IMG/VR virus record: IMGVR_UViG_2740892449_000004
Strand: one strand, 5' to 3'
DNA length: 64,000 nucleotides
DNA from: a virus
Lineage: Duplodnaviria > Heunggongvirae > Uroviricota > Caudoviricetes
Part shown: positions 1 to 64,000 of the stretch, one piece after another
Position numbering within the stretch: position 1 is the stretch's first letter
How the letters are laid out: each line of letters opens with the position of its first letter
Notes under the pieces: generated by a model
The model's database searches: none
The model's input: the letters and a program-made list of their open reading frames with translations, nothing else
Told to the model about the DNA's origin: nothing
Position numbers and translations under genes: made by a program

Positions 1-66
1 CGTTTTAGTCTTAATCCCTACCTATACCAACGATGTATTTTTAACTAAACAAAGAGGTTGTTTTTC

Positions 67-639
67 ATGCAAATTGGCTACATTCGTGTGTCAACAAATG
101 ACCAAAACACAGATTTACAAAGAAATGCACTGAACTGCGCAGGATGTGAACTGATTTTTGAAGATAAAATAAGCGGAACAAAGTCAGCCAGACCAGGCTT
201 GAAAAAGCTGCTCAGAACGTTATCAGAAGGAGATACGCTGGTTGTCTGGAAGCTGGATAGGCTTGGCAGAAGTATGAAACACCTTATCACGCTTATAGAG
301 GAGTTGCGGGAAAAAGGTGTTAATTTCCGTAGTCTGACAGACAGTATTGACACATCAACACCCATGGGGCGTTTCTTTTTTCACGTCATGGGGGCTTTAG
401 CAGAAATGGAACGTGAATTAATTGTTGAGAGAACACTGGCCGGACTGGCAGCTGCACGCGAACAGGGACGCATTGGCGGACGTCGCCCGAAGTTGACAAA
501 AGAACAACATGAGCAAATAGCGAGGTTGATCGAAAATGGCTACAGCAGGAAACAGTTGGCAATTATTTACGATATCGGTGTATCGACGATTTATCGCTAT
601 CATCCTGTAGAGAAGCGCCAAACTCAATCTGAGCTGTAA
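67..639 (+). CDS. cin: Serine recombinase / DNA invertase, Cin-Gin-Hin family
   Basis: ORF track 58..639; ATG at 67 with AGAGG RBS at 53-57; catalytic N-terminus GYIRVSTNDQNTDLQ, GRIGGRRPK hinge, C-terminal HTH; P1 Cin-like from memory. Confidence 0.9.
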   Translation: MQIGYIRVSTNDQNTDLQRNALNCAGCELIFEDKISGTKSARPGLKKLLRTLSEGDTLVVWKLDRLGRSMKHLITLIEELREKGVNFRSLTDSIDTSTPMGRFFFHVMGALAEMERELIVERTLAGLAAAREQGRIGGRRPKLTKEQHEQIARLIENGYSRKQLAIIYDIGVSTIYRYHPVEKRQTQSEL

Positions 640-1074
640 TTCTAATGCCGCGTCGGTGTAATTTATCTTGATAGAATAGGTACATTTATCGCGCGGCACA
701 TCAATTCGATGTATCTAGCGCCTGCTGACCGCTAATGAAAACTGTCCTCGAAATGTTGTCCCTAGCCCGAGACTAGGGTATCACCTCTGGAAAGCATACG
801 CAGAACCTTTTTTAACCCAGGGTGCCCAGCCTTTTTGCTGCTCGCCTTATTCGCAAAAATTAGCTCACATCCTGCGCTTTCAAGTGCTTTTCACTGCATA
901 GCTGTGTTTTGTTCATTTGTCTATATGCGTACATAGCCTATTAGCATATTTTCTGCCCACTATCGTTATTTATTGCATGCTACTGGTTTTAATTAACAAA
1001 ACCAGTGTGTGTGGAAATCACAAAGTGCATACCGTTCTCAGATGTTGTTCAACTTACTGTTGTATAGGTAAAAA

Positions 1075-1338
1075 ATGACATTTTATGTACATATCGTGAT
1101 GTTATCCCTTCTTGGTGGGGTGTATTCGTATTTGAGTGGGCTATGTGAAAACCGTTACGAGTCTTCATGCAAGAAATTGCTGGCCGAATGTATTTCCGCC
1201 GTACTTGCTGGCTTTATTGGCATGTATCTCGCGGAATATAAGGATATGAATGAAAGCCTTCAGAGCTGCATGGTTCTTATTTTCAGCGCCAATAGCAGGC
1301 TTATTATTGAAGGTTCCAAAAGTCGGTTGAATAGGTAA
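1075..1338 (+). CDS. Small hypothetical membrane protein
   Basis: ORF track; two hydrophobic segments; no recognisable family. Confidence 0.35.
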   Translation: MTFYVHIVMLSLLGGVYSYLSGLCENRYESSCKKLLAECISAVLAGFIGMYLAEYKDMNESLQSCMVLIFSANSRLIIEGSKSRLNR

Positions 1339-1412
1339 GTCTCTTATGCAACATAACCGGTTGAGAAGTTACTTTGCATACCATTACCTCCTGACAACGT
1401 AGGAGGGAACTT

Positions 1413-1742
1413 GTGCTTGACACACAGGAATTAGCTCCAGTTGCTATTGCGCTCCTGCTTTCAGTAATTGGTGGGATAGGCACGTTCCTGATGGATGTCC
1501 GAGACGGTCGCCAGTCTGGCAATTTGTTGGGATTGGTTACGGAGATCTTTGTTGCAGTGACAGCTGGCGCGGTGGCGTACCTATTGGGGCAACACGAGGG
1601 CTGGGAGTTATCAATTACGTACTTAATGGTAACGATAGCCAGCAATAACGGTCATGAGGTGATTTCAGGGATGAAACGAGTGAATATCGATAGCATTCTG
1701 AATGTTCTTACAAGTTTGGTGAAAAAGGGAGGCGGGAAATGA
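1413..1742 (+). CDS. lydA: Holin, LydA-like
   Basis: GTG start with AGGAGGG RBS at 1401-1407; 109 aa with hydrophobic helices and charged C-tail; followed by overlapping antiholin as in P1. Confidence 0.7.
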   Translation: MLDTQELAPVAIALLLSVIGGIGTFLMDVRDGRQSGNLLGLVTEIFVAVTAGAVAYLLGQHEGWELSITYLMVTIASNNGHEVISGMKRVNIDSILNVLTSLVKKGGGK

Positions 1743-2182
1743 TTGGCTGGGGTGTATGCGTTCTTGCGTTAGCCTTAGCCGATCGCTATTTGCTAAAACG
1801 CAAGGACATCACGCATTTAGAACTTGGTGATGTGGAAATTAAACCGGGTTTCATCCGGGTGCCGTTCAAATACCGGTCTAAATTCCCGTTTTTGCGCGGC
1901 GCAACGGTCAGATATTGGATCCGCGATGTTCAGAAGCCGACGACAGTGATTGAAGGCGAACAACGTTGTTTGACGTCGGCTGAACAGGGCGAAAACAGTG
2001 AATGGTTGTACATACCCACTGAATATATGGGTAAAGGAGAGCGACTGTGGCATTTCAACGTCATGGTTACGCATGGCGACTCGTTCATTAACCCGTTGTA
2101 TCGGATTTTCCCTGTTACTCAGCAAATCCGCAGAAGTTACGTAATAAATCTCGCACAGGATGTGTCAGATGACGAAAAATAA
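1739..2182 (+). CDS. lydB: Antiholin, LydB-like
   Basis: ATGA start-stop overlap with lydA; 147 aa; operon position as P1 lydB. Confidence 0.6.
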   Translation: MIGWGVCVLALALADRYLLKRKDITHLELGDVEIKPGFIRVPFKYRSKFPFLRGATVRYWIRDVQKPTTVIEGEQRCLTSAEQGENSEWLYIPTEYMGKGERLWHFNVMVTHGDSFINPLYRIFPVTQQIRRSYVINLAQDVSDDEK

Positions 2183-2771
2183 GTATGCAACGGTCGATTT
2201 TGACCAGGTTAATGAAAAGGGGCTGAAATCCCTTATCGCGGCGATCAATAAAACCGGTGTTACGGTAATTGAGGTTGACTCCAGCAACCGCGCAACAACG
2301 AAAGATGGCGTTAAAGTTAAAACCGCAAAGCTGGTTCTTAACGACGGACAAATTCTTGCCATACAGGTAAACGATACTGGCGATATATCGTCTGTGAGGC
2401 TGAATGGAAAAGCTATTCCTAACGCTCAATCGCCGGATATCAAGACGCTTGGTACCGTCATGGGGCAAGCGGCCCGCAAAAACTCCGCAAAATTCCAGAA
2501 ATCACTGATCGCCAAAGCGAAACGTGTTGCCAATCCGGTAGACAAGAAACCGGCAGTAAAATCCAACTTTCAGCGCCTGCAAGAGGCAAAACAGCGGAAT
2601 GCTCAGGTGGTTGCCGCTTATAAATCAGCGCAGAACTCGGTGTCTTTCAATCAACAGCAGATCACTGATTTGCGGGCGAAGCTGGATAAGGAGACAGGCC
2701 GACTCAATAACGAAAAGGCCCGAAATGGCGAACTCAAACGCCGTCTTAAGCAACTGAAAGCAGGAAATTAA
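2169..2771 (+). CDS. darA-operon protein with C-terminal coiled coil (possibly Hdf, by position only)
   Basis: ORF track 2160..2771; ATG at 2169 after AGGA; Lys/Ala-rich coiled-coil C-terminus; directly upstream of darA-like gene. Confidence 0.55.
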   Translation: MTKNKYATVDFDQVNEKGLKSLIAAINKTGVTVIEVDSSNRATTKDGVKVKTAKLVLNDGQILAIQVNDTGDISSVRLNGKAIPNAQSPDIKTLGTVMGQAARKNSAKFQKSLIAKAKRVANPVDKKPAVKSNFQRLQEAKQRNAQVVAAYKSAQNSVSFNQQQITDLRAKLDKETGRLNNEKARNGELKRRLKQLKAGN

Positions 2772-2772
2772 C

Positions 2773-4662
2773 ATGGAACAGTTCAATATCAATAAAGGGG
2801 TGACGATCAAGCCTGGGCTTGACGTGCTTCCCCCGCCAGTGACTGATGATGAATATCGCGCATTAATGGCCGGTGAGGACCGCTATCTGATGACGGAATC
2901 CAACACCCTGGAGGAAATCGAGGCTACGTTCTTCTATGACACGCCGATCCACTGGTGTGCTACGGATTTACTGGAGGCGATTAGTTCTACTCGTTTGCAG
3001 TTACACCGGACCATGCAGGCATTTGTCCGGGCATTGAACCAGAAGCTGAATGGTACCGGAATCTCTGCGGGGAGTGATAAAACGGGGGATGTGGCCCAGA
3101 GCGGCGCGCGCGCGATCGGCGGCGCTGAAATTGGCCGGGCACGTAACGTTAACGGGCTGCCGGTCTTGCCAGCCATTATTCCGCTCAGTGATGGTCAGAC
3201 TATCAGCATTCTGTTTCATAGCCCGACAGCGGAAAACCGGATCACCAATAGCGATACGCTGGTTGCTTTCCAGTTCTTACTGAATAAAAAAGACGTTACT
3301 CACACCGTTGCTCCGATGAGTGGACGTGATATGACGCTGGCGCAGGTCACCATGAAACTTGCCAACCTTGCAGAGAAAAACTCGGCAAAATTCCAGCGTG
3401 CGCAGAAGAAGAAAAAAGCCCTTGTTGATGAAATAACCCAACTACAGGCTGACAGTGACCAGAAAGAGGATGCCATGAGCGACCTCGCGGATCAGGTGGC
3501 AGCGGTAGAAGGGCAGAAGGCAGATCTGGAGCAGAAAATTAACGCTGTTGCATCGGAAGCGGATTCTCTTTATGAAGAGAATGAGCGTTTGCAGACGGAG
3601 ATTGATCAGCTCAATCGCACTGGTGGGCGCGGTACCATTGCTCCAGCGGGGATGACTGGTGGGCACTCTCGCGCGCTGACGGATCGCCTTGCCAGTATCA
3701 AAAATCGTATGCATATGGACGGGGAAGTGACGCTCAGTAATGGTGCATCAATGAAGCAATTCATTGGGGGCGGCGAAGGGTATATCCAGTTAACCGATCC
3801 GGATGGCAGCGTATACATGATCAAGGCTAAATCCATACAGGGTGTGGACATGGCAGATGCGATCGGCAAGCTGTTTAAAGCCTATAAAGCGGGTAATGTA
3901 TCGGAATACCTGGTCCAACCAGAAGAACATAAACCGGAAAACGTCGAACCTGAACCAGCGGAGGATACCGGTAGCTCTTCGCCTGAACCAGAAGTCTCTG
4001 TAGGTGCATATCGATATGCCCTGCAAATGCGTCCGGCGGCCCCTGGCGCAATACCTGAAGGTAACAAAGCAATTCTGCCGCGCCCTGATGAAGGTGACCC
4101 GTATTATGAATATGCACGCTACGGCATTGCTACTTACGATACCCCGCTTTCTGATCAGCAAATGAGTGAGTACGACCTGAAGTTATTGCCTCGCGAGGAT
4201 TCTTTCGACTTCCTGGCGAAGACACTTACTAATGGTCCGTTTGGCAAATATGCACAAAAAGCTCTGGAGCTGGCCACCAGCTCACCAGACGAGTTCCGCG
4301 TAATGCTGAAAACTCAGTTTCAAAAAACTTTCCCCAATATTGCGTTTCCTGGGGGCGCTGGCACCGAGAAAATGGTGCAGAGCATGATCAATGCATTGCA
4401 GGCCGAAGTCGGTGAGATTACTCAGCCAGAACCGGCCCCGGCACAGCCTGATGAAACGGTTAGCGAAGCAGATGCAGAGGCTAATAAAGCCATTGAATAT
4501 CTCAATAACGTGATGGATATACAAAGCACTGACATGGCGGAGATCCGTAACGCCCGGGGCAATGTCCGGGAAGCGATTGCAGCCTTCAGGCTGCCGGACG
4601 TTTTGAGGAAAACGAAGAGCTGGTTAACGGCGCAGCTCGCCACCTGGCTGATCTGTTGGTAG
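2773..4662 (+). CDS. darA: DarA-like internal head / antirestriction protein precursor
   Basis: 629-aa ORF, start overlaps upstream stop (TAACATGG); central coiled coil; identity inferred from synteny (lydA-lydB-...-darA, darB elsewhere in window), not from a motif. Confidence 0.55.
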   Translation: MEQFNINKGVTIKPGLDVLPPPVTDDEYRALMAGEDRYLMTESNTLEEIEATFFYDTPIHWCATDLLEAISSTRLQLHRTMQAFVRALNQKLNGTGISAGSDKTGDVAQSGARAIGGAEIGRARNVNGLPVLPAIIPLSDGQTISILFHSPTAENRITNSDTLVAFQFLLNKKDVTHTVAPMSGRDMTLAQVTMKLANLAEKNSAKFQRAQKKKKALVDEITQLQADSDQKEDAMSDLADQVAAVEGQKADLEQKINAVASEADSLYEENERLQTEIDQLNRTGGRGTIAPAGMTGGHSRALTDRLASIKNRMHMDGEVTLSNGASMKQFIGGGEGYIQLTDPDGSVYMIKAKSIQGVDMADAIGKLFKAYKAGNVSEYLVQPEEHKPENVEPEPAEDTGSSSPEPEVSVGAYRYALQMRPAAPGAIPEGNKAILPRPDEGDPYYEYARYGIATYDTPLSDQQMSEYDLKLLPREDSFDFLAKTLTNGPFGKYAQKALELATSSPDEFRVMLKTQFQKTFPNIAFPGGAGTEKMVQSMINALQAEVGEITQPEPAPAQPDETVSEADAEANKAIEYLNNVMDIQSTDMAEIRNARGNVREAIAAFRLPDVLRKTKSWLTAQLATWLICW

Positions 4663-4687
4663 CAATCCAGAAAGCGGGGGTAGCGGC

Positions 4688-5053
4688 ATGACACTATCAG
4701 CTATTGAGTTAATGGATCTCAGCGATAAGTTGGATGCTCTGATGTCCAAAGCGGCTACCGCGAGTGGCATGGAGTTGCTGGATATCAGCGATGAAATTGA
4801 CCAGATCATGCAACAGATGGGGTACGGTGTGTCCGGCGGCAGTAGTGGCGAGGAAAAACAACCTTCGGTACATGATGGTGTGCCAAAACTGGTTGCTGAT
4901 TTCCTGGCTGATAAATTCGTCGATCAGAGCACCGATGCATTTATCGGTACCTTGCAGGATTTGAGTCAATATGTTGGCACATACATCGACCTGGACCAGG
5001 TTAAACAGCACACGGCGGCATGGATAGCCGCCAACATTAAAGAGGCAGCATAA
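4688..5053 (+). CDS. Small acidic darA-operon protein (DdrA-like by position)
   Basis: ORF track 121 aa; acidic composition; operon context. Confidence 0.5.
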   Translation: MTLSAIELMDLSDKLDALMSKAATASGMELLDISDEIDQIMQQMGYGVSGGSSGEEKQPSVHDGVPKLVADFLADKFVDQSTDAFIGTLQDLSQYVGTYIDLDQVKQHTAAWIAANIKEAA

Positions 5054-5065
5054 GGCGTAACAGGG

Positions 5066-8052
5066 ATGAGCTTAAGCGATCAGGTGGTAATGGCCACCAG
5101 CATAGAAACGCTGATCGAGCTGCTAAAGAACCTGCCCGATTATGGGCGGGTTTCGTATGTGGTGACAGCGAAGGGAGACGAGGTAAAAACAGCGTTTGAT
5201 ATCGTCGATGCCTCAGCTCTTTTGGTATCCAATACTCTGGATGGGAAAATTAATCCTGACTATCCCCAGGAACTTCAGCCGCGCGACCGGACCCGCGCAT
5301 CCAGCCTTCTTCAGGTTAACCAGATATCCAAAGATTTGCGGCCAGCTCAGCTTACTGATTCCGGTTTATCCAGCCATGGTGCGCCGATAATTGGTGAGGA
5401 CAATGCCGTTGAGTCAGGTAATGGACGGACCATGGGGATCATCAAAGCCTATCAGGACGGCAATGCGGATCGGTATCGTGAGTACCTGATTGAACATGCG
5501 ACCGAATTCGGAATACGACCTGAAAAGGTTGAATCAATGACGCTCCGGTACTGGTGCGCCGCCGGTTAACGAAGGTTGACCGTGTTCAGTTTGCCAAGGA
5601 CTCAAATATTTCTGATCTCCAGGAAATGGCAGCCAGTGAAAAGGCTTTTGTTGATGCCGACAGCATAACTCCGGCGATGATGGCGCTGTTTAACCCATCA
5701 GAAAGCGGAGATCTGCTTAGCCGCAGTAATGACGCGTTTATTCGCGGATTCATGACGCAAGTTGGTGCCACACAGGCTGCTGGCCTTGTAACGGAAGATG
5801 GGCGACCAACACGGCAACTTGTTGACCGTATACAAAACGCGATCTTTGCCAAGGCATATAAGGATGCGCGCCTGGTAAGAATGGTTGCAGAAGAACCTGA
5901 TCCGGATATGCGTAATGTTCTGACGGCGCTTAATGCGGCAGCCAATGATTTTGTCCAGATGCAGGCTTTATCAGGAGAAGCGCACAAGCAGGCTGTGACA
6001 ACTATTGTTGATGGTATTGAGACAGCGGATAGTCTCGATAAAAAGGCGCTGGCGGCATTGAAAGATGCGGTAGACCTGGTAAGGCAATCGAAGGAGTCAG
6101 GCCAACATATTACCGATGTTATTGCTCAGGGGGATATGTTCAGCGAAACAGCCCCGGAAGTGAAAGCTCTCGCGTTGTTCATCGTCGCGAATAACCGTAG
6201 CGCGAAGCGTATGGCCACCGCCTTTAAATTGATGGCTCAACGTATCAATGATGAGTTACAGCACCAGGGCCAGGCGCTGGGGGATATGTTTGGCGGTGGT
6301 GATGTGTCGTTACAGGATATCCTTCGCCAGGTGTCTCAGGAACTGGAAAACGAAGGCATGCAAGGGATATCCGGCGGTCTTTTCGAGTCCGTTTCCGGCG
6401 GTAGTTACAACGGTGTTGCTCCATATACCAGTTTGCTATTACATCGGGCATCCGGCATCAAAGACATTATTCATCTGATCAGGCTGCTTTCCCGTACAGA
6501 TCCCCAGGATGAACAGCTTGTACAAGTGCTTGCGCATTTTGTTCGAATGCCTGTTGCCGACGTGAATAAATGGTGCCGATTATTCGGTATCAGCAATTCG
6601 TTACTTCGCGGATTGTTAAATCACGCATCCTCCCTTGGGCGCGACGGCTTTGATGAGATAGCGCAGGCGATAAAAAACGGAGATATGCCACCAGCTATTG
6701 ACTGGTTTTCCATTCGCCCAACCAGGGTGAAAGCATTCCTTAGCGCGGCGCATTCGGCATCACCATTGGCAGAAATGGTTCAGAGGTTGTCGCTCATATT
6801 CACAGACCATACCGCGTTGGGTGATCTGACTCTGGACGAGATGAAAGAAGCCTCCATTCAGTGGGCCGATCAACAAAATGAGGTTAACTCAGACTTCTTG
6901 CCAGCATTCAGGAAGGCCGTTAGTAAAGCGGATGATGCCCGTGGAATTCTGAAGGCGTTTAAGGCATTGCAAAGTCGTGTTAATAAACATGTCGGTGATA
7001 TCGATGGGGTAACGGCGGAAGGCCGGGATATCCTTAAAGAGCACGGCATAACGCCAGAGTTTATTGATGAGATCAGGACTGATATGCAGCGTGAGGTCGT
7101 ATCGTCCCTGCAAATCGTAGCCAGAGCGTTGGCGGATGCTAATCCGAAGAGTGCGGCCATTGTTAACCGGGTTATTGGTGATATTGAAGCATCGGAGGGC
7201 ATGGGGGCGCTGAAACTCTTCCTTTCGCGAGCGTTTAATCCTAACGGCAATATTCTCCCTGGCATTATTGGTGAGGCTAAAAAGTATGTCAGTGAAGAAG
7301 AACTTGAGCAGCTTGACCAACTACTTAAGCGATTCTCATATAACCCGCAGACACGCTGGCAAATGAATCAGCGAAGTATGGGTTCGGTCCACGAGAAAGT
7401 GTTATCTGCCATGAACAGTGCGATCGCAAACTCATCCGTATCTGAAGAAAAAGCTCTTGAGTGGGCCGACTCTTTTATCACAGAAGAAGTGGAAGAAGCC
7501 CGCGCTGGACAGAATGGTGGGATAGACCTGCGCAAGGAACTTGCTGATATTTATCGCCTGACCGGCGGGAAAATATCGACCTTATCAAAGGTAGTTCACC
7601 ACCAGGGAAGGGCATATGCAAATCTTAATGGTGTTGTTGCTGTCAATTTGAACGATGAAAATGCAAGTGCACTGTGGCACGAGCTGGGTCATCATCTTGA
7701 GTACAGTAACCCTGGTTTGTTAGAGAAAGCCCGGTCATTCCTGAAGGCCAATGTTGAAGGGGATAAGCCATCTTTCGTCAATATCGGTGGGCGTGGCAAG
7801 CCTGAATGGTGCTTCAGATCTCGATTGAGTAATATTTATATGGCGAAGGTATACCCGCCAGCCTCAGTAAGTAACACCGGGAAAATTCGGCAGAAATCAC
7901 CGACTATTTCCAAAACGTCAGCAACGGAAGTATTCTCTATGGCTCTTCAGTTGTATCATGACAAAGAGGCCGCTGCCGCATCACTGATGAATGGTGACGG
8001 ATTGCTGGAACTGTTATTAGGTGTGGCAAAGGAGCTAAATAATGCAGATTAA
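5066..8052 (+). CDS. Large darA-operon protein (DdrB-like by position), reading frame broken once
   Basis: ORF track gives 5066..5569 and 5554..8052 in different frames overlapping 16 nt; combined span 2987 nt = 3n+2, so one added base restores a single ~995-codon ORF. Confidence 0.6.
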
Positions 8053-8350
8053 AATCGCAGCGCCATTAGGTGGAGATGCCATTATCGAATTTGATGATAA
8101 TGAAGAAGTTTCCGGGCGTTTAAGCATTATCTCCGGTGACATTACCGAGGACATGATCGCTGAAGCCATAGCTGGGGCAAATCCCAATAGCTATATGGGA
8201 TTCGTTAACACCCTTGATGCTCCCGCAAGTGATGTTCTCCGAACGCTGCATCTTTACGCTGGCTGGTTTGTTGATTGGCCAGCAGTAGATGGTGGCGATG
8301 AGGACGACGACGATGATTTTGGTGATCATGTAGACCAGATCGTATATTGA
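8042..8350 (+). CDS. Small acidic hypothetical protein, last gene of darA operon
   Basis: ORF track 102 aa; GGAG RBS before ATG that overlaps upstream stop; Asp/Glu-rich C-terminus. Confidence 0.5.
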   Translation: MQIKIAAPLGGDAIIEFDDNEEVSGRLSIISGDITEDMIAEAIAGANPNSYMGFVNTLDAPASDVLRTLHLYAGWFVDWPAVDGGDEDDDDDFGDHVDQIVY

Positions 8351-8352
8351 AG

Positions 8353-8378
8353 AAATCCCGCCAGTCGGCGGGATTTTT
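8353..8378 (+). terminator. Intrinsic terminator between convergent darA operon and minus-strand genes
   Basis: Perfect hairpin AAATCCCGCC-AGTC-GGCGGGATTT followed by T-run, 3 nt after the 8350 stop; A-run on the other side makes it bidirectional. Confidence 0.6.
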
Positions 8379-8381
8379 ACC

Positions 8382-9474
8382 TCACGAGAAGCTTTTTTCT
8401 GATGTCAGCCAACAGTGCTCGTGCAAATCTCTTGGTGGTTTTTCGACAAATGCCTCTTCAGCCACATCCTGCCAGGGGATTTGTTTAGCCCATTCAGTTA
8501 TAGCGTTATGGTTTGCCGAGAATAACGGTATTGTATAGGCCTTCAGCCAGTCTAATGTGCTGGAGTTGTGTTTTTGAGCGTGATGTTTCGCATGGTGTTT
8601 GGCGATCACGATCGTAGGCACTACCCATTTACTACCGTCAGTCATTGTGAAGTGCATATTACGGGGAACAGATGACTTTTCCATCAACTCCCGAATCCCG
8701 GGAAATTTCCCCAAGATCAATCGGCGATATTCATCGCTATTGCGCCCACCAAACTCTTTGGCTTTGAATTCAAGATATGCTTCAGAAACGAGAGGTGAAT
8801 CCTCTGTGTTTAGAGTTATCGCCGTGAAAAAACCAGCAGGATTGTTTTTACTATGGGCCAACCGGTGATGCGAATCATAAAAGTACCCTTTCTCGCGTTC
8901 CGATGGTTTCGACAGCAACAGCAGGCGCGAGTCATAATTGGTTAAATTGCCAGTTATCACTGCATGAGCGCGATCGCTGATTTCCGCCGAGTTAATAACG
9001 ATGAAAAGATCGTGCGGTCCAGTAAAACCAGCCAGAGACTCTTCGTTATTCAGACAATAGGTTATATAGACGCATCCCCATGTTTCACTGATATGCACCA
9101 ACTTTGTCAGGGTGTATTCTGAAATAATTGCCAAGAAAAGGGTGTTTTTGGGTAACTCGCTCCCAATAACGGAACATATAGTCAATTATTGTTTTTCGAC
9201 TATCGTTAATCGCAGGAGAAACAACCACTGTACGGGAACACGAATACAGTATTGTTTGCAGGATGCTAATCACTGCCACAATAGAGGTTTCCCCAATACC
9301 ATGTGGTGTGGTGGCAGTGACTTTGGCTCCGGTGTTCTTTATCGCGTTAATAATTTTTGCCTGATGAGGTGTTAACTCAATATCAAGCAACTCTTTTGCT
9401 GCCAGTTCCCAATTGTCTTTATACCGTTCTATCAGTGCTAACCAGGCAGATTCATTCTGTATACGATTAATCAC
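8382..9474 (-). CDS. Terminase large subunit (PacB)-like paralog, ATPase motifs degenerate, frame broken
   Basis: Track ORFs 9085..9474 and 8382..9185 align in series with PacB of this window (28579..30063), e.g. [11 protein letters not shown] conserved; Walker A reads HGIGETS (Lys lost) and Walker B reads IVINSAE; C-terminus unrelated to PacB. Confidence 0.5.
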
Positions 9475-10255
9475 TTTCCACCTCTTCCGTGGTGTTTTCT
9501 TGCAGTTCTGTTAATGCAGCACGACATAGGTTCCGGGCATTGGCTATAGCCACACTTTTGACTTCATCCGTCATCGTGCAGGTAATGTACTGATCGAGTT
9601 CTTCAGCGCGGATGATGCTTTTGCCAATCAGAAACTGTATTTGCCATAGCAGATCGGCATCCATAATCAGAATTTCTGCCGGGCCTTCAGGGCCAGCCGG
9701 GAAGGAAACATAAGACTGTTTGCCCAGGCCGACAACTCGACAACTTGCTTCAAGAATTGCGCGCTTGAGGTCTGACTTTATAACGGAAACAGGTTGATTT
9801 TCACCAGTGATTACGCCGTTGACATGGAAAGGCATGTAGCTTGAAATACGCTCCACTTTCCACACGCCAGCAAGCGATCCTTCATGCAGCACAATGGGGG
9901 TAACCGCGAGTTTCATCTCACCATATAACTGCTGGCAGATAGCTGGATTGCTGAATACATCTAAAGGCTCACATTCAAACAGCGGCGCAATCTGCATGAG
10001 GTCCATCATGGTCATCCCTGGGGTACGAGCAGTAATGAATTTGCGCATACCAGTATCCATTGCGCTCCAGATTGCTACACCATGCTTTTTGCTCACTTCT
10101 TCAGTAAAGCCAAGGTGGCACATGATGGTTTTTTCGATAGCCAGATCGGAGATAGAAACCTTTTCGCCAGGTACACCATCATTATTGATGGTCACTTCGA
10201 CACTCTGGCCATTACGCAGGCGGTATTGAATTGTTTTAGTATTTTGTGCTGCCAT
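9467..10255 (-). CDS. Hypothetical protein (possibly isaA-like by position)
   Basis: ORF track 9467..10375; preferred start is the internal ATG at 10255 (MAAQNTK) after a purine-rich stretch; no family recognised. Confidence 0.5.
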   Translation of the reverse strand: MAAQNTKTIQYRLRNGQSVEVTINNDGVPGEKVSISDLAIEKTIMCHLGFTEEVSKKHGVAIWSAMDTGMRKFITARTPGMTMMDLMQIAPLFECEPLDVFSNPAICQQLYGEMKLAVTPIVLHEGSLAGVWKVERISSYMPFHVNGVITGENQPVSVIKSDLKRAILEASCRVVGLGKQSYVSFPAGPEGPAEILIMDADLLWQIQFLIGKSIIRAEELDQYITCTMTDEVKSVAIANARNLCRAALTELQENTTEEVESD

Positions 10256-10269
10256 AGTCTTTTCTCTGC

Positions 10270-10452
10270 TTAAAAACTGATGTATTGCGCCTTCAGGTGG
10301 GTCAGGAATGTTTTCCCACCAGCGAAAGCAATATCTCGGGGTGTTCTGTTCGTTAAAAACGCGTTCCATTGCCAACTTTGGCGTTTTTTAGCGAGTTCGT
10401 GCTTTTGTTGGCGTTTGGACCACCGCTTTTCTTTCAGTCGTTTTTTACTCAT
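10270..10452 (-). CDS. Small Lys/Arg-rich ORF downstream of ssb
   Basis: ORF track 60 aa; ATG 5 nt after ssb stop; no clear RBS. Confidence 0.25.
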   Translation of the reverse strand: MSKKRLKEKRWSKRQQKHELAKKRQSWQWNAFLTNRTPRDIAFAGGKTFLTHLKAQYISF

Positions 10453-10457
10453 AAACT

Positions 10458-10946
10458 CTAAAACGGAATATCGTCTTCAAAGTCCATTGGAGGTTCGTTA
10501 TTGGCGCTGCTCTGAGGTTTGCCACCACCGCTGTATTGCTGGTGGTTTTGAGGTTGGTTTGACTGCCCCCAGCCATTTGAGGACTGTGAATCGTCGCGGC
10601 GAGCGCCGATCATTTGCATGGTGCCGCCCTGGCTGACGATAATTTCCGTCGTGTAACGTTCTACACCGGCGTCATCTGTCCACTTACGGGTTTTAAGTTT
10701 CCCTTCGATGTAGACCTGAGAACCTTTTCGTAAATACTCACTCGCAATTTCAGCAATTTTTCCGAACAAAACGACTTTATGCCATTCTGTTTGCTCTTTC
10801 TGTTGGCCTGTTTGCTTGTCGCGCCATGATTCATTCGTTGCGATGCTGAGTCTTCCGACTGCTCCGCCATTTGGTATATACCTGATATCTGGGTCTTGTC
10901 CCAGGGTACCTATCAGGATGACTTTATTTACACCGCGTTGTGCCAC
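10458..10946 (-). CDS. ssb: Single-stranded DNA-binding protein
   Basis: OB-fold N-terminus close to E. coli SSB, Gly/Gln-rich linker, acidic tail DFEDDIPF; GTG start. Confidence 0.95.
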
Positions 10947-10965
10947 TTATCTCACCTAATAAAAT

Positions 10966-10982
10966 AAATTAATTAGAGCAAT
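10966..10982. promoter_or_regulatory. C1 repressor operator-like 17-mer
   Basis: AAATTAATTAGAGCAAT, 16/17 match to reverse complement of ATTGCTCTAATAAATTT; between ssb and lyz. Confidence 0.55.
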
Positions 10983-11006
10983 AATGTATATCTTTGAAAC
11001 GTAGCT

Positions 11007-11029
11007 AACAAGTGATTTGCATTATCCTG
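11007..11029 (+). promoter_or_regulatory. Candidate late-promoter element upstream of lyz
   Basis: AACAAGTGA core shared with elements upstream of prt, the 48378 operon and the 62091 operon, followed by a -10-like CATTAT. Confidence 0.35.
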
Positions 11030-11115
11030 TGCCTTCTAAAGGGATCGAGTCAGTCGGTATTGGCTGTGAATGGGTGTTTGTCCTGGAGCGTAAAAAATTC
11101 GCTTATGAGGTCTTT

Positions 11116-11673
11116 ATGAAGGGAAAAACAGCCGCAGGAGGCGGTGCAATTTGCGCTATCGCGGTGATGATTACCATCGTGATGGGTAATGGCAATGTGC
11201 GAACCAACCAGGCGGGGCTTGAGCTGATTGGTAACGCTGAAGGTTGCCGACGTGATCCATACATGTGCCCGGCGGGTGTATGGACTGACGGGATTGGTAA
11301 TACACACGGGGTAACGCCAGGCGTGCGAAAAACCGACCAGCAAATCGCCGCTGATTGGGAAAAGAATATCCTGATCGCTGAACGCTGTATTAACCAGCAC
11401 TTCCGGGGCAAAGACATGCCCGATAATGCCTTCAGCGCAATGACAAGCGCGGCATTCAATATGGGATGCAATAGTTTACGGACCTACTACAGCAAAGCGC
11501 GAGGCATGCGAGTAGAAACGTCCATCCACAAGTGGGCGCAGAAAGGAGAATGGGTGAATATGTGTAACCATCTCCCTGATTTCGTGAACAGTAACGGCGT
11601 GCCCCTGCGAGGTTTAAAGATTCGCCGTGAAAAAGAACGCCAGCTTTGCCTGACGGGACTGGTCAATGAATAA
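11116..11673 (+). CDS. lyz: SAR endolysin (lysozyme)
   Basis: ATG at 11116 with GAGG RBS; N-terminal SAR segment GGGAICAIAVMITIVMG; matches P1 Lyz from memory. Confidence 0.95.
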   Translation: MKGKTAAGGGAICAIAVMITIVMGNGNVRTNQAGLELIGNAEGCRRDPYMCPAGVWTDGIGNTHGVTPGVRKTDQQIAADWEKNILIAERCINQHFRGKDMPDNAFSAMTSAAFNMGCNSLRTYYSKARGMRVETSIHKWAQKGEWVNMCNHLPDFVNSNGVPLRGLKIRREKERQLCLTGLVNE

Positions 11674-11920
11674 ACTCCGGCAGCTCCGCCGACTTTCGAC
11701 AATGAAGTTATCGCTGGCGGCGATAGTTTTTGACTCGATTTTCATGGCGGTATATGTGCTCAATGAGACGTGGCCACTGGAACCGCTATTATATGCCGGG
11801 CTTCGGCTGTGCCTGACATTTTTGAGCATGGCTGCAAGATTGATGCAGCAGAAAGAAACCGCTTCAGATTGTCCACGCCGCGCGGTGCGCAAATATATGG
11901 CACGCAGGCGAAGGCGATAA
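11666..11920 (+). CDS. Small hypothetical membrane protein overlapping lyz stop
   Basis: ORF track 84 aa; ATGA-type overlap with lyz; hydrophobic core and Arg-rich C-terminus. Confidence 0.3.
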   Translation: MNKLRQLRRLSTMKLSLAAIVFDSIFMAVYVLNETWPLEPLLYAGLRLCLTFLSMAARLMQQKETASDCPRRAVRKYMARRRRR

Positions 11921-11933
11921 TAGTTAACGAGAA

Positions 11934-11959
11934 CCCCGGCAGCCGCCGGGGTTATTTTT
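11934..11959 (+). terminator. Intrinsic terminator between convergent lyz region and pro
   Basis: Hairpin CCCCGGC-AGC-GCCGGGG followed by TTATTTTT. Confidence 0.5.
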
Positions 11960-11964
11960 GGTGG

Positions 11965-14695
<2,731 letters not shown>

Positions 14696-14733
14696 TTAAT
14701 TAGAATAATTCGCATCGTGTTTGAACGGAATTT

Positions 14734-14750
14734 AACACTAGTCACTTGTT
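14734..14750 (-). promoter_or_regulatory. Candidate late-promoter element in prt-darB divergent region
   Basis: Minus-strand AACAAGTGACTAGTGTT followed by TAAATT; 12/13 identical to the element at 48327. Confidence 0.4.
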
Positions 14751-14761
14751 AAGGATTACCA

Positions 14762-17700
14762 ATGAACAAGCTATCTATGGGGGTGTTTCGCTGTTCAAGT
14801 GTCAGCGAAATATTGAAATACATTAGGGCAATAACATCTCACCGAGCGCCGATTAGATACGGCGTGGAAAAGGTGGAAGGCAAAAGCTATGACCGACTGC
14901 GCCGGGAGGCGAATCAGAAGGCGATAGATTTGCTTAATTCACTGGTGGACGGCGCGACACTGACAGATGAACAGCGCCAGATCCTGGCTGGGTACACCGG
15001 TGAAGGCGGCATTGGCGGGTCCGTCTCCGAATATTACACACCAAAGCCGATCGCTGAAGGTGTCTGGGAGATCATGAAGCTCTACGGCGCGGACGTAGGT
15101 AACACTCTGGAACCATCGGCGGGAACCGGCGTTTTTAATGAGACAAAACCGGTTGGTACGGTGATGACCGCGACTGAGATCAGCAGTGTTTCCGGTCGTA
15201 TAAACCAGCTGTTACACCCGGAAGACAGCGTACAGATTTCCCCGTTCGAACAACTGGCTGTAAGCACGCCTAACGATTCATTCGACCATGTTGTGGGTAA
15301 CGTTCCGTTCGGCGGTCGTGATAACACACGCAACATCGATAAGCCTTACGCAGAAGAAACGGACATGGGTTCTTACTTCATGCTCCGCATGCTGGACAAG
15401 ATAAAGCCAGGCGGATTCATGTGCGTGATTGTGCCGCCGTCCATTGTTTCAGGTTCAAACATGAAGCGGTTACGCCTGCGCCTATCCCGTAAAGCTGAAT
15501 TTCTTGGTGCCCACCGCTTGCCTACCGGTACTTTTGACGCAAACGGGACCAGTACAGTCGTTGATGTGGTGCTGATGCGCAAACATCCGGCAGAGATGGC
15601 TGAGAAAATCCCCCTGGTGGATGAAAGCACTCTTGAATCGGCAAATGTGCTTTGGCCAACGTTTATTTCTGGCAAGTGGTTTGAAAAGGATGGCCGCCGG
15701 TTTGTTCATGGCACCCAGGAAAAGGGCTTCCAGGGGCGTATTGAGGTTCGTGCCGACGGTCAGATTGATAACCAGGCTCTTAAAGCGAAGCTGATTCATC
15801 GTTTCGAAAGCCGTATCGACTGGTCTTTGCTCGATATGGCTGAACCGTCACCGACCGCAGACGTTGTTGATGAAGGGGAAATGCGCCTGATTAATGGCGT
15901 ATGGCAAAAATATGCTGGTGGTCGCTGGATTGAAGCTGATGCCGGGAAGGAACTTAAAATTGATGCTGCCAGTTATGGCGCGGATAGCTGGGAGGCTCTT
16001 CAGCGTAACCTGACTACAACAGAAGGCCGTCTCGGTATGACATTTACCCAGATGGCAAATGTCCGCGATAAGTACACCACATCAATCAGCGACGATATGG
16101 TGCAGCTGGTGGACTGGATTAACAGCCAGCCTGAAAAATACCGTGAACGCTTGTATCGTGGGGCGATGATTGGCCGGATGTTAATTGAATATCAGGATAT
16201 GAAGGCCGCCGGGCATAGTGCTGAACAAATCGAACAGCAGCGCCTTTCTCTGGTATCCCGTTTGCAGGCAGAGATTGACCGTTTTGGTAACCCTGGTCGC
16301 GGTCCGATAGCTAAATTATCGGGAAGCGGTGCGCGCGCCTGGTTTGCTTTCCGTGGTGCAATTAAGCTGGATGGCACTATTTCTGACGAGCTGACAGGAA
16401 AGCTGGTTACGCATGATTCCAGCGCCAGTTATGACTCCACCAGCTATCAGGACACCCTGCGTTATCTCTATAGCGATCTTACCCGCGATCCAATCCAGCT
16501 CGATGATTTCCGCCTTGCGTTTACCGGCGAATTGCCAGCCAGTGATGAAGAGTTGCTTAATTTATTGGCCAGCACTCCTGGTATTGCGGTTTCACCGTAT
16601 GGCGGGATTGTTCCGTTCGCCCGCGCCACCAGCGGCGACATTAACGAGATAGTGGCTCCAAAACAGGAATTCCTCGCCACGCTCCCCGACGGTCCAGTAA
16701 AGAACAACGTCCTTAATCAGCTGGCAGCGATCGAAGAGAAGCGCATCAAGACGCCAGCAGAGAATATCCGCTTTAAGCTCAATAGCCGTTGGTTCGACCG
16801 TTCCGTCATTCTGGAGTTTTTGCAGGAAAACGGCTATCCGGATCTGCGCTATGTGCAGTCAGTGCAGCTGGAAGGCGACGAAATGGTTTCTGACACCTAT
16901 CACGGTGGTGATGGCCTGTTCGTCGGGCACCGATACGGTGTCGTCCAGCGCAAGGATAAAGAAACAGGCGAGATCCGCTACGAGTGGGACCGTAAATCAG
17001 GTGAAAACGCGACCGGGTTCCCGGCACAGCTGGAAAAGTATCTCAATGGTGCGCGTATCGGTGGCAAAGATAGCGCGACGGCGAACGGCTACCGCGAGCA
17101 GATGGCACTGCTTGAGGACCAGTTCAATAAGTGGATCAAGACGCACGATCGCTACGATGAGCTGGTTGCCAAATACAACGATGTGTTCAATAGCAATATC
17201 CCGTATGAACACTCTGGCGATCCGCTTGGGTTGAAGGGATTAAGCGGTAAGCGACAGCCATTTGATTACCAGAATAGCGAGGTGCGCCGACTGTCCGAAG
17301 ATGGGCGCGGCATCCTGGGCTTCGGTACCGGGCTGGGTAAAACCACGACCGCGCTGGCGCTTGAGGCGTTCAACTATGAGAACGGTCGTTCCACCCGTAC
17401 TGCGTATGTAGTGCCTAAATCAGTGCTGGAAAACTGGTATTACGAAGCAAAAGAGTTCCTGAGTGAAGAGGCATTCAGTAACTACCTGTTCGTCGGTCTT
17501 GATGTGCTGATGGATGGCGATCAGATTCGCCAGGTGCCGGTGCTCAATGAGAACGGTAAACCTGTTCTTGGTACTGATGGCACTCCAGTTATGCGCGATG
17601 CTCTTAAGCTGGCAGATGAAGCCACTATCACGGCGCGGATGAACGCGATCCCGCACTCAAATTACCGTGCAGTCGTGTTTACCAAAGAACAATACGCCCG

Positions 17701-20700
17701 CATTCCGCTACGTGATGACACCGTAGATGAGCATGCACAGGATATGCTTTATGACTTCGTTGCCGCCGGGCGCGTAGCCAGCGCAATGGATTCCGATTCC
17801 CATCGCAAAGAGGCGGCGCGTCGCCGGGTATTGTCGGAGTATTCAGATACCGGTACCGAAAAAGCAGAGAAGTATCCGTACTTTGAGGATATGGGCTTCG
17901 ACAGCGTGATCGCCGACGAAGGCCACAACTACCGCAATAGCTATAAAAATGGTCGCGAAGCGTCACAACTGGCCTATCTGCCACCAGCGCGGTGGCGCAA
18001 TCGGCGCGGGATATGGCAATCAAAAACGCGTACCTGATGAAAAAGAATGGCGGGCGCGGGCCGGTTCTCCTGACTGCAACGCCAGTCGTTAACACCCCGA
18101 TCGATGCATACAACATGCTTTCTCATGTTCTGCCGAAGGAATACTGGCAGAAAATGGGGATCTACGGTCCTGATGACTTCGTTAAATTCTTCGGCAAGAC
18201 CAGGCTGGAAACGGTACAGAAAATCAGCGGTGAAGTTGAAGAAAAAATGGCGCTGGTGGGCTTTGAAAACCTTGATGCGCTGCGCGGCATATTCCATCGC
18301 TGGACAACGCTTAAAACGGCGGAAGACGTTAAGGATACCGTGGAGATCCCGGAACTGGACGAACACCAGCAGGATGCACCACTTACGGAAGAACAACTGG
18401 CGGCGTATGAAGAATTGCGTCAGCAGGCGGAAGCGGCAGCCAAAGCCAACAATGGCGTAACGACCTCGGTCAATGAAGACGGCGTGATTGAGCACGAGAA
18501 AGCCCGTCCGATCTTCTCAATAATCAGGGATATGGACCGCGTATGTACTGACATGGACCTGTACTATCGCAGGATCACCTATCGTTTCCTGCCGGAGTAC
18601 GCCGATGCGGTGCAGCAGCTGGCGGACAGTTTGCCTAAACAAGCCACCAGCGAAGACGACGACAGTGATGATTCGATCACGCAGCAATCGCAATACTCCC
18701 TGATAGATAAGGGCGAGTTTATTCAGTTGCAGGTACCGGAAGCATTTGAGCAGGAAGTGAATAAGCGCCTGGCCAAGTTTGGCATTGACGAACAGACCGT
18801 AACTCACCCCGTTACGCCCAAATACGCGAAGCTGATTGCCACGCTGAAGGAGTTTTTCCCGGAAGGTAAGCAAATCATCTTCACCGATGAAAAAACGCAA
18901 CACCAGAAGCTCAAGCGCATTATCTGCAATGCTCTTAACCTTGAACCTTCAAAGGTGGGGATCCTGAATGCTCAGACGGTTGCCGAGGCAGGTAAAACCG
19001 GTAAGAAACTGAAAGCGGTTAAACCGCCGAAAGAGCTACCGGATGAACCAACAGATGCACAGATAGCGAAATACAACGAGCAAATGGCTCTGTATGACGC
19101 CTATATCGCGCAGCAAAATGAAATGTCGCTGGGTGGGCTGGAAAAGATTGCTGCCGACTTCCAGGAGGGCCGGACTCCGATCATCATCTGCAACAAAAAG
19201 GCAGAGGTGGGTATCAACCTGCATCGAGGAACGACTGACATCCATCATCTGACGTTGCCATGGACACCAGCCAGTATCGCACAGCGTAACGGTCGCGGTG
19301 CCCGAGTTGGTTCCAACCGTGCAAGCGTTCGCGTTCACTACTACTGCGGCAAGGGTTCTTTCGATGAATACCGACTGAAGACGCTGAAGCGTAAAGCAGG
19401 CTGGATCTCCGATATCCTCCGCTCAGATAAGTCTGAAATGGAGAACGCCGACGCCAACGATATGATCGAAATGCAGATGTATACCGCTAAGGATGATGGC
19501 GAACGTCTGGCAATGATGCAGGTTCAAATGGATAAGGCGAAAGCCGCGCAACGCGCTCGCCAGAAAGAACAGGCTACTATCGACCTTCAGAACTACATCA
19601 AGGCGCAGCACGCAGCTGGCGAGGATGTGGAGGTACTTACCGCTGAATTAGAGCGAAGCAAAGCGGAACTTGAAAAGACCACCGCCGAGGTAGCTAAATT
19701 CAAACAGGCGGTAATGGCCAAAGCAGCTGATAACGCAGACTGGAAGGCCCGCTGGGGGAGCGTCCATCACACAGACCGTATGTTGTTAGCACAGTATCGC
19801 GCGTCGTTGAAAAACGCCATTCAGCGCAAGGCTAATATCTCTCAAGCCATCTCCCGCTATGAGAAATTATTGAACCGTACTCAGAAGGCCGCGACGGATA
19901 TCAAACGCCTGCGCCCGCTGGTGGAGGATGCAATAAATAAAGGCATTCTGGATGTTGATCCTGACCTGGTTAACCATGCGAGTGAGTTCCTTGTTATCGG
20001 CGATCGCTCATGGCGTGTAGGCCAATACTACGATTGTGCCGGTGATATCGTTCGCATTAAGTCGCTGGACTTCGACAGCCAGCGCGCAGACGTGGAGATC
20101 ATCTTTACCTTCAAAGGCACCAAATCGGGTAACTGGGATGTGAAGACGCTGGATAAACAGGTGGATGTAACTCCCGATGAAGATGCTGTTATGCAGAAAA
20201 TCAGTGGTGGCGTCTCCATCGCCGGGATTAACGACATCATTTCCTGTGACGATTTCTACCGTTTCCAGCAGCGCGGCATGATCAAAATAACTGACTCGTA
20301 CGGCGTTCAGACTACAGAGTCAGGCTATAGCATTGATTTTGTTGGTACCTATACGGACCCACTGAAGCATGCGGTTTACCCGGATCGCCGTGACGGCGCG
20401 CTGAAGTCGTCAATTGCAAAATGGGTGCTTGGTATGATGTCGGAAGGGAATAACCGCCAGATCCGTTCGGCAGAAACATTCCTGGTTGAATTGTTTGGCT
20501 CCAATTATGGCGATGTAATCGCGTCATACGGAGATACGCTATCCCCTGAAGCAATTCAGGAGAAAATAGCGGATGCGATCGCCAGAATGCCGGAAAAAAC
20601 AAGCCAGGGGGCTACTCGTAACGGGGATTCTGAACTTGAAGTCACCAATGCCATTTTCGGTACCAATGAGTTCCGGGCGTCAGATTATGAGATCACCACA

Positions 20701-21528
20701 GCACAGTTTGGCACCATTGGCATTTACAGCAATAAAGCCGAGATCAAGCAGGCAATGGACGCAGCAAGCGCGCGCATCGCAGCAGAACGGGAAGCCAATC
20801 TGAATCATGCAGTCGCCGCGCTGACTCAATCGTGGGTAACAGCAATCAGGGAGGCCGCCACCACAGGGAAAATCACACCTGCAATAGCGGATGTCGTAAA
20901 CGACGGCTCTAAATTTATGGATGCCTATCAAATGGATGCGGTGAAGTTGCCATCAGCCTATGGTCAACTCAGCTATCGCATGACCTACAACCTGGTATCA
21001 ATGTTTTCCGACCTTGCCATCCTTGGGCTGGTGGATCTTAACGAGGTTACGCCGGAATTGCTCAGCATGCGCAAGAATCATGTGGAGATATTGCAGAGAA
21101 TTAACACGGTTCTTGCCGGGCGCACCGATGAAGAGAAACAGGCCGACGCTGATCGGATAAACCTAGCCCTTGGCAACATCACGGAGGAAGAGATTGCCGC
21201 CAGAAACGAGAAACAAGAAGAGTTATCATCAATACAGGGTGATGCCACCAGCATAGCTCAGTCTCTTGGTCTGAATTATCGCGTATCCACCGCCGACCTG
21301 AAGATGATGTACGCACCAAAATTCGCCGCTGGCGAGGTATTTGGGCTTCAGGAAGCCTCAGGCATGAAAGGCGTTCTTTTCCGTGCGAAAGACGCAATCA
21401 AGGCGAAATTCGGCGCTCGCTGGCTGCCAGCGAAGGCGAAGAACAGCGATTTCCCGGGTAACTGGTGGATTATCGAGACAAAACACAACGTGGCGGACGT
21501 TCTGGCCGTCATCCAACAATACGCATAA
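14762..21528 (+). CDS. darB: DarB-like antirestriction protein (N6-adenine methyltransferase-like domain + DExH helicase), frame broken once
   Basis: Track ORFs 14762..18037 and 17992..21528; motifs VGNVPFGG, GFGTGLGKTTT (helicase motif I), ADEGHNYRN (DEGH), QRNGRGARVGS (motif VI); span 6767 nt = 3n+2, one added base gives 2255 codons. Confidence 0.85.
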
Positions 21529-21561
21529 CAGGAGCGCCCGGTTCGCCGGGCGTCGCATAAT

Positions 21562-22002
21562 ATGGCCACACTATCTGATACAATAAAACCGAATAAAACA
21601 TATCTTGAGGCGGTACTGCGTACGGCATTGTTAGGAAAGACAGAAGACGAATACGTTGATTTCTTCCTGTCAGGGCTACGCGGGCGATTACTGAAAAATC
21701 CCCGCCTGTACCGCAGCTATGGCCCATACTGGCCGGAAATTAAAAAATTATTACTGGAGCGCGGTTATGGTAATTTCGGTCGTCTCGTTGACCGTGACGT
21801 TCGCAAAATTTACCGTTATGACCGCCCGGCGCTAACACTCATAGCCGCGACGCTCTACAGCCAGGAGCGTTTTGATAATGGTCAGATATACTCAGCCTGG
21901 CATTTACTGCCAGTGCCTGAAGAAGTTGACGACCAGGACTATGAGTTTGAGTCTTACGATTTGGAAGTTGAAGCCTTGGCACAGGCTGGAGAGAAAACTT
22001 GA
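21562..22002 (+). CDS. Ulx-like protein (by position downstream of darB)
   Basis: ORF track 146 aa; 33 nt after darB stop; stop overlaps next start. Confidence 0.5.
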   Translation: MATLSDTIKPNKTYLEAVLRTALLGKTEDEYVDFFLSGLRGRLLKNPRLYRSYGPYWPEIKKLLLERGYGNFGRLVDRDVRKIYRYDRPALTLIAATLYSQERFDNGQIYSAWHLLPVPEEVDDQDYEFESYDLEVEALAQAGEKT

Positions 22003-22247
22003 AAAAGCGATACTACACAGTAAAGCATGGGACGCTACGAGCATTACAAGAGTTTGCTGATAAGCATAACGTTGAGGTGCGCAGGGAAGGGGGAAGTAAA
22101 GCTCTGCGCATGTACCGTCCGGACGGGAAATGGCGTACGGTCGTCGATTTCAAAACTAACAGCGTTCCCCAGGGCGTCCGCGACCGGGCATTCGAAGAAT
22201 GGGAGCAGATCATCATAGATAACGCATTGCTCCTGAATGCTGATTAA
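21999..22247 (+). CDS. Lxc/Bof-like C1 corepressor (by size and position)
   Basis: ORF track 82 aa; ATGA-type overlap with upstream gene; basic small protein. Confidence 0.45.
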   Translation: MKKRYYTVKHGTLRALQEFADKHNVEVRREGGSKALRMYRPDGKWRTVVDFKTNSVPQGVRDRAFEEWEQIIIDNALLLNAD

Positions 22248-22255
22248 ATCTTTGG

Positions 22256-22280
22256 CTATGCCTGGCTAAGCCAGGCATAG
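22256..22280. terminator. Hairpin between convergent lxc-like gene and RelA/SpoT gene
   Basis: Perfect 11-bp stem CTATGCCTGGC-TAA-GCCAGGCATAG between stops at 22247 and 22285; flanking T-runs weak. Confidence 0.45.
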
Positions 22281-22284
22281 GAAT

Positions 22285-23424
22285 TTACACAGTATCAATG
22301 TGTCTGCTAAGGAATCTCCCGAACTGATTTGTTGACCCAAAATAGTTAGGATAAGCCTTTTTAAGAGATTTAATGTTGTTAGTGGCAAGCAGCACCGCAA
22401 TTAATACTTCAGGATCCGCATCATCCTTATTAAGTTCCTGGAGGGCTTGTTCCGATTCTTTTTTCCTAAAAGGTTTCACAGAAACAAGAAACTTTCCAGT
22501 ATCCTTGCCATTTTTTGTTATGGCGTTTCTCATCCTCACCAAAAAGAATCCATTATGGTTTTTGGGCAGGCTTTTCTTTAGGTTTGCATCTGATGTCAGC
22601 TTCATTGCAAATGTATATGTACTTAATTTTGAGCGAACAGATAAAGCCTCCTCCAATGTTTTAAGCTCTGTTTGATAATTTTTGATGGTTTCATCATCAA
22701 GAATACAGGCACCTTCATCATGAGCAACTAGGCATCCAGAAAGATAAAAAAATCTTCTCCACTCAGGGTGACCTTCATTAGAAGTTTTCAGCTTAATATT
22801 TTCAAGTGTATCTATTATCTCCAGACTTGTTGCCCAAGCATGTTGGAGTTCTGTTCTTAGTTGTACTTCGATTTTAGTTTTACTCCACGGATTGTTACCG
22901 TTTTCTTCATCAAAACAACTATATGCAAGGTGAATGCCACTATATCCGCTTGGCTTTGGAGTTAAATAGTCATATTCCTTTAAGATTTTATGCTTGGAGC
23001 GACTTTTAACTAGTCGGTCTTTTAGTTTCTTTAGTTGTTCGATGTTTCTAACTATAGCTCTACATCCGCCAATATCCTGCATTCTAGTAAGGGCTATTGC
23101 ATTATTTGTTGCGCCGCCGTCAAGACTTGGACGCTCCAGTTTATCAATTATTGTGCTAAGTCTTTTTAGGCGTCTTGCAACAATAATCTTATTCTCTTTA
23201 TCAACTTTTTTTGCAGCCCTATCAAGATGATTTTTCATTAGCATCAATGGATATAAATGAAGCTCGCGGAAATTTTGAATCATTTTAATTGCTTCTTCTC
23301 GCTCTGCGCCCTCACAACCATGTCTAATTTTTCTGGCTGCTTTTTCTATTTGAGATTTCGAATATTTAAGTTCGCATTTTTGGCTTTGATATACTTCACT
23401 GCCCATTACTAACATCCAGTTCAA
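22285..23424 (-). CDS. RelA/SpoT-domain nucleotidyltransferase (toxSAS) fused to a C-terminal domain; CapRel-like candidate
   Basis: Motifs RLKRLSTIIDKL, DIGGCRAIV, SGYSGIHLAY, EVQLRTELQHAWATSLE; visibly AT-rich; TTG at 23424 or ATG at 23415/23406 as start. Confidence 0.8.
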   Translation of the reverse strand: MNWMLVMGSEVYQSQKCELKYSKSQIEKAARKIRHGCEGAEREEAIKMIQNFRELHLYPLMLMKNHLDRAAKKVDKENKIIVARRLKRLSTIIDKLERPSLDGGATNNAIALTRMQDIGGCRAIVRNIEQLKKLKDRLVKSRSKHKILKEYDYLTPKPSGYSGIHLAYSCFDEENGNNPWSKTKIEVQLRTELQHAWATSLEIIDTLENIKLKTSNEGHPEWRRFFYLSGCLVAHDEGACILDDETIKNYQTELKTLEEALSVRSKLSTYTFAMKLTSDANLKKSLPKNHNGFFLVRMRNAITKNGKDTGKFLVSVKPFRKKESEQALQELNKDDADPEVLIAVLLATNNIKSLKKAYPNYFGSTNQFGRFLSRHIDTV

Positions 23425-23518
23425 ATGATTAATGTGTTGTTACATATAATAACAAATCAAGCTAGAAATCAATGGGTATGAAAATGAAACATACCCATAA
23501 TGTTACCTAACGTAACTA

Positions 23519-24160
23519 TTATAAATAGTTCTGTTTACCTGTTAATTCTCCTTGCGGCACTTGTTTTTGCGTTAGTGTTTGAGTTCCGCGAATTATGTTA
23601 ATCAGGGGACTTAGTAATGATGGTTCCTGATGGGCCTCAACTTCTCCAGCCATTGCCCTGATGTAGTCGGCGCTGGCAACGTTGTTGTATTCCGTCGCAA
23701 AGCAACATAGTAACGTCAGAACATGTTCTGTCGTTATTTCGCTCCAGTTGATGTTGAAAAATTCATCGCCTTTTTTATCGTGTTCGGAATCGAAGATGCT
23801 TTGGTGAAGGATGTATTTGCCGGATTCCTTGCGCGGTAACTTGATCGCTTTCTGGCGTTCCAATTCCTTGTAAATCTGCATTGCTTCAATCAGTACCGGT
23901 CTGCCGTTCATGAAGGGATCACGCAACCTTACACGCTGGCCAACTCGACCGGTAATAAAGCTGTTTTCCTCTTCCACCAGCACGATAAAACCCTTTTCCT
24001 CTTTTTCTCGCAATTCGCGCAGCAGCTGGAGTTCCATATCGCGGCGGCGTTCAGGGTAGCTGGTCCGCTCAGCCATTATCAGCTCATTGTTGATCCATGC
24101 AGCAGTCATTGACGCCGGTTTGCCGACGCTCATTGAAACAACGCATATTTTCTTATCCAT
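23519..24160 (-). CDS. Hypothetical protein, Mat-like by position
   Basis: ORF track 23519..24187 (GTG); preferred ATG at 24160 after AGGGG; between ref and the cargo gene. Confidence 0.5.
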   Translation of the reverse strand: MDKKICVVSMSVGKPASMTAAWINNELIMAERTSYPERRRDMELQLLRELREKEEKGFIVLVEEENSFITGRVGQRVRLRDPFMNGRPVLIEAMQIYKELERQKAIKLPRKESGKYILHQSIFDSEHDKKGDEFFNINWSEITTEHVLTLLCCFATEYNNVASADYIRAMAGEVEAHQEPSLLSPLINIIRGTQTLTQKQVPQGELTGKQNYL

Positions 24161-24348
24161 AGCGCCCCTACAAAAAAGAAAAGCCACCAGCGGCGGCTTA
24201 GCAATACAACTGAAGGTAGCGCCCGGTACTCAGACTGTGCCGTCCATGGAATATTTGAAAAGGGATCCATCCGTACCGGGCGTGTGATGATTCTGACTCA
24301 AGTCACTTGTCAGTTGTCAATCATTTAAGATTAAAAATAATATATTTA

Positions 24349-24908
24349 TTAGTGCATGATGTTTGCCATTTCATAGGCGTCAGCCAGCAACTCCATCTCT
24401 GACTTGTTCAACAAGGTGAATTCTTTCTTGCCTCCTACCACGCCATCTGCATGAACAGGGACCAGCCAAGGGTATTTTTCTCTTACTTCAGCCGGTGCTG
24501 CATGCTGGTGGTGCCATCTGCAAAGGGGCAATTGCTTTTTGTGACAACCCGGCGCGGTACGACCGGAGATATGGTGCAGAGACACCTCTTCAGATATTAC
24601 TCCATGCATGTAGCAGGCAATGCAGGGGAGAGTGCCAAGAGCATTGGCGATGCGCCGTTCCTCCGCCGTTGGTGTTCTCCCTTCAAGCCACGAGATTTTA
24701 TTTTTACCGCGCTTTTCCGCGTTTTGCTGGCTGGTGGGCGCTCTTTCTGTTTAGCGATACGGCGGTCGATAGTATCCCGCATTATCTGATATTGAGATTC
24801 TCGCCAGACCGGATCAGCCAACTTCTCCCGTTGCCGAGCGATCGCTCGTTCTCTGGCTGCCTTCTGCCACTCGCGGCGCTGTTCAAGTTTTTGTTCGATT
24901 GTTTTCAT
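24349..24908 (-). CDS. ref: Ref-like HNH endonuclease, frame broken once
   Basis: Track ORFs 24597..24908 (basic N-terminus MKTIEQKLEQ) and 24349..24609 (Cys/His HNH-like SLHHISGRTAPGCHKK...CRWHH); span 560 nt = 3n+2. Confidence 0.65.
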
Positions 24909-24913
24909 ATGGC

Positions 24914-24941
24914 AAAAAAAAAAGGCGGCCTAATGGCCGCC
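24914..24941 (-). promoter_or_regulatory. Hairpin plus U-run in the ref leader (attenuator-like)
   Basis: Minus strand reads GGCGGCC-ATTA-GGCCGCC followed by ten T, ending 5 nt before the ref ATG. Confidence 0.4.
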
Positions 24942-25001
24942 AATGATGTCAAGGAGTTAAGTAATGGCAACGTCTTCGTAGTTGACAAAAACTGCGTCTT
25001 A

Positions 25002-25025
25002 ATTATAGCAATCAATTAGAGCAAT
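25002..25025 (-). promoter_or_regulatory. Putative ref promoter with overlapping C1 operator
   Basis: Minus strand shows ATTGCTCTAATTGAT directly followed by extended -10 TGCTATAAT; operator 17-mer at 25009..25025. Confidence 0.5.
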
Positions 25026-25131
25026 GGTAGATATTTTGTTAATCGCGAATCACATTTTTTCACTTCAGTACCTGTGTGCTATACTCCTTCTTGATTGATT
25101 GGATGCGGAATACAAACCCGCTCTTTTGTGC

Positions 25132-25158
25132 AGCCTGGCTCCTTGCCAGGCTTTTTTT
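25132..25158 (+). terminator. Plus-strand intrinsic terminator in the cra-ref intergenic region
   Basis: AGCCTGGC-TCCTT-GCCAGGCT followed by TTTTTT; preceded by a sigma70-like promoter TTTTCA-N17-TATACT at 25057..25085. Confidence 0.4.
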
Positions 25159-25176
25159 ATTTCATCATGGAAGCTG

Positions 25177-25467
25177 TTAATGCTTTGGACCTTGCTGAAC
25201 TGATTGAGAGGCTTTGTCAACGTGCCCCAAAAATTCGCCAAACTCAGACATCACTTTAGCAAAACCGCGCCGTGCTTCTTCCTCGGTGGCATTCATCACG
25301 AAATGTTCAGCACTACGCATACTTCTGACAGGGAACGCAACGGATATTGAGTCAATATCAGGCATTCTATCGCTCAGCTTTACAGTGACAATGACGGCTG
25401 GCGACTGAATATTAGTGCTCACTGACAGCACTACATATTTTCCGTCGATGTTGAAATTCTTTCTCAT
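25177..25467 (-). CDS. cra: Cra-like protein (cre-associated)
   Basis: ORF track 96 aa; directly downstream of cre, same strand. Confidence 0.55.
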   Translation of the reverse strand: MRKNFNIDGKYVVLSVSTNIQSPAVIVTVKLSDRMPDIDSISVAFPVRSMRSAEHFVMNATEEEARRGFAKVMSEFGEFLGHVDKASQSVQQGPKH

Positions 25468-25483
25468 ATGTCACCATAAATAT

Positions 25484-25500
25484 CAAAGAATTAGAGCAAT
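25484..25500. promoter_or_regulatory. C1 operator-like 17-mer between cre and cra
   Basis: CAAAGAATTAGAGCAAT; core TTAGAGCAAT conserved. Confidence 0.45.
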
Positions 25501-25517
25501 CATTTACGCGTTAATGG

Positions 25518-26549
25518 CTAATCGCCATCTTCCAGCAGGCGCACCATTGCCCCTGTTTCACTATCCAGGTTACGGATATAGTTCATGACAATATTTACGT
25601 TGGTCCAGCCACCAGCTTGCATGATCTCCGGTATTGAAACTCCGGCGCGGGCCATATCTCGCGCGGCTCCGACACGGGCACTGTGTCCAGACCAGGCCAG
25701 GTACCTCTGACCAGAGTCATCCTTAGCCCCGTAAATCAATCGGTGAGTTGCTTCAAAAATCCCTTCCAGGGCGCGAGTTGATAGCTGGCTGGTGGATGAT
25801 GGCGAGGCAACACCATTTTTTCTGACCCGGCAAAACAAGTAGTTATTCGGATCATCAGCCACACCAGAGACGGAAATCCATCGCTCGACCAGTTTAGTTA
25901 CCCCCAGGCTAAGTGCCTTCTCTACACCTGCGGTGCTAACCAGCGTTTTCGTTCTGCCAATATGGATTAACATTCTCCCACCGTCAGTACGTGAGATATC
26001 TTTAACCCTGATCCTGGCAATTTCGGCTATACGTAACAGGGTGTTATAAGCAATCCCCAGAAATGCCAGATTCCGTATATCCTGGCAGCGATCGCTATTT
26101 CCCATGAGTGAACGAACCTGGTCGAAATCAGTGCGTTCGAACGCCAGCGCCTGTTTTGCACGCTCACCGGCATCAACGTTTTCTTTTCGGATCCGTCGCA
26201 TGACCAGTGAAACAGCATTGCTGTCACTTGGTCGTGGCAGCCCGGACCGACGATGAAGCATATTTAGCTGGCCCAAATGTTGCTGGATAGTTTTCACTGC
26301 CAGACCGCGCGCCTGAAGATATAGAAGATAATCGCGAACATCTTCAGGTTCTGCGGGAAACCATTTCCGGTTATTCAACTTGCACCATGCCGCCCATGAC
26401 CGGCAAACGGACAGAAGCATTTTCCAGGTATGCTCAGAAAACGCCTGGCGATCCCTGAACATGTCCATCAGGTTCTTGCGAACCTCATCACTCGTTGCAT
26501 CGACCGGTAATGCAGGCAAATTTTGGTGTACGGTCAGTAAATTGGACAT
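25518..26549 (-). CDS. cre: Cre site-specific tyrosine recombinase
   Basis: 343 aa starting MSNLLTVHQNLPALPVDATSDEVRKNLMDMFRDRQAFSEHTWKMLLSVCRSWAAWCKL, ending LEDGD; recognised as Cre. Confidence 0.97.
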   Translation of the reverse strand: MSNLLTVHQNLPALPVDATSDEVRKNLMDMFRDRQAFSEHTWKMLLSVCRSWAAWCKLNNRKWFPAEPEDVRDYLLYLQARGLAVKTIQQHLGQLNMLHRRSGLPRPSDSNAVSLVMRRIRKENVDAGERAKQALAFERTDFDQVRSLMGNSDRCQDIRNLAFLGIAYNTLLRIAEIARIRVKDISRTDGGRMLIHIGRTKTLVSTAGVEKALSLGVTKLVERWISVSGVADDPNNYLFCRVRKNGVASPSSTSQLSTRALEGIFEATHRLIYGAKDDSGQRYLAWSGHSARVGAARDMARAGVSIPEIMQAGGWTNVNIVMNYIRNLDSETGAMVRLLEDGD

Positions 26550-26967
26550 TTAACACTCAGATAATGGTTTTAAGTAAAGTGTACAGGATCGGCTCTGCCT
26601 TTACCTGTTTATGGTTCTCGTCATAGAAACGCCAGCGACCGCGCGTGCGTTCTATTTTCTCTTCACCGCGCGATAATGACAGTTGACAACTATCACGATC
26701 AAACCCTTTTGCCCGCCAGTAACCACGGTTTTTCTCAAGCTCAATATGAGTGGACACTTTAGCAGCTGAATATCCCATTTTTCACCTCTGATTGATTGGT
26801 GGTGCTAAGTGCGCTACGCGAAATCTGGAGCACTAACACTGCCAACATTTCGCAGATTTTACGTAGCGCAACCTTGATCAAATGATCAAGTGATCACTAT
26901 TTGACCTGATAAGGTATTGAACTGTATGGATTTACAGGTAAATTGATCATGTTCAATAACCCTTAAG

Positions 26968-27001
26968 ATAACTTCGTATAATGTATGCTATACGAAGTTA
27001 T
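26968..27001. other. loxP recombination site
   Basis: Exact ATAACTTCGTATA-ATGTATGC-TATACGAAGTTAT. Confidence 0.97.
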
Positions 27002-27044
27002 TAGGTCTGAAGAGGAGTTTACGTCCAGCTGCGCATAAAAATCA

Positions 27045-27061
27045 ATAATTATTAGAGCAAT
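27045..27061. promoter_or_regulatory. C1 operator (Op99-like)
   Basis: ATAATTATTAGAGCAAT, 15/17 to operator reverse complement. Confidence 0.6.
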
Positions 27062-27121
27062 AAATTTTGAGAGAAAAATCCCACTCCACCAGCCAAAAAC
27101 TGGATTGTTTTTCATAGTTGT

Positions 27122-27150
27122 TTGACAATTGCTCTAATAAATTATAGTTT
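27122..27150 (+). promoter_or_regulatory. C1-repressed promoter with operator, directed toward coi-c1
   Basis: TTGACA at 27122-27127 directly followed by operator ATTGCTCTAATAAATTA (27128..27144, 16/17) and a weak -10. Confidence 0.6.
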
Positions 27151-27382
27151 TGCCGCCGTTACGTAATACGACTTTGGATTCACTATTTAATGTGTCTTCA
27201 GCGTTGTAGAGCGGCTCAGAAGGAAATGAGCAAACAGGGAAACCTTATACAACGGCATTACAGCTATGCATTGCTCATCTTACACACAGCGCAATGTTGT
27301 TAGATTACCCCAGCATGGATCATGGGTGAAACAGTAGGTCAGAGCTTCAGGCTCTGTGTTGTCAATACAGTGAGGCATAATT

Positions 27383-27592
27383 ATGGCTTTCATTCCACCA
27401 ACCATCGACGACGTTAGACATTGCTCTAACGCTTTATCTGTAGACCCTGCCGAAACCGACGCTGCCCGCGCCATTGCTGAACACTACTCAAAGATATCCA
27501 ATCAGGAGTACCGCATCACCCAAGACGACCTGGATGATCTCACTGACACAATCGAATATCTCATGGCCACTAACCAGCCAGACTCACAATAA
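27383..27592 (+). CDS. coi: Coi, C1 inactivator
   Basis: 69-aa ORF directly upstream of c1 and downstream of the Op99-like promoter. Confidence 0.75.
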   Translation: MAFIPPTIDDVRHCSNALSVDPAETDAARAIAEHYSKISNQEYRITQDDLDDLTDTIEYLMATNQPDSQ

Positions 27593-27637
27593 ATGCACTA
27601 ATAAATCTATTATTTTCGTTGGATCCTTCTATAATGG

Positions 27638-27680
27638 TGGCCAACAACTCCCAGTGTAATCCGCTGTGAGTTGTTGGCCA
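27638..27680 (+). promoter_or_regulatory. Large perfect hairpin between coi and c1
   Basis: 13-bp stem TGGCCAACAACTC / GAGTTGTTGGCCA with 17-nt loop, just upstream of the c1 RBS GGAGGAGG; a TATAAT lies at 27630..27635. Confidence 0.4.
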
Positions 27681-27702
27681 TGTCAATTCTGGAGGAGGAT
27701 CA

Positions 27703-28554
27703 ATGATAAATTATGTCTACGGCGAACAACTGTACCAGGAGTTCGTCAGCTTCAGGGATCTCTTTCTAAAAAAAGCTGTTGCACGCGCCCAACACGTTGA
27801 TGCCGCCAGCGACGGTCGTCCTGTACGCCCGGTTGTCGTTCTGCCGTTCAAAGAAACGGACAGCATTCAGGCTGAAATTGATAAATGGACTTTAATGGCG
27901 CGAGAACTGGAACAGTACCCAGACCTCAATATCCCAAAGACTATTTTATATCCAGTGCCTAACATCCTTCGCGGTGTGCGTAAGGTTACAACTTATCAGA
28001 CAGAAGCTGTGAACAGCGTCAACATGACCGCTGGCCGCATTATTCATCTGATTGATAAGGACATTCGCATCCAGAAAAGCGCGGGGATCAATGAGCACAG
28101 TGCGAAATACATAGAGAACCTGGAAGCAACAAAAGAGCTAATGAAGCAGTACCCGGAGGATGAAAAATTCCGTATGCGTGTACACGGCTTTAGCGAAACA
28201 ATGCTGCGCGTCCATTACATTTCCAGTAGCCCTAACTACAATGATGGTAAATCAGTTAGTTACCATGTGCCGCTGTGTGGTGTGTTTATCTGCGATGAAA
28301 CTCTCCGTGATGGAATCATCATCAACGGTGAATTCGAGAAAGCAAAATTTAGCCTTTATGACTCTATAGAACCGATCATCTGCGACCGCTGGCCGCAGGC
28401 AAAAATATATCGCCTGGCAGATATTGAAAATGTAAAAAAACAAATTGCCATCACTCGCGAAGAGAAAAAGGTCAAATCAGCCGCATCAGTTACGCGCAGC
28501 CGTAAAACTAAGAAGGGGCAGCCAGTAAACGACAACCCCGAAAGCGCGCAATAG
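27703..28554 (+). CDS. c1: C1 repressor of lysis
   Basis: 283-aa ORF with strong RBS; position after coi and convergent on pacB; size matches P1 C1. Confidence 0.88.
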   Translation: MINYVYGEQLYQEFVSFRDLFLKKAVARAQHVDAASDGRPVRPVVVLPFKETDSIQAEIDKWTLMARELEQYPDLNIPKTILYPVPNILRGVRKVTTYQTEAVNSVNMTAGRIIHLIDKDIRIQKSAGINEHSAKYIENLEATKELMKQYPEDEKFRMRVHGFSETMLRVHYISSSPNYNDGKSVSYHVPLCGVFICDETLRDGIIINGEFEKAKFSLYDSIEPIICDRWPQAKIYRLADIENVKKQIAITREEKKVKSAASVTRSRKTKKGQPVNDNPESAQ

Positions 28555-28578
28555 TTTCTATCCGGCATGGTTAATGAG

Positions 28579-30063
28579 TTATTCATTAAGCCATGCCAGA
28601 GCTTCATCAACCTGCGCTTCGTCTTCGACGCTAAGCACTTCATCCTGGGGAACATAGTTCGCCAACATAGCGAAACAATATGTATCCCAATGGTCCGGTG
28701 AGTGCAGGTTGAGTTTTTTCTTCATATCTTCCTTTGACATCACCTTCCATTGACCTGCGGAATTTATCCCTACCGGTATCTTTGATGCTTCCTCTATAGT
28801 CGCAGCCCCCTTATCAAGCCTCATACGCCCTGATTTTACAGCTTCTGCCGCCTGAATATTCGCGAAAGCGCGCATATCGAAATAAAGGCTTTTATCTTCA
28901 CGGCTGTGCATCTTTTTACCCCAGCGGATACGCTGGACGGTAATGCCATAGCGTTCGTACATTAGATCAGCCGTCGATTTCCCCAAGCCATCGCCATCAA
29001 TAGCTATGGTTATGTTCGGGAACCGTTCTGGGTTACATTCTGCGAAAATCTTGGCGGCTAACTGCGTTTCTGTAACGTCTGTGTATTCCAGCATACGATA
29101 GTTGATTACACGGCGTTTATTTCGCTGGCCGGACACCATCATGATATTAATAACGGACTTATCTCGTCCTGTGCCACCAGCAACGTCAACACATGCAACC
29201 CAGCCCCATCCTTTGGCAATCTTGACCTTTCGCCGCGTCGCCCGCTCAACCTCATCACGACCAAGAAGAAAGCCATCTTGAGATTTGGGAAATTCACCAC
29301 GTACTTTGATCATGTACATGGGGTTATCACGACCGCCATACTCCGCAAGTTTTGCTCGTATAAATTTTGCATCTACAAGCGGAGATTCTTCACTATTCAG
29401 TATTATCGCAGTAAACAATCCATCAGGATTTCCCGGGCGAATAGCTAGTCTGTGGTGTGAATCGTAGAAATAGCCTGAAGGTCGCGTAGGCTGGGAAAGA
29501 AGCAGAATACGGTTATCCTTACCGGTCAGCGCACCTGTTATCACACTGAATGCTTTATCACTCACACCCGACGCTTCGTCGATGATATACAAGAGATGAT
29601 CGGCGTGTTCACCAGCCAACGCCTCCTCATTCCCGGGGCGACAGGACTTTATCAATATTGTCCAAACACCCTTGCCAGTCACCTCAAAAAAAGACGTTTC
29701 TGTAAGAATGAAATACTTCGACAACCACGGGAATCTGCTAACAGCAGTAGCCCAATTGCTCTTTATGTATTTGAAAATACCATCAAGGACTTGCTGTCTT
29801 TTGTTAGCGACCAGAATGACGCGAGCGCCGGGGAAAAACATGATGAAGAGTATTGCAATGATACTCGTCATATCCGATTTACCAGTACCATGGCCGGAGG
29901 TCACACTTGTCCAACTGCCGTCCTGCTGCGTGGACTCAATGATCTCATCCTGCTGCCAGGTTGGTGTCTTCCCAAACAACACATCAGCGGCCGCAATCCA
30001 GTCATAACGATATAGCGCCACCAGCTCGCGCCAACGTGGGTCCGTTACGCAACTTCTGGCCAT
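28579..30063 (-). CDS. pacB: Terminase large subunit PacB
   Basis: 494 aa; Walker A SGHGTGKS, Walker [10 protein letters not shown]; downstream of pacA. Confidence 0.92.
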
Positions 30064-31256
30064 TAATCATCATCCCCGTACAGTTTGCGGGTAACTTCTT
30101 CGTCTTCCTCCTCGTCTTCGTCCAGATCCTGTTCAAGCCATGCTTCGTTTGATATGCCTTCCGCATCGACATCACCATAACCACCTGTATCGACGATATC
30201 GGCAATTTCTTCTCTACGATGCTCAATCCACAATGCGGCATCAGCGCGGCGGCTGGCGGCCCGTTCTCGCGCGATTTTATCCAGATCTTCAAGTGATGGA
30301 GCGCCAGATGCTGTTTGGTTTTCCTCATCATCGGTATTGGTCTTAGGAGCACGCAGATCGGCTTTGATTTGCTCCAGCATCAGGGGCGGCACTTTTCCTC
30401 CATGCGCCTCGATGAATTCAGCCGCTTCCAGCACTGACCAGTTATTTTCACGCTTTCGTTCGTATGCCAGCTTAACAATGCCAGCTTGCCCCATAGATAA
30501 AGCGTGCTTTTCCGCCTCCCGGCTTTCTTTTCGATAGTTATTCCGGATGCTGTAAATGGTGTTGATCAGGCTGCTTATCTGCGCGGAACAGCTGTTTAGC
30601 ATGCTCGCGATACGGTATTCAGGCGGAGTACCTTCATCATCGTCTTTTTGCTGATCGCGCATTTCCTGCACCAGGCGAATACACGTATCCCTGGCGTTCT
30701 CCAGCATAAGGAGATGAGAAAGAGACTTTTCCAGAAGAGTGGTTTCCAGAACATCGGCCCCGGACCGACGCAACATAGCGCGCGCGGCCTTCCGCGCTTC
30801 AACGTTATCTATCAGGTAATCGCCAGCTTCGAATTCAAAGCGTTCACCATCATCATCCAGGGTGTCGCGTTCCAGGCGATCACGTAAGGTCCGGTGGGCG
30901 CGGGTGATCACGTCATGATCATCTGAACGATCATTTATGCGCTTATTTTGGCGCTTAGCGTTCTCGACTGCGGCACTGACAACGGCATTAACTCTTTGTT
31001 TTTCCGCTGTTTCATCCGCAAGGTGATCACCTGCATGTTGATCATTAGAGTGATCAATGATCATGCTTTTTAGAGGCTTCCTGACTGGCTTATTTGGCTT
31101 GCGGCTGTCCGCTGTCCTGGTGTCTTCTTTGAAGGCACGGAGATAACGACGTGCGGTATTAGGGTTAAGATTAAACTCGGCGGCATACTGTGCGATGGTG
31201 TAACCACCATCTCGCGCCAGGCGAGCAAAATTCTTCTTGTGATCGTCCCAGGTCAC
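30063..31256 (-). CDS. pacA: Terminase pac-recognition subunit PacA
   Basis: 397 aa; GTG start with GGAAG RBS; contains the GATC-rich pac site. Confidence 0.92.
30878..31062. other. pac packaging site
   Basis: Two clusters of GATC-containing hexamers (at about 30878, 30906, 30917, 30929 and 31025, 31040, 31052, 31059) inside pacA. Confidence 0.75.
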
Positions 31257-31341
31257 TTATGCTTCCTTTCGTAAAAACTCTTTTTGACGCGAGGGTAACG
31301 AAAGTCACATGTCAAAAGGCCCGGAACGGGCAAGCAATCAA

Positions 31342-31794
31342 TCAGATACGTGCGGATGTGGCATTACCGTAATGACGGTGCTGACGGGCTACCTTATTGA
31401 AAAGTTGACGCGCCATTACCCAAGGCTGGTGTTCCCGGCGTTCCTTTTCGTCCTGCGTCATATAGAGTTCGTTCTGGAGTTTTTCATCAAACCGGCGCGG
31501 CGCGCGGCTGCGGCGAAAGAATTCAGGATTCAGAGAGTGGATCTGAAATCTACGTGGGCGTGTACTGTCATCAATCAAAACAGACGAATACTTAGACACA
31601 GCGATAGCCTTTAAGCGCAGATAAACGTCGCGCTTATCGACATCCAGATGCGGGTATTCCTTTTCAAGGATTGCTGCGAGTTCTTTCGCTGATAGAAGAG
31701 ATTTGGTGCGGATCATGTAATCCGCAATCTCATACGATGTTATTCGTAAGTGATTTATTTCCATGAAGTGGCGTCCCTGCCAGTTAAGTAACAT
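31342..31794 (-). CDS. lpa: Lpa-like late promoter activator (by size and position)
   Basis: 150-aa ORF directly upstream of pacA with a C1 operator at its promoter. Confidence 0.55.
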   Translation of the reverse strand: MLLNWQGRHFMEINHLRITSYEIADYMIRTKSLLSAKELAAILEKEYPHLDVDKRDVYLRLKAIAVSKYSSVLIDDSTRPRRFQIHSLNPEFFRRSRAPRRFDEKLQNELYMTQDEKERREHQPWVMARQLFNKVARQHRHYGNATSARI

Positions 31795-31864
31795 CCTGTC
31801 ACCTACTGATTAGCCCATGTCAACTAATCAACGTGGAATATAATGCCCTAGATTAAATAAATAG

Positions 31865-31881
31865 CAATACATTAGAGCAAT
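31865..31881. promoter_or_regulatory. C1 operator-like 17-mer upstream of lpa
   Basis: CAATACATTAGAGCAAT, 14/17. Confidence 0.5.
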
Positions 31882-31882
31882 T

Positions 31883-32269
31883 TTACCTAACGCTCGACGA
31901 GTGACTTGTGATAGCGCCGACTCCAAGCGCGTAATCAAAGAACAATCGTTGATGCATCGCCAACCTACCGTGCGTCTTCTCCCAATTATCGCGGTCACGC
32001 TCAATATCACGCTGGCATGACTGGCACAGAGGAATTGCGTAAATGTCATGCGCGCATAATCGACTATGACGAACGATATAAGGCGTAATGTGAGCGCCAG
32101 CTCCCGCAGCTCCACACCCACAGCATGGACGGGAAGCAACAAAGTCCATGTACTCAGGTAATTTTAGCGATTGCAGTTTTGGTATTTTGAAATGCGCCAT
32201 GCCAGGGTCGGAGTCAACATCCACAGGGCATACTTTTGCACGCATCGGCGCGGCGCGTTCTTCCATCAT
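31883..32269 (-). CDS. Hypothetical Cys-rich protein (post-doc region)
   Basis: ORF track 128 aa; CCGCG...C...C..C pattern suggests metal binding. Confidence 0.45.
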
Positions 32270-32319
32270 CTGAACATATGCTGTAGCGCGATCGTCATAC
32301 GGGCGAATATCCGCCTCTT

Positions 32320-32925
32320 TCAGAGGTCCGCTATCCTGCGGAGTAGCTTCATCTTATTTATTGATATGCGGCAGACTTCTTCCGGCATCAGGTGCATCAT
32401 GTTGCGCATGAAAGCCCACCAGCACAGCTCCTGAATACTTAAATCATGGCTATTTGAAAGGCCCATTTCCTGACGGGCGACATCCAGTATCCAGTTAACG
32501 CGATTATTGTGCAGCGTTTCTTTCAGCTCATTAAAACCACGCATCCGGTAATGGTTATCGTGATGCCAGCACAACAACACCGCGCTATTGTCTCGTTCAG
32601 CGTGGACAATATGGTTGTCACACCAACTACGATCTGCGGCCTGGCATTGACCCTCTTTCCTACGCAACCACGCCACCAGCGCGTCAATTCCACCAATACG
32701 GCGAAACAGTTCATCGCTGTTAAAAAACGGCTGCAACGCCTCATTTGTTGCCATGGTTTGCTCGGTAACAACGAGGCCGTCTTCCATGTGCTCGATTAAC
32801 TCACGCGGCACCGGCTCCATAATAAATTTACGGCCAGCCTCCACCAGCTTTCTGACCTCCTGATCCACTTTGAACGTGGCGAGGCCAAGCTCTTTCTGTA
32901 CAAAGGGAGTAATTACGGCTTTCAC
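32320..32925 (-). CDS. Hypothetical protein (post-doc region)
   Basis: ORF track 201 aa. Confidence 0.5.
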
Positions 32926-32952
32926 ATCACACCTTTAATCACTGATTGGGCT

Positions 32953-33153
32953 TTATCTGCTGCCCGGCATTCTCTGTTTAAGCACAACCATTTCCTGACG
33001 GCATAACACAGCAATAGCGGTCCTGACTCCAATTTGCTTACCAACCAGGTATTGCTTTACCTTGCGGCGACTCACGCCATCAAGAAGCATCTTTAACGCT
33101 TCACGGGACAATTTGTTGTATTTGCGTGCCATTAATCTACTCCGCAGAACCAT
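32953..33153 (-). CDS. Small basic HTH-like protein downstream of doc
   Basis: ORF track 66 aa; start may be the internal ATG (MARKYNK). Confidence 0.4.
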
Positions 33154-33517
33154 ACAATCTACGTAACGTGTCGGCGACAGAAGATACAGATATCTCGCCA
33201 GTCGCAGCGCCTACAGTAAGGTCTGCCAGTTCAGGTGAATCAAATACCTGCACCCCGTTACGGCGTAGAAATAGCAGCGCGCTGTTTAGCGCGGTACGCT
33301 TATTGGCATCATTGAATATATGCCCTCTCGCTGTAGCCACCAGGTAGGTGGCGGAGACTTCGAAAAGGTCGGTGATCTCTTCGTAGGCAACTCTGGCCTG
33401 AACTCTCCCGATAATGGCCTCTGCCCTACCCGGATCAGACATTCCCGGCAGGCCGCCGTAGCGGCTTATATTCGCATCATGAAGCGCAATAAGTTCTTCC
33501 GGTGATATATGCCTCAT
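33137..33517 (-). CDS. doc: Doc toxin (Fic-fold kinase)
   Basis: 126 aa starting [25 protein letters not shown]; recognised as P1 Doc. Confidence 0.95.
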
Positions 33518-33738
33518 TATCGGTTAACCAGTTCCTTGTTTGTGGAGTCCAGGGTGTCAAACAGGGATGCAAATTCAGCATCCAGCGCCGCTTTTTTGTA
33601 GGCTTCGAAAGTAGCCTTGCTGACAATTACTGCTGGCTCACGGCCTCTGCGGGTGATTTCAACCTCTTCCCCGGCTTCAACATTGTTGAGCACTTCAGAA
33701 AGGTTGCCACGCGCGGTACGGAAGTTAATGGATTGCAT
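33517..33738 (-). CDS. phd: Phd antitoxin
   Basis: 73 aa [40 protein letters not shown]...; stop overlaps doc start. Confidence 0.95.
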
Positions 33739-33744
33739 AAACAC

Positions 33745-33772
33745 CTCGTGTACTCGTTATGTGTACACAATT
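33745..33772 (-). promoter_or_regulatory. phd-doc promoter/operator with GTGTAC palindromes
   Basis: CGTGTACTCG and TGTGTACACA directly upstream of phd. Confidence 0.5.
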
Positions 33773-33810
33773 ATAAACTTCACAGGCATAAAGCACCAGC
33801 ACTTTGCAGC

Positions 33811-34200
33811 TTAAATAACCGGACAATCATCAAATTCCCCACTTCGGGCATCATTGATGACATGAGTGATCACACCAAAAACAGCATTACTGCCCGTGTA
33901 TCCATCGTCATCTACTGGTAACGCCTCTTTCTTCCCGGTGCTTAAGTCCTCCAGGTGCTGGCGCGGATACTTCCTGTATCTCTTTATGCGATATTCACCC
34001 TCCATAGCGCACACAAGCAGAGAACCATCAACCGGAGTAAGCGAGGAATCAACCACCAGCAAAGCACCCTGCAATATTCCCTCACGGTGATGGCTATCAG
34101 CTGCCCGCATGAAGTAGGTCGCTGAAGGATGTCTAATTATCTGCTGATCAAGAGAAATTCGGCTTTCAACATAATCCGCCGCAGGAGAAGGGAAGCCCAT
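33811..34200 (-). CDS. humD: HumD, UmuD-like SOS mutagenesis protein
   Basis: 129 aa with LexA/UmuD-type C-terminal domain; LexA box just upstream. Confidence 0.75.
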   Translation of the reverse strand: MGFPSPAADYVESRISLDQQIIRHPSATYFMRAADSHHREGILQGALLVVDSSLTPVDGSLLVCAMEGEYRIKRYRKYPRQHLEDLSTGKKEALPVDDDGYTGSNAVFGVITHVINDARSGEFDDCPVI

Positions 34201-34218
34201 AGCGTTTTACCTCAATGA

Positions 34219-34238
34219 TACTGTTTATTCATACAGTA
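34219..34238. promoter_or_regulatory. LexA (SOS) box upstream of humD
   Basis: TACTGTTTATTCATACAGTA, CTGT-N8-ACAG palindrome. Confidence 0.6.
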
Positions 34239-34295
34239 TACATTGAAAAGGCATAGTTTGTGAAAGCGGGGTTTGTAGGCGCGCCACGCTGGGGG

Positions 34296-34574
34296 CTAAT
34301 CACATTTCTCCCCCATCTTGCCGTTATTTTTTTGGTGCATCCTCGTTCTGATACACCGGATCGCTCCCTTTTGGCAACTGGAGCTTAACTGCCGGTAGTG
34401 CCGTAGCCGTTCCATGAAATAGGCGCGCAGGTTTTCCGGTTGCTCACGGGCCACCTGCTCTGCAATCACAGGTATATTCAGCCGTTCTTTGTAAGCAACG
34501 CCGCTGGCGGCAAGGTCTACGTTCACCTTGTCTCGCTCTTCCTGGCTTTTAGCTGCTATATTTCGATCTGACAC
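34296..34574 (-). CDS. hot: Hot, DNA polymerase III theta (HolE) homolog
   Basis: Residues [43 protein letters not shown] align with E. coli HolE; C-terminus diverges. Confidence 0.75.
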
Positions 34575-34606
34575 AAGAAACCTCCAGGAGTTAGTGGATC
34601 AGGCAC

Positions 34607-34957
34607 ATGCACAATAACGTTCTCAATGTTAGCCGTTCAATTCAGACAATCAGAGACTGCACCAGTGTGGTGGCATCAATCCCATTGCGAAACAGCATAG
34701 ACGAACTGCAAATTCGTGTATTGAATCCGAATCAGGCTAATAAGCAATTGCGCTTTATTTTGACGCTGAAAAGTGAAACAGAGGGGATAAAGCACAGCGT
34801 AAAAGTGTTTTCTGAGGCCATTCTGCTTAATGGGAAGCTCCGGCATCTGGTAAGGCCAGAACGTCAATATCCTGACGTCCTGGCGCGTGAAAAAGACCTT
34901 CTTTCTGAAGTTCAGGATAGGGTGATCGATTTCGTCAAATGCTATCCCCTGCATTGA
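34607..34957 (+). CDS. Hypothetical protein
   Basis: ORF track 116 aa; lone plus-strand ORF in a minus-strand block; weak RBS. Confidence 0.35.
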   Translation: MHNNVLNVSRSIQTIRDCTSVVASIPLRNSIDELQIRVLNPNQANKQLRFILTLKSETEGIKHSVKVFSEAILLNGKLRHLVRPERQYPDVLAREKDLLSEVQDRVIDFVKCYPLH

Positions 34958-35193
34958 GGGCAGGTGTTCCCTTCCGCAAAGTAGGGAAAATTGCTATCAA
35001 GTTCATCACACCATCTGCGATGGTCGTAGCACCAAAACGCCTCCCACGGTGCACGGAAATACTTCATCCACCAGGACACTCGATCAGGTATATCTGCTGG
35101 TGGCAGTTCTTCTGGCAATAATTTGCCTGATAATTCCCTTTCCGCCCGCGACAGCATTTTTTTTGAGGCTCGCGTTCTCTTTTTCAAGCTCAT
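34942..35193 (-). CDS. Small Cys-rich hypothetical protein
   Basis: ORF track 83 aa; C-terminal C..C...C..C. Confidence 0.3.
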   Translation of the reverse strand: MSLKKRTRASKKMLSRAERELSGKLLPEELPPADIPDRVSWWMKYFRAPWEAFWCYDHRRWCDELDSNFPYFAEGNTCPQCRG

Positions 35194-35210
35194 CTACGCG
35201 CACCTGTAAT

Positions 35211-35861
35211 TCAGCTTTCGTTGGCATGGTCCACCTCATGCTTTTCAGCCACCAGCGGCAATAAAGCCCTGGCCATCTTATGAACCAATAGTGCATCAAT
35301 AATGCCAAGCGTATGCCCCGGCTTAATGTTTAATGCCGCCTCAAGGCGACACCTTTCCAGGCCACTTTTCTCGGCTTGTTTATGATGATCTGGTGTAATA
35401 ACGTCGCCCAAAACACGGCTAATTCTTTCTCGTAATTGCTGGGTGCCAGCACACTTGATCGCTGTATCGTGGAGACGGTTAACCAGTTCGCGATAAACAT
35501 GCGGCTTAATTCGGATACGTTCACCGGTGACGCCCTTTCCTGGTGCTGGCACCGAACTATCCGGAATATCCGGATAGTTGCCAGCCTCGTAAGCTACCCG
35601 CAGCCAGTGCATGAATGTTTCAGTGGACACACAACCACAGTCCACATCGATTTTCCCGCGTTGCTGTTCCAGCCAATGCTCAAAATTCAATCTACACGTA
35701 TTACTTTCATGTTGCTCTTTTTGTCTCAAGGCCAGCATCTGCTGGGCTATTTCCAATACTTCATCTGCCGTATATCCAGCACCGTGACCATACATTTCGA
35801 TACGGGAAATAATCTCTGATATGCGCTCTTCAGTGATTCTGGTCATTTCTTTTTGCGCCAT
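35211..35861 (-). CDS. Hypothetical protein
   Basis: ORF track 216 aa. Confidence 0.5.
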   Translation of the reverse strand: MAQKEMTRITEERISEIISRIEMYGHGAGYTADEVLEIAQQMLALRQKEQHESNTCRLNFEHWLEQQRGKIDVDCGCVSTETFMHWLRVAYEAGNYPDIPDSSVPAPGKGVTGERIRIKPHVYRELVNRLHDTAIKCAGTQQLRERISRVLGDVITPDHHKQAEKSGLERCRLEAALNIKPGHTLGIIDALLVHKMARALLPLVAEKHEVDHANES

Positions 35862-36217
35862 TTCTTTTCACATTCCTTAGTCCATTTTTCAATGTTCATT
35901 TTGGCAATATCAGTCATTCCATCACCTAAGAAATACTTTTTCCGGTACGTCTTGCACTTAAACCACACTACAACAGCCACCAACCAGAAAATAAAAGGCC
36001 ATACAGCAATACCAACTCCAGCCGCGATAAAGCCCAATAGCCATAAATGAAGCTCTCCAACTTCTGTTTGCGGCAATATTCTTAAAGAATTAAACAGCAG
36101 ACTGAAGGAATGGTCGTATGCATTGGCGGTATAAGACATGCAATCCATATAATTAAAGTCATAGCCTGCGGCTGCCGCCCATAATGGGCGGTCAAGAAAA
36201 TGTTTTAGTGTCATCAT
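35843..36217 (-). CDS. Hypothetical membrane protein
   Basis: ORF track 124 aa; hydrophobic helices; Lys-rich C-terminus. Confidence 0.5.
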   Translation of the reverse strand: MMTLKHFLDRPLWAAAAGYDFNYMDCMSYTANAYDHSFSLLFNSLRILPQTEVGELHLWLLGFIAAGVGIAVWPFIFWLVAVVVWFKCKTYRKKYFLGDGMTDIAKMNIEKWTKECEKKWRKKK

Positions 36218-36223
36218 ATAAAT

Positions 36224-36517
36224 TTAAGGTTCAGACCAGTTATCTTCAATAGCAATGCTTAATCTTTGTAGCCATTCTGCTAATTTCAGCATTGCTTCTC
36301 TTTCGCTTAAACCACGAGGAAAATCATCAAGCGAAATTGTTGGCTTGAAGCCCCCGTAATTATCCATTTCAACAGTCAGATTTTGCTCCAGAACGGTATT
36401 TCTTACGCGGCTATTGTGCCGAAGCAAATATACTGAACGTGATTTATTGGTTTTGTGGTCGAACGTATATTCGGTAAGTATCATCTGACTTCCGCCATGA
36501 TTATTACCGCGCCACAT
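36224..36517 (-). CDS. Hypothetical protein
   Basis: ORF track 97 aa. Confidence 0.45.
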   Translation of the reverse strand: MWRGNNHGGSQMILTEYTFDHKTNKSRSVYLLRHNSRVRNTVLEQNLTVEMDNYGGFKPTISLDDFPRGLSEREAMLKLAEWLQRLSIAIEDNWSEP

Positions 36518-36540
36518 AATTACTCCGTGTTAATTGAAAT

Positions 36541-36843
36541 TTAGCTATTAATCTTCACTTTTATCGCGAACACCTTTACCGGTTTATCACCGAAGTGTGG
36601 ATGTGTGATTGTTTTTATTTCATATCCGTTATACGGGACGTCAATTCTGCGACTGAAGTCTTCGCGCTTCGGATATCCCTTTGTGATAATCAGGCGGTCA
36701 TACTCGCGGAACATAATTCGCTTATTCCAGTAGTCATTACACAGGCGATACTCTTCCGTTTTCTCTCCGCGAATCATGGCATCGAAGTATTCACCTTTAA
36801 CGGCAAGTTGCAGGTTAGCCATTACCTCACCTCCAGTCTCCAT
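36541..36843 (-). CDS. Hypothetical protein
   Basis: ORF track 100 aa. Confidence 0.45.
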   Translation of the reverse strand: METGGEVMANLQLAVKGEYFDAMIRGEKTEEYRLCNDYWNKRIMFREYDRLIITKGYPKREDFSRRIDVPYNGYEIKTITHPHFGDKPVKVFAIKVKINS

Positions 36844-37082
36844 ACCGCCTGACCAATCCGGCTGGCATGGGTATCTTTGGATACTGTTCCGTCTTTAGCC
36901 AGCTCCATAAGAATTTTGCGCAAATCTGCCGAACGCCATTCTTCATCAGGAAATTCCTTCTCCATTGCCAACCGCAGATTCCAGGTTGCCATCCTGAATG
37001 GATATTCCCCGCCGAGAGCTTTATCTTGCAGGGCAGCCCGGGAACGCATCACCTGCAAAACCTTCTCTTTTACATCCATCAT
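36822..37082 (-). CDS. Hypothetical protein
   Basis: ORF track 36822..37226; preferred ATG at 37082 after strong AGGAGG RBS, abutting upstream stop. Confidence 0.45.
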   Translation of the reverse strand: MMDVKEKVLQVMRSRAALQDKALGGEYPFRMATWNLRLAMEKEFPDEEWRSADLRKILMELAKDGTVSKDTHASRIGQAVWRLEVR

Positions 37083-37936
37083 TTCGCCTCCTGCGGCGGT
37101 TCTGGTAGCGGCATCCAGAACAAGGCGTTCCCTAACCACGATAAAGTGCCGTCGCTCAACTCCACGTATTCCCCTTGTACCTGTCCTGCCATATACTCGC
37201 CGTGCTTTGAATAAATTAAAATCCAATCATCTTGAGGGGGCATTCGCTCACTACAGCTTATCCAACCATCCGGAGTTACCGGAGAGTTGCCTGCCAGTCT
37301 ACGCAAAACAGCCTTAACAGCCTCAATACGGTCATCATCGTAACTTTCCGCCGTATCTATGCGGTCGAGCATGATGATTGCGTTATCAATATCAGGATTG
37401 CCGGTCCACTCATTACCGCGATTGGATTCGGCAGCCTGGTTGCCGCGTACTGGTTGATTGTCGGCTTTACCCAGTCTGTCGTCGCTGCATGAATGCCCTT
37501 CCAGCCAGGCCAATGCTTGTCGCATGAAATACGCAATATGTTTTCCGTGGTAATCGTCTTCATCGATGTGAAAAGCGATACTACGAATGTATTCAATTGC
37601 GTTTTCAATGGCCTCTAACGCTATCGGCGCTGGCGGAGTGGTATATAGTTTTCGACATTTGTATATCCAACCGGCATGGTCAGGCGTGTCTGTAAAACGC
37701 AAATCGTCTTCGTAGCACTCACGACTACGTTCTTTCCATTCCGTCCACGGAACACCGCTATTCCAGGTGGGGCGAGTGCAGGACTGATACAGAACAGGCT
37801 CTGCTTCCAGCGATGCCAGCACGATACGCGCCAGTTCTTCCGCTTCTTCTGCTGGCAGTACAACGTTGCTATCAGGTCCGTATGTTTCGCGCCACTGCTT
37901 GATTGTCAGCAGTCGCTCTTTGGTAATAGTGATCAT
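37079..37936 (-). CDS. Hypothetical protein with DUF551-like C-terminus
   Basis: ORF track 285 aa; C-terminal DGWISCSERMPPQDDWILIY...WMPLPEPP. Confidence 0.55.
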   Translation of the reverse strand: MITITKERLLTIKQWRETYGPDSNVVLPAEEAEELARIVLASLEAEPVLYQSCTRPTWNSGVPWTEWKERSRECYEDDLRFTDTPDHAGWIYKCRKLYTTPPAPIALEAIENAIEYIRSIAFHIDEDDYHGKHIAYFMRQALAWLEGHSCSDDRLGKADNQPVRGNQAAESNRGNEWTGNPDIDNAIIMLDRIDTAESYDDDRIEAVKAVLRRLAGNSPVTPDGWISCSERMPPQDDWILIYSKHGEYMAGQVQGEYVELSDGTLSWLGNALFWMPLPEPPQEAK

Positions 37937-38012
37937 GCCGCGTTTCCTTCTTTCTTATTAACAATTACACCGTCATATATTTCATTAAGGTGCCCTCTCA
38001 ACTCCATGCGCC

Positions 38013-38447
38013 TTAATGCAGATAACATGTAATCGCATTCAACCTGCTTATTCCCAATAAAAGGTTTATCTTCAGGGTTACCCCAACAGCAATTACCCTT
38101 GGGCCACCCATGTACTTTCCGTACTCTTCCGTTAACAACGTGAAGTAATCCCCAGCCAGGTGGTAAATCCTCAATTGAAATAATTCCCGCTCACTAATAA
38201 AGAATCGCCAGTCGCCCATTCCAAGAGACGGATTTTTACGAAAACGCTTTTTTCTATCTGCCAACAAATCAGCACGAGAACACTTCGCCTCTATCAGGCA
38301 TGATGCTGAATTTCTGAACCCCATAGCATCTGGCTGTTCTCCGGTACTGGTTACAGCTATAAAGCGGTCATGAAAACAAACCTTGAACCCGTTGCGCTTA
38401 AGGAACTTGTACGCAATCTGACAGAGTTCGCGGTGTGTTAACGCCAT
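38013..38447 (-). CDS. Putative PD-(D/E)xK-type nuclease
   Basis: ORF track 38013..38519; preferred ATG at 38447 after AAGGAGAG RBS; motif GEQPD...LIEAKCSRADL. Confidence 0.45.
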   Translation of the reverse strand: MALTHRELCQIAYKFLKRNGFKVCFHDRFIAVTSTGEQPDAMGFRNSASCLIEAKCSRADLLADRKKRFRKNPSLGMGDWRFFISERELFQLRIYHLAGDYFTLLTEEYGKYMGGPRVIAVGVTLKINLLLGISRLNAITCYLH

Positions 38448-38448
38448 A

Positions 38449-38637
38449 TCACTCTCCTTTAGTGCGCAAATGGTTTTTCCAGCGGTTTTGCGCCGCGCTG
38501 GGCTTTTTGCAAAAACCACAATCCATCATCCCGTAATATTTCATCAACCCCATCCGTCGGTTGCTGAGTCTCACCCACTGCCAGACGCCAGGAGCGTTTC
38601 TACGAACTAACAGAATCTTTGCTTTACGGTTTTTCAT
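38449..38637 (-). CDS. Small basic ORF, one of two tandem near-duplicates
   Basis: ORF track 62 aa starting MKNRKAK; a second MKNRKAK ORF (below the track size cut-off) begins near 38813. Confidence 0.3.
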   Translation of the reverse strand: MKNRKAKILLVRRNAPGVWQWVRLSNRRMGLMKYYGMMDCGFCKKPSAAQNRWKNHLRTKGE

Positions 38638-38982
38638 CTTACTGCGTACCCTTTCTTCCGCCTGTTCTGTGACGCAGTAGGCTTACGCTTTGCGGCAAAA
38701 GCCACCTGACCAAATGGATGGAGTACCGCTATCTTATGGTTGCTAATAACCAGCTCCACCACACGCACAGGTCGCTGTAAAAAAAGTCGTTTTGCCTTAC
38801 GGTTTTTCATCGCTTTGCTCTCCTGCGTCTCTTTGCTACTCGTCGTGCCGCTGCAATACCGGTATGGCGGCGCTTTGGTGCTGGGGTGATGTTGTCAGCC
38901 ATCAGGACCTGTGGCTTTGCAATTAGCGCAGAAGCCCAAAAACGAGTCGGGTACGGTAACAAGCCAATACATGCCACACGCA

Positions 38983-39471
38983 CTACTCACCTCCGTTGAT
39001 GCGAATGCCTGTTGCAATGCTGTTTATGATGCTGTCAGTGCATGGGGTAGAAAGCTGGGCATCTCCAGCAATTTTCATAACATCAACATCTGCATATCGA
39101 ATACCGAGGTGTATCAGACCGGCTATACCTGACTTAAGCCGAGCATTTTCCATAAACAGATCCTTTGCCCGCTGTTTTTCTGCCTCAAGCTCAACGCGCA
39201 ACTTCCCTACCGTTAGCGCAATATCCTCGTTCTCCTGGTCGCGGCGTTTGATGTATTGCTGGTTTCTTTCCCGTTCATCCAGAAGCGCCAGCACGGTTTC
39301 TGGTCCGGTCAGAAATTTGAAGGCGTTGAGCGCATCAATATCCACACCGTAATCTTTAAGTTCCTGTTCACTTAACAAATCATCATCAGCTGGCAACATT
39401 AACAGGCGTTCCATTGCTGGAATTGCACGTTCCGCCGCCTCACGCAGTGCCTGGTAATTAATTTCGCTCAC
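38983..39471 (-). CDS. Ead/Ea22-like modular protein
   Basis: N-terminal INYQALREAAERA shared with the 40399..41136 ORF; coiled coil. Confidence 0.5.
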   Translation of the reverse strand: MSEINYQALREAAERAIPAMERLLMLPADDDLLSEQELKDYGVDIDALNAFKFLTGPETVLALLDERERNQQYIKRRDQENEDIALTVGKLRVELEAEKQRAKDLFMENARLKSGIAGLIHLGIRYADVDVMKIAGDAQLSTPCTDSIINSIATGIRINGGE

Positions 39472-40115
39472 TGGTTGCCTCCTTTGCGAAGCTCAGCGGC
39501 GAAGGCTACTGCGTGATCATGATGTTCAAGTGTGTATGCACACTCCGCAAACATCTCCACGCCCTGCGCCCGTACTTCAGCCAGGAAAGCATCGGTGGCT
39601 GGCATATTTCCTGTTGCCTTCATGGCCTCCAAAATAACCAGAACGCCATCTCGCCCAACCACCTCAGCGATAACCTCGGTGTTGTCGCCAACAACATCGC
39701 AGAATGCCTGAACTGCCTTACGAGCCAGCTCATTCTCCACTGCCAGCGCCGTGCGATTACCCTCCAGCTCTGCAATGCGCTGTTTTGCGGCATCCAGTTC
39801 AATCGACAATTTTTCCAACTGCTCTTGATGCTTCTTGTATTCCTGATATGCGTGCCAAGACTGACCTTTGCGCACACTATCAGTGATATCAGTAATCTGT
39901 TCTGGTGTTAGCGTGGTCAGTGGCTGTGATGGGAAAATAAGCACTTTCCCGGAATCCCAATCAAAACCAGCGTGAATTGACTGAACCTCAACTGAAGGTG
40001 TTGAACCAATGCTGCCAGGCGAATGAACAACGATTGTTACATCCATATCGCGACGATGGCTGTGGTTGTTGGACAAAATACGATTCACCAACTCAGAAAA
40101 TTTGGAAAATTTCAT
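39468..40115 (-). CDS. Ead/Ea22-like modular protein
   Basis: C-terminal PATDAFLAEVRAQG...LRKGGNQ shared with neighbours. Confidence 0.5.
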   Translation of the reverse strand: MKFSKFSELVNRILSNNHSHRRDMDVTIVVHSPGSIGSTPSVEVQSIHAGFDWDSGKVLIFPSQPLTTLTPEQITDITDSVRKGQSWHAYQEYKKHQEQLEKLSIELDAAKQRIAELEGNRTALAVENELARKAVQAFCDVVGDNTEVIAEVVGRDGVLVILEAMKATGNMPATDAFLAEVRAQGVEMFAECAYTLEHHDHAVAFAAELRKGGNQ

Positions 40116-40435
40116 GCTGATTCCCCTTTCTCTGCTCTCTCCTGTCGGAACATCACTATCATCAGGTCGCCTTTTGTCGCTATCCTGGCTGTTGTACCTG
40201 GTTCAATGCGGCTAAGCTCAAATGCGTCATAGAACGCTTCTAATGCCTTCTGGCGTAGTTCCTGTTTGCGCCGTTTTTTCCACTGTTTTAGGAAAATGGA
40301 ACCCAGCCATCGCCATGTACGGGACATGATGTAAAGCCAACCGAGAAGTGCCAGACCGGTATTTAGGAGCGTATCGATCGTTATTGTCGTGTCGATATTC
40401 ACTGGCTGCTTCCTTTGCGAATCTGTTCCGCCCAT
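40112..40435 (-). CDS. Small membrane-anchored hypothetical protein
   Basis: ORF track 107 aa; one hydrophobic helix. Confidence 0.4.
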   Translation of the reverse strand: MGGTDSQRKQPVNIDTTITIDTLLNTGLALLGWLYIMSRTWRWLGSIFLKQWKKRRKQELRQKALEAFYDAFELSRIEPGTTARIATKGDLMIVMFRQERAEKGESA

Positions 40436-41136
40436 TCTTCAAGGGATTTCTCCGCATATTCACCAGACAGGCCATCAATCGGATGCGCTTCATTAGCCAA
40501 CTCTTCTTTCGCTGACAAAATCATGCGTGTAACGTCGAAAACTTCACGCAAAGACTTATTGATAAATCCGTGATTGAACGCAGCAGCAAGACGGCTGGCG
40601 GTATAGTTAATCCCCTCGTTGCGTGCTTCCGCACGAATTTCAGCCAGAAAAGCATCGGTAGCTGGAGTTTCGCTGTGGTGTAGGGCATCGTTGATAATCA
40701 TTGCAGCAACACCAGCCTGCCCTGCATCCGTGACCGACACATGCTCAAGAGTTACGGCCATTGCGTGTTTCAGCCCGGCGTTCTCTGCCACCAGCGCCGC
40801 GAGCTTAGTCTCAAGCGGTGCTATTCGGCACATAGCATCAATATTTGTGTCCTCCAGGCGCTTAATTTCACCAAGTAGCGCCAGTGCAACCTTTGGGTTG
40901 AATGCGGCAACATAACGAGCGTTGTTCTCTGCGTTTTTCAGCCCATCAAAGCCGGTCCATTTGATAACATCTTCACATCGTTTATCACCGGGCGTATGCA
41001 CCGCATACGTACCAGTACCCGGCGAAATAAATGCGACCCATTCGCCCTGTGTTGCCTGTTTTGCTATCTCACGCAGTGCCCGGTAATTAATTTTGCTCAC
41101 TGGCTGCCTCCTTTGCGGAGTTGCGCTTCGATGCAC
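40399..41136 (-). CDS. Ead/Ea22-like modular protein
   Basis: KINYRALREIAKQAT and PATDAFLAEIRAEA modules; C-terminal IRKGSSQ. Confidence 0.5.
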   Translation of the reverse strand: MHRSATPQRRQPVSKINYRALREIAKQATQGEWVAFISPGTGTYAVHTPGDKRCEDVIKWTGFDGLKNAENNARYVAAFNPKVALALLGEIKRLEDTNIDAMCRIAPLETKLAALVAENAGLKHAMAVTLEHVSVTDAGQAGVAAMIINDALHHSETPATDAFLAEIRAEARNEGINYTASRLAAAFNHGFINKSLREVFDVTRMILSAKEELANEAHPIDGLSGEYAEKSLEEWAEQIRKGSSQ

Positions 41137-41336
41137 GAAAAAAAAGACTCCCGAGTATGACTGTTAAGAGCTGGTGCGAACGCCGCGTTAAGAACGGCAG
41201 CATCACAGCCGTCATCAATATAGAGCGCAATTTTTTTCTCCAGGCGCGCTTTGGCTTCCTGCAACTGCATACCCCGGCACGCACGCGGGATATAATCAGC
41301 AATTTGAGCGATAGCTTTTTCGTTCTGTTTAAACAT
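41097..41336 (-). CDS. Small hypothetical protein sharing the LRKGGSQ tail
   Basis: ORF track 79 aa. Confidence 0.4.
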   Translation of the reverse strand: MFKQNEKAIAQIADYIPRACRGMQLQEAKARLEKKIALYIDDGCDAAVLNAAFAPALNSHTRESFFSCIEAQLRKGGSQ

Positions 41337-41532
41337 GCTTCACCTCGATAGGCTTGATGGTGTCTAACAGCAGTCGACGGCGCGTATTTTCTGCAAAGTG
41401 GCGGCGTCCGGTATCTTTGTGGTAAAACTCATTTTTGCCGACGACCCACATCCGCTCTGTTTGGTGCAGTTTTTTTACCTGCGGACCGTCTTTGGTGATC
41501 ACGGTGCCGGTATGGGTTTTTACGATTGTCAT
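41329..41532 (-). CDS. Small hypothetical protein
   Basis: ORF track 67 aa. Confidence 0.4.
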   Translation of the reverse strand: MTIVKTHTGTVITKDGPQVKKLHQTERMWVVGKNEFYHKDTGRRHFAENTRRRLLLDTIKPIEVKHV

Positions 41533-41615
41533 GCCACTACCTATTCGAACAGATGAACGAGACAGGCTGATGCTCGTCCACCTGAAAAACTGACGATTTG
41601 ATGCATACTCACGGT

Positions 41616-42344
41616 TTATTCCTGAATGCGCTTAAACTCGATTACCCACACCCAGGGATTAGCGTTCCAGCTTTCTTCACCATAGATGGATTCCCACAGG
41701 CGCTGGAACGCAACCTTGGCCATTGCGAAATCCCCCTTGGGAGTAAGGAATGTTCCCGGGTGATCAGGAAGCAAACTTCCAGCAGGCGGAACGCCCTCAG
41801 CCCTTGCATCGCATTCGCTGATATCGTTCAACCGTTCAACGCGCACGTTGGTAATTTCCAACAGAATGCGTGATGCCCATCGCGGCATGTGAATTGATGG
41901 ACGCCACCCACCATCAAACTTTTCATTCACAGTGTGAGGTTTCCAGTCGGCATCATCGGGTATCGACCATAAGCCGTAATCACCAGGTTTTTGCTCGCAA
42001 CTGGCCCGATAAATCCTTGCTGCGTTCTTCTCATCGCCACGACAAAGGTTGTCGTTCCAGTCCACACTGCAACCATCCTCATTGCCTAATATCGCCCATG
42101 TTTCACGAACCCAAATTCGATCGCCGACGATACCAAAGGGGCAATTGAAAACACTGCTTACACCATCAGCCCCGTACCACTGAAAACCTGCACCAATTTC
42201 CCTAACCATCACTGGTGCTTCTGGACCAACTTCCGCAGGCTGATTTTTCATTATCCGCCGCGTCTGCGTTTTCCTTCCTTCGAGGATGGCTCGGACCATC
42301 TCATCGTTGAAAATCATGCCGCGCTCTTTCACTTCGCCTTTCAT
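41616..42344 (-). CDS. Hypothetical protein
   Basis: ORF track 242 aa. Confidence 0.5.
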   Translation of the reverse strand: MKGEVKERGMIFNDEMVRAILEGRKTQTRRIMKNQPAEVGPEAPVMVREIGAGFQWYGADGVSSVFNCPFGIVGDRIWVRETWAILGNEDGCSVDWNDNLCRGDEKNAARIYRASCEQKPGDYGLWSIPDDADWKPHTVNEKFDGGWRPSIHMPRWASRILLEITNVRVERLNDISECDARAEGVPPAGSLLPDHPGTFLTPKGDFAMAKVAFQRLWESIYGEESWNANPWVWVIEFKRIQE

Positions 42345-42522
42345 GCATCCCCCTTACCCATGCGCGACGATGCCGCCAAAAGTGATAGAGAACAGCCAGA
42401 AATAGATCGCGGCCATAATGATTTTGAATGCCGTGTTCATATTTTCAGCTCCTGTGATTGATTAGATACATGCCGCGCCTTGCGGCATGTTTTTATTTTC
42501 ACTTTCCCTGCTTTAAAAATCA

Positions 42523-42539
42523 AGATTTATTAGAGCAAT
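42523..42539. promoter_or_regulatory. C1 operator-like 17-mer
   Basis: AGATTTATTAGAGCAAT, 16/17; overlaps the stop of the 42539..43045 gene. Confidence 0.55.
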
Positions 42540-43045
42540 TACTGCTGATGAAGAAGCGCATTTTCATACTCCCTGACCATTAACGTAAGCACGCCGTGTC
42601 TCCTGAAAACACGCGCCACTTCAATCTTATCTTCCAGCGCGAACGCAATTTTACTTAGACCAATTTTCTTAAGGAGATCAATCTTTGCTGGGCCGTCATT
42701 TCTGTCATCGGTGGCAGGGCGCATAGATAGCAAAGGCTCAGCCCCGTTTGTTACGTACTTCCGCAGCCAAGCTCGTGTTTTATCCCTTGCGATCTCACAG
42801 CGCCCGGTTACAAACCAGACCGTGTAAACGTTAAATAACTGGCGCACAATATCAATAACTGGAGTTATGGGAGTATCAGTGTCACAGGCGAGATTAAACT
42901 CGTTCCAGTCCTTTGTTAATGCACCTTTACCTGGTGGCGGAAGCAAATGCAGTCTGTCTTCCGTTGCCTCCGATATTGTTCCATCAATATCGACTATGAC
43001 GATATACGGACGTTCCTGGTGTGCGTGTTTATTGAAAATACTCAA
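42539..43045 (-). CDS. HAD-superfamily phosphatase-like protein
   Basis: N-terminal motif I VIVDIDGTI (DxDGT). Confidence 0.55.
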   Translation of the reverse strand: MSIFNKHAHQERPYIVIVDIDGTISEATEDRLHLLPPPGKGALTKDWNEFNLACDTDTPITPVIDIVRQLFNVYTVWFVTGRCEIARDKTRAWLRKYVTNGAEPLLSMRPATDDRNDGPAKIDLLKKIGLSKIAFALEDKIEVARVFRRHGVLTLMVREYENALLHQQ

Positions 43046-43118
43046 ATGCCCTCCTCATTGGACGAAAAAAATGCTGGTGGGACGCACTCCACCAGCATTA
43101 AAAGTGACACTGTAACTA

Positions 43119-44381
43119 TCAGCGAACGTAAATAGTGCCGCCGTTCTCTTTTTCCCATGCATCGCTACGTGCATAGCAAACATCGAGAAGTCTTCTTGCC
43201 GCAGTTTCCTCTAAACTCAATTCGACAACCAACTGCTCATGACGGCGGGTAACCACATCAAACAGGGTATGCAGCCCTTTAGTTGCCAGATCATCAATGA
43301 ATTCCGGTTCGAACGGCAGCTCTGCATCTGCCAACATAACCTCTTGCGCCCACTCAACTCGACGGACCAGTTCCGGGCGGCGGCTTTCCATCTCTTTACA
43401 GATCAATTCATGGAAGAACTCTACCCAACCTTCCGGCTGGAACTCGCGGAAAATGGCCAACGGCTGGAAGTTTGGCATCAACCATTCGTTGATCCGGATA
43501 TCAATGGCATAGCCCATGTCGCAGCAGAACTGATAAGCAAAGTCCAGCTTAGAAACGATATAAGGACGCTCGTTATTGAACTCTTTAGGCGATGAGATCC
43601 CATAAGCCAGGAGGCGCGGGAAGAAGGAGATTTGCCCTAACGTCGGGTGAAGTTTGCTTGCAGGGAAACGGCGCTCAGTAATGCCATACATTTCCTTCTT
43701 GAGCGTCGCAAATTTGGCATTCTCATTAACCAGCGCGGTAACCTCTGCTTTTTTATTAGCAAATGCCACGCGCGCTTCGCTTGCATCTTTAATAGTTTTT
43801 TTGAGCTGTTGGTTAAGGTCGGCGACCTGCTTACGCAGTTCCTGTCGCTCGCTTTTAGCTTTGTTATAGCGTTTCTCAAGGTTAAAAGGATCAAGTTTCA
43901 TGATCTCTTTATATTGAGATTTTAGCGTTGAAATCTGTGAGTTCCGCAGTTCAACCATCGCGGTCATTTCATTGAGTTTTGTTTCCAGCTCAATGCTTAT
44001 ACGTTCGGCATTATCAGCACGCTGGTTGGCGTCATGCGTCGCATCGTCGATCGCGTCCTGTTGCTGGCGTTTCAAATGTTCAATTTGCAGCTGAAGCTCT
44101 TCAATTTCTTTACCCTTCAGACCGAGATCCAACTGCATATTTTCAGCTGCATCGACCAGGGAGTTATGGCTATCAGCTTCTGCGTTATAAACATCAATAA
44201 GCTGTGCGTGAAGCATCTCCGCTGACTGAACCGCATTATCAAAAAAACGTGCTGTGAGGTCATCACAACTAACGCGGCGTTGCGCGGCCCGGATGTTCTG
44301 GATAATGGCCGGGATACCGGCATTCAGGACATCAGGGATAGATACATTTTCGATTGATTGGTTTTGTGCTGAAGTGCTCAT
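43119..44381 (-). CDS. Hypothetical protein with N-terminal coiled coil
   Basis: ORF track 420 aa. Confidence 0.55.
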   Translation of the reverse strand: MSTSAQNQSIENVSIPDVLNAGIPAIIQNIRAAQRRVSCDDLTARFFDNAVQSAEMLHAQLIDVYNAEADSHNSLVDAAENMQLDLGLKGKEIEELQLQIEHLKRQQQDAIDDATHDANQRADNAERISIELETKLNEMTAMVELRNSQISTLKSQYKEIMKLDPFNLEKRYNKAKSERQELRKQVADLNQQLKKTIKDASEARVAFANKKAEVTALVNENAKFATLKKEMYGITERRFPASKLHPTLGQISFFPRLLAYGISSPKEFNNERPYIVSKLDFAYQFCCDMGYAIDIRINEWLMPNFQPLAIFREFQPEGWVEFFHELICKEMESRRPELVRRVEWAQEVMLADAELPFEPEFIDDLATKGLHTLFDVVTRRHEQLVVELSLEETAARRLLDVCYARSDAWEKENGGTIYVR

Positions 44382-44382
44382 T

Positions 44383-44601
44383 TCAAAGTTCCGTATTAGC
44401 TTGTGCTTCGGTCATTTTTCCTAAGTATGAAGGTGGAAGGACTACGCAATTTGTATCCAGTCCCTCACCTATGGCAGCCTGTAAAATTCTGGCTAAGGTG
44501 AGTCTCTTGTTGCGATACCTGGTGATGACATGCCTGATACCGCCGGTCGGCGTAACAAAGGCGATCAGCCAGTAGTGATATTTCCGTCGGAATGGCCACA
44601 T
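44383..44601 (-). CDS. Small hypothetical protein, first gene after operator pair
   Basis: ORF track 72 aa. Confidence 0.4.
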   Translation of the reverse strand: MWPFRRKYHYWLIAFVTPTGGIRHVITRYRNKRLTLARILQAAIGEGLDTNCVVLPPSYLGKMTEAQANTEL

Positions 44602-44615
44602 AGTGCACCTTGTAG

Positions 44616-44632
44616 ATTGCTCTAATAAAAAA
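44616..44632. promoter_or_regulatory. C1 operator-like 17-mer
   Basis: ATTGCTCTAATAAAAAA, 15/17. Confidence 0.55.
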
Positions 44633-44656
44633 CGTGATGAGTGTACATCACGTTTT
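44629..44656 (-). terminator. Palindromic hairpin flanked by two operators
   Basis: AAAACGTGATG-loop-CATCACGTTTT, 11-bp perfect stem; downstream of the 44683 stop on the minus strand. Confidence 0.4.
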
Positions 44657-44664
44657 AAAAATAT

Positions 44665-44681
44665 GGAATTATTAGAGCAAT
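44665..44681. promoter_or_regulatory. C1 operator-like 17-mer
   Basis: GGAATTATTAGAGCAAT, 14/17. Confidence 0.5.
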
Positions 44682-44682
44682 A

Positions 44683-58717: not shown

Positions 58718-58734
58718 AAATTTATTAGAGCAAT
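58718..58734. promoter_or_regulatory. C1 operator, perfect match
   Basis: AAATTTATTAGAGCAAT, 17/17 to operator reverse complement; overlaps dmt stop, upstream of the tRNA cluster. Confidence 0.7.
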
Positions 58735-60743
58735 ATTGCTATAACGTCATGAGCAACACCTCGAGTGTCCCCCTTACAAGACACAGAACGTCTGGCAAAA
58801 AGAGGTTCCACTCTGAAGCCACTGTCCTGATAAAGTTCTCTGATGTTTGGCGCGCCACTGTTAGTAATGAGAACCTTTGCACCTCGGCGATGAGCATCCG
58901 TCAACAGAGACGCCAGGCGTTTTTGCTCTTCAAACTTAAAGTCATGACCGGAATAGTTCGTGAATCCCTCTGTATTTGGGAGCGGTTCATACGGCGGATC
59001 GCAAAAGATGACATCTCCTTCTCCGGCAGCTTCAATCACCGCAGCAAAATCACCACATACAAACTCAGAACGCCCTTCCGCACCAAGGAAGGCTTCCATC
59101 TCCTGCAATGGGAAATACGGAGTTTTATACTTCCCATAACCGACATTGAACTCACCGGCTTGGTTGTAACGCGTCAATCCGTTAAAACAATGTCGGTTCA
59201 GGAACAAAAACGCCGCTGCGCGATGTAAATCATCATAGACTTGTTTGTTAAACGCATTCCGTACTGCCAGGTATCCTTCCTGCGTGTTGTAGTCCTGGAA
59301 GAAACGATGTGCCAGAGTGATAAGTGAATGCGCCTCGCGTTGCAGAGTCTTGTAAAAGTTAATCAGGTCAGCATTCACATCATTTAGCAGATTTTCCTGG
59401 TATCCGGCATTCATGAAGACAGCTCCGCCACCAACGAAAGGCTCAATCAGGCGCTTCCCTTCTGGCAAATAGCGAAAGATTTGTTCCAGAACACCAAATT
59501 TTCCACCAGCCCATTTGAATATGGACCGTTCGAATTCTGCCGCTGGTTTAACTTTTCGCTCTTTTGTTTCACTCCCTTCCTTCTGCCGACATGCAGCCTT
59601 GGCAATCCGATCGCCAATCCAGCGCATTACTGGTATCGCCATACTATTGCCGATCGCTTTGTAACGCGGTCCGTCAGCTGCAAGCATCGCGGCCTCTTCT
59701 TCGCTCAAATCAGGATAGTTTTTGCGAAGGTATGCCAGTTCATCTGAAGAAACTTTTTTACGCTTTTCCGTAGGGATCAATGTATGTCCATCAGGAAAAC
59801 CTTGCAGCCTTTCACATTCGACAGGGATAAGACGGCGCATTCTACCGTCGACGAGCAATACAATTGGTGCTTCATGGTTACATGTCAAAGTTGGTGCCGA
59901 ATTATCGGTTTTTATCTCAGCCCCTCCTTGCCCATGTGCCATGGCAACTATGTTTGTATCATCGCAAGATCTGATAGCGATGTTTGAAGTATATCTGGTA
60001 GTTTCCTTCCCCTCGCCTCTGCTCGGCGCAATATTCCGGCGCACGCCTTCGAACTCAAAAAGTACCGTTGCGGGATCGAGGTCTGTTCGAGCACTTGCGA
60101 CAACAAACACGCGTCGGCGTCGTTGTGCCACTCCGAAGTATTGGGCATCAAGGATTCTCCAGGCCACCTTTCGCTGCGGTCCATAAATACAACCACACTG
60201 CGGCCACTTTGGAGCATGGCAACCGGTTTTGCCATCCCACCGCCAGAACGCGTTACTTTTTCCTGATTCAGGTCGATCACCTGGTTCAAATGGCGCATCT
60301 TCTCCAGCCAATCCGGCAAGGAAACATCCGAAGGCGTTATCTGCCGATGACAGGACTCCTGGGACATTTTCCCAGACGATAACTGTCGGTTTGAGGAAGG
60401 ACTCAGACCGTTTGTCGTCAATTGCATTTGCAAGCTCCACATACTTCAAAGTTAGCGCGCCGCGTTCATCATCAAGCCCACCACGTAAGCCCGCGATACT
60501 GAATGCCTGACAAGGCGTACCCCCGACGAGCACATCAGGGGATTCGATTTCCCCAGCCAGGACTTTTTTGGCAAGTTTTGTCATGTCGCCAAGGTTGGCG
60601 ACATGGGGCCAGCGGTGCGCAAGAACGGCAGATGGAAAAGGCTCGATTTCAGCAAACCACGCCGGACGCATACCCAACGGTTCCCAGGCAATACTCGCGG
60701 CTTCAATTCCACTGCAAACAGATCCATAGCACAGCTCTTTCAC
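58725..60743 (-). CDS. dmt: Bifunctional DNA methyltransferase (C5-cytosine + N6-adenine domains)
   Basis: N-terminal PCQ ([12 protein letters not shown]) and ENV (ENVPG) motifs; C-terminal FVGGGAVF and DPPY (FCDPPYEP). Confidence 0.85.
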
Positions 60744-61645
60744 TGCTTAGCCTCTCCACCAAGGGCATTTACCAGAGCATCAACCAGGCACGAAATTTCA
60801 CTGGTCAACAGGAAGAAATCTGCGTCCAGTCGCTGCGCAACATCTTCACTATCAATATCAGAGTTCTGCTCAAGCAATTCATCCGCAAATTTGACGCTGG
60901 TAAGGCTGAAGTTATGGTCCAGTGTAAATTTAATGCGGTTCTGCCAGTCGAGTGCCAACTTAGTAACGAGCTTGCCAGCTTCCAGGTGTGTGGAAATTTC
61001 ATCGCTTCCCAAATCCTGCTTTTTCACTCGGGCAATACCGCCATCCTCAAGCACTGCCTTAAGTTCTGCCGCATCCCCCATTTGAAATCCCTGTGGAGCA
61101 CTACCATCACGTACCCAGTCGGTCAGCGTTAATTCAATGGGATTTTCAACACTTAGGGGAACAACAGGAAGAGAACCCAGAGATTTACGCATAAGCGCGA
61201 GCATATCCTCTGCCTGCCGCGCGCTGGCATTGATATAGATACGTTTAGTTGAACCGTCGTAGATCGCCTGGATAACAGAAAACTTTGAAAAAGCCCGTGG
61301 CAGAAGAGAATGCAGAACTTCGTCTTTCAGGGAGTCCTTCTCTGTTTTCTTCAGTTTACGCGCTTGTTCTTGCTCGAGTTTTTCAATTTTTTCTTGAATA
61401 GCTCGCTGGATAACCGGCGGGGGAAGGATTTTTGTTTCGCGCTTTGCTTCAACAAGGATAAAACCATTTCCATGCATAGCGATAACTTCGGAATTATCAC
61501 CAAATGGAGATACAAAACCGAACTTGGCCATATCCTGACTACCGCATGGCGTGAAAAGGATCATTTTCTTTTTATCTTCTAAGTCGGTCAGATCCGCTTC
61601 ACGAGAAAGTTTATAAATAGTAATGTTTTTCCAGTGCTTAAACAT
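60740..61645 (-). CDS. hrdC: RdgC-like recombination-associated protein
   Basis: Close to E. coli RdgC ([39 protein letters not shown]); ATG at 61645 chosen by RdgC alignment. Confidence 0.85.
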
Positions 61646-61994
61646 GTTGTAACCCTTGAATATCAACCACAGAAAGCTCGTTTTTGTAGAAAAAGGCCAG
61701 GTTGAGGCACCCCCTAGTTTGAGCGTATGAGCTGGGACCAATTTCGTTCTTCCAGACAAATGGCTTCAAATCCGTACGGCGAAGCATAAAAACGCGATTT
61801 GTTCCGCTCTGATTCCCAATGAGGCAAAAGCCTTCTTTCACCTTGATAGCCTGCAAGTTGTCGAGTTCACCGCTGGTTACACGGCTATCGAACTCTTTGC
61901 GGCTTATTAGCTCCATCTGCATCTGACGACTCCAAACAAATACCCATTGAAGGGCGATGGCTGAATGGTACCGAAAACACGACATAAAAAACAA
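61638..61994 (-). CDS. uhr: Hypothetical protein upstream of hrdC
   Basis: ORF track 118 aa; stop overlaps hrdC start; operator at its start. Confidence 0.45.
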
Positions 61995-62010
61995 TATTTA
62001 TTAGAGCAAT
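61994..62010. promoter_or_regulatory. C1 operator-like 17-mer between divergent operons
   Basis: ATATTTATTAGAGCAAT, 16/17. Confidence 0.6.
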
Positions 62011-62036
62011 CATGCAATAGTTAACACCATATAGAC

Positions 62037-62058
62037 CACAAGTAACCTAAGTTAAAAT
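62037..62058 (+). promoter_or_regulatory. Candidate late-promoter element
   Basis: CACAAGTAACCTAAGTTAAAAT resembles AACAAGTGACTAGTGTTAAATT upstream of prt. Confidence 0.3.
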
Positions 62059-62090
62059 AACGAAAACCAGAGCAAATAATTGGTGATGAC

Positions 62091-62375
62091 GTGGCAAGTA
62101 TTGCAACAAAAGACAGCATTTGTTCGGGGCACGGAGGATTCCCATCCAGGCCTCCTGTAGAGAGTGAACCACTACTTAAAGTCAACGGAGTCGAAGTGTT
62201 AGTTGATGGTAAGCAATATGCACAGCATACCGATGGAAACAGTACGCACGGTGGGCAAGCTATATCAACCAGGGCATGGTTTACCGTCAATGGTAAAGGG
62301 ATCGTATGCGTTGGTGACCCTGTTTCATGCGGATCTACCGTAGCGTCCGGAGACGGCCTGGTTCAGGTAAGTTAG
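62091..62375 (+). CDS. PAAR-like spike-tip protein
   Basis: 94 aa; CSGHGG...NGVEV...VCVGDPVSCGSTVASG pattern; GTG start. Confidence 0.45.
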   Translation: MASIATKDSICSGHGGFPSRPPVESEPLLKVNGVEVLVDGKQYAQHTDGNSTHGGQAISTRAWFTVNGKGIVCVGDPVSCGSTVASGDGLVQVS

Positions 62376-62383
62376 GAGATATC

Positions 62384-63172
62384 ATGCTGGAAAAAGACTA
62401 CCAGTTATCCGCATATAAAAAATTGGCCGCCGCCGGTGGGATGAAAACACCTGGTGCCATAACATCGGCACGAAACAGTGCTAACACAGCAAAACTGCTT
62501 GCAGAAGAATTGACCGGATTAATTCTGGATACAATTGTCTATCCCGACACTATTACCAGCTATGTTTCAACGATCAGAACAACCACAACCGGCTTAACGA
62601 ACATTGGAGAACTGGCAACTAAGCACGCGGACCTGTTGGCTGGTTATGCTGATCTGTCAATGCTCCTTCAACTCGATATTGGTTGGGATGTTTACTGTCG
62701 TGCTAATGAGCGAGAAGTATCAGAACTGCCGATCTCTATTGCCATTGGTGATGTGACTATTACTAAATCGCTTGAGGACGCTGTAAACGCGCTTAATACA
62801 TCAAGTTTAGTCGCTGCTATGGGGGAGATTAACCAGACCCTTAACACTGGCTCAGGAAGCTCGTCAGGCTCTGGTTCAGGCGGCGGCACTGCCACTCCCC
62901 CACCAGCACTAACAGAAGAGCAAATTGAATCTCTGAAAGTAGCAACTGAACAGTTTGGGGTTGTTTTCAACCAGACAACAGCGCCCACAACTGCGTTACA
63001 ACAGCAGTATGAACGAGCGAATGAAAGCGCCAACGTAGCCATAACTGCTTATAACCATGCTATCGGTACCGCGCTTGCGGAAGCATCAGCAAATAAGGTC
63101 AGCACAGCCAGCGCAGTTGCCGCTTTGGTTCCTGATTCTGTTCTTGATGAATTAAACAAAGCGGCACAGTAA
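62384..63172 (+). CDS. Hypothetical protein with Gly/Ser-rich linker
   Basis: ORF track 62327..63172; ATG at 62384 after AGGAG; linker TGSGSSSGSGSGGGTATPPP. Confidence 0.5.
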   Translation: MLEKDYQLSAYKKLAAAGGMKTPGAITSARNSANTAKLLAEELTGLILDTIVYPDTITSYVSTIRTTTTGLTNIGELATKHADLLAGYADLSMLLQLDIGWDVYCRANEREVSELPISIAIGDVTITKSLEDAVNALNTSSLVAAMGEINQTLNTGSGSSSGSGSGGGTATPPPALTEEQIESLKVATEQFGVVFNQTTAPTTALQQQYERANESANVAITAYNHAIGTALAEASANKVSTASAVAALVPDSVLDELNKAAQ

Positions 63173-63211
63173 CAAAGGACTTCATTGATAATTTTTCTTC
63201 AGGAGGAAGAC

Positions 63212-63634
63212 ATGTCATTCTTTTCTACGTTAAAAACAGCTTTGTCTTTGAAGGAGAAACTTGCTGCTACTGGTGTTCTTGTTCTGATTTGCGCACTTGT
63301 TGGTGCTGGGTTTGCATGGGAACGTCATCAGCTAAAGCAAGCCATGGAGAAAATTGGCAGTCTTGATCAGGCTGTTAAGGAACGTGATAAGTCAATAATG
63401 GATCTTAACCAGACCATTGAGACGATGAACAAAGCAGAGCAACATTTTCACAGCCAGGAAGTGAAAAATGAATCAGAACAAGCCAAATATGCTGACAGGC
63501 AAATGGAACGAAAAGCTGAAGTTCAGAAACAACTGGTTGCGGCGGGTAATGTTCGCCAGCGCATTCCTGCTGACACTCAGCGGTTGCTCCGGGAGTCGAT
63601 CAGCGAATTTAACGCCGACGCCGACAAAGGTTAA
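63212..63634 (+). CDS. i-spanin-like (Rz-type) protein
   Basis: ATG at 63212 after GGAGGAAG; N-terminal TM then coiled coil; lipoprotein ORF embedded in the +1 frame. Confidence 0.55.
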   Translation: MSFFSTLKTALSLKEKLAATGVLVLICALVGAGFAWERHQLKQAMEKIGSLDQAVKERDKSIMDLNQTIETMNKAEQHFHSQEVKNESEQAKYADRQMERKAEVQKQLVAAGNVRQRIPADTQRLLRESISEFNADADKG

Positions 63635-63800
63635 CCACCCTGCCCCCAAAAGTGCATTTATGTGCAGAATGCCAGAGTTTAGCAGTGAATATTTTGATGA
63701 TCTGCCAGCGTATATCCTCGATACAGAAACGATGCTGAAGGGGATTAACAGGAAGAATCGCAACGTTAATGATTACAACCGTGCTATCAGCGGTAACTAA
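63549..63800 (+). CDS. o-spanin-like (Rz1-type) lipoprotein, overlapping frame
   Basis: ORF track 63468..63800; internal ATG at 63549 gives signal peptide with lipobox LTLSGC and Pro-rich mature part. Confidence 0.5.
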   Translation: MFASAFLLTLSGCSGSRSANLTPTPTKVNHPAPKSAFMCRMPEFSSEYFDDLPAYILDTETMLKGINRKNRNVNDYNRAISGN

Positions 63801-63811
63801 AAGGAAAAACT

Positions 63812-64000
63812 ATGTCCGATATGGAAATTGAAAAAGAGATTCTGGCCAAAGGCAAAACAGCACCACGCCTGACTCCTGATCACATCGAGAGTGTGATTGC
63901 CGAAGAGCATTATTTCACAGCTTTTGACGGCATTCGCGCTGCGCACGAAGGCGTTCGTGAGGTGCTGTCTGTTCATCCCTCTACGCGTAGCCTGACCATC
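63812..64000 (+). CDS. Partial hypothetical CDS running off the window end
   Basis: ATG at 63812 after AAGGA; open frame MSDMEIEKEILAKGKTAPRL... to the end of the window. Confidence 0.4.
   Translation, partial: MSDMEIEKEILAKGKTAPRLTPDHIESVIAEEHYFTAFDGIRAAHEGVREVLSVHPSTRSLTI

Follow-up and report, generated by a model that had tools for sequence, protein, structure and literature searches.

A catalytically dead paralog of the terminase ATPase domain forms a conserved family in P1-like phage-plasmids

Why does a phage-plasmid with a complete packaging enzyme encode a second protein resembling the large terminase subunit (TerL)? Few phage enzymes are as conserved or as well studied as large terminases, which are now known as a main target of bacterial innate immunity. 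The gene in question lies within the window, the 64,000-nucleotide stretch of viral DNA analyzed here, which is a P1-like phage-plasmid (Punavirus) carrying ssb, isaA, hxr, ddrB, lyz, cre, c1 and pacA-pacB in P1 order. The locus showed 99.7% identity to phage vB_EcoM-813R1 and 96% to the Punavirus record MH422554, in which the same stretch is a single 1095-bp CDS labelled "terminase large subunit." A preliminary description of the window had reported two overlapping minus-strand open reading frames (ORFs) instead, and both were found (positions 9085 to 9474 and 8382 to 9185). It had offered two readings of the locus, a decayed duplicate of pacB or a co-opted regulator.

To the question of whether the two ORFs are unrelated genes, the intact ortholog WP_000610388.1 gave a clear answer. 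A tblastn search with this 364-amino-acid (aa) protein placed aa 1 to 124 at positions 9474 to 9103 and aa 126 to 364 at positions 9101 to 8385, in different frames and with 100% identity throughout, and the ORFs therefore match consecutive segments of one protein. Judged from this alignment, positions 8382 to 9474 (minus strand) represent one gene for one 364-aa protein. A three-way DNA alignment with 813R1 and MH422554 located the lesion that separates the two parts at window position 9102/9103, where AAAGGGTTGG is shortened to AAAGTTGG (Table 1).

Table 1. Features of the dead-terminase locus, of the catalytic paralog and of the G/C-run deletions (window coordinates)
Feature	Position	Strand	Remarks
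5′ part of dead-terminase gene	9103..9474	-	codons 1-124; tblastn 100% identity to WP_000610388.1 aa 1-124
GTG start of dead-terminase gene	9472-9474	-	overlaps isaA stop (GTGATTAA)
2-bp deletion site splitting the frame	9101..9104	.	coding strand GGG -> G
3′ part of dead-terminase gene	8382..9101	-	codons 126-364 and TGA stop (8382-8384)
Degenerate Walker A/P-loop	9286..9309	-	TPHGIGET; PacB SGHGTGKS; both glycines kept, Lys -> Glu
Degenerate Walker B	8982..9008	-	LFIVINSAE; PacB LLYIIDEAS; Asp-Glu -> Ile-Asn
C-terminal small domain	8421..8675	-	about aa 268-352; two strands, three helices, one strand
Hairpin between dead paralog and convergent hxr	8352..8378	.	AAATCCCGCC-GACT-GGCGGGATTT
isaA	9467..10255	-	upstream gene; stop overlaps dead-paralog start
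ssb	10458..10946	-	first gene of operon
C1 repressor operator	10966..10982	-	1 mismatch to consensus; just upstream of ssb
pacB, catalytic paralog	28579..30063	-	intact Walker A GKS, Walker B DE and nuclease domain
pacA	30063-31256		adjoins pacB
G/C-run deletions relative to NZ_LR890206.1	4583, 5542, 9102, 17981, 24679, 25210, 32347, 34383, 38189, 45681, 49769, 50443, 50459, 54288, 55444

That a frameshift splits the gene holds for the letters given; as a property of the gene it does not, since the lesion is one of at least 15 homopolymer deletions and probably an artifact. A 100-base probe across the site detected the deletion in 0 of 95 E. coli genome records and 0 of 112 plasmid records; all matches were 98% over 102 bases, and therefore every record has two extra G. 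For comparison of the whole window we used NZ_LR890206.1, the closest high-quality plasmid (99.5% identical over the first 25 kb). Relative to this reference, at least 15 short deletions were present in G/C runs of the window, the site at 9102 included, and every one falls within a CDS that the reference has intact. Thirteen window genes were confirmed by tblastn to be split across frames, namely a darA-like gene, ddrB, the dead-terminase gene, darB, ref, a DUF968 gene, hot, a metallophosphoesterase gene, ban/dnaB (hit twice) and four hypothetical genes, while no split was found in the control genes pro, prt, pacA and cre in the same comparison. Once the two G were restored, the gene was nucleotide-for-nucleotide identical to the Klebsiella plasmid gene for WP_000610388.1. 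Because so many G/C-run deletions (at least 15, disrupting 13 genes that are otherwise intact) occur in the window, the frameshift most likely results from an error in sequencing or assembly, and systematic under-calling of G/C homopolymers is the simplest reading of the window's deletions. Any frameshift in this window should be distrusted, as data quality affects many genes here. A real deletion that truly inactivated the gene in this isolate appears quite unlikely: it is present in the sequence as given, removes two of three G (more than the typical 1-base homopolymer miscall) and affects an accessory gene that is dispensable in P1; however, no other record shares it, its flanks are otherwise identical to the intact copy, and 14 more G/C-run deletions break the darA-like gene, ddrB, darB, ref, ban and others in the window.

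Programmed frameshifting was considered and rejected. The AAA-G-TTG site has neither a slippery heptamer nor a slow codon, relatives all have GGG, and the usable frame overlap amounts to only two codons because the downstream-frame TGA sits just upstream of the deletion. Other lesions of the gene were observed elsewhere. The copy in 813R1 has a different one, a 1-bp deletion in a C run (near position 4520 of locus L002); the gene match in NZ_CP058773.1, CP148519.1 and NZ_CP127257.1 is 1094 bp instead of 1095 bp; and in pEA13_2 (locus L025, 401-1180) the gene copy is interrupted after 259 aa by ISEc60.

The joined protein aligned with the PacB protein of the window at 34% identity over 284 aa (BLASTP, E = 2e-50), as expected from the serial alignment of the two ORFs noticed earlier. 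The match covers PacB residues 11 to 289 only, which correspond to the ATPase domain alone. No RNase H-like nuclease domain is present: the alignment ends at PacB residue 289, and the last 100 aa belong to another family. The readings HGIGET and IVINSAE for the degenerate Walker motifs were both confirmed. The Walker A lysine occurs in 100% of 77 catalytic relatives and in 0 of 11 members of the dead clade described below; the Walker B glutamate is likewise 100% conserved among catalytic relatives, at a site where the window protein reads IVINSA. Positions conserved in at least 80% of the 77 catalytic relatives and replaced in the dead set include S56, G57, H58, K62, T85, A86, Q91, H152, D161, E162, S164, G165, G176 and T192; they span Walker A, Walker B, motif III and neighboring active-site positions. 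Core glycines, aromatics and prolines were retained in the dead set. P1 PacB also shares further positions whose conservation is seen in the dead clade but not in terminases at large (W22, A25, A26, I69, L72, W104, E145, D182, L222 and G243), and retained contacts with P1-specific partners are therefore suggested. Q38 (window position about 9361 to 9363) and both P-loop glycines were invariant in 11 of 11 dead-clade members. In related ATPases a glutamine upstream of the P-loop forms the adenine-contacting Q motif. Because these three residues are kept, the dead paralog may bind nucleotide without hydrolyzing it.

For the fold, a single-sequence AlphaFold run (pLDDT 36) was replaced by a run with a 93-sequence alignment, which reached a pLDDT of 88.6 and a pTM of 0.82. 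Residues 10 to 260 scored above 92 and displayed the ASCE/P-loop ATPase fold of the TerL N-terminal domain. Sequence, motifs and fold thus all back the earlier proposal of a catalytically dead terminase paralog, and we conclude that the protein is a catalytically dead paralog of the TerL ATPase domain. The place of the TerL nuclease domain is occupied by a small C-terminal domain that scored about 70 to 79. This part had been described as His-rich and unrelated to the PacB nuclease; indeed, the last ~100 aa did not align with PacB and contain AKHHAKHHAQKH. The domain matched positions 407 to 502 of phrog_17928, its last ~100 (E = 1.9e-12). A profile built from four sequences retrieved 1060 proteins, nearly all of them stand-alone and 96 to 123 aa long, and a local HMM of the domain matched window positions 8385 to 9185 (E = 2.7e-45). 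The relatives, mostly stand-alone phage proteins of ~100 aa, carry no Pfam domain or name; they share the pattern DGS-W-VP ... T-PLF ... DWA ... W over about 90 aa, with 20 invariant columns in alignment A4. Since the histidines are not conserved across the family (P0132 has AESHAKYYAKNY), a metal site in this domain is unlikely.

Searches for a known family gave little. Scans of the 364-aa protein against Pfam, NCBIfam and PADLOC yielded no significant family, and PDB sequence searches with the 364-aa protein and the C-terminal domain profile found no relative. Structure searches with the whole model were dominated by the ATPase domain, and the fold of the C-terminal domain was not identified. 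A Rosetta-stone test revealed no separate gene for the C-terminal domain beside stand-alone genes for dead TerL N-terminal domains (dead TerL-N). The full-length match was phrog_5902 (E = 2.9e-182), which also scores PacB highly (E = 3e-139) and therefore does not separate dead from catalytic members; both phrog_5902 and phrog_17928 are PHROG families without assigned function. The C-terminal domain family as such comprises more than 1000 stand-alone proteins (P0132 and P0156-P0273 among the members) and is an uncharacterized phage family. One relative, P0237, is encoded next to xis/int, in the early-left accessory region of a lambdoid prophage (locus L018, 7001-7342).

To what extent is this gene more than the remnant of a duplication? 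A word-indexed protein search returned 3 matches and missed PacB itself, whereas an exhaustive HMMER search of 1.84 billion representatives yielded 623 proteins. Among the best matches aligned, all proteins of at least 430 aa that align to the PacB nuclease region keep GK[S/T] and D-E. The lysine, the Asp-Glu pair and the nuclease are all missing from P0001, P0002, P0004, P0006, P0007, P0009, P0010, P0013, P0014, P0043 and P0060, and separately from P0042. Most dead members are 244 to 266 aa long and comprise nothing but the ATPase domain; the His-rich C-terminal domain is found in P0001, P0002 and P0004, and P0010 (444 aa) is the one long dead member, with a different C terminus, unrelated to the nuclease. 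In a neighbor-joining tree of ATPase-domain columns, calculated without support values, 11 of the 12 dead sequences formed one clade, sister to the PacB-type terminases. These 11 cluster representatives share less than 50% mutual identity, and branches within their clade are as long as those among real terminases; clustering of the fast-evolving dead sequences could possibly be a long-branch artifact. The P0001 type comprises 851 cluster members, the full-length ones being 364 aa long and encoded on contigs of about 90 to 98 kb; the P0004 type comprises 100 members of 366 aa (E. coli, Shigella and Salmonella), and the P0013 type comprises 15 members of 263 aa (Citrobacter). Among 5426 complete E. 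coli genomes, 94 carry the intact 364-aa gene and 575 carry pacB, so that about 16% of the pacB carriers have the dead-paralog lineage. Database labels for the protein are hypothetical, "terminase large subunit" and "DNA packaging protein"; its automatic annotation as a terminase is wrong.

These data bear directly on the suggestion of a decayed duplicate, a pacB copy that no longer functions and is on its way to being lost. In its favor, no catalytic motif and no nuclease domain survives, the window shows a frameshift and 813R1 another 1-bp deletion, a few plasmid records fall 1 bp short, ISEc60 interrupts one copy, and P1 itself lacks the gene. However, the ORF is intact in more than 200 public records and of constant length in hundreds of isolates, full-length homologs at 48 to 53% identity keep both domains, and the same losses characterize a deep clade. 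Moreover, dN/dS among four intact alleles was 0.20 to 0.45 (Nei-Gojobori; small counts), the fold is confidently predicted, and the window frameshift is one of many homopolymer errors. Decay therefore seems highly improbable, and that suggestion is abandoned here as the general state of the gene. The existence of a conserved clade of dead TerL-N proteins in P1-like phage-plasmids is solid.

The gene lies about 20 kb from pacA-pacB, in the order ssb-isaA-gene-hxr; contrary to the earlier statement that it sits next to ssb, isaA intervenes. We detected 15 matches to the C1 operator in the window, compared to 0.2 expected, and the one upstream of ssb agrees with the P1 annotation Ossb/Op21. The hairpin after the stop codon of the dead paralog (-20.7 and -20.8 kcal/mol; z = -5.2 and -4.8) is likely a bidirectional terminator. 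On these signals, ssb, isaA and the dead TerL gene likely form one unit that is repressed in the lysogen. Lehnherr and colleagues reportedly observed in 1999 full repression of P1 ssb in lysogens and weak expression during lytic growth. IsaA of the window is 94% identical to P1 IsaA; we considered it as a degenerate small terminase partner and rejected this idea, as it showed no similarity to PacA and no Pfam family. The P1 reference (locus L003, NC_005856, 5036-6636; window counterpart 8382-9466) does not contain the dead paralog and has IS1 and an unrelated isaB between isaA and hxr. The comparison with P1 isaB that had been proposed revealed no relation of the protein to P1 IsaB (201 aa; best BLASTP E = 0.084 over 57 aa). 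The stretch between isaA and hxr corresponds to variable region RD-2 of P1-like plasmids (PMC6906374, PMC9603915). The classical P1 map thus misses a gene carried by about 16% of pacB-positive E. coli genomes.

Other features of the window were noted in passing. Between darB and ref lies a RelA/SpoT-domain gene (about 22290-23411, minus strand), which is annotated in a near-identical plasmid; one paper reportedly deals with a P1-like phage gene and beta-lactamase fitness costs. The window pacB is 100% identical to that of some E. coli plasmids. In the region of the pacB/pacA junction (29350-30310), however, this pacB showed only about 95% identity, with many small gaps, to the Klebsiella plasmid that matches the rest of the window at 99.5%. 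Elements that are nearly identical elsewhere are therefore mosaic in their packaging genes.

All informative contexts of dead members were P1-like elements, in which the dead gene always lay outside the packaging module and genuine pacAB genes coexisted with it. The window has C1, Cre and PacAB, and a C1-type repressor and a Cre-like integrase are encoded by three divergent loci (L004, L007 and L015); no P1-type C1 operator was found close to the dead gene in these three. L004 (P0004 type) encodes pacA-pacB, c1, a cre-like integrase, a dUTPase and a Tad2-like protein; the gene for an IsaA homolog (46% identical) runs into the start of the dead gene, and doc-phd, humD and hot follow. Within L004 (6006-9101), the isaA-like/dead-TerL pair comes directly after the dUTPase and Tad2-like (anti-Thoeris sponge family) genes and before doc-phd, an arrangement that hints at an accessory or antidefense island. 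In L007 (P0013 type), which has c1, an integrase gene and ref, the end of ref overlaps the dead gene (7336-8792); ref encodes a RecA-dependent nuclease. L015 (P0014 type) carries parM, pacA-pacB, c1 and an integrase gene, and in L005 (7027-8795) a radical SAM gene is located directly upstream of a stand-alone dead TerL-N gene. Since the neighbors vary by lineage (isaA, ref or the radical SAM gene), no fixed partner gene emerges.

This variation weighs against a role in DNA metabolism, in which the dead RecA-like/ASCE fold would work together with SSB, IsaA or Ref in early lytic replication or recombination, serving as a scaffold or binding DNA. The predicted cotranscription with ssb and isaA would fit such a role, as do the overlap with ref in L007, the presence of dUTPase, hot and rdgC genes near the dead gene in other loci and the IsaA homologs that accompany the dead paralog in three lineages. 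However, the neighbors are not constant, IsaA has no recognizable family, and the PacB-specific shared residues point to packaging partners instead. We consider this role unlikely.

The favored reading, at a confidence somewhat short of even, is that the protein modulates or inhibits pac cleavage and packaging. It is a noncatalytic paralog of the PacB ATPase domain, fused to a small phage accessory domain instead of a nuclease domain, and as the last gene product of the C1-repressed ssb-isaA operon it should appear upon induction or infection but be absent from the lysogen. The protein has lost the whole ATP hydrolysis site but retains the fold and the residues specific to the PacB subfamily, and therefore action by binding and not by catalysis appears most likely. 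The preferred partner would be the pacase, i.e., PacA and/or PacB, of the same phage or of a related co-resident one. In other phages (lambda, T4 and P74-26), TerL binds the small subunit through its N-terminal region, and its ATPase domains form a ring in which residues act in trans. A subunit that docks without hydrolyzing ATP or cutting DNA would titrate PacA or poison the PacB ring, and such a nonproductive subunit might modulate or block pac cleavage and packaging. The effect could be restraint of the phage's own pacase early in the cycle or action against a related co-resident element. A point against this model is that the data offer no reason for a phage to inhibit its own packaging enzyme. 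The co-opted regulator suggested at the outset is compatible with the data.

Early production of a pseudo-terminase could also serve conflict, either as a dominant negative against competing P1-type packaging motors or as a decoy for Avs1-3 and Upx; this combined possibility is unlikely, if still worth considering. As a decoy, the early dead ATPase domain would mimic TerL toward the Avs1-3 and Upx sensors before real PacB appears, occupying them unproductively or otherwise blunting abortive infection. TerL is a major target of bacterial immune sensors, and early, C1-controlled expression would be expected here. The gene resides in variable accessory regions, in L004 directly after the dUTPase gene and a gene of the anti-Thoeris (Tad2-like) family, and the variable C-terminal appendages (none, the small domain or another) could block sensor oligomerization. 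Upx requires only the TerL ATPase domain and recognizes it independently of catalysis (PMC13601566). However, on binding a TerL-like fold, such sensors should be activated and not blocked. Avs2 and Avs3 contact the nucleotide bound in TerL (PMC13601566), which the dead paralog probably cannot hold. In addition, a terminase decoy was not found in the antidefense literature searched, no sensor gene lies nearby, and PADLOC-DB profiles gave no match at E = 0.01 or better for the dead paralog, IsaA and four clade members. The decoy taken by itself is thus distinctly improbable.

Taken as a whole, a conserved noncatalytic PacB paralog that would act as a binding modulator of the pacase, with a frameshift most likely due to error, is the best explanation, and we hold it with confidence slightly better than even. 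A conserved, dead, nuclease-less paralog is present in about one in six pacB-positive complete E. coli genomes, where it is misannotated or called hypothetical. Should it prove to bind the pacase or a terminase sensor, it would offer a natural tool for dissecting motor assembly or immune recognition, and it would explain part of variable region RD-2 of the clinically widespread P1-like plasmids. As a motor weapon or decoy, it would represent the first viral terminase pseudoenzyme described to act in conflict. Our literature search found no description of a dead large-terminase paralog, of a terminase decoy or of WP_000610388, and in the literature searched these terminase-derived pseudoenzymes are a previously undescribed family.

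Among known proteins, the closest in sequence is P1 PacB, which is encoded by the same genome, adopts the same fold and has subfamily-specific residues in common with the dead paralog, among them the GYFYDSHH and SEDSPLV motifs. Unlike PacB, the dead paralog lacks the Walker A lysine, the Walker B Asp-Glu pair, the motif III threonine and the RNase H-like nuclease, and whereas PacB belongs to a late operon next to pacA, the dead paralog is located in a putative early, C1-controlled operon away from it. With P-loop NTPase pseudoenzymes in general it has in common a retained fold, lost catalytic residues and continued purifying selection. The closest functional analogues would be satellite proteins that interfere with terminase by binding. 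SaPI Ppi and PICI Rpp are nonenzymatic satellite proteins that bind a terminase subunit and redirect or block packaging, the same mode of action that we propose for the dead paralog. Ppi and Rpp, however, are small proteins with no sequence relation to TerL that satellites encode against their helper, whereas the dead paralog is a TerL-derived pseudoenzyme encoded by the phage-plasmid itself.

Follow-up and report, generated by a model that had tools for sequence, protein, structure and literature searches.

The split darB gene

The window, the whole 64,000-nucleotide (nt) stretch of DNA analyzed here, is a P1-like (Punavirus) plasmid-prophage sequence. According to its listing of open reading frames (ORFs), the homologue of the P1 gene darB is distributed over a 5' ORF encoding 1091 amino acids (aa) and a 3' ORF encoding 1178 aa. 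The features of the locus are as follows.

11968-12984, minus strand: pro, upstream neighbor of darB
12980-14686, minus strand: prt (portal), upstream neighbor of darB
14762..18037, plus strand: 5' darB ORF; codons 1-1073 match P1 DarB
After codon 1073, plus strand: out-of-frame tail of the 5' ORF, 17 codons (PARWRNRRGIWQSKTRT), then a stop
About 17336, plus strand: helicase motif I (GKT), in the 5' ORF
17915..17926, plus strand: helicase motif II (DEGH), the final conserved motif 5' of the break
17981..17982, plus strand: the lesion, CC for CCC, sole gap in the entire darB alignment
17992..21528, plus strand: 3' darB ORF; its GTG start is that of the mechanical listing
18073-18084, plus strand: helicase motif III (TATP), in the 3' ORF
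21562-22247, plus strand: ulx/lxc region, downstream neighbors of darB

The two ORFs overlap by 46 nt (17992..18037) and are in different frames, as the initial annotation had described. Homology to residues 1075-2255 of P1 DarB begins at 17983, upstream of the listed GTG at 17992. The complete span, 14762..21528, is 6767 nt long, which equals 3n+2. It is colinear with P1 darB (NC_005856.1, positions 10469..17236, 6768 nt), with 98.6% nucleotide identity in a megablast comparison. The alignment to P1 darB, proposed in the initial annotation as a check, was conducted globally and revealed 93 substitutions and exactly one gap, where P1 contains CTGCCCACC and the window contains CTGCCACC. Thus, one C is gone from the CCC run at nt 3218-3220 of P1 darB, and the remaining CC of the window is at 17981-17982, inside the CTGCC at 17978-17982. 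The identity, the colinearity, and the one missing C bear out the single-base deletion that the initial annotation had suspected. It had correctly looked for the missing base in the C run of a CTGCC sequence, but had placed this run at 17968-17972, approximately 10 nt too far to the left; the letters at these positions are ACTGG and not a C run.

When one C was put back, darB consisted of 2255 codons, as the initial annotation had calculated, with zero internal stops, and its product differed from P1 DarB in 20 aa. The length that it had given for P1 DarB was also right (6768 nt, 2255 codons). In a tblastn search, the repaired DarB covered residues 1-2255 with 99.1% aa identity. As given, the window contains two ORFs in different frames instead of the one continuous frame of some 2255 codons expected of darB; homology to P1 DarB is nevertheless full-length and colinear. 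The split gene is P1 darB; both the gene and its family are already known. This identification is a direct homology result in which chance plays no part.

P1 DarB (P1_gp011 of NC_005856.1, YP_006479.1; 2255 aa, 251 kDa) has the same neighbors and domains as its counterpart in the window. In P1, however, the CCC run is intact and the gene is in one frame, whereas the window has one C fewer, a split frame, and the 93 substitutions (20 aa) mentioned above. The gene order expected of darB, between prt/pro and ulx/lxc, was found in the window, and so was the expected order of a methyltransferase domain followed by a superfamily 2 (SF2) helicase domain. DarB is a head protein of approximately 250 kDa, present in about 40 copies per virion, and inhibits EcoK and EcoB (PMC9024508). 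Its packaging into the capsid and its protection against EcoK/EcoB are known for P1, and its N-terminal 30 residues suffice for capsid targeting (PMC9024508). The 5' ORF includes this capsid-targeting N terminus, an N6-adenine methyltransferase domain (Pfam N6_Mtase and Eco57I, aa 90-291), and helicase motifs I and II (SNF2/ResIII, aa 833-910). The 3' ORF includes helicase motif III, the rest of the SNF2 domain, the Helicase_C domain, and a long C-terminal region. Since the lesion lies between motifs II and III, a real break would cut the first RecA-like helicase domain.

Single-base deletions across the window

The whole window was aligned to complete P1 and to NZ_CP033848.1, the P1-like plasmid of Escherichia coli FDAARGOS_497, which is the closest database relative (99.3% identity over darB). 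Most of the window aligns colinearly with NZ_CP033848.1, in a dozen blocks that are 91-99% identical; several short segments of the window are unmatched in it. The alignments revealed 13 single-base deletions that are private to the 64-kb window and on which both references agree, except at 38190, where the comparison is with NZ_CP033848.1 only. All 13 removed a G or a C from a run of two to four bases:

4583: CCC to CC in darA, against both references
5542: GG to G in ddrB, against both references
17981: CCC to CC in darB, against both references
24682: CCCC to CCC in ref, against both references
32347: CC to C in pdcB, against both references
34384: GG to G in hot, against both references
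38190: GG to G in an ORF absent from P1, seen relative to NZ_CP033848.1 alone, in which no annotated coding sequence (CDS) covers the site
45683: GGG to GG in ppp, against both references
49770: GG to G in tail gene 25, against both references
50445: CCC to CC in tail gene 7, 15 nt from the deletion at 50460
50460: CC to C in tail gene 7, 15 nt from the deletion at 50445
54288: GG to G in ban, against both references
55444: CCC to CC in ban (second deletion there), against both references

Twelve of the 13 deletions split ten P1 genes (darA, ddrB, darB, ref, pdcB, hot, ppp, 25, 7, and ban), with two deletions each in gene 7 and ban. When P1 proteins were used in tblastn searches, each of the ten genes was found spread over two or three frames of the window. 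After reinsertion of the missing bases, all ten consisted of one full-length frame with 89-99% identity to P1. In NZ_CP033848.1, darB (6768 nt) and the nine other genes broken in the window are intact. Altogether, 65 CDSs of NZ_CP033848.1 map to the window; 51 of them are intact there, 10 are broken solely by these deletions, and 4 differ through mosaic or divergent segments. No nonsense substitution was detected among these 65 shared genes, and no insertion sequence (IS) insertion accompanied the frameshifts. As a control, P1 was compared to NZ_CP033848.1, from which it diverges to a similar extent: none of the 54 shared proteins was split by a frameshift.

The GC content of the window is 0.486, and the probability that all 13 deletions affect G or C is about 8e-5. 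Read on the C strand, 10 of the 13 deletions are preceded by A/T-G (W-G-C-run; for example, TGCCC and AGCC), while 20% would be expected (P about 2e-5). This excess suggests a systematic, k-mer-specific error, although the test was post hoc and therefore carries less weight. Neither a Dcm site (CCWGG) nor a Dam site (GATC) covers the darB lesion, which gives no sign of an error linked to a methylation motif.

The deletion allele and the origin of the frame break

A 38-nt probe (17969-18006), which megablast seeds on the deletion allele only, matched 2 of 5,426 complete E. coli genomes and one PLSDB record. In NZ_CP019263.1 (p13C1065T-4), the deletion allele is exact, and there are 39 gaps relative to the window within darB; in a 12-kb stretch of this plasmid, six CDSs are pseudogenes, and five of these bear the label "frameshifted". 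NZ_CP090325.1 has the CC run together with another missing base nearby, shows 61 gaps relative to the window in darB, and carries the annotation "frameshifted; internal stop". Like the window, both records have CC for CCC at the same site. Many pseudogenes in them are annotated as "frameshifted", and they accumulate 39 and 61 gaps in darB alone, compared to 13 deletions in the 64 kb of the window. They are indel-riddled assemblies of a long-read style and belong to other lineages, with 97-98% identity to the window. Because the two carriers are unrelated to the window and dense in errors, they show only that this C run gets under-called.

Exact-pattern scans detected the deletion allele in none of the IMG/VR sequences, in which 77 contigs contain the wild-type pattern, and also in none of the GTDB species representatives or JGI metagenomes. 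P1, NZ_CP033848.1, and the 77 IMG/VR contigs share CCC at the lesion site. Phase variation was ruled out, as the run length is invariant in the 77 IMG/VR copies; a C run of 3 nt is too short for phase variation of a contingency locus. Full-length darB is present in about 440 relatives; in the large majority of those listed, it is 6768 nt long. The best identity to darB of the window was 98.6% among phages and 99.3% both in PLSDB and in complete E. coli genomes, and no record matched the exact 1091-aa N-terminal product. Among the best 60 PLSDB matches, the darB span deviated from 6768 nt in three, which contain private single-base indels:

P1 darB nt 6617: private single-base indel in NZ_AP023436.1
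P1 darB nt 6761: private single-base indel in NZ_CP086223.1
P1 darB nt 4648: private single-base indel in CP148313.1

In these three records, darB either has no annotation or is labeled frameshifted or incomplete. Since the indels are at differing positions, sporadic single indels in darB are a familiar database phenomenon.

The age of the break was addressed by Nei-Gojobori dN/dS analysis of the repaired darB. In the comparison with P1, dN/dS was 0.072 for the part upstream of the break and 0.105 for the part downstream; in the comparison with NZ_CP033848.1, it was 0.066 and 0.109, respectively. The similarly low values on both sides indicate that purifying selection has acted on the 3' half just as on the 5' half. 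Accordingly, the break must either have arisen extremely recently or not be real. An old pseudogene was ruled out by the downstream dN/dS, which is as low as the upstream one.

The initial annotation had left two possibilities, inactivation of DarB or a wrong base call. The 12 further private G/C deletions favor the latter. Nine other P1 genes and one other ORF are broken in the same way, so the darB break is most likely a sequencing or assembly error and not biology. The indel is located in a homopolymer (CCC to CC), and no clean relative has it; many like indels break conserved genes of the window, and no other kind of inactivating mutation was found. We consider it highly probable that a systematic consensus or base-call error, and thus a technical rather than a mutational cause, is behind the break in darB. 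The missing C at 17981-17982 would then be one of at least 13 G/C under-calls in short runs over 64 kb, a pattern that resembles the residual consensus errors of an insufficiently polished assembly, and darB would almost certainly be ordinary and intact in the real molecule. Counting against an artifact, frameshifts could in principle also accumulate in a defective, decaying plasmid-prophage. Pol IV or acridine-type mutagenesis favors -1 events in G:C runs.

If the deletion were real, darB of this element would be a recent frameshift pseudogene. Its 1091-aa fragment would keep the capsid-targeting signal, the methyltransferase domain, and helicase motifs I-II, and would be devoid of motifs III-VI and of the C-terminal half, so that cis protection of injected DNA against type I restriction (EcoK/EcoB type) would be lost. 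The break is present in the sequence as given, darB is a target of 6.8 kb that is non-essential for P1 growth, single darB indels are annotated as frameshifted elsewhere (NZ_AP023436.1, NZ_CP086223.1, and CP148313.1), and the low downstream dN/dS fits a very recent event. However, a real deletion implies that the twelve other frameshifts are real as well; eleven of these affect nine further P1 genes, tail genes 25 and 7 among them, and one is in an ORF outside P1. Moreover, all changes are -1 and concern G/C, with neither a nonsense mutation nor an IS insertion among them, and no clean relative shares the allele. We therefore regard a real deletion as rather unlikely.

Far less probable still is a break that is real and tolerated, either through a low-level -1 slip in the 17947-18037 overlap or because the halves form a split protein. 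In the upstream frame of this region, the only slippery heptamers are the single-codon candidates AAATGGT (17947) and AAAAACG (18022). At the latter, a lysine codon follows an A (TCA AAA ACG), making a single-tRNA slip conceivable, but a tandem X XXY YYZ heptamer is absent, and a -1 slip at 18022 would exchange 14 residues between helicase motifs II and III. A split protein is difficult to reconcile with a break inside the first RecA-like helicase domain. Furthermore, the 3' product would lack the first 30 residues, which are responsible for bringing DarB into the capsid (PMC9024508), so that, if made separately, it would escape packaging. No clean relative conserves the two-frame arrangement; in the relatives, darB is in a single frame. 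No Shine-Dalgarno (SD)-like sequence was found before GTG 17992, ATG 18013, or ATG 18037. With neither a tandem slippery heptamer nor an SD-like sequence, programmed frameshifting and reinitiation were rejected. It would be similarly far-fetched to assume that a real deletion yields a truncated, capsid-targeted DarB consisting of the methyltransferase and half of the helicase, perhaps with partial rescue of the full-length protein through -1 slippage at A-AAA-A (18022). If true, such a DarB would represent a natural separation of methyltransferase and helicase functions.

Annotation and further features of the window

The main consequence of these results concerns data quality. The entire window looks under-polished. 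Annotation from the sequence as given would turn ten genes, from darA to ban, into pseudogenes, and these calls would wrongly imply a defective prophage without the Dar anti-restriction system. The darB break opens no new biology; even if it were real, it would be unremarkable, as one more P1-like plasmid would simply have lost an anti-restriction gene that is non-essential.

Additional length differences were observed in A/T runs. At 35157, a T8 run in the window corresponds to T7 in NZ_CP033848.1; a counterpart is absent from P1. The T8 run splits the homologue of a 94-aa CDS annotated as "antitoxin PHD" over two frames. No other indel in an A/T run breaks a frame. Two more differences are at 24922 (A10 vs. 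A8), upstream of ref, and at 25159 (T7 vs. T8), at the end of c8. Being located outside genes or at their edges, they could represent natural variation or more such error. In an hxr-like ORF (8042..8350), an in-frame 3-nt GAC insertion relative to NZ_CP033848.1 is located at 8303 in a GAC/GAT repeat. A segment of approximately 1.1 kb (8379-9466) is unmatched in both P1 and NZ_CP033848.1. Two ORFs, 8382..9185 and 9085..9474, overlap here on the minus strand in different frames and have zero Pfam matches; they may be another frameshifted gene.

Differences in gene content were also noted. At the 5049/5050 junction, the window lacks the insQ/TnpB element that NZ_CP033848.1 has between ddrA and ddrB. 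IS5 and IS1 of P1 are absent from the window (sites considered: 5049/5050 and 22248-23519). The slot after lxc is variable: it is occupied by a RelA/SpoT-domain ORF in the window, by EcoP1I res/mod in P1, and by a SIR2 gene in NZ_CP033848.1. The RelA/SpoT-domain ORF (22285..23424, minus strand) encodes 379 aa, is 99.7% identical to a RelA/SpoT family protein of Salmonella phage SJ46, and gave a PADLOC match to PDC-S33. We take the SJ46 protein to be CapRel, a fused toxin-antitoxin defense protein. Finally, a homologue of dmt (Dam-family methyltransferase) is located at 58728-60743 on the minus strand. Its product is 90-92% identical to P1 Dmt, with residues 265-350 unaligned, which suggests that the central segment may be mosaic.

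Follow-up and report, generated by a model that had tools for sequence, protein, structure and literature searches.

Phage P1 carries its type III restriction-modification pair, res-mod, between mat and lxc. In the P1-type backbone of the 64,000-nucleotide stretch of DNA analysed here (the window), what occupies this position, and how might it have come to be there? The original prediction was that the slot had been swapped to hold different cargo. Our analysis makes it very probable that the lxc-mat interval is the known RD-1 cargo slot, here filled by a CapRelSJ46 cassette in place of an EcoP1I-type res-mod.

Position and limits of the variable island

Coordinates from the P1 record (NC_005856; mat, 2716-3468; res, 3544-6456; mod::IS5, up to about 9.7 kb; lxc, 9750-9998) and the same order of mat, res, mod, and lxc in P7 confirmed that res-mod lies between mat and lxc, as originally stated. 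When positions 21400-24700 of the window were compared by blastn, homology to P1 and 12 other loci was lost at 22243-22269 and returned at 23507-23534; on the lxc side, the match to P1, P7, and 10 other P1-like loci breaks off within the same interval. This alignment mapped the island edges to the stop codons of the convergent genes lxc (+) and mat (-), which are 1,271 bp apart, close to the 1.2 kb first estimated (Table 1). Divergence starts directly past the lxc stop codon with every cargo type, and in carriers of DUF2971 and EAL cargoes, blastn homology returns only at 23637 and 23651. A variable island is thus real, but the limits initially proposed for it, 21528-24349, were too wide, as they included ulx, lxc, and mat. 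The flanks are 94-99% identical to P1, with the ulx and lxc segment at 98.5% nucleotide identity to P1 9749-10597. In the gene order first given, c8 had been omitted and cre and cra inverted; mat is in fact followed by ref, c8, cre, and cra. Apparent frameshifts, which may or may not be real, lie in darB (about 17981) and in ref (about 24681).

Table 1. Features of the lxc-mat slot and its surroundings (window coordinates)
Feature	Position	Strand	Remarks
ulx (Ulx-like anti-restriction gene)	21562..22002	+	Conserved backbone left of the slot, outside the island
lxc (modulator of C1 repressor)	21999..22247	+	Left flank; the island starts after its stop codon
Variable island (RD-1 / variable region 1 of the literature)	22248..23518		Delimited by blastn breakpoints and GC
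Perfect 12-bp inverted repeat (CTATGCCTGGCT / AGCCAGGCATAG)	22256..22280		Between the convergent lxc and capRel stops; candidate terminator
capRel (CapRelSJ46 allele), 373 aa	22285..23406	-	toxSYNTH toxin domain and pseudo-zinc-finger antitoxin/sensor domain
Hairpin GGGTATG...CATACCC	23472..23498	-	Just downstream of the mat stop, upstream of capRel; candidate terminator
Promoter-like site (TTAACA, 16 nt, TATAAT)	23518..23545	-	11/12 matches; overlaps the mat stop and points to capRel
mat (maturation control), 213 aa	23519..24160	-	Right flank; stop codon is the right boundary

GC content is 0.366 in the island and averages 0.486 over the window (SD, 0.028), which makes the island a trough about 4 SD deep; it is the lowest of any equal-sized stretch in the window, and the 0.24% of stretches that are as low all overlap it. 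GC skew across 22.2-23.6 kb, which had been suggested as a further marker, proved uninformative: its sign changes at about 22.2-22.4 kb, where the coding strand switches from lxc (+) to capRel and its neighbours (-), and we therefore read the change as strand-related and dropped skew in favour of GC content. The island is not flanked by long direct repeats, and its boundaries show no convincing target duplications or inverted repeats; the sole boundary-proximal direct repeat is 13 nt long, with an 85% match, and its second copy lies within capRel. The island also lacks terminal inverted repeats and encodes neither a transposase nor an integrase. Nor was a res-mod pair overlooked elsewhere: searches of the 64-kb window by tblastn (queries, P1 Res, P7 Res, and P7 Mod; best E-value, 0.95) and by blastn (query, the complete P1 res-mod interval) found neither gene, and canonical P1 has no capRel at the slot.

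The gene and signals of the cassette

The island has a single plausible gene, which encodes a protein identical over residues 1-373 to CapRelSJ46 of Salmonella phage SJ46 (PDB 7ZTB_A; 100% identity, E = 1.4e-250). Its residues 79-193 match Pfam RelA_SpoT (PF04607; E = 3e-13; 50.5 bits against a cutoff of 27), it is assigned to PDC-S33 by PADLOC (E = 7e-87), and its more distant matches in the PDB are to the small alarmone synthetases RelQ, RelP, and YwaC. Because identity to the crystallised protein is full length, the residues highlighted in that study, Y155 of the catalytic G-loop and the ATP-coordinating R79 and R116 (PMC9712102), are all present in the translation. The toxin domain and C-terminal pseudo-ZFD lie in one polypeptide, as in the crystallised fused protein, and a separate antitoxin gene is absent; by this sequence identity, the gene is a CapRel-type fused toxSAS toxin-antitoxin, and the guess that the res-mod position of P1 and P7 holds a toxSAS gene here was correct. 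Across positions 21400-24389, the window matches SJ46 in island and flanks alike, with 99.7% nucleotide identity, and does not differ from it in the gene; they part beyond mat, where SJ46 immediately has Tn1721 and the window has ref, c8, cre, and cra, like P1.

The island also carries its own signals. The inverted repeat next to lxc (fold energy, -21.5 kcal/mol on the plus strand and -23.3 kcal/mol on the minus strand; z-scores, -3.5 and -4.3) is a candidate two-way terminator belonging to the cassette, a putative function given that the repeat has no clean T-run; a different GC-rich hairpin stands at this position in most other cargoes examined and in the empty slot, and none is evident in P1. 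The hairpin next to mat (-18.7 kcal/mol; z-score, -4.7; minus strand) may serve as a mat terminator insulating capRel. Since a scan for promoters and terminators found 6, against 5.3 expected in shuffled sequences, and hence no enrichment, the promoter-like site and the other expression signals remain candidates. We infer that capRel is expressed from this element, its sole strong promoter-like site being a bare consensus match. Control of capRel by the P1 C1 immunity system was considered and dropped, as none of the 15 C1 operators in the window falls in the island (the closest of them spans 25009-25025).

Phage defence and other possible functions

Both the mechanism and the anti-phage phenotype of CapRelSJ46 have been published (Zhang et al.; PMC9712102, Nature 2022; PMC11578894, Nature 2024). 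In the resting protein, the pseudo-ZFD folds onto toxSYNTH and blocks the ATP site; two triggers are known, Gp54 in Bas11 and, in SECphi27-like phages, the major capsid protein; and the activated protein pyrophosphorylates tRNAs, which stops translation and aborts infection (PMC9712102, PMC11578894). Defence was demonstrated from a low-copy plasmid or a single chromosomal copy in MG1655, outside the native P1-like context (PMC9712102), and CapRel has been named among the defences of P1-like phage-plasmids (10.1101/2025.09.12.675607). By identity of the protein, phage-triggered tRNA pyrophosphorylation and abortive infection are expected for the window's CapRel as well. In an uninfected lysogen, the pseudo-ZFD would block the ATP site of the toxSYNTH domain; upon infection by a susceptible phage, a newly made phage protein (capsid or Gp54) would bind the pseudo-ZFD, CapRel would open, and tRNAs would be pyrophosphorylated, so that translation halts and the infection aborts, which would shield the clonal population and the resident phage-plasmid. 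EcoP1I and EcoP7 res-mod resemble this cassette in occupying the identical mat-lxc slot, in defending the lysogen against incoming phage DNA, and in being low-GC recent acquisitions; they differ in consisting of two genes of about 4.9 kb whose products cleave DNA, whereas capRel is a single 1.1-kb gene, without sequence similarity to them, that acts by an unrelated mechanism, sensing a phage protein and shutting down translation.

It is very unlikely that the gene instead encodes a small alarmone, (p)ppGpp, synthetase adjusting host physiology (stringent response, persistence, or prophage induction), with no role in sensing phages. The protein does have a RelA_SpoT synthetase domain, its database names include "(p)ppGpp synthetase" and "GTP pyrophosphokinase," and for relAP1, a homologous RelA/SpoT gene between mat and lxc in a P1-like element of E. 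coli M114, a raised basal ppGpp level has been suggested and a compensatory change, I179S, described (PMC10865808). That paper, however, contains neither a ppGpp measurement nor a citation of the CapRel work, whereas tRNA pyrophosphorylation, a block of translation, and protection against phages were all shown for the identical protein, with the catalytic mutant Y155A as the inactive control (PMC9712102), and tRNA 3'-pyrophosphorylation with no rise in (p)ppGpp has already been reported for this protein once activated. I179 is conserved in both CapRel alleles. The second allele (74% amino acid and about 70% nucleotide identity to the window's gene) is carried by pTZ20_1P, which bears relAP1 according to PMC10865808; judged through this plasmid, relAP1 is probably the second allele and not the SJ46 one.

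Slightly less credible still is a role in plasmid addiction, in which the toxin-antitoxin would stabilise the phage-plasmid by post-segregational killing. The carrier is indeed a low-copy plasmid prophage, and the separated N-terminal fragment of CapRel is toxic and rescued in trans by the C-terminal fragment (PMC9712102). With toxin and antitoxin in one polypeptide, however, differential decay after plasmid loss would be unable to free the toxin, and the slot may be empty or hold cargo that is not a toxin-antitoxin. Addiction in P1-like elements is, moreover, already served by phd-doc.

Exchange of cargoes at one position

The slot has been described as variable three times, as RD-1 (PMC6906374), as region 1 (PMC9603915), and in Fig. 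5 of PMC10865808. Like ours, the interval in these papers (RD-1 or "variable region 1 (res-mod)"; Venturini 2019; Microbiol Spectr 2022; mBio 2024) has mat and lxc as flanks, low GC, and varying content; they differ in that the breakpoints are not mapped to the two stop codons and that neither a cargo-linked C-terminal tail of Mat nor cassette-specific hairpins are mentioned. At least nine alternative cargoes occur in relatives, including res-mod, CapRel alleles A and B, SIR2, YaaC with a 169-aa partner (weakly similar to nucleoside 2-deoxyribosyltransferases), GNAT, PIN, DUF2971, and EAL, and in empty slots merely 39 bp separate the two stops; DUF4145 occurs beside the slot, in the mat-ref gap, in sister elements. 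Among 711 flank-matching plasmids, about 65 have most of the res-mod cassette and 74 a CapRel allele. The CapRelSJ46 island is at least 99% identical in 22 plasmids and 100% identical in at least five among those listed, and it was found in 14 of 5,426 complete E. coli genomes, plasmid-borne each time.

That the slot was "swapped" holds insofar as the cargo differs from that of P1, but neither displacement of res-mod specifically nor a direction of exchange can be demonstrated, because res-mod is one of at least nine alternatives and empty slots exist; CapRel may have displaced res-mod, displaced another cargo, or filled an empty site. The first ~160 residues of Mat are nearly invariant across 12 elements, and the last ~50 codons vary with cargo type. 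The 3' tail of mat in the window is closer to the empty-slot and SIR2 versions than to that of P1, a second caveat on the reading of a swap.

The positions of the breakpoints suggest that homologous recombination within the conserved flanks is probably what moves the cassette from one P1-like element to another. This route would explain why the breakpoints lie at stop codons and why the mat 3' tail moves with the cargo, as well as the lack of target duplications and mobility genes. Arrival at an empty lxc-mat site through a mobile-element insertion or through site-specific integration would fit the existence of 39-bp sites, the low GC, which indicates a foreign origin, and the presence of Cre/lox and Ref within 3.5 kb; we nevertheless consider it improbable, given that the island has no transposase, integrase, or terminal inverted repeats, that the second copy of the sole boundary-proximal direct repeat lies inside capRel, that the distinct cargoes share no end sequences, and that cargo-dependent divergence grading into the mat 3' end fits variable end points of homologous recombination.

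The capRel gene and the variable slot are both already published, and the window's cargo is fully characterised; as capRel here is the type specimen of an immunity protein of bacteria that has been studied in depth and slot variability appears in three papers, the window itself has little discovery value, and the residual novelty lies in the uncharacterised cargoes of the slot in other elements. We think it possible, though on balance doubtful, that the slot is a dedicated single-cassette anti-phage hotspot and that the unexplained fitness cost of blaTEM-116* together with "relAP1" reflects leaky triggering of a CapRel sensor by a non-phage protein. Neither idea concerns new biology in the window.

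Defence hotspots have reportedly been described in P2 and P4 prophages and satellites by Rousset and colleagues in 2022, with unrelated small defence systems interchanging at a fixed intergenic position of a conserved backbone; they differ in their backbone, the P1-like slot lying between two convergent genes and usually holding one or two genes. If the lxc-mat slot is a dedicated anti-phage hotspot, YaaC with its 169-aa protein, the GNAT acetyltransferase, the EAL-domain protein, and DUF4145 would count as new defence systems. In P1-like phage-plasmids, defence systems are traded at a single, sharply defined site bounded by two stop codons, and looking at this site in other elements could point cheaply to candidate defence genes.

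The res-mod position of P1 in the window

The sequence of the window is that of a P1-like phage-plasmid, and P1, P7, RCS47, JL22, SJ46, and others match an 8-kb query around the island (22248-23518, between the lxc and mat stop codons) at 94 to 99.5% identity. The original prediction placed res and mod between mat and lxc in P1, and NC_005856 bears this out (mat 2716-3468, res 3544-6456, mod interrupted by IS5, lxc 9750-9998); P7 is arranged in the same way. In the window, only 1,271 bp separate the lxc stop from the mat stop, no res or mod homologue was found anywhere (best tblastn E-value, 0.95), and the whole P1 res-mod interval gave zero blastn matches. The claim that different cargo occupies this position is therefore upheld, and that cargo is capRel. 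"CapRel in place of res-mod" is a positional contrast with P1; res-mod may or may not have been the actual predecessor, and in its mat tail the window is closer to elements with SIR2 or an empty slot than to P1. The predicted gene order was also right, except that c8 had been left out and cre and cra were reversed.

Features of the window and contents of the lxc-mat slot in relatives (L-handles, fetched loci)
Feature	Location	Strand	Remark
darB	14762-21528	+	left of ulx
ulx	21562-22002	+	backbone, between darB and lxc
lxc	21999-22247	+	stop codon 22245-22247
Perfect 12-bp inverted repeat	22256-22280		hairpin past lxc stop; fold z-score -3.5 to -4.3
capRel	22285-23406	-	island gene, 373 aa
Hairpin	23472-23498		follows mat; candidate signal
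Promoter-like site	23545-23518		candidate, 11/12 matches; overlaps mat stop, directed at capRel
mat	23519-24160	-	stop codon 23519-23521
ref	24349-24908	-	after mat, before c8
c8		-	backbone, between ref and cre
cre	25518-26549	-	after c8
cra	26557-26778	-	after cre
Slot: CapRel, window type
Slot: second CapRel allele	L011:2385-3512		74% amino-acid identity to window's CapRel
Slot: second CapRel allele, pTZ20_1P copy	NZ_MN510447.1 3501-4657		pTZ20_1P
Slot: SIR2 protein			PADLOC PDC-S25 and ThsA-like models
Slot: DUF2971			PDC-S31
Slot: PIN			PDC-S34, weak match
Slot: GNAT acetyltransferase	L006:2431-3039		no PADLOC match
Slot: EAL-domain protein and unannotated 170-aa ORF	L009:2349-4032		no PADLOC match
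Slot: YaaC-family protein and 169-aa partner	L005:2407-3956		no PADLOC match
Slot: res-mod
Slot: empty	RCS47, CP088789		39 bp stop to stop

Two backbone genes are split in the window as sequenced. One G is missing from a homopolymer in ref at ~24681 (GGGG in P1, GGG in the window), which leaves overlapping ORFs of 103 and 86 aa; this is either genuine pseudogenization or a sequencing artifact of the homopolymer. In darB (2,255 aa in P1), the loss of one C at ~17981 (CCC in P1, CC in the window) likewise leaves ORFs of 1,091 and 1,178 aa. Two homopolymer frameshifts increase the suspicion of assembly error. P1 Mat as annotated (250 aa) begins with 37 extra residues that are found in no other annotation (window 24160-24271; P1 locus L002:2716-2826). 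As the longest mat ORF in the window is 222 aa, the annotated P1 start is not open there; the real Mat is probably the 213-aa form beginning MDKKICVV.

Contents and boundaries of the slot

The flanks of the island are matched by 711 plasmids, and cargo was surveyed in a systematic 60-record sample plus fetched examples. The window-type island is present in 22 plasmids (≥99% identity), the second CapRel allele in 52, and most of the P7-type res-mod cassette in 65; among 5,426 complete E. coli genomes, 14 carry the window-type island, every time on a plasmid. Res-mod is thus found in only a minority of cases, and what looks like "P1's slot" is in fact a cargo slot of general use. Judged by location, the YaaC pair, the GNAT acetyltransferase, and the EAL protein with its ORF are candidate uncharacterized defense genes; the YaaC partner has weak similarity, under the Pfam cutoff, to nucleoside 2-deoxyribosyltransferases (E=1.8e-4). 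The mat-ref gap next door is a second insertion point, with a DUF4145 gene in pPSJ-14_2 (L010:4304-5053), Tn3 within the ref 3' end in P7 (L013:2619-7568), and Tn1721 adjoining mat in SJ46 (L001:9410-13378).

When window 21400-24700 was compared by blastn with P1 and loci holding other cargoes, homology was lost at 22243-22269 and returned at 23507-23534, or only from 23637 and 23651 in the DUF2971 and EAL carriers, respectively. Junction sequences differ from the first base past the lxc stop, where a GC-rich hairpin, different each time, is present in the empty slot and with most of the cargoes inspected. Across 12 elements, Mat hardly varies over its first ~160 residues, and its last ~50 vary by cargo type (window 23519-23670, compared with the mat genes of loci L002-L012); hitchhiking on recombination tracts likely explains this cargo-linked tail, and a functional link between tail and cargo is possible. 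The stop-codon breakpoints, the cargo-dependent tail, and the absence of flanking repeats and mobility genes at the island together suggest that homologous recombination between flanking sequences swaps one cassette for another, and that some of these exchanges may end within the 3' part of mat. Mobile-element insertion lacks supporting junction features, as neither the junction sequences, the mat ends, nor the repeat search offered anything in its favor. GC content in the island is 0.366, the lowest of any same-size stretch in the 64 kb; the window averages 0.486 (sd 0.028). GC skew, which the original prediction had proposed computing, does change sign at ~22.3 kb, but this coincides with the switch in coding strand.

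Identity, expression, and role of CapRel

The capRel product is 100% identical to PDB 7ZTB chain A (residues 1-373, E=1.4e-250), the CapRelSJ46 of Salmonella phage SJ46, which carries this gene at the corresponding position. The product contains a RelA_SpoT domain and has further matches in 9ERV (starting at residue 2) and PADLOC PDC-S33. [quoted passage not shown] A 2024 paper added a second trigger, Gp54 of Bas11 (PMC11578894). The key active-site residues Y155, R79, and R116 (PMC9712102) are all kept, and CapRel would be expected to act likewise when carried by this element.

The P1 C1 operator consensus ATTGCTCTAATAAATTT has 15 matches in the window at ≤3 mismatches (0.2 expected), including 58718-58734, 27128-27144, and 42523-42539, which fits an intact immunity network of the P1 type. 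None of the 15 lies in the island, so the lysogen probably expresses capRel without C1 control. The promoter scan as a whole showed no enrichment over shuffles.

A role in physiology as a ppGpp synthetase is suggested by work on relAP1, a RelA/SpoT gene at the same slot position in a P1-like element of E. coli M114 (PMC10865808), but is contradicted by the biochemistry of the identical protein. Plasmid addiction is implausible, given that toxin and antitoxin are fused and that the slot can be empty.

Relation to published work

The name RD-1 for the region comes from Venturini et al. (2019), who found that three elements lacked res-mod and had replacements at low-GC loci, the one in pTZ20_1P being a "putative phosphokinase" (PMC6906374). 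Res-mod is variable region 1 in a survey of 54 P1-like elements from 2022 (PMC9603915), and the main defenses of P1-like phage-plasmids are given as CapRel, type III R-M, dGTPase, and PrrC in a preprint from 2025 (10.1101/2025.09.12.675607). With cargo and variable slot each in print, the finding is already known. The small additions are the exact stop-codon breakpoints, the cargo-linked mat tail and hairpins, and the two CapRel alleles, both conserving I179, in one slot. A further addition concerns relAP1, which makes blaTEM-116* costly, an effect for which ppGpp was proposed with CapRel, toxSAS, and capsid sensing never mentioned (PMC10865808): relAP1 is homologous to CapRel and probably corresponds to the second allele, a link absent from that paper.

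Follow-up and report, generated by a model that had tools for sequence, protein, structure and literature searches.

Background

The fused toxin-antitoxin CapRelSJ46 is among the best-characterised bacterial sensors of phage infection. Two Nature papers and two crystal structures deal with exactly this sequence.

Zhang et al. (2022, PMC9712102) found that its N-terminal fragment is toxic and that the C-terminal fragment rescues in trans, while the full-length protein, made from its native promoter, protects Escherichia coli against SECPhi27, T2, T4, and others. That the protection requires a low multiplicity of infection points to abortive infection; the substitution Y155A abolishes protection, and the protein stays uncleaved during infection. 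Phage escape mutants carry changes in the major capsid protein Gp57 (L114P and I115F), and Gp57 of SECPhi27 directly binds the C-terminal pseudo-zinc-finger domain (with an affinity determined by ITC) and boosts tRNA pyrophosphorylation. Once activated, CapRelSJ46 inhibits translation and not transcription. Residues 240-268 and 288-366 are protected in HDX upon Gp57 binding, L280 and L307 are required for trigger binding, and Y352A and Y355A, like mutations in the surface on which the YXXY motif docks, cause constitutive toxicity (all PMC9712102). A second trigger, Gp54 of phage Bas11, is unrelated to Gp57 and is bound by the same sensor domain (PMC11578894, Zhang et al. 2024).

CapRelEbc of Enterobacter chengduensis and CapRelKp of Klebsiella pneumoniae belong to the same family and share the mechanism of CapRelSJ46 (PMC9712102). 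CapRelEbc is 70% identical to CapRelSJ46 overall (PMC9712102), but the C-terminal regions are, by figures taken from the literature, just 47% identical, and the phage specificity is different. According to PMC13423816, CapRelEbc senses T7 Gp0.4 complexed with FtsZ. [quoted passage not shown] In PhRel/ATphRel and FaRel2/ATfaRel2 toxin and antitoxin are separate genes, whereas in CapRelSJ46 they form one polypeptide. The small alarmone synthetases RelQ, RelP, YwaC, and YjbM are ~210-250 aa long and have no fused antitoxin, in contrast to CapRelSJ46 with its extra ~170-aa C-terminus.

Identity of the Gene

The window (the whole stretch of 64,000 nucleotides analysed here) carries on its minus strand a gene that is CapRelSJ46 itself, not a homologue of it, and that is already known. 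In a search of all PDB chain sequences, the best matches of the protein read from the ATG at position 23406 were 7ZTB_A (373 aa, E=1.6e-250) and 9ERV_A (372 aa), with zero mismatches to either over the whole length. Here 7ZTB_A is CapRelSJ46 alone and, judging from PMC11578894, 9ERV_A is CapRelSJ46 complexed with Bas11 Gp54.

The DNA agrees with this. Between positions 21500-24377 and Salmonella phage SJ46 (NC_031129, 55604-58481), an ungapped alignment of 2878 nt shows 5 mismatches (99.8% identity), of which just one falls inside capRel, a synonymous change at 23371 (GAG to GAA, codon 12, Glu12). SJ46 encodes the same amino acid sequence (gp058, YP_009293515) between the same flanks, ulx and lxc on one side and mat on the other, with 99.8% DNA identity over 2.9 kb. 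It differs from the window in that Tn1721 is inserted just past mat, whereas the window runs on into ref, c8, and cre as P1 does.

A preliminary description, made from the letters alone, had placed the gene in the CapRel class of fused toxSAS proteins, and rightly so, since 373 of 373 residues are identical to the CapRelSJ46 structure chains; the alignment to CapRel proteins that it proposed as a check gives 100% identity to CapRelSJ46 over 373 aa. It had also suggested a possible homologue of a system from a P1-like Salmonella phage-plasmid. The link to that system was sound, but "homologue" was not the right word for the same protein, and the novelty of the gene was overrated, the exact protein having already been characterised. 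Results of the toxicity, structure, and plaque-assay checks that it recommended are published for the CapRelSJ46 sequence (PMC9712102, PMC11578894). The gene thus has little value as a discovery and serves instead as a positive control, in which a reader of raw sequence picked out a real defence gene and assigned it to the right class.

The features that define CapRel are all found in this copy. Residue mapping recovers every CapRelSJ46 residue that PMC9712102 and PMC11578894 name, Y155, R79, R116, L280, L307, and Y352/Y355 among them: there is an N-terminal toxSYNTH domain with the G-loop tyrosine (Y155 in SGYSGIH), and a fused C-terminal pseudo-zinc-finger domain (no residue of the last 180 aa differs from the solved structure) with YPNY at residues 352-355. 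It is a single gene, and because its neighbours lxc and mat are conserved P1 genes, which persist in elements with an empty slot or another cargo, no separate antitoxin gene is adjacent. PADLOC 2.0 has no model named CapRel; its candidate family PDC-S33 matches the protein over its full length (E=5e-87).

Users of public records will meet the gene under the names "GTP pyrophosphokinase" or "(p)ppGpp synthetase," labels derived from homology. Taken at face value, these annotations would make the protein a small alarmone synthetase, producing (p)ppGpp or ppApp and acting via the stringent response, rather than a tRNA-modifying toxin. The RelA_SpoT domain and weak matches to RelQ, YwaC, and YjbM (E about 1e-7 to 1e-4) fit that description, and Lai and Cooper took the sister allele relAP1 in the same way (PMC10865808). 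However, the "(p)ppGpp synthetase" label is contradicted by the published biochemistry of CapRelSJ46: the identical protein pyrophosphorylates tRNA when triggered, and it is translation, not transcription, that it inhibits (PMC9712102). The alarmone reading of relAP1 came from an alignment only (PMC10865808), and the resemblance of the window gene to the small alarmone synthetases consists of weak local matches alone (E 1.8e-7 to 2e-4, residues ~65-200). We consider an alarmone synthetase very improbable.

[quoted passage not shown] For this we draw on sequence identity, domain content, key residues, and genomic context as observed in the window, and on the literature for enzymology, structures, triggers, and protection.

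Start Codon, Domains, and Composition

An ORF scan of the window reports 22285-23424 on the minus strand as an ORF of 379 aa with a TTG start, and the preliminary description had taken this as the extent of the gene. The gene itself stands, but its length does not: the first in-frame ATG, at 23406, opens a protein of 373 aa (MGSEVYQ...), and the CDS with its TAA stop occupies 22285-23406 on the minus strand, with 100% identity to 7ZTB_A over the full length. GenBank and RefSeq annotate the capRel CDS as 1122 nt in both phage SJ46 and plasmid p1303_95, the PDB chains begin with MGSEVY (7ZTB) and GSEVY (9ERV), and the published residue numbers (R79, R116, Y155, L280, L307, Y352, Y355) fit the ATG start only. 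Because annotations, structures, and numbering agree, the ATG at 23406 is almost certainly where translation truly begins. When the ORF scan is set against the same three sources, the six extra codons of the maximal, TTG-started ORF (23407-23424, minus strand) are probably untranslated. No frameshift or stop is visible in the capRel copy of the window.

The translation contains all four of the RelA/SpoT motifs on which the preliminary description had based its domain call (RLKRLSTIIDKL, DIGGCRAIV, SGYSGIHLAY, and EVQLRTELQHAWATSLE), and a profile search bears the call out with a Pfam RelA_SpoT match (PF04607, E=3.1e-13). The match covers residues 85-199 in the 379-aa numbering and scores 50.4 bits, against a gathering cut-off of 27 bits for this family. 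In the 373-aa numbering, this toxSYNTH core comprises residues 79-193 (22828-23172, minus strand) and includes R79, R116, and Y155; Y155, the G-loop tyrosine on which activity depends, as seen from the loss of phage protection in Y155A (PMC9712102), is encoded at 22942-22944 on the minus strand.

For the C-terminal ~170 aa, a Pfam search of the translation found no other domain. By correspondence with CapRelSJ46, the antitoxin and sensor region comprises residues 240-373 (22288-22689, minus strand; the boundary at residue 240 is approximate), with anchor helices, the pseudo-zinc-finger domain, and the C-terminal helix. Residue mapping puts the YXXY autoinhibition motif, Y352-P-N-Y355, at 22342-22353 on the minus strand (Y352A and Y355A data in PMC9712102).

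The gene had been called AT-rich by eye, and computation agrees: the GC content of the capRel CDS is 37.0%, against a window mean of 48.6% and flanks of 51.6% (left) and 46.4% (right). When all 1122-nt segments, taken in 50-nt steps across the whole stretch, are ranked by GC content (standard deviation 2.9%), capRel falls in the lowest 0.5%, and the 15 lowest-ranking segments all overlap it, making it the most AT-rich part of the window.

Mechanism of Action

Published work on the identical protein carries over directly to the window gene and gives the following course of events. At rest, the protein has its C-terminal pseudo-zinc-finger domain folded back on the N-terminal toxSYNTH domain, with the YXXY motif blocking the ATP site. 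[quoted passage not shown] The open enzyme then pyrophosphorylates tRNAs, translation halts, and the phage cycle is not completed. In related toxSAS enzymes such as FaRel2, the modified position is the 3' CCA end of the tRNA.

Flanking Hairpins and Transcription

From the sequence, we infer that the capRel copy of the window would be expressed from its own promoter in a lysogen. A candidate sigma-70-like promoter, TTAACA-16-TATAAT (11/12, a consensus match alone), lies at 23518-23545 on the minus strand and overlaps the mat stop codon; sigma-70-like matches in this region show no excess over shuffled sequence. The window has 15 sites resembling the operator of the P1 C1 repressor, versus none at 22250-24900, and the sequence offers no evidence of direct C1 control of capRel.

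Hairpins had been described on both sides of the gene, and both were recovered by a hairpin search. One is a perfect 12-bp palindrome at 22256-22280. It lies where lxc (stop at 22247) and capRel (stop at 22285) converge and is likely to serve the two genes as a shared transcription stop. The other, with a 9-bp stem, lies at 23472-23498 on the minus strand, in the upstream leader of capRel and downstream of the mat stop. A terminator scan called neither of them, as both lack the T-run that it looks for.

The lxc-mat Slot

Megablast of the window against P1 shows that homology ends at 22252, five bases past the lxc stop, and resumes at 23564. The 1311-bp segment between these points (22253-23563) replaces the res-mod region of P1 (P1 3424-9745), where the counterpart is a 6.3-kb res-mod::IS5, and capRel therefore occupies the slot of the EcoP1I type III restriction-modification system of P1. 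The slot has already been named "RD-1" (Venturini 2019, PMC6906374; Lai and Cooper 2024, PMC10865808), and for this reason the hotspot itself is not new; to our knowledge, its contents have not yet been read as a catalogue of defence genes.

The right boundary of the segment falls within the last ~15 codons of mat. This 3' end of mat (23519-23563) is part of the variable segment, and its nucleotides differ between cargo classes; the annotated length of Mat is 213 aa in the window, against 250 aa in P1.

The slot also raises the question of plasmid addiction. Venturini et al. count res-mod among the addiction systems of P1 (PMC6906374), and a toxin-antitoxin in its place on a low-copy plasmid prophage could be mainly a module for post-segregational killing, with phage defence as a laboratory side-effect. 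However, toxin and antitoxin are here one polypeptide, which is neither cleaved nor degraded on infection (PMC9712102), so that the differential decay required for post-segregational killing does not arise. Moreover, the element already has phd/doc, and the lxc-mat slot is empty in many P1-like elements. A primary role in addiction is scarcely credible to us, and nothing in the sequence of the window speaks against CapRelSJ46 as an abortive-infection sensor.

With Lxc as the probe, we collected 80 P1-like loci from IMG/VR (L009-L088), 73 of which have both lxc and mat. The lxc-mat content of these 73 loci falls into 13 classes plus an empty state, the latter (~100 nt) found at 8 loci. CapRelSJ46 occupies the slot at 6 loci, with 100% amino acid identity, and a second CapRel allele (74% amino acid identity) at 3, with one more locus at which mat was not found. 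A stand-alone SIR2_2 protein of ~434 aa (PADLOC PDC-S25 / ThsA-like) is present at 11 + 2 loci, a DUF2971 protein (PADLOC PDC-S31) at 10, EcoP1I res-mod identical to that of P1 at 7, and a PIN_12 protein, also present in phage JL22, at 6. GNAT acetyltransferases account for 4 + 3 loci, and three further cargos are found at 4 loci each: JukA with an HTH protein and an ANT/KilAC protein; YaaC-like with nucleoside-deoxyribosyltransferase-like proteins, for which PADLOC gave no match; and an AraC-HTH and EAL pair. A 132-aa protein with a lipoprotein-like N-terminus, matched by neither Pfam nor PADLOC, occurs at a single locus.

All slot cargos are low in GC (32-43%), and each cargo class has its own distinct GC-rich hairpin right after lxc. 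As mildly useful context, RD-1 takes about a dozen alternative AT-rich cargos, and capRel is one of them. Several of the others are uncharacterised, and several have no PADLOC match and could be defence genes. The slot of OP279344 ("P1 del res del mod") holds the AraC-HTH and EAL gene pair, as in phage Ro157c2YLVW.

A Second CapRel Allele

The second CapRel allele (IMG/VR loci L012, L036, and L068) has the same position between lxc and mat, the same length, and the same architecture as CapRelSJ46, and it keeps the G-loop tyrosine and the YPNY motif. Overall amino acid identity to CapRelSJ46 is 74%, but in residues 240-340, the sensor, it is 58-61%, versus 77-85% elsewhere; the second allele probably recognises other triggers than CapRelSJ46 does. 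Phage vB_EcoM-673R5 (L003, 2300-3410) carries the second allele in the same slot with two frameshifts, and the gene is annotated there as two ORFs. Since the copies in L012, L036, and L068 are intact, these breaks may be sequencing errors.

This allele has a published history under another name. Carriage of blaTEM-116* has a fitness cost for which relAP1, a gene of a P1-like phage, is both necessary and sufficient (Lai and Cooper 2024, PMC10865808). The gene was read as an unregulated ppGpp synthetase, and CapRel is unmentioned in that paper (PMC10865808); the two names occur together in no paper of the library that we searched. By sequence match, relAP1 is the second, 74%-identical CapRel allele of the RD-1 slot. 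We had considered whether the window gene might itself be relAP1, and rejected this: the 90-nt MAGE recombineering oligo for relAP1 matches L012 exactly, whereas only 63 of its 90 nt are matched in the window gene.

The phenotype published for relAP1 is thus a fitness cost with blaTEM-116*, as opposed to phage defence for CapRelSJ46. A CapRel-style account of that cost, in which a fused toxin-antitoxin would be partially triggered by a non-phage protein, offers a testable lead. That the CapRelSJ46 copy is likewise partly triggered by non-phage cell proteins, such as a TEM beta-lactamase variant, is by analogy conceivable and, in our estimate, unlikely; if it were true, capRel would burden co-resident plasmid genes with fitness costs.

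Host Element and Distribution

The window encodes Cre, C1, Phd/Doc, DarB, Ulx, Lxc, Mat, and Ref, together with three tRNA genes, and is collinear with phage P1 and with the E. coli plasmid p1303_95, the closest backbone found (97.7% over 34 kb). It is a P1-like phage-plasmid. For positions 34000-44000, no PLSDB record matches throughout, and the best matches cover 84-88%; as the rest is 97.7% identical to p1303_95, the full window represents a mosaic P1-like element that is absent as such from PLSDB. Compared with p1303_95 and with all PLSDB records, a block of small minus-strand genes at 36523-41100 is mosaic; the genes of the equivalent block in p1303_95 are annotated as ead/Ea22-like, DUF4752, and DUF551.

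The capRel region (1321 nt) is present in full length at 99.8-100% identity in 21 PLSDB plasmids, and at 100% in eight of them. Most of these carriers, whose hosts are E. coli, Salmonella, and Klebsiella, are non-mobilisable replicons of ~95 kb. Among 5426 complete E. coli genomes, 14 contain capRel DNA, again at 99.8-100% identity. A preprint (10.1101/2025.09.12.675607) counts CapRel as one of the defence systems that are common in E. coli P1-like phage-plasmids. Damaged copies of capRelSJ46 occur in two plasmid records, AP024695 and NZ_JCATIJ010000003; one of the two matches the first 677 nt of the query only, and the other is split by an IS1-family element.

Two minor observations concern other genes of the window. 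In darB (14762-21528), a 1-nt deletion at ~17983 (CCC to CC, relative to P1, p1303_95, and SJ46) splits the 2255-aa anti-restriction gene into ORFs at 14762-18037 and 17992-21528; either the gene is a true pseudogene or the break is a sequencing error in a homopolymer. The three tRNA genes, all on the minus strand at 55820-55895 and 57896-58049, comprise one with anticodon CAT, a tRNA-Thr(TGT), and a tRNA-Asn(GTT). A similar set of tRNA genes is known from phage P1, and its presence here is mildly notable in that the cargo toxin of this element attacks tRNAs.

Follow-up and report, generated by a model that had tools for sequence, protein, structure and literature searches.

The control of ref, which encodes a RecA-dependent HNH nuclease, has been studied in phage P1. 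An "attenuator-antiterminator control" of P1 ref is announced in the very title of Windle, Laufer and Hays (1988, J Bacteriol 170:4881); as far as this title conveys, an attenuator in the ref leader was already proposed in 1988, and the element considered here is not new. More is known of the expression and effects of the gene: ref mRNA increases 73-fold after inactivation of C1, with a lower level and a slightly later peak than other C1-controlled genes, H-NS binds the ref regulatory region, and Ref lowers lysogenisation 40-fold, harms the host and underlies phage-antibiotic synergy (PMC4713147). Four features are annotated in the ref stretch of the P1 GenBank record, namely the operator Oref, the C1-controlled promoter P2ref, a predicted promoter P1ref and the ref CDS. 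No terminator feature is annotated in the ref leader stretch returned from this record, and full-text literature searches (promoter names, P1 transcriptomics) yielded nothing on the ref leader. In the Q and N/nut systems of phage lambda, the downstream genes need read-through past a strong terminator.

The DNA analysed here (hereafter the window, i.e. the whole stretch of 64 kb) carries a closely related locus. Its 1.2-kb ref region is 96% identical to that of phage P1 (AF234172 1465-2686), with similarity also to P7, RCS47, SJ46 and others, and another stretch of the window is 98% identical to P7; on the basis of these identities, the window is a P1/P7-like phage-plasmid read in reverse orientation. 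The ref region is carried by 700 of 5,426 complete Escherichia coli genomes. Among complete E. coli genomes and plasmids, the closest matches to the window are 98.2-98.9% identical, and none exceeds 98.9%. Downstream of mat, an ORF with a RelA/SpoT nucleotidyltransferase domain occupies the place held by res/mod in P1 and by a SIR2-family gene in plasmid pNORD58_2, and this slot looks like a variable defence-gene site. The features discussed below are gathered in table 1.

Table 1. Position of the ref locus features, and of the other sites mentioned in the text, within the window.
Feature	Position	Strand	Details
RelA/SpoT-domain ORF	22285-23424	minus	379 aa; Pfam PF04607, E 3e-13
ref, RecA-dependent HNH nuclease	24349-24908	minus	frameshifted; Pfam PF16786 on homologues
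86-aa ORF (ref)	24349-24609	minus	contains the HNH domain
103-aa ORF (ref)	24597-24908	minus	truncated Ref
G3 run in ref	24679-24681	minus	G4 in P1
ref start codon ATG	24906-24908	minus	same ATG as in the P1 ref CDS; 5 nt past the U-tract
Spacer GCCAT	24909-24913	minus	between U-tract and ATG
U-tract, T10	24914-24923	minus	directly 3' of the stem
Predicted terminator hairpin, GGCGGCC-ATTA-GGCCGCC	24924-24941	minus	7 G-C pairs, tetraloop, -15.0 kcal/mol; 5' arm 24941-24935
P1ref promoter-like site, TTGCCA-16-CATCAT	24943-24970	minus	upstream TG; promoter scan; 'predicted' in the P1 record
GUUGCCA segment	24971-24965	minus	
Predicted 5' hairpin within the leader	24992-24972	minus	folding
Predicted 5' leader	24914-24995	minus	~82 nt; inferred +1 to end of U-run
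Extended -10 of P2ref, TGcTATAAT	25002-25010	minus	-10 annotated at 1980-1985 in P1
C1 operator (Oref), ATTGCTCTAATTGATTG	25009-25025	minus	pattern search; identical to the annotated P1 Oref
-35 of P2ref, CTACCA	25025-25030	minus	corresponds to P1 annotation 1957-1962
H-NS nucleation motif, CGATTAA	25039-25045	minus	CGATAAA in P1
Promoter-like site, TTTTCA-17-TATACT	25057-25085	plus	upstream TG
Terminator AGCCTGGCTCCTTGCCAGGCT and T7	25132-25160	plus	end of the candidate RNA unit 25057-25160
c8	25177-25467	minus	
Cre-like recombinase	25518-26549	minus	
Operator-to-terminator unit after the dmt-like gene	58515-58734	minus	
Operator pair of this unit	58707-58734	minus	overlapping
Terminator of this unit, TGCCCATCTTCGGGTGGGCG and T7	58541-58515	minus	

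The ref leader and its hairpin in the window

The operator preceding ref matches the 17-bp asymmetric C1 consensus ATTGCTCTAATAAATTT at 14 of 17 positions (3 mismatches), and is one of 15 consensus-like sites detected in the window, where shuffled sequence would give 0.2. The first-pass annotation described an extended -10 placed directly after this operator. Both elements are indeed there, but they overlap by 2 nt, and on its other side Oref overlaps by 1 nt a weak -35 (3/6 matches to TTGACA). With its 14/17 match and its overlap with the promoter, the site belongs to the class of C1-controlled operator-promoters known from P1. When +1 is placed 7 nt after the -10 (~24995), a 54-nt leader segment precedes the hairpin, and the terminated RNA would be ~75-82 nt long. 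Upstream of the promoter lies the nucleation motif that has been reported for H-NS at ref of P1, here with one substitution relative to P1; both forms of this motif are found among P1-like loci.

A second operator-to-terminator unit was observed in the window, directly after a dmt-like methyltransferase gene and upstream of two tRNA genes. This unit, 98% identical to P7, contains two overlapping C1 operators, perfect or nearly so, followed by ~190 nt without a convincing ORF and then by a terminator.

The hairpin of the ref leader is located ~55 nt downstream of the extended -10. The first-pass annotation had reported a GGCGGCC-ATTA-GGCCGCC stem-loop followed by ten U ending 5 nt before the ref ATG, and all of these elements were recovered. 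A strict terminator scan (stem of at least 7 bp, at least 6 G-C pairs, T-run of at least 7), applied to both strands of the window (128 kb), returned this hairpin as its sole match, and only about six distinct hairpins in the window passed a relaxed filter. The pattern is not due to chance. On an approximate d'Aubenton-Carafa-type scale, with energies from ViennaRNA, the window scores ~71 and P1 ~58. The element thus combines a G+C-rich stem with a short loop, an uninterrupted U-tract on the transcribed strand and a covarying stem (see below), as intrinsic terminators do, and by these sequence criteria it would be a strong intrinsic terminator, placed after the promoter and ahead of the first structural gene. 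A bidirectional terminator was ruled out, the plus strand having no T-run. As for the ten U, the count is right for the window, but the length of the run is polymorphic, varying from 7 to 10 among relatives (T8 in P1; T9 and T10 are also present in other loci), so that T10 is an allele and no fixed feature.

The ref gene itself is altered in the window. Where P1 and every comparable locus checked have G4, one G is lost, and the resulting frameshift gives two ORFs of 103 and 86 aa, the HNH domain being in a different frame from the truncated Ref. The window is the only locus with this deletion; among the P1-type loci in which a ref start can be recognised (84), 77 keep the 186-aa frame. The ref gene is, in this sequence, either a pseudogene or affected by a homopolymer sequencing error. 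A second small indel lies close to this one: c8 has a 1-nt deletion near its 3' end relative to P1 and pNORD58_2, which changes its C-terminus (96 aa versus 103 aa). This indel and the T10, like the ref frameshift, may be either genuine or sequencing errors. Two substitutions near the predicted start (AAGACGCAG in the window versus GAGCCGCAG in P1) are also unique among the 84 P1-type leaders compared. The position of the ref start codon is kept in homologues.

On the plus strand of the c8-ref region, a promoter-like site stands before a good terminator with T7. Together they would delimit a candidate antisense RNA of ~70 nt, complementary to the interval between c8 and ref and to the 3' end of c8; the sequence is identical in P1, where it is unannotated, and gives a sub-threshold Rfam match to SorX.

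Distribution and covariation of the hairpin among ref loci

Loci encoding Ref were gathered from viral contigs, genomes and plasmids. All 91 loci that combine a C1-type operator with a recognisable ref leader have a hairpin followed by a T-run, and 88 of these stems are fully paired. P1-type loci (82 with ref, plus the ref-less locus L002) share the arms GGCGGCC/GGCCGCC around a loop ATTA, ATCA or TAAA, with a T-run of 7-10 and a spacer GCCAT, GACCAT or ACCTT between T-run and start; five alleles carry G-U pairs at the base of the stem. Klebsiella and Salmonella loci, whose Ref is 65-68% identical, display the hairpin GACGGTC-TTCG-GACCGTC (GGCCGTC in two loci; loop TACG in L099), a T-run of 5-8 and 7-13 nt to an ATG or GTG. 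The neighbourhood of ref differs in these loci, with NinX-like genes upstream and without cre/c8, and their leaders keep an operator (ATTGCTCTAAT...) and a -10 (TGTATAAT, or TTATTAT in L099) ~40-45 nt before the hairpin. Finally, a Pantoea phage-plasmid with a Ref 61% identical keeps an operator, TTTGCTCTAATAAATTT, and a hairpin GCCGCC-TCCG-GGCGGC with T7, ~95 nt from the start.

When the 14 distinct hairpin alleles are aligned, 98% of cells are standard pairs, and three of the seven stem pairs have both partners substituted (G-C to A-U, C-G to U-A and G-C to C-G). The covariation score was reached by 0/500 shuffles, and pairing falls to 16-69% when the 3' partner is slid by 1-3 columns. This covariation argues for a selected stem; coming from only three or four independent lineages, it is supportive rather than overwhelming.

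The hairpin follows the C1 operator. Among 29 loci with a Ref homologue but without a C1-type operator, which include chromosomal versions of 171-172 aa located directly after the upstream gene as well as phage-plasmids with other palindromic operators, no terminator-like hairpin was found within 260 nt of the start, the sole match in this set being a weak 5-bp hairpin ~200 nt upstream in L017. Different palindromic operator-like sequences (e.g. TGTTAGAAAATCAATTTTGATTTTCTAACA) were observed ~60-100 nt upstream of ref in L185-L199, loci of other phage-plasmid lineages whose leaders lack a terminator; in several lineages, unrelated operators apparently place ref under the control of a repressor.

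The hairpin also decays with ref. Some P1-like plasmids lack ref but still carry its promoter region together with cre and c8. In one of the ref-less loci (L002, NZ_CP086223.1, 1590-1690), the -10 has been lost through a deletion of 13 bp between TAATTG repeats; the hairpin, with a stem mismatch and only T6, directly adjoins the stop of a convergent gene encoding a KilAC antirepressor. In another (L003, NZ_CP033632.1, 1590-1660), homology stops just before the hairpin. The terminator score is ~7 where ref is lost, and the terminator marks a recombination boundary in these ref-less plasmids. Because it is absent without the operator and decayed where ref was lost, the terminator is tied to both the C1-controlled promoter and ref.

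Possible routes of ref expression past the hairpin

We consider it quite probable that the hairpin and U-tract form a functional Rho-independent terminator in the ref leader, acting both as an attenuator and as an insulator. An attenuator had been suggested in the first-pass annotation, and this suggestion holds well: the element has the features of a strong terminator, lies in the leader between the C1 promoter and ref, and is kept in every C1-operator-type locus examined. Once C1 repression is lifted, RNA polymerase would start at the extended -10 promoter, most transcripts would stop ~75-82 nt downstream, in the U-tract, and a minority would read through into ref and be translated from a start that lacks a Shine-Dalgarno (SD) sequence, 5 nt past the U-tract. 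Transcripts of cre/c8 probably run into the ref leader as well, because the hairpin located behind c8 offers no U-tail on the c8 sense strand, its T-run being on the other one; the ref leader terminator would stop this read-through. The passage of polymerases into ref would be a constitutive leak rather than regulated antitermination, and the terminator, C1, H-NS and weak translation would together keep a toxic RecA-dependent nuclease low and slightly delayed. This attenuator and insulator reading is consistent with the lower and later induction of ref (PMC4713147). The terminator is in any case not absolute, since ref mRNA is clearly induced in vivo.

A terminator this strong might nevertheless need active antitermination, i.e. 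be efficient by default and suppressed by a leader structure in cis or by a phage or host factor in trans. We regard such regulated antitermination as possible but rather doubtful. It is the model that the 1988 title names ("attenuator-antiterminator", to the extent that a title can tell), and the 73-fold, late-peaking rise of ref mRNA contrasts with a terminator whose predicted strength is very high. An alternative pairing is also available in P1 and in the window, where GUUGCCA can form 7 bp with UGGCGGC (-6.6 to -7.7 kcal/mol), which covers six of the seven bases of the 5' arm, and three Salmonella/Klebsiella-type leaders offer a pairing of ACUGUCA with UGACGGU. These pairings are somewhat better than those of shuffled leaders, as 30/500, 22/500, 24/500 and 4/500 shuffles were as good (1-6%). 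However, the pairing is lost in three P1-type leader variants (the L023, L077 and L004 types) and in Klebsiella L099, all with intact ref and terminator, where 153-405 of 500 shuffles were as good. Moreover, the P1-type and Salmonella/Klebsiella lineages use non-homologous leader segments for it, and the terminator fold is more stable than the alternative by ~9 kcal/mol (P1-type) or ~4-5 kcal/mol (Salmonella-type). Not being conserved among natural leader types, the GUUGCCA:UGGCGGC pairing was not retained as a likely cis antiterminator. No Rfam 15 family passes its threshold on the ref leader, the best matches scoring 15-24 bits against thresholds of 37-75, all on the terminator; over the whole window, only three tRNAs pass. 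P1 is not known to have an antiterminator protein, and no candidate was identified for a signal or factor that would alter the read-through fraction.

Other candidates for control within the leader were rejected. A cis antiterminator formed by GCCGC at the 5' end of the leader conflicts with the predicted +1, which falls inside this motif, and the window has GACGC there. An anti-SD-like CUCC motif upstream of the hairpin could pair with an SD, but P1-type leaders have none to sequester. As regards a leader peptide, the leader contains no start codon with an SD, and the leader peptide expected of classical attenuators is thus lacking. In the window, a frame opening at UUG ends in a UGA overlapping the AUG, whereas with the T8 of P1 this frame enters ref. 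A leader peptide in a consistent frame is impossible because the T-run, varying from 7 to 10, shifts the frame.

Another way for ref to be expressed would be to start transcription beyond the reach of the terminator. Indeed, P1ref was found independently by our promoter scan (9/12 matches plus an upstream TG), the P1 record predicts the same promoter, and its inferred +1 (~24938-24935) lies inside the 5' arm of the hairpin. P1ref transcripts could not terminate at the hairpin, because their start falls inside this arm, and for part of the ref transcripts the terminator might then be of no consequence. It is unlikely, however, that the C1 promoter mainly makes a short terminated RNA while ref mRNA comes chiefly from P1ref, free of a hairpin that cannot form. 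P1ref is only predicted, with weak hexamers that drift within P1-type loci (GTGCCA, TGGCCA, AATCAT), and the Salmonella/Klebsiella and Pantoea leaders lack it, although operator, terminator and ref are all retained there. Having no operator, it would not by itself explain the 73-fold C1-dependent induction of ref mRNA.

The short RNA could also be the main product. A promoter, a short ORF-less transcript and a strong terminator do form a complete small-RNA unit; the unit that follows the dmt-like gene is likewise without a convincing ORF, and the motifs TGTCAAC and ACTCCYTGAC are conserved in the leader across lineages. Against this, the leader unit decays where ref is lost, its sequence is only ~60% conserved between lineages, with no shared structure found besides the terminator, its Rfam matches are all sub-threshold and terminator-driven, and no target was identified. 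That the terminated leader of ~75-82 nt is a C1-controlled small RNA with its own function, with the downstream ref being secondary, thus seems highly improbable to us.

The first-pass annotation also envisaged a translational control element, and noted the lack of an SD before the ref ATG. The latter point is correct: within the 20 nt upstream of the ATG, the best anti-SD duplex has an energy of +1.9 kcal/mol. The SD is absent from all P1-type leaders, while some Salmonella-type leaders have a weak or good one (GGGA, GGAG) at the right distance. Translational control, on the other hand, found no specific support, the predicted pairing of the initiation region being only moderate (probability ~0.5) and different in Salmonella/Klebsiella-type leaders. 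For the hairpin and U-tract to govern chiefly ribosome loading on an SD-less ref mRNA, through an S1/standby site or through sequestration of the AUG, is very unlikely in our opinion, even though no P1-type leader has an SD, the U-tract abuts the AUG, and in P1-type mRNAs the UGCCAU just before the AUG is predicted to pair with GUGGCA at codons 13-14. The pairing probability around the AUG is only ~0.5, and the UGCCAU pairing is found neither in the L077 type, which has lost it, nor in Salmonella-type mRNAs. Furthermore, the Pantoea terminator lies ~95 nt from the ATG, so that closeness to the start codon is not conserved, and what covariation keeps is a stem and U-run of terminator type rather than a ribosome-site structure. 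Sequestration of the AUG by codons 13-16 was rejected as a moderate, non-conserved pairing. What is conserved is the terminator, rather than its contact with the start codon.

A broader reading treats operator, leader, terminator and ref as an ancient selected module of C1-type phage-plasmids without a conserved cis antiterminator, which would have as a new consequence either a trans antitermination factor or a small-RNA leader with ref fed by P1ref; we hold this combination to be decidedly unlikely. If it were true, read-through could need an antitermination factor that acts in trans and is produced early, once C1 has been inactivated. In the other case, the ~80-nt leader could be a C1-controlled small RNA with a role of its own, and ref would be fed by a promoter starting inside the hairpin.

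Comparison with described leaders and terminators

With C1, H-NS and the SD-less start, the leader terminator would be one of four stacked restraints on ref. The tightness of the control of Ref matters for the biology of P1 and for the many P1-like plasmids present in clinical Enterobacteriaceae. What the comparison of loci adds to the 1988 proposal is modest. The terminator is conserved with compensatory changes in the stem, it is restricted to lineages with a C1 operator, and no cis antiterminator is conserved alongside it; these results bring the choice between leaky and regulated read-through into sharper focus.

The closest described element is the P1 ref leader attenuator itself (Windle 1988; GenBank M23246/M27041). 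It is the same locus, with homologous operator, extended -10, hairpin and ref start; stem and loop are identical, and the 54-nt segment before the hairpin differs by four substitutions. P1 further differs from the window in its T8 (T10 in the window), its CGATAAA form of the H-NS motif, its unshifted ref and the GAGCCGCAG of its start region.

The leader-peptide attenuators of trp, his and pyrBI are alike in having a leader terminator just upstream of the first structural gene and expression through read-through. Unlike them, the ref leader has no leader ORF in a consistent frame, no conserved alternative hairpin and no apparent metabolic signal. The lambda pR'-tR' (6S RNA)/Q and N/nut systems also resemble the ref leader, as a phage promoter is followed by a close and strong terminator, so that by default only a short RNA is made and the genes beyond it need read-through. 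However, P1 is not known to have a factor like Q or N, nor a qut or nut site, and ref is a C1-controlled early gene and not a late operon. A last likeness is with the insulating or leaky terminators that damp toxic genes, which constitute a functional category and no family: in the ref leader, too, a strong terminator stands before a toxic gene, here that of a host-toxic nuclease, alongside a repressor, H-NS and a weak start.

Follow-up and report, generated by a model that had tools for sequence, protein, structure and literature searches.

Two overlapping genes near the end of the 64-kb stretch of DNA analyzed here (referred to below as the window), far from its lyz and holin genes, are ppfA and mlp of a P1-like (Punavirus) phage-plasmid, and they very likely encode a two-component spanin, in which PpfA is the predicted i-spanin and Mlp the predicted o-spanin. 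An earlier note on this DNA had remarked on the position of the two genes and had read them as a spanin pair; the first point is confirmed, and the second is supported by the features of both sequences, by matches to PHROG spanin profiles and by the prediction already made for ppfA/mlp in the P1 literature. The pair and its predicted role in the last step of lysis, the breach of the host outer membrane, are thus already known.

The ppfA/mlp locus and its surroundings

The + strand of the window runs opposite to the P1 reference. Bases 63100-63804 correspond to 63350-64054 of P1 (NC_005856) with 98.9% nucleotide identity over 705 bases, and PpfA and Mlp are 99.3 and 97.3% identical, respectively, to the P1 proteins at the amino acid level; the two genes are orthologs of P1 ppfA (P1_gp064) and mlp (P1_gp063). 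The gene order upfC-upfB-ppfA-mlp is that of P1, and the lengths of the two genes, the offset between their frames and their upstream neighbors upfC and upfB are identical in the two elements, which differ in this pair by a few substitutions only and in the gene that lies downstream of mlp. In the P1 record (NC_005856) ppfA is labeled "possible periplasmic function" and mlp [quoted passage not shown]; the current RefSeq name of mlp is "Rz-like spanin," and several other GenBank and RefSeq records of P1-like elements name the pair Rz/Rz1 or "Rz-like spanin." The features of the locus and of the other lysis loci are listed in Table 1.

Table 1. Positions in the window of the ppfA/mlp pair, its upstream neighbors and the other lysis genes
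Feature	Position	Strand	Description and basis
Lysis locus 1	1075-2182	+	lydC, LPdar, lydA, lydB
lydC	1075-1338	+	Lysis locus 1
Late promoter LPdar	1366-1384	+	Lysis locus 1
lydA	1413-1742	+	Holin; lysis locus 1
lydB	1739-2182	+	Antiholin; lysis locus 1
Lysis locus 2	11010-11985	+	LPlyz, lyz, lydD, lydE
Late promoter LPlyz	11010-11028	+	Lysis locus 2
lyz	11116-11673	+	SAR-endolysin; lysis locus 2
lydD	11666-11920	+	Lysis locus 2
lydE	11770-11985	+	Lysis locus 2
upfC	62091-62375	+	Upstream; PAAR-type tail spike tip (PF05488, E 8.5e-6; P1 annotation)
upfB	62327-63172	+	Upstream; "tripod" protein attached to the spike tip; gap of 39 nt to ppfA
Shine-Dalgarno AGGAGG of ppfA	63201-63206	+	6 nt 5' of the ATG; from sequence
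ppfA	63212-63634	+	ORF, ATG to stop, 140 aa; predicted i-spanin, type II membrane protein
Transmembrane helix LAATGVLVLICALVGAGFAW	63260-63319	+	ppfA codons 17-36; hydropathy maximum
Shine-Dalgarno AGGAAG of mlp	63456-63461	+	Within ppfA, 7 nt 5' of the ATG; from sequence
mlp	63468-63800	+	ORF, ATG to stop, 110 aa, +1 frame relative to ppfA; predicted o-spanin (precursor of an outer-membrane lipoprotein)
Two-frame stretch	63468-63634	+	167 nt; last 55 ppfA codons and, in the +1 frame, the Mlp signal peptide and first mature residues
Lipobox L-S-G-C	63576-63587	+	Mlp residues 37-40; PROSITE-type pattern match
Cys66 codon of Mlp	63663-63665	+	Sole periplasmic cysteine of the pair; candidate intermolecular disulfide

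The two upstream genes encode components of the tail tip; by cryo-EM published in 2026, UpfC is the tail spike tip and UpfB a "tripod" attached to that tip (PMC12810830). They overlap by 49 nt and, although both products are virion baseplate proteins by cryo-EM, both genes scored as nonessential in the CRISPRi screen discussed below. The common strand, the short gap of 39 nt and the absence of any terminator-like site between upfB and ppfA point to co-transcription, so that ppfA and mlp probably share their transcript with upfC and upfB. A scan of bases 61700-64000 for sigma-70 promoters and terminators gave no more sites than were found in shuffled sequences, and the P1 annotation gives ppfA weak predicted sigma-70 promoters only and no late promoter.

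Late promoters of the Lpa type were sought with a pattern (-22 box plus -10) that was built from LPdar and LPlyz and that matched with one mismatch at 62040-62058 (+), AAGTAACCTAAGTTAAAAT, 33 nt upstream of upfC; the -22 box of the P1 counterpart, AAATAATCT, has three mismatches, and divergent relatives have nothing there. This site was rejected as a late promoter because it is degenerate in P1 itself and absent from the divergent relatives. No convincing late promoter for ppfA/mlp was found with this pattern, which counts against the spanin reading. The pattern also matched at 14729(-), 24290(-), 31292(-) and 50034(+), and these sites may be known late promoters.

Downstream of the pair, P1 has upfA and then the plasmid origin oriR/repA. 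The DNA that follows the mlp stop in the window (63805-64000) is not P1 upfA, and its only match at the DNA level is to phage vB_EcoM-813R1; a gene starting at 63812 belongs to phrog_322 and has weak similarity to Gp49/PF13876. In two divergent P1-like plasmids (L082 and L083) a PF13876 gene also follows mlp. The change of DNA directly after mlp places a mosaic boundary at the end of this gene, next to the plasmid replicon.

The remaining lysis genes lie tens of kilobases away, lydA-lydB and lyz just where the earlier note had located them. Its statement that the lysis genes are divided among three loci is correct for the window, and the genes it listed (lydA, lydB, lyz and the spanin genes) all belong there, but lydC, lydD and lydE were overlooked. 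Such scattering of lysis genes is a described peculiarity of P1 (PMC9025707). No second spanin candidate was found in the 64-kb window.

Predicted products and gene overlap

PpfA has a single hydrophobic stretch (residues 17-35, LAATGVLVLICALVGAGFA; Kyte-Doolittle 19-residue mean 2.35), and the N-terminal side of this helix is net basic, which predicts an N-in/C-out orientation. An AlphaFold model built on 20 homologs (mean pLDDT about 71) consists of two helices (residues 13-110 and 120-139) separated by a break at 111-119, and residues about 46-73 display a heptad pattern of hydrophobic a and d positions that was equaled by only 24 of 2000 shuffled sequences. Hydropathy, model and heptad pattern thus agree on one N-terminal transmembrane helix followed by a mainly helical, coiled-coil domain, as is expected of an i-spanin, and bear out the description of the outer ORF as transmembrane plus coiled coil. 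PpfA matches the PHROG profile phrog_89 ("Rz-like spanin") with an E value of 1.2e-25; among PDB sequences the only match of its profile was a chance one to ribosomal protein uS14 (E 0.04). The protein has no cysteine outside the membrane helix.

The start of Mlp reads MNQNKPNMLTGKWNEKLKFRNNWLRRVMFASAFLLTLSGC|SGSRSANLTPTPTKVNHPAPK..., with a basic region, a hydrophobic core and the lipobox LSGC. The predicted signal peptide ends in ASAFLLTLSGC, in which the cysteine is residue 40, and position +2 is occupied by Ser41 and not by Asp, so that sorting to the outer membrane is predicted, with no retention signal. A lipobox with its cysteine and no Asp at +2 (PROSITE-type pattern) is what is expected of an o-spanin lipoprotein, and the claim of a lipoprotein ORF with the lipobox LTLSGC in the +1 frame of the outer gene holds, mlp starting 256 nt after ppfA. 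The mature part was said to be proline-rich, and it is so to a moderate degree: 6 of its 71 residues are proline (8.5%), rising to 14% in the first 35. It consists of a linker containing proline and threonine followed by a well-conserved C-terminal segment of 45 residues. The AlphaFold model of Mlp is weak (pLDDT 56) and suggests a disordered linker and, at most, a possibly helical C-terminus. Two PHROG profiles, both named "Rz-like spanin," match the protein (phrog_30284, E 3e-76; phrog_456, E 1.3e-5).

If translation of mlp begins at 63468, the signal peptide is 39 aa long, which is unusual and counts against the spanin reading. No other start codon lies between this ATG and the in-frame stop upstream of it. 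Initiation at an alternative in-frame codon, TTG 63537, would yield MRRVMFASAFLLTLSGC, which has the form of a textbook short lipoprotein signal and aligns with Met1 of P2 LysC; ATG 63549 is a further alternative. These two codons are not conserved among P1-like elements and are not preceded by a ribosome-binding site; the first ATG alone is kept throughout with such a site, and the 23-residue basic N-terminal extension that begins there is variable in sequence and always present in P1-like elements. The earlier note had named a missing lipoprotein signal or an unusable start of the inner ORF as grounds for abandoning its reading, and neither applies, as LSGC and an ATG preceded by AGGAAG are both present.

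The mlp gene overlaps ppfA with its own start and its own ribosome-binding site, the arrangement expected of an o-spanin gene, and it extends 166 nt beyond the ppfA stop, as had been claimed for its mature part. In an embedded architecture the o-spanin gene lies wholly inside the i-spanin gene, whereas mlp ends at 63800 and the ppfA stop is at 63634. As ppfA thus encloses only part of mlp, the pair belongs to the "overlapped" class in spanin nomenclature. The word "embedded" in the heading of the earlier note was therefore wrong; of its phrase "classic overlapped Rz/Rz1," "overlapped" is accurate, but the layout is of the P2 lysB/lysC type and not that of λ.

Function and maintenance of the pair

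The genes ppfA and mlp have been named as the spanin genes of P1, partly overlapping and in an operon that is unlinked to the other lysis genes (Bednarek et al. 2022, PMC9025707); the assignment rests on predicted features and is attributed to Summer et al. 2007 (PMC9025707). The introduction of the 2022 paper calls ppfA the o-spanin and mlp the i-spanin, and the sequences are the reverse. Since PpfA has the membrane helix and Mlp the lipobox, the labels are swapped in this review-style sentence, which is a point of practical importance. In a genome-wide CRISPRi screen the efficiencies of plating were 1.3/1.2 for ppfA and 0.24/0.19 for mlp, and both genes scored as nonessential for P1 plaques; λ Rz scored as essential in the same study. 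Spanins are, however, dispensable in shaken laboratory cultures (PMC9025707), and as they are dispensable under some laboratory conditions the CRISPRi result does not refute the spanin assignment, although it leaves a small chance of redundancy or of another role.

It is unlikely that ppfA and mlp form a real and conserved envelope pair with a main role other than lysis, for example superinfection exclusion, participation with UpfC/UpfB in infection or ejection, or a function in the lysogen next to the plasmid replicon. Such roles would agree with the location of the pair, which is flanked by the tail-tip genes and the plasmid replicon and lies apart from the lysis genes (the position outside any lysis cassette counts against the spanin reading), with the nonessentiality seen by CRISPRi, with the P1 annotation of weak predicted sigma-70 promoters and no late promoter, and with the fact that spanin function of the pair is so far a prediction. 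On the other hand, a type II helical membrane protein together with an outer-membrane lipoprotein in its +1 frame is the recognized signature of spanins, PHROG spanin families match both proteins, Mlp is similar to P2 LysC, and the 64-kb window holds no other spanin candidate, whereas phages of Gram-negative hosts normally encode a spanin; moreover, spanins are in any case dispensable in shaken cultures (PMC9025707). It is quite improbable that the pair is not a dedicated lysis spanin but an envelope module co-expressed with UpfC/UpfB that has another or an additional role, or that P1 has a second, unrecognized way of breaching the outer membrane; if true, such a reading would explain both the intact plaques on knockdown and the distance from the lysis genes.

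Both genes are well preserved among relatives. Products of 140 and 110 aa at the +1 offset are kept in 78 of 80 related IMG/VR viral contigs, and all 22 distinct Mlp variants from these 80 contigs retain the first ATG and LSGC. In P1-like plasmids of Salmonella, Cronobacter and Klebsiella, PpfA is only about 60% identical and the whole 589-nt ppfA/mlp span is free of indels. Divergent P1-like plasmids have a +1 ORF of 109 aa that starts one codon later, with GGAGG at the same place, and its product has Ser at +2, the second cysteine in the sequence FMCRMPE and a very similar C-terminal half. The motif L[SN][GA]C is present in the divergent plasmids L082-L085 and in all 80 IMG/VR loci, and Cys66 is nearly invariant (at least 90%; alignment A2). 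Nucleotide identity to the divergent relatives is 0.77-0.80 in the overlap versus 0.60-0.61 in the part that is ppfA only. In the window and three relatives of about 60% PpfA identity, the +1 frame is interrupted by 6-7 stops in its first 85 codons and is open from codon 86 to codon 195. In the part that is mlp only, pN is about 0.12 and pS 0.58-0.85, whereas pS is lower than pN in the other two frames of the same DNA. Judged by these values the non-overlapped part of mlp is under strong purifying selection, and comparison of the sequences shows that selection has preserved ppfA and mlp alike throughout the P1 group.

At least eight different fusions of PpfA to Mlp, 193-195 aa in length, are present in the protein databases (P0031, P0038, P0044, P0046, P0055, P0066, P0072 and P0002). 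Each fits a single-base deletion in the overlap (63468-63634) that joins an N-terminal part of PpfA to a C-terminal part of Mlp, and two of the junctions are at an A5 run immediately 5' of the mlp ATG. Truncated variants of PpfA are also numerous in the databases. Programmed frameshifting was dropped as the source of the fusions because the junctions occur at many positions and the differences are at the DNA level; the fused and truncated variants may be sequencing errors or natural knock-outs. These many frameshifted forms, fusions included, and the nonessentiality of both genes by CRISPRi could be taken to mean that the pair is a decaying spanin remnant, redundant with another P1 outer-membrane disruptor. 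This is highly improbable, as both genes are intact in 78 of the 80 viral contigs and purifying selection is strong; the junctions of the frameshifted forms are scattered, and errors of sequencing or assembly may account for some or all of the variants.

In the closest deposited relative (L089, ON470617.2, bases 2613-3212) mlp is not annotated, and the automatic gene calls in L082-L085 give a fragment of 46-52 aa or nothing, though the full lipoprotein ORF of 109 aa is present. The absence of mlp from several deposited annotations of P1-like genomes, with automatic gene callers missing it, is another practical point; beyond correct annotation the significance is small, since both the dispersal of the P1 lysis genes and the prediction that ppfA/mlp encode spanins have been published before. 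Of the 365 window ORFs of at least 50 aa, 7 (about 2%) have a loose lipobox pattern, so that the motif by itself proves little. The view that the inner ORF is open by chance and that ppfA is the only gene, as several database records annotate it, would suit this 2% frequency and the omission of mlp from ON470617 and from the gene calls of L082-L085, but it is scarcely credible and is already refuted by the conservation data: relatives whose PpfA has diverged by about 40% still have the ORF with its start, lipobox, second cysteine and length, 110 codons pass with no stop after 6-7 in the preceding 85 of the same frame, pN is 0.12 and pS 0.58-0.85 in the non-overlapped part, the control frames showing the opposite relation, and gene callers are known to under-annotate overlapped o-spanin genes (PMC6139136). 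Its conservation across relatives shows that mlp is a real gene.

Predicted mechanism and comparison with known spanins

As a spanin, the pair would act by analogy with λ Rz/Rz1 and T4 PseT.3/PseT.2, and this applies to the disruption of the outer membrane and to the binding of the two subunits as well (the mechanism of the characterized spanins is taken from PMC6139136). PpfA would be anchored in the inner membrane and extend its helical domain into the periplasm, and Mlp would be lipidated at Cys40, cut by signal peptidase II and sorted by the Lol system to the inner leaflet of the outer membrane. PpfA and Mlp should bind each other through their C-terminal parts and so bridge the periplasm through the peptidoglycan mesh, and Cys66 of Mlp would probably link two o-spanin chains by a disulfide. 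Once the SAR-endolysin Lyz, released by the LydA holin, had removed the wall, the complexes could move sideways and collapse, and the collapsed complexes would fuse the inner and outer membranes and thereby remove the last barrier to phage release.

The pair has a single conserved periplasmic cysteine, Mlp Cys66, and none in PpfA, which suggests that the o-spanin forms a disulfide-linked dimer. Of 528 known spanin pairs, 507 have one or more periplasmic cysteines, as does this one; a total of one is found in 72 of 526 known pairs, and 169 i-spanins have none (PMC6139136).

A Pfam scan of PpfA and Mlp (E up to 1) gave no match to the λ Rz or Rz1 families (Phage_lysis, Rz1); Mlp had no match of any kind, there was otherwise weak coiled-coil noise only, and no model was reached. 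The best NCBIfam matches are to the P2 pair, and both are far below the curated cut-offs for membership (LysB model TIGR03495, 19 bits versus 92.75; LysC model NF038368, 14.9 bits versus 27). In pairwise comparison, Mlp and P2 LysC are similar with a BLASTP E value of 4e-8, in an alignment that begins at TTG 63537, and the mature proteins have a Smith-Waterman score of 52 against 23 +/- 4 in shuffles, a score reached by none of 2000. Mlp is thus at best a distant relative of LysC, being below the NCBIfam cut-off yet significantly similar in the pairwise comparison. For PpfA and P2 LysB, on the other hand, BLASTP, hhalign and the shuffle test were all nonsignificant. Searches of a phage collection with PpfA and Mlp (tblastn, E up to 1e-3) found only P1-like phages and Cronobacter phage JK004, and no bridge to other spanin families at that threshold.

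P2 lysB/lysC have the same layout as ppfA/mlp, with products of 141 and 96 aa, the second gene in the +1 frame, 146 nt shared and 145 nt beyond the first gene, and both pairs adjoin tail genes. The mature parts of P2 LysC and Mlp have in common the pattern PTP...PK...C.MP...DL. The P2 proteins contain more cysteines, whereas the P1-type i-spanin has none in the periplasm and the o-spanin one, and the P2 genes follow those for holin, endolysin and lysA in a lysis cassette, whereas the pair in the window is tens of kilobases from the other lysis genes.

The λ Rz/Rz1 pair has the same predicted topology and mechanism, with a type II helical protein of the inner membrane and an outer-membrane lipoprotein encoded in the +1 frame, but λ Rz1 is embedded wholly inside Rz, whereas mlp passes the ppfA stop, and there is no sequence similarity to PpfA/Mlp (no Pfam Rz or Rz1 match). 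Mature λ Rz1 is a very proline-rich peptide of roughly 40 residues; mature Mlp, in contrast, has 71 residues with a conserved, possibly helical C-terminal part. The three disulfides of the λ pair (Rz C99, Rz C152 and Rz1 C29; PMC6139136) also contrast with the one available cysteine in PpfA/Mlp.

T4 PseT.3/PseT.2 comprise an i-spanin that is free of cysteine in the periplasm and a larger o-spanin that has cysteines and a predicted C-terminal helix (PMC6139136). The P1-type pair resembles them in its i-spanin without periplasmic cysteine, in the placement of cysteine in the larger o-spanin and in the scattering of the lysis genes over the genome. The T4 genes, however, are separated and do not overlap, their products have no sequence similarity to PpfA/Mlp, and PseT.2 has two cysteines, both essential for lysis, where Mlp has one. 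By curated thresholds the ppfA/mlp pair is outside the sequence families of both λ and P2, and it is laid out like the P2 type and predicted to work like it.
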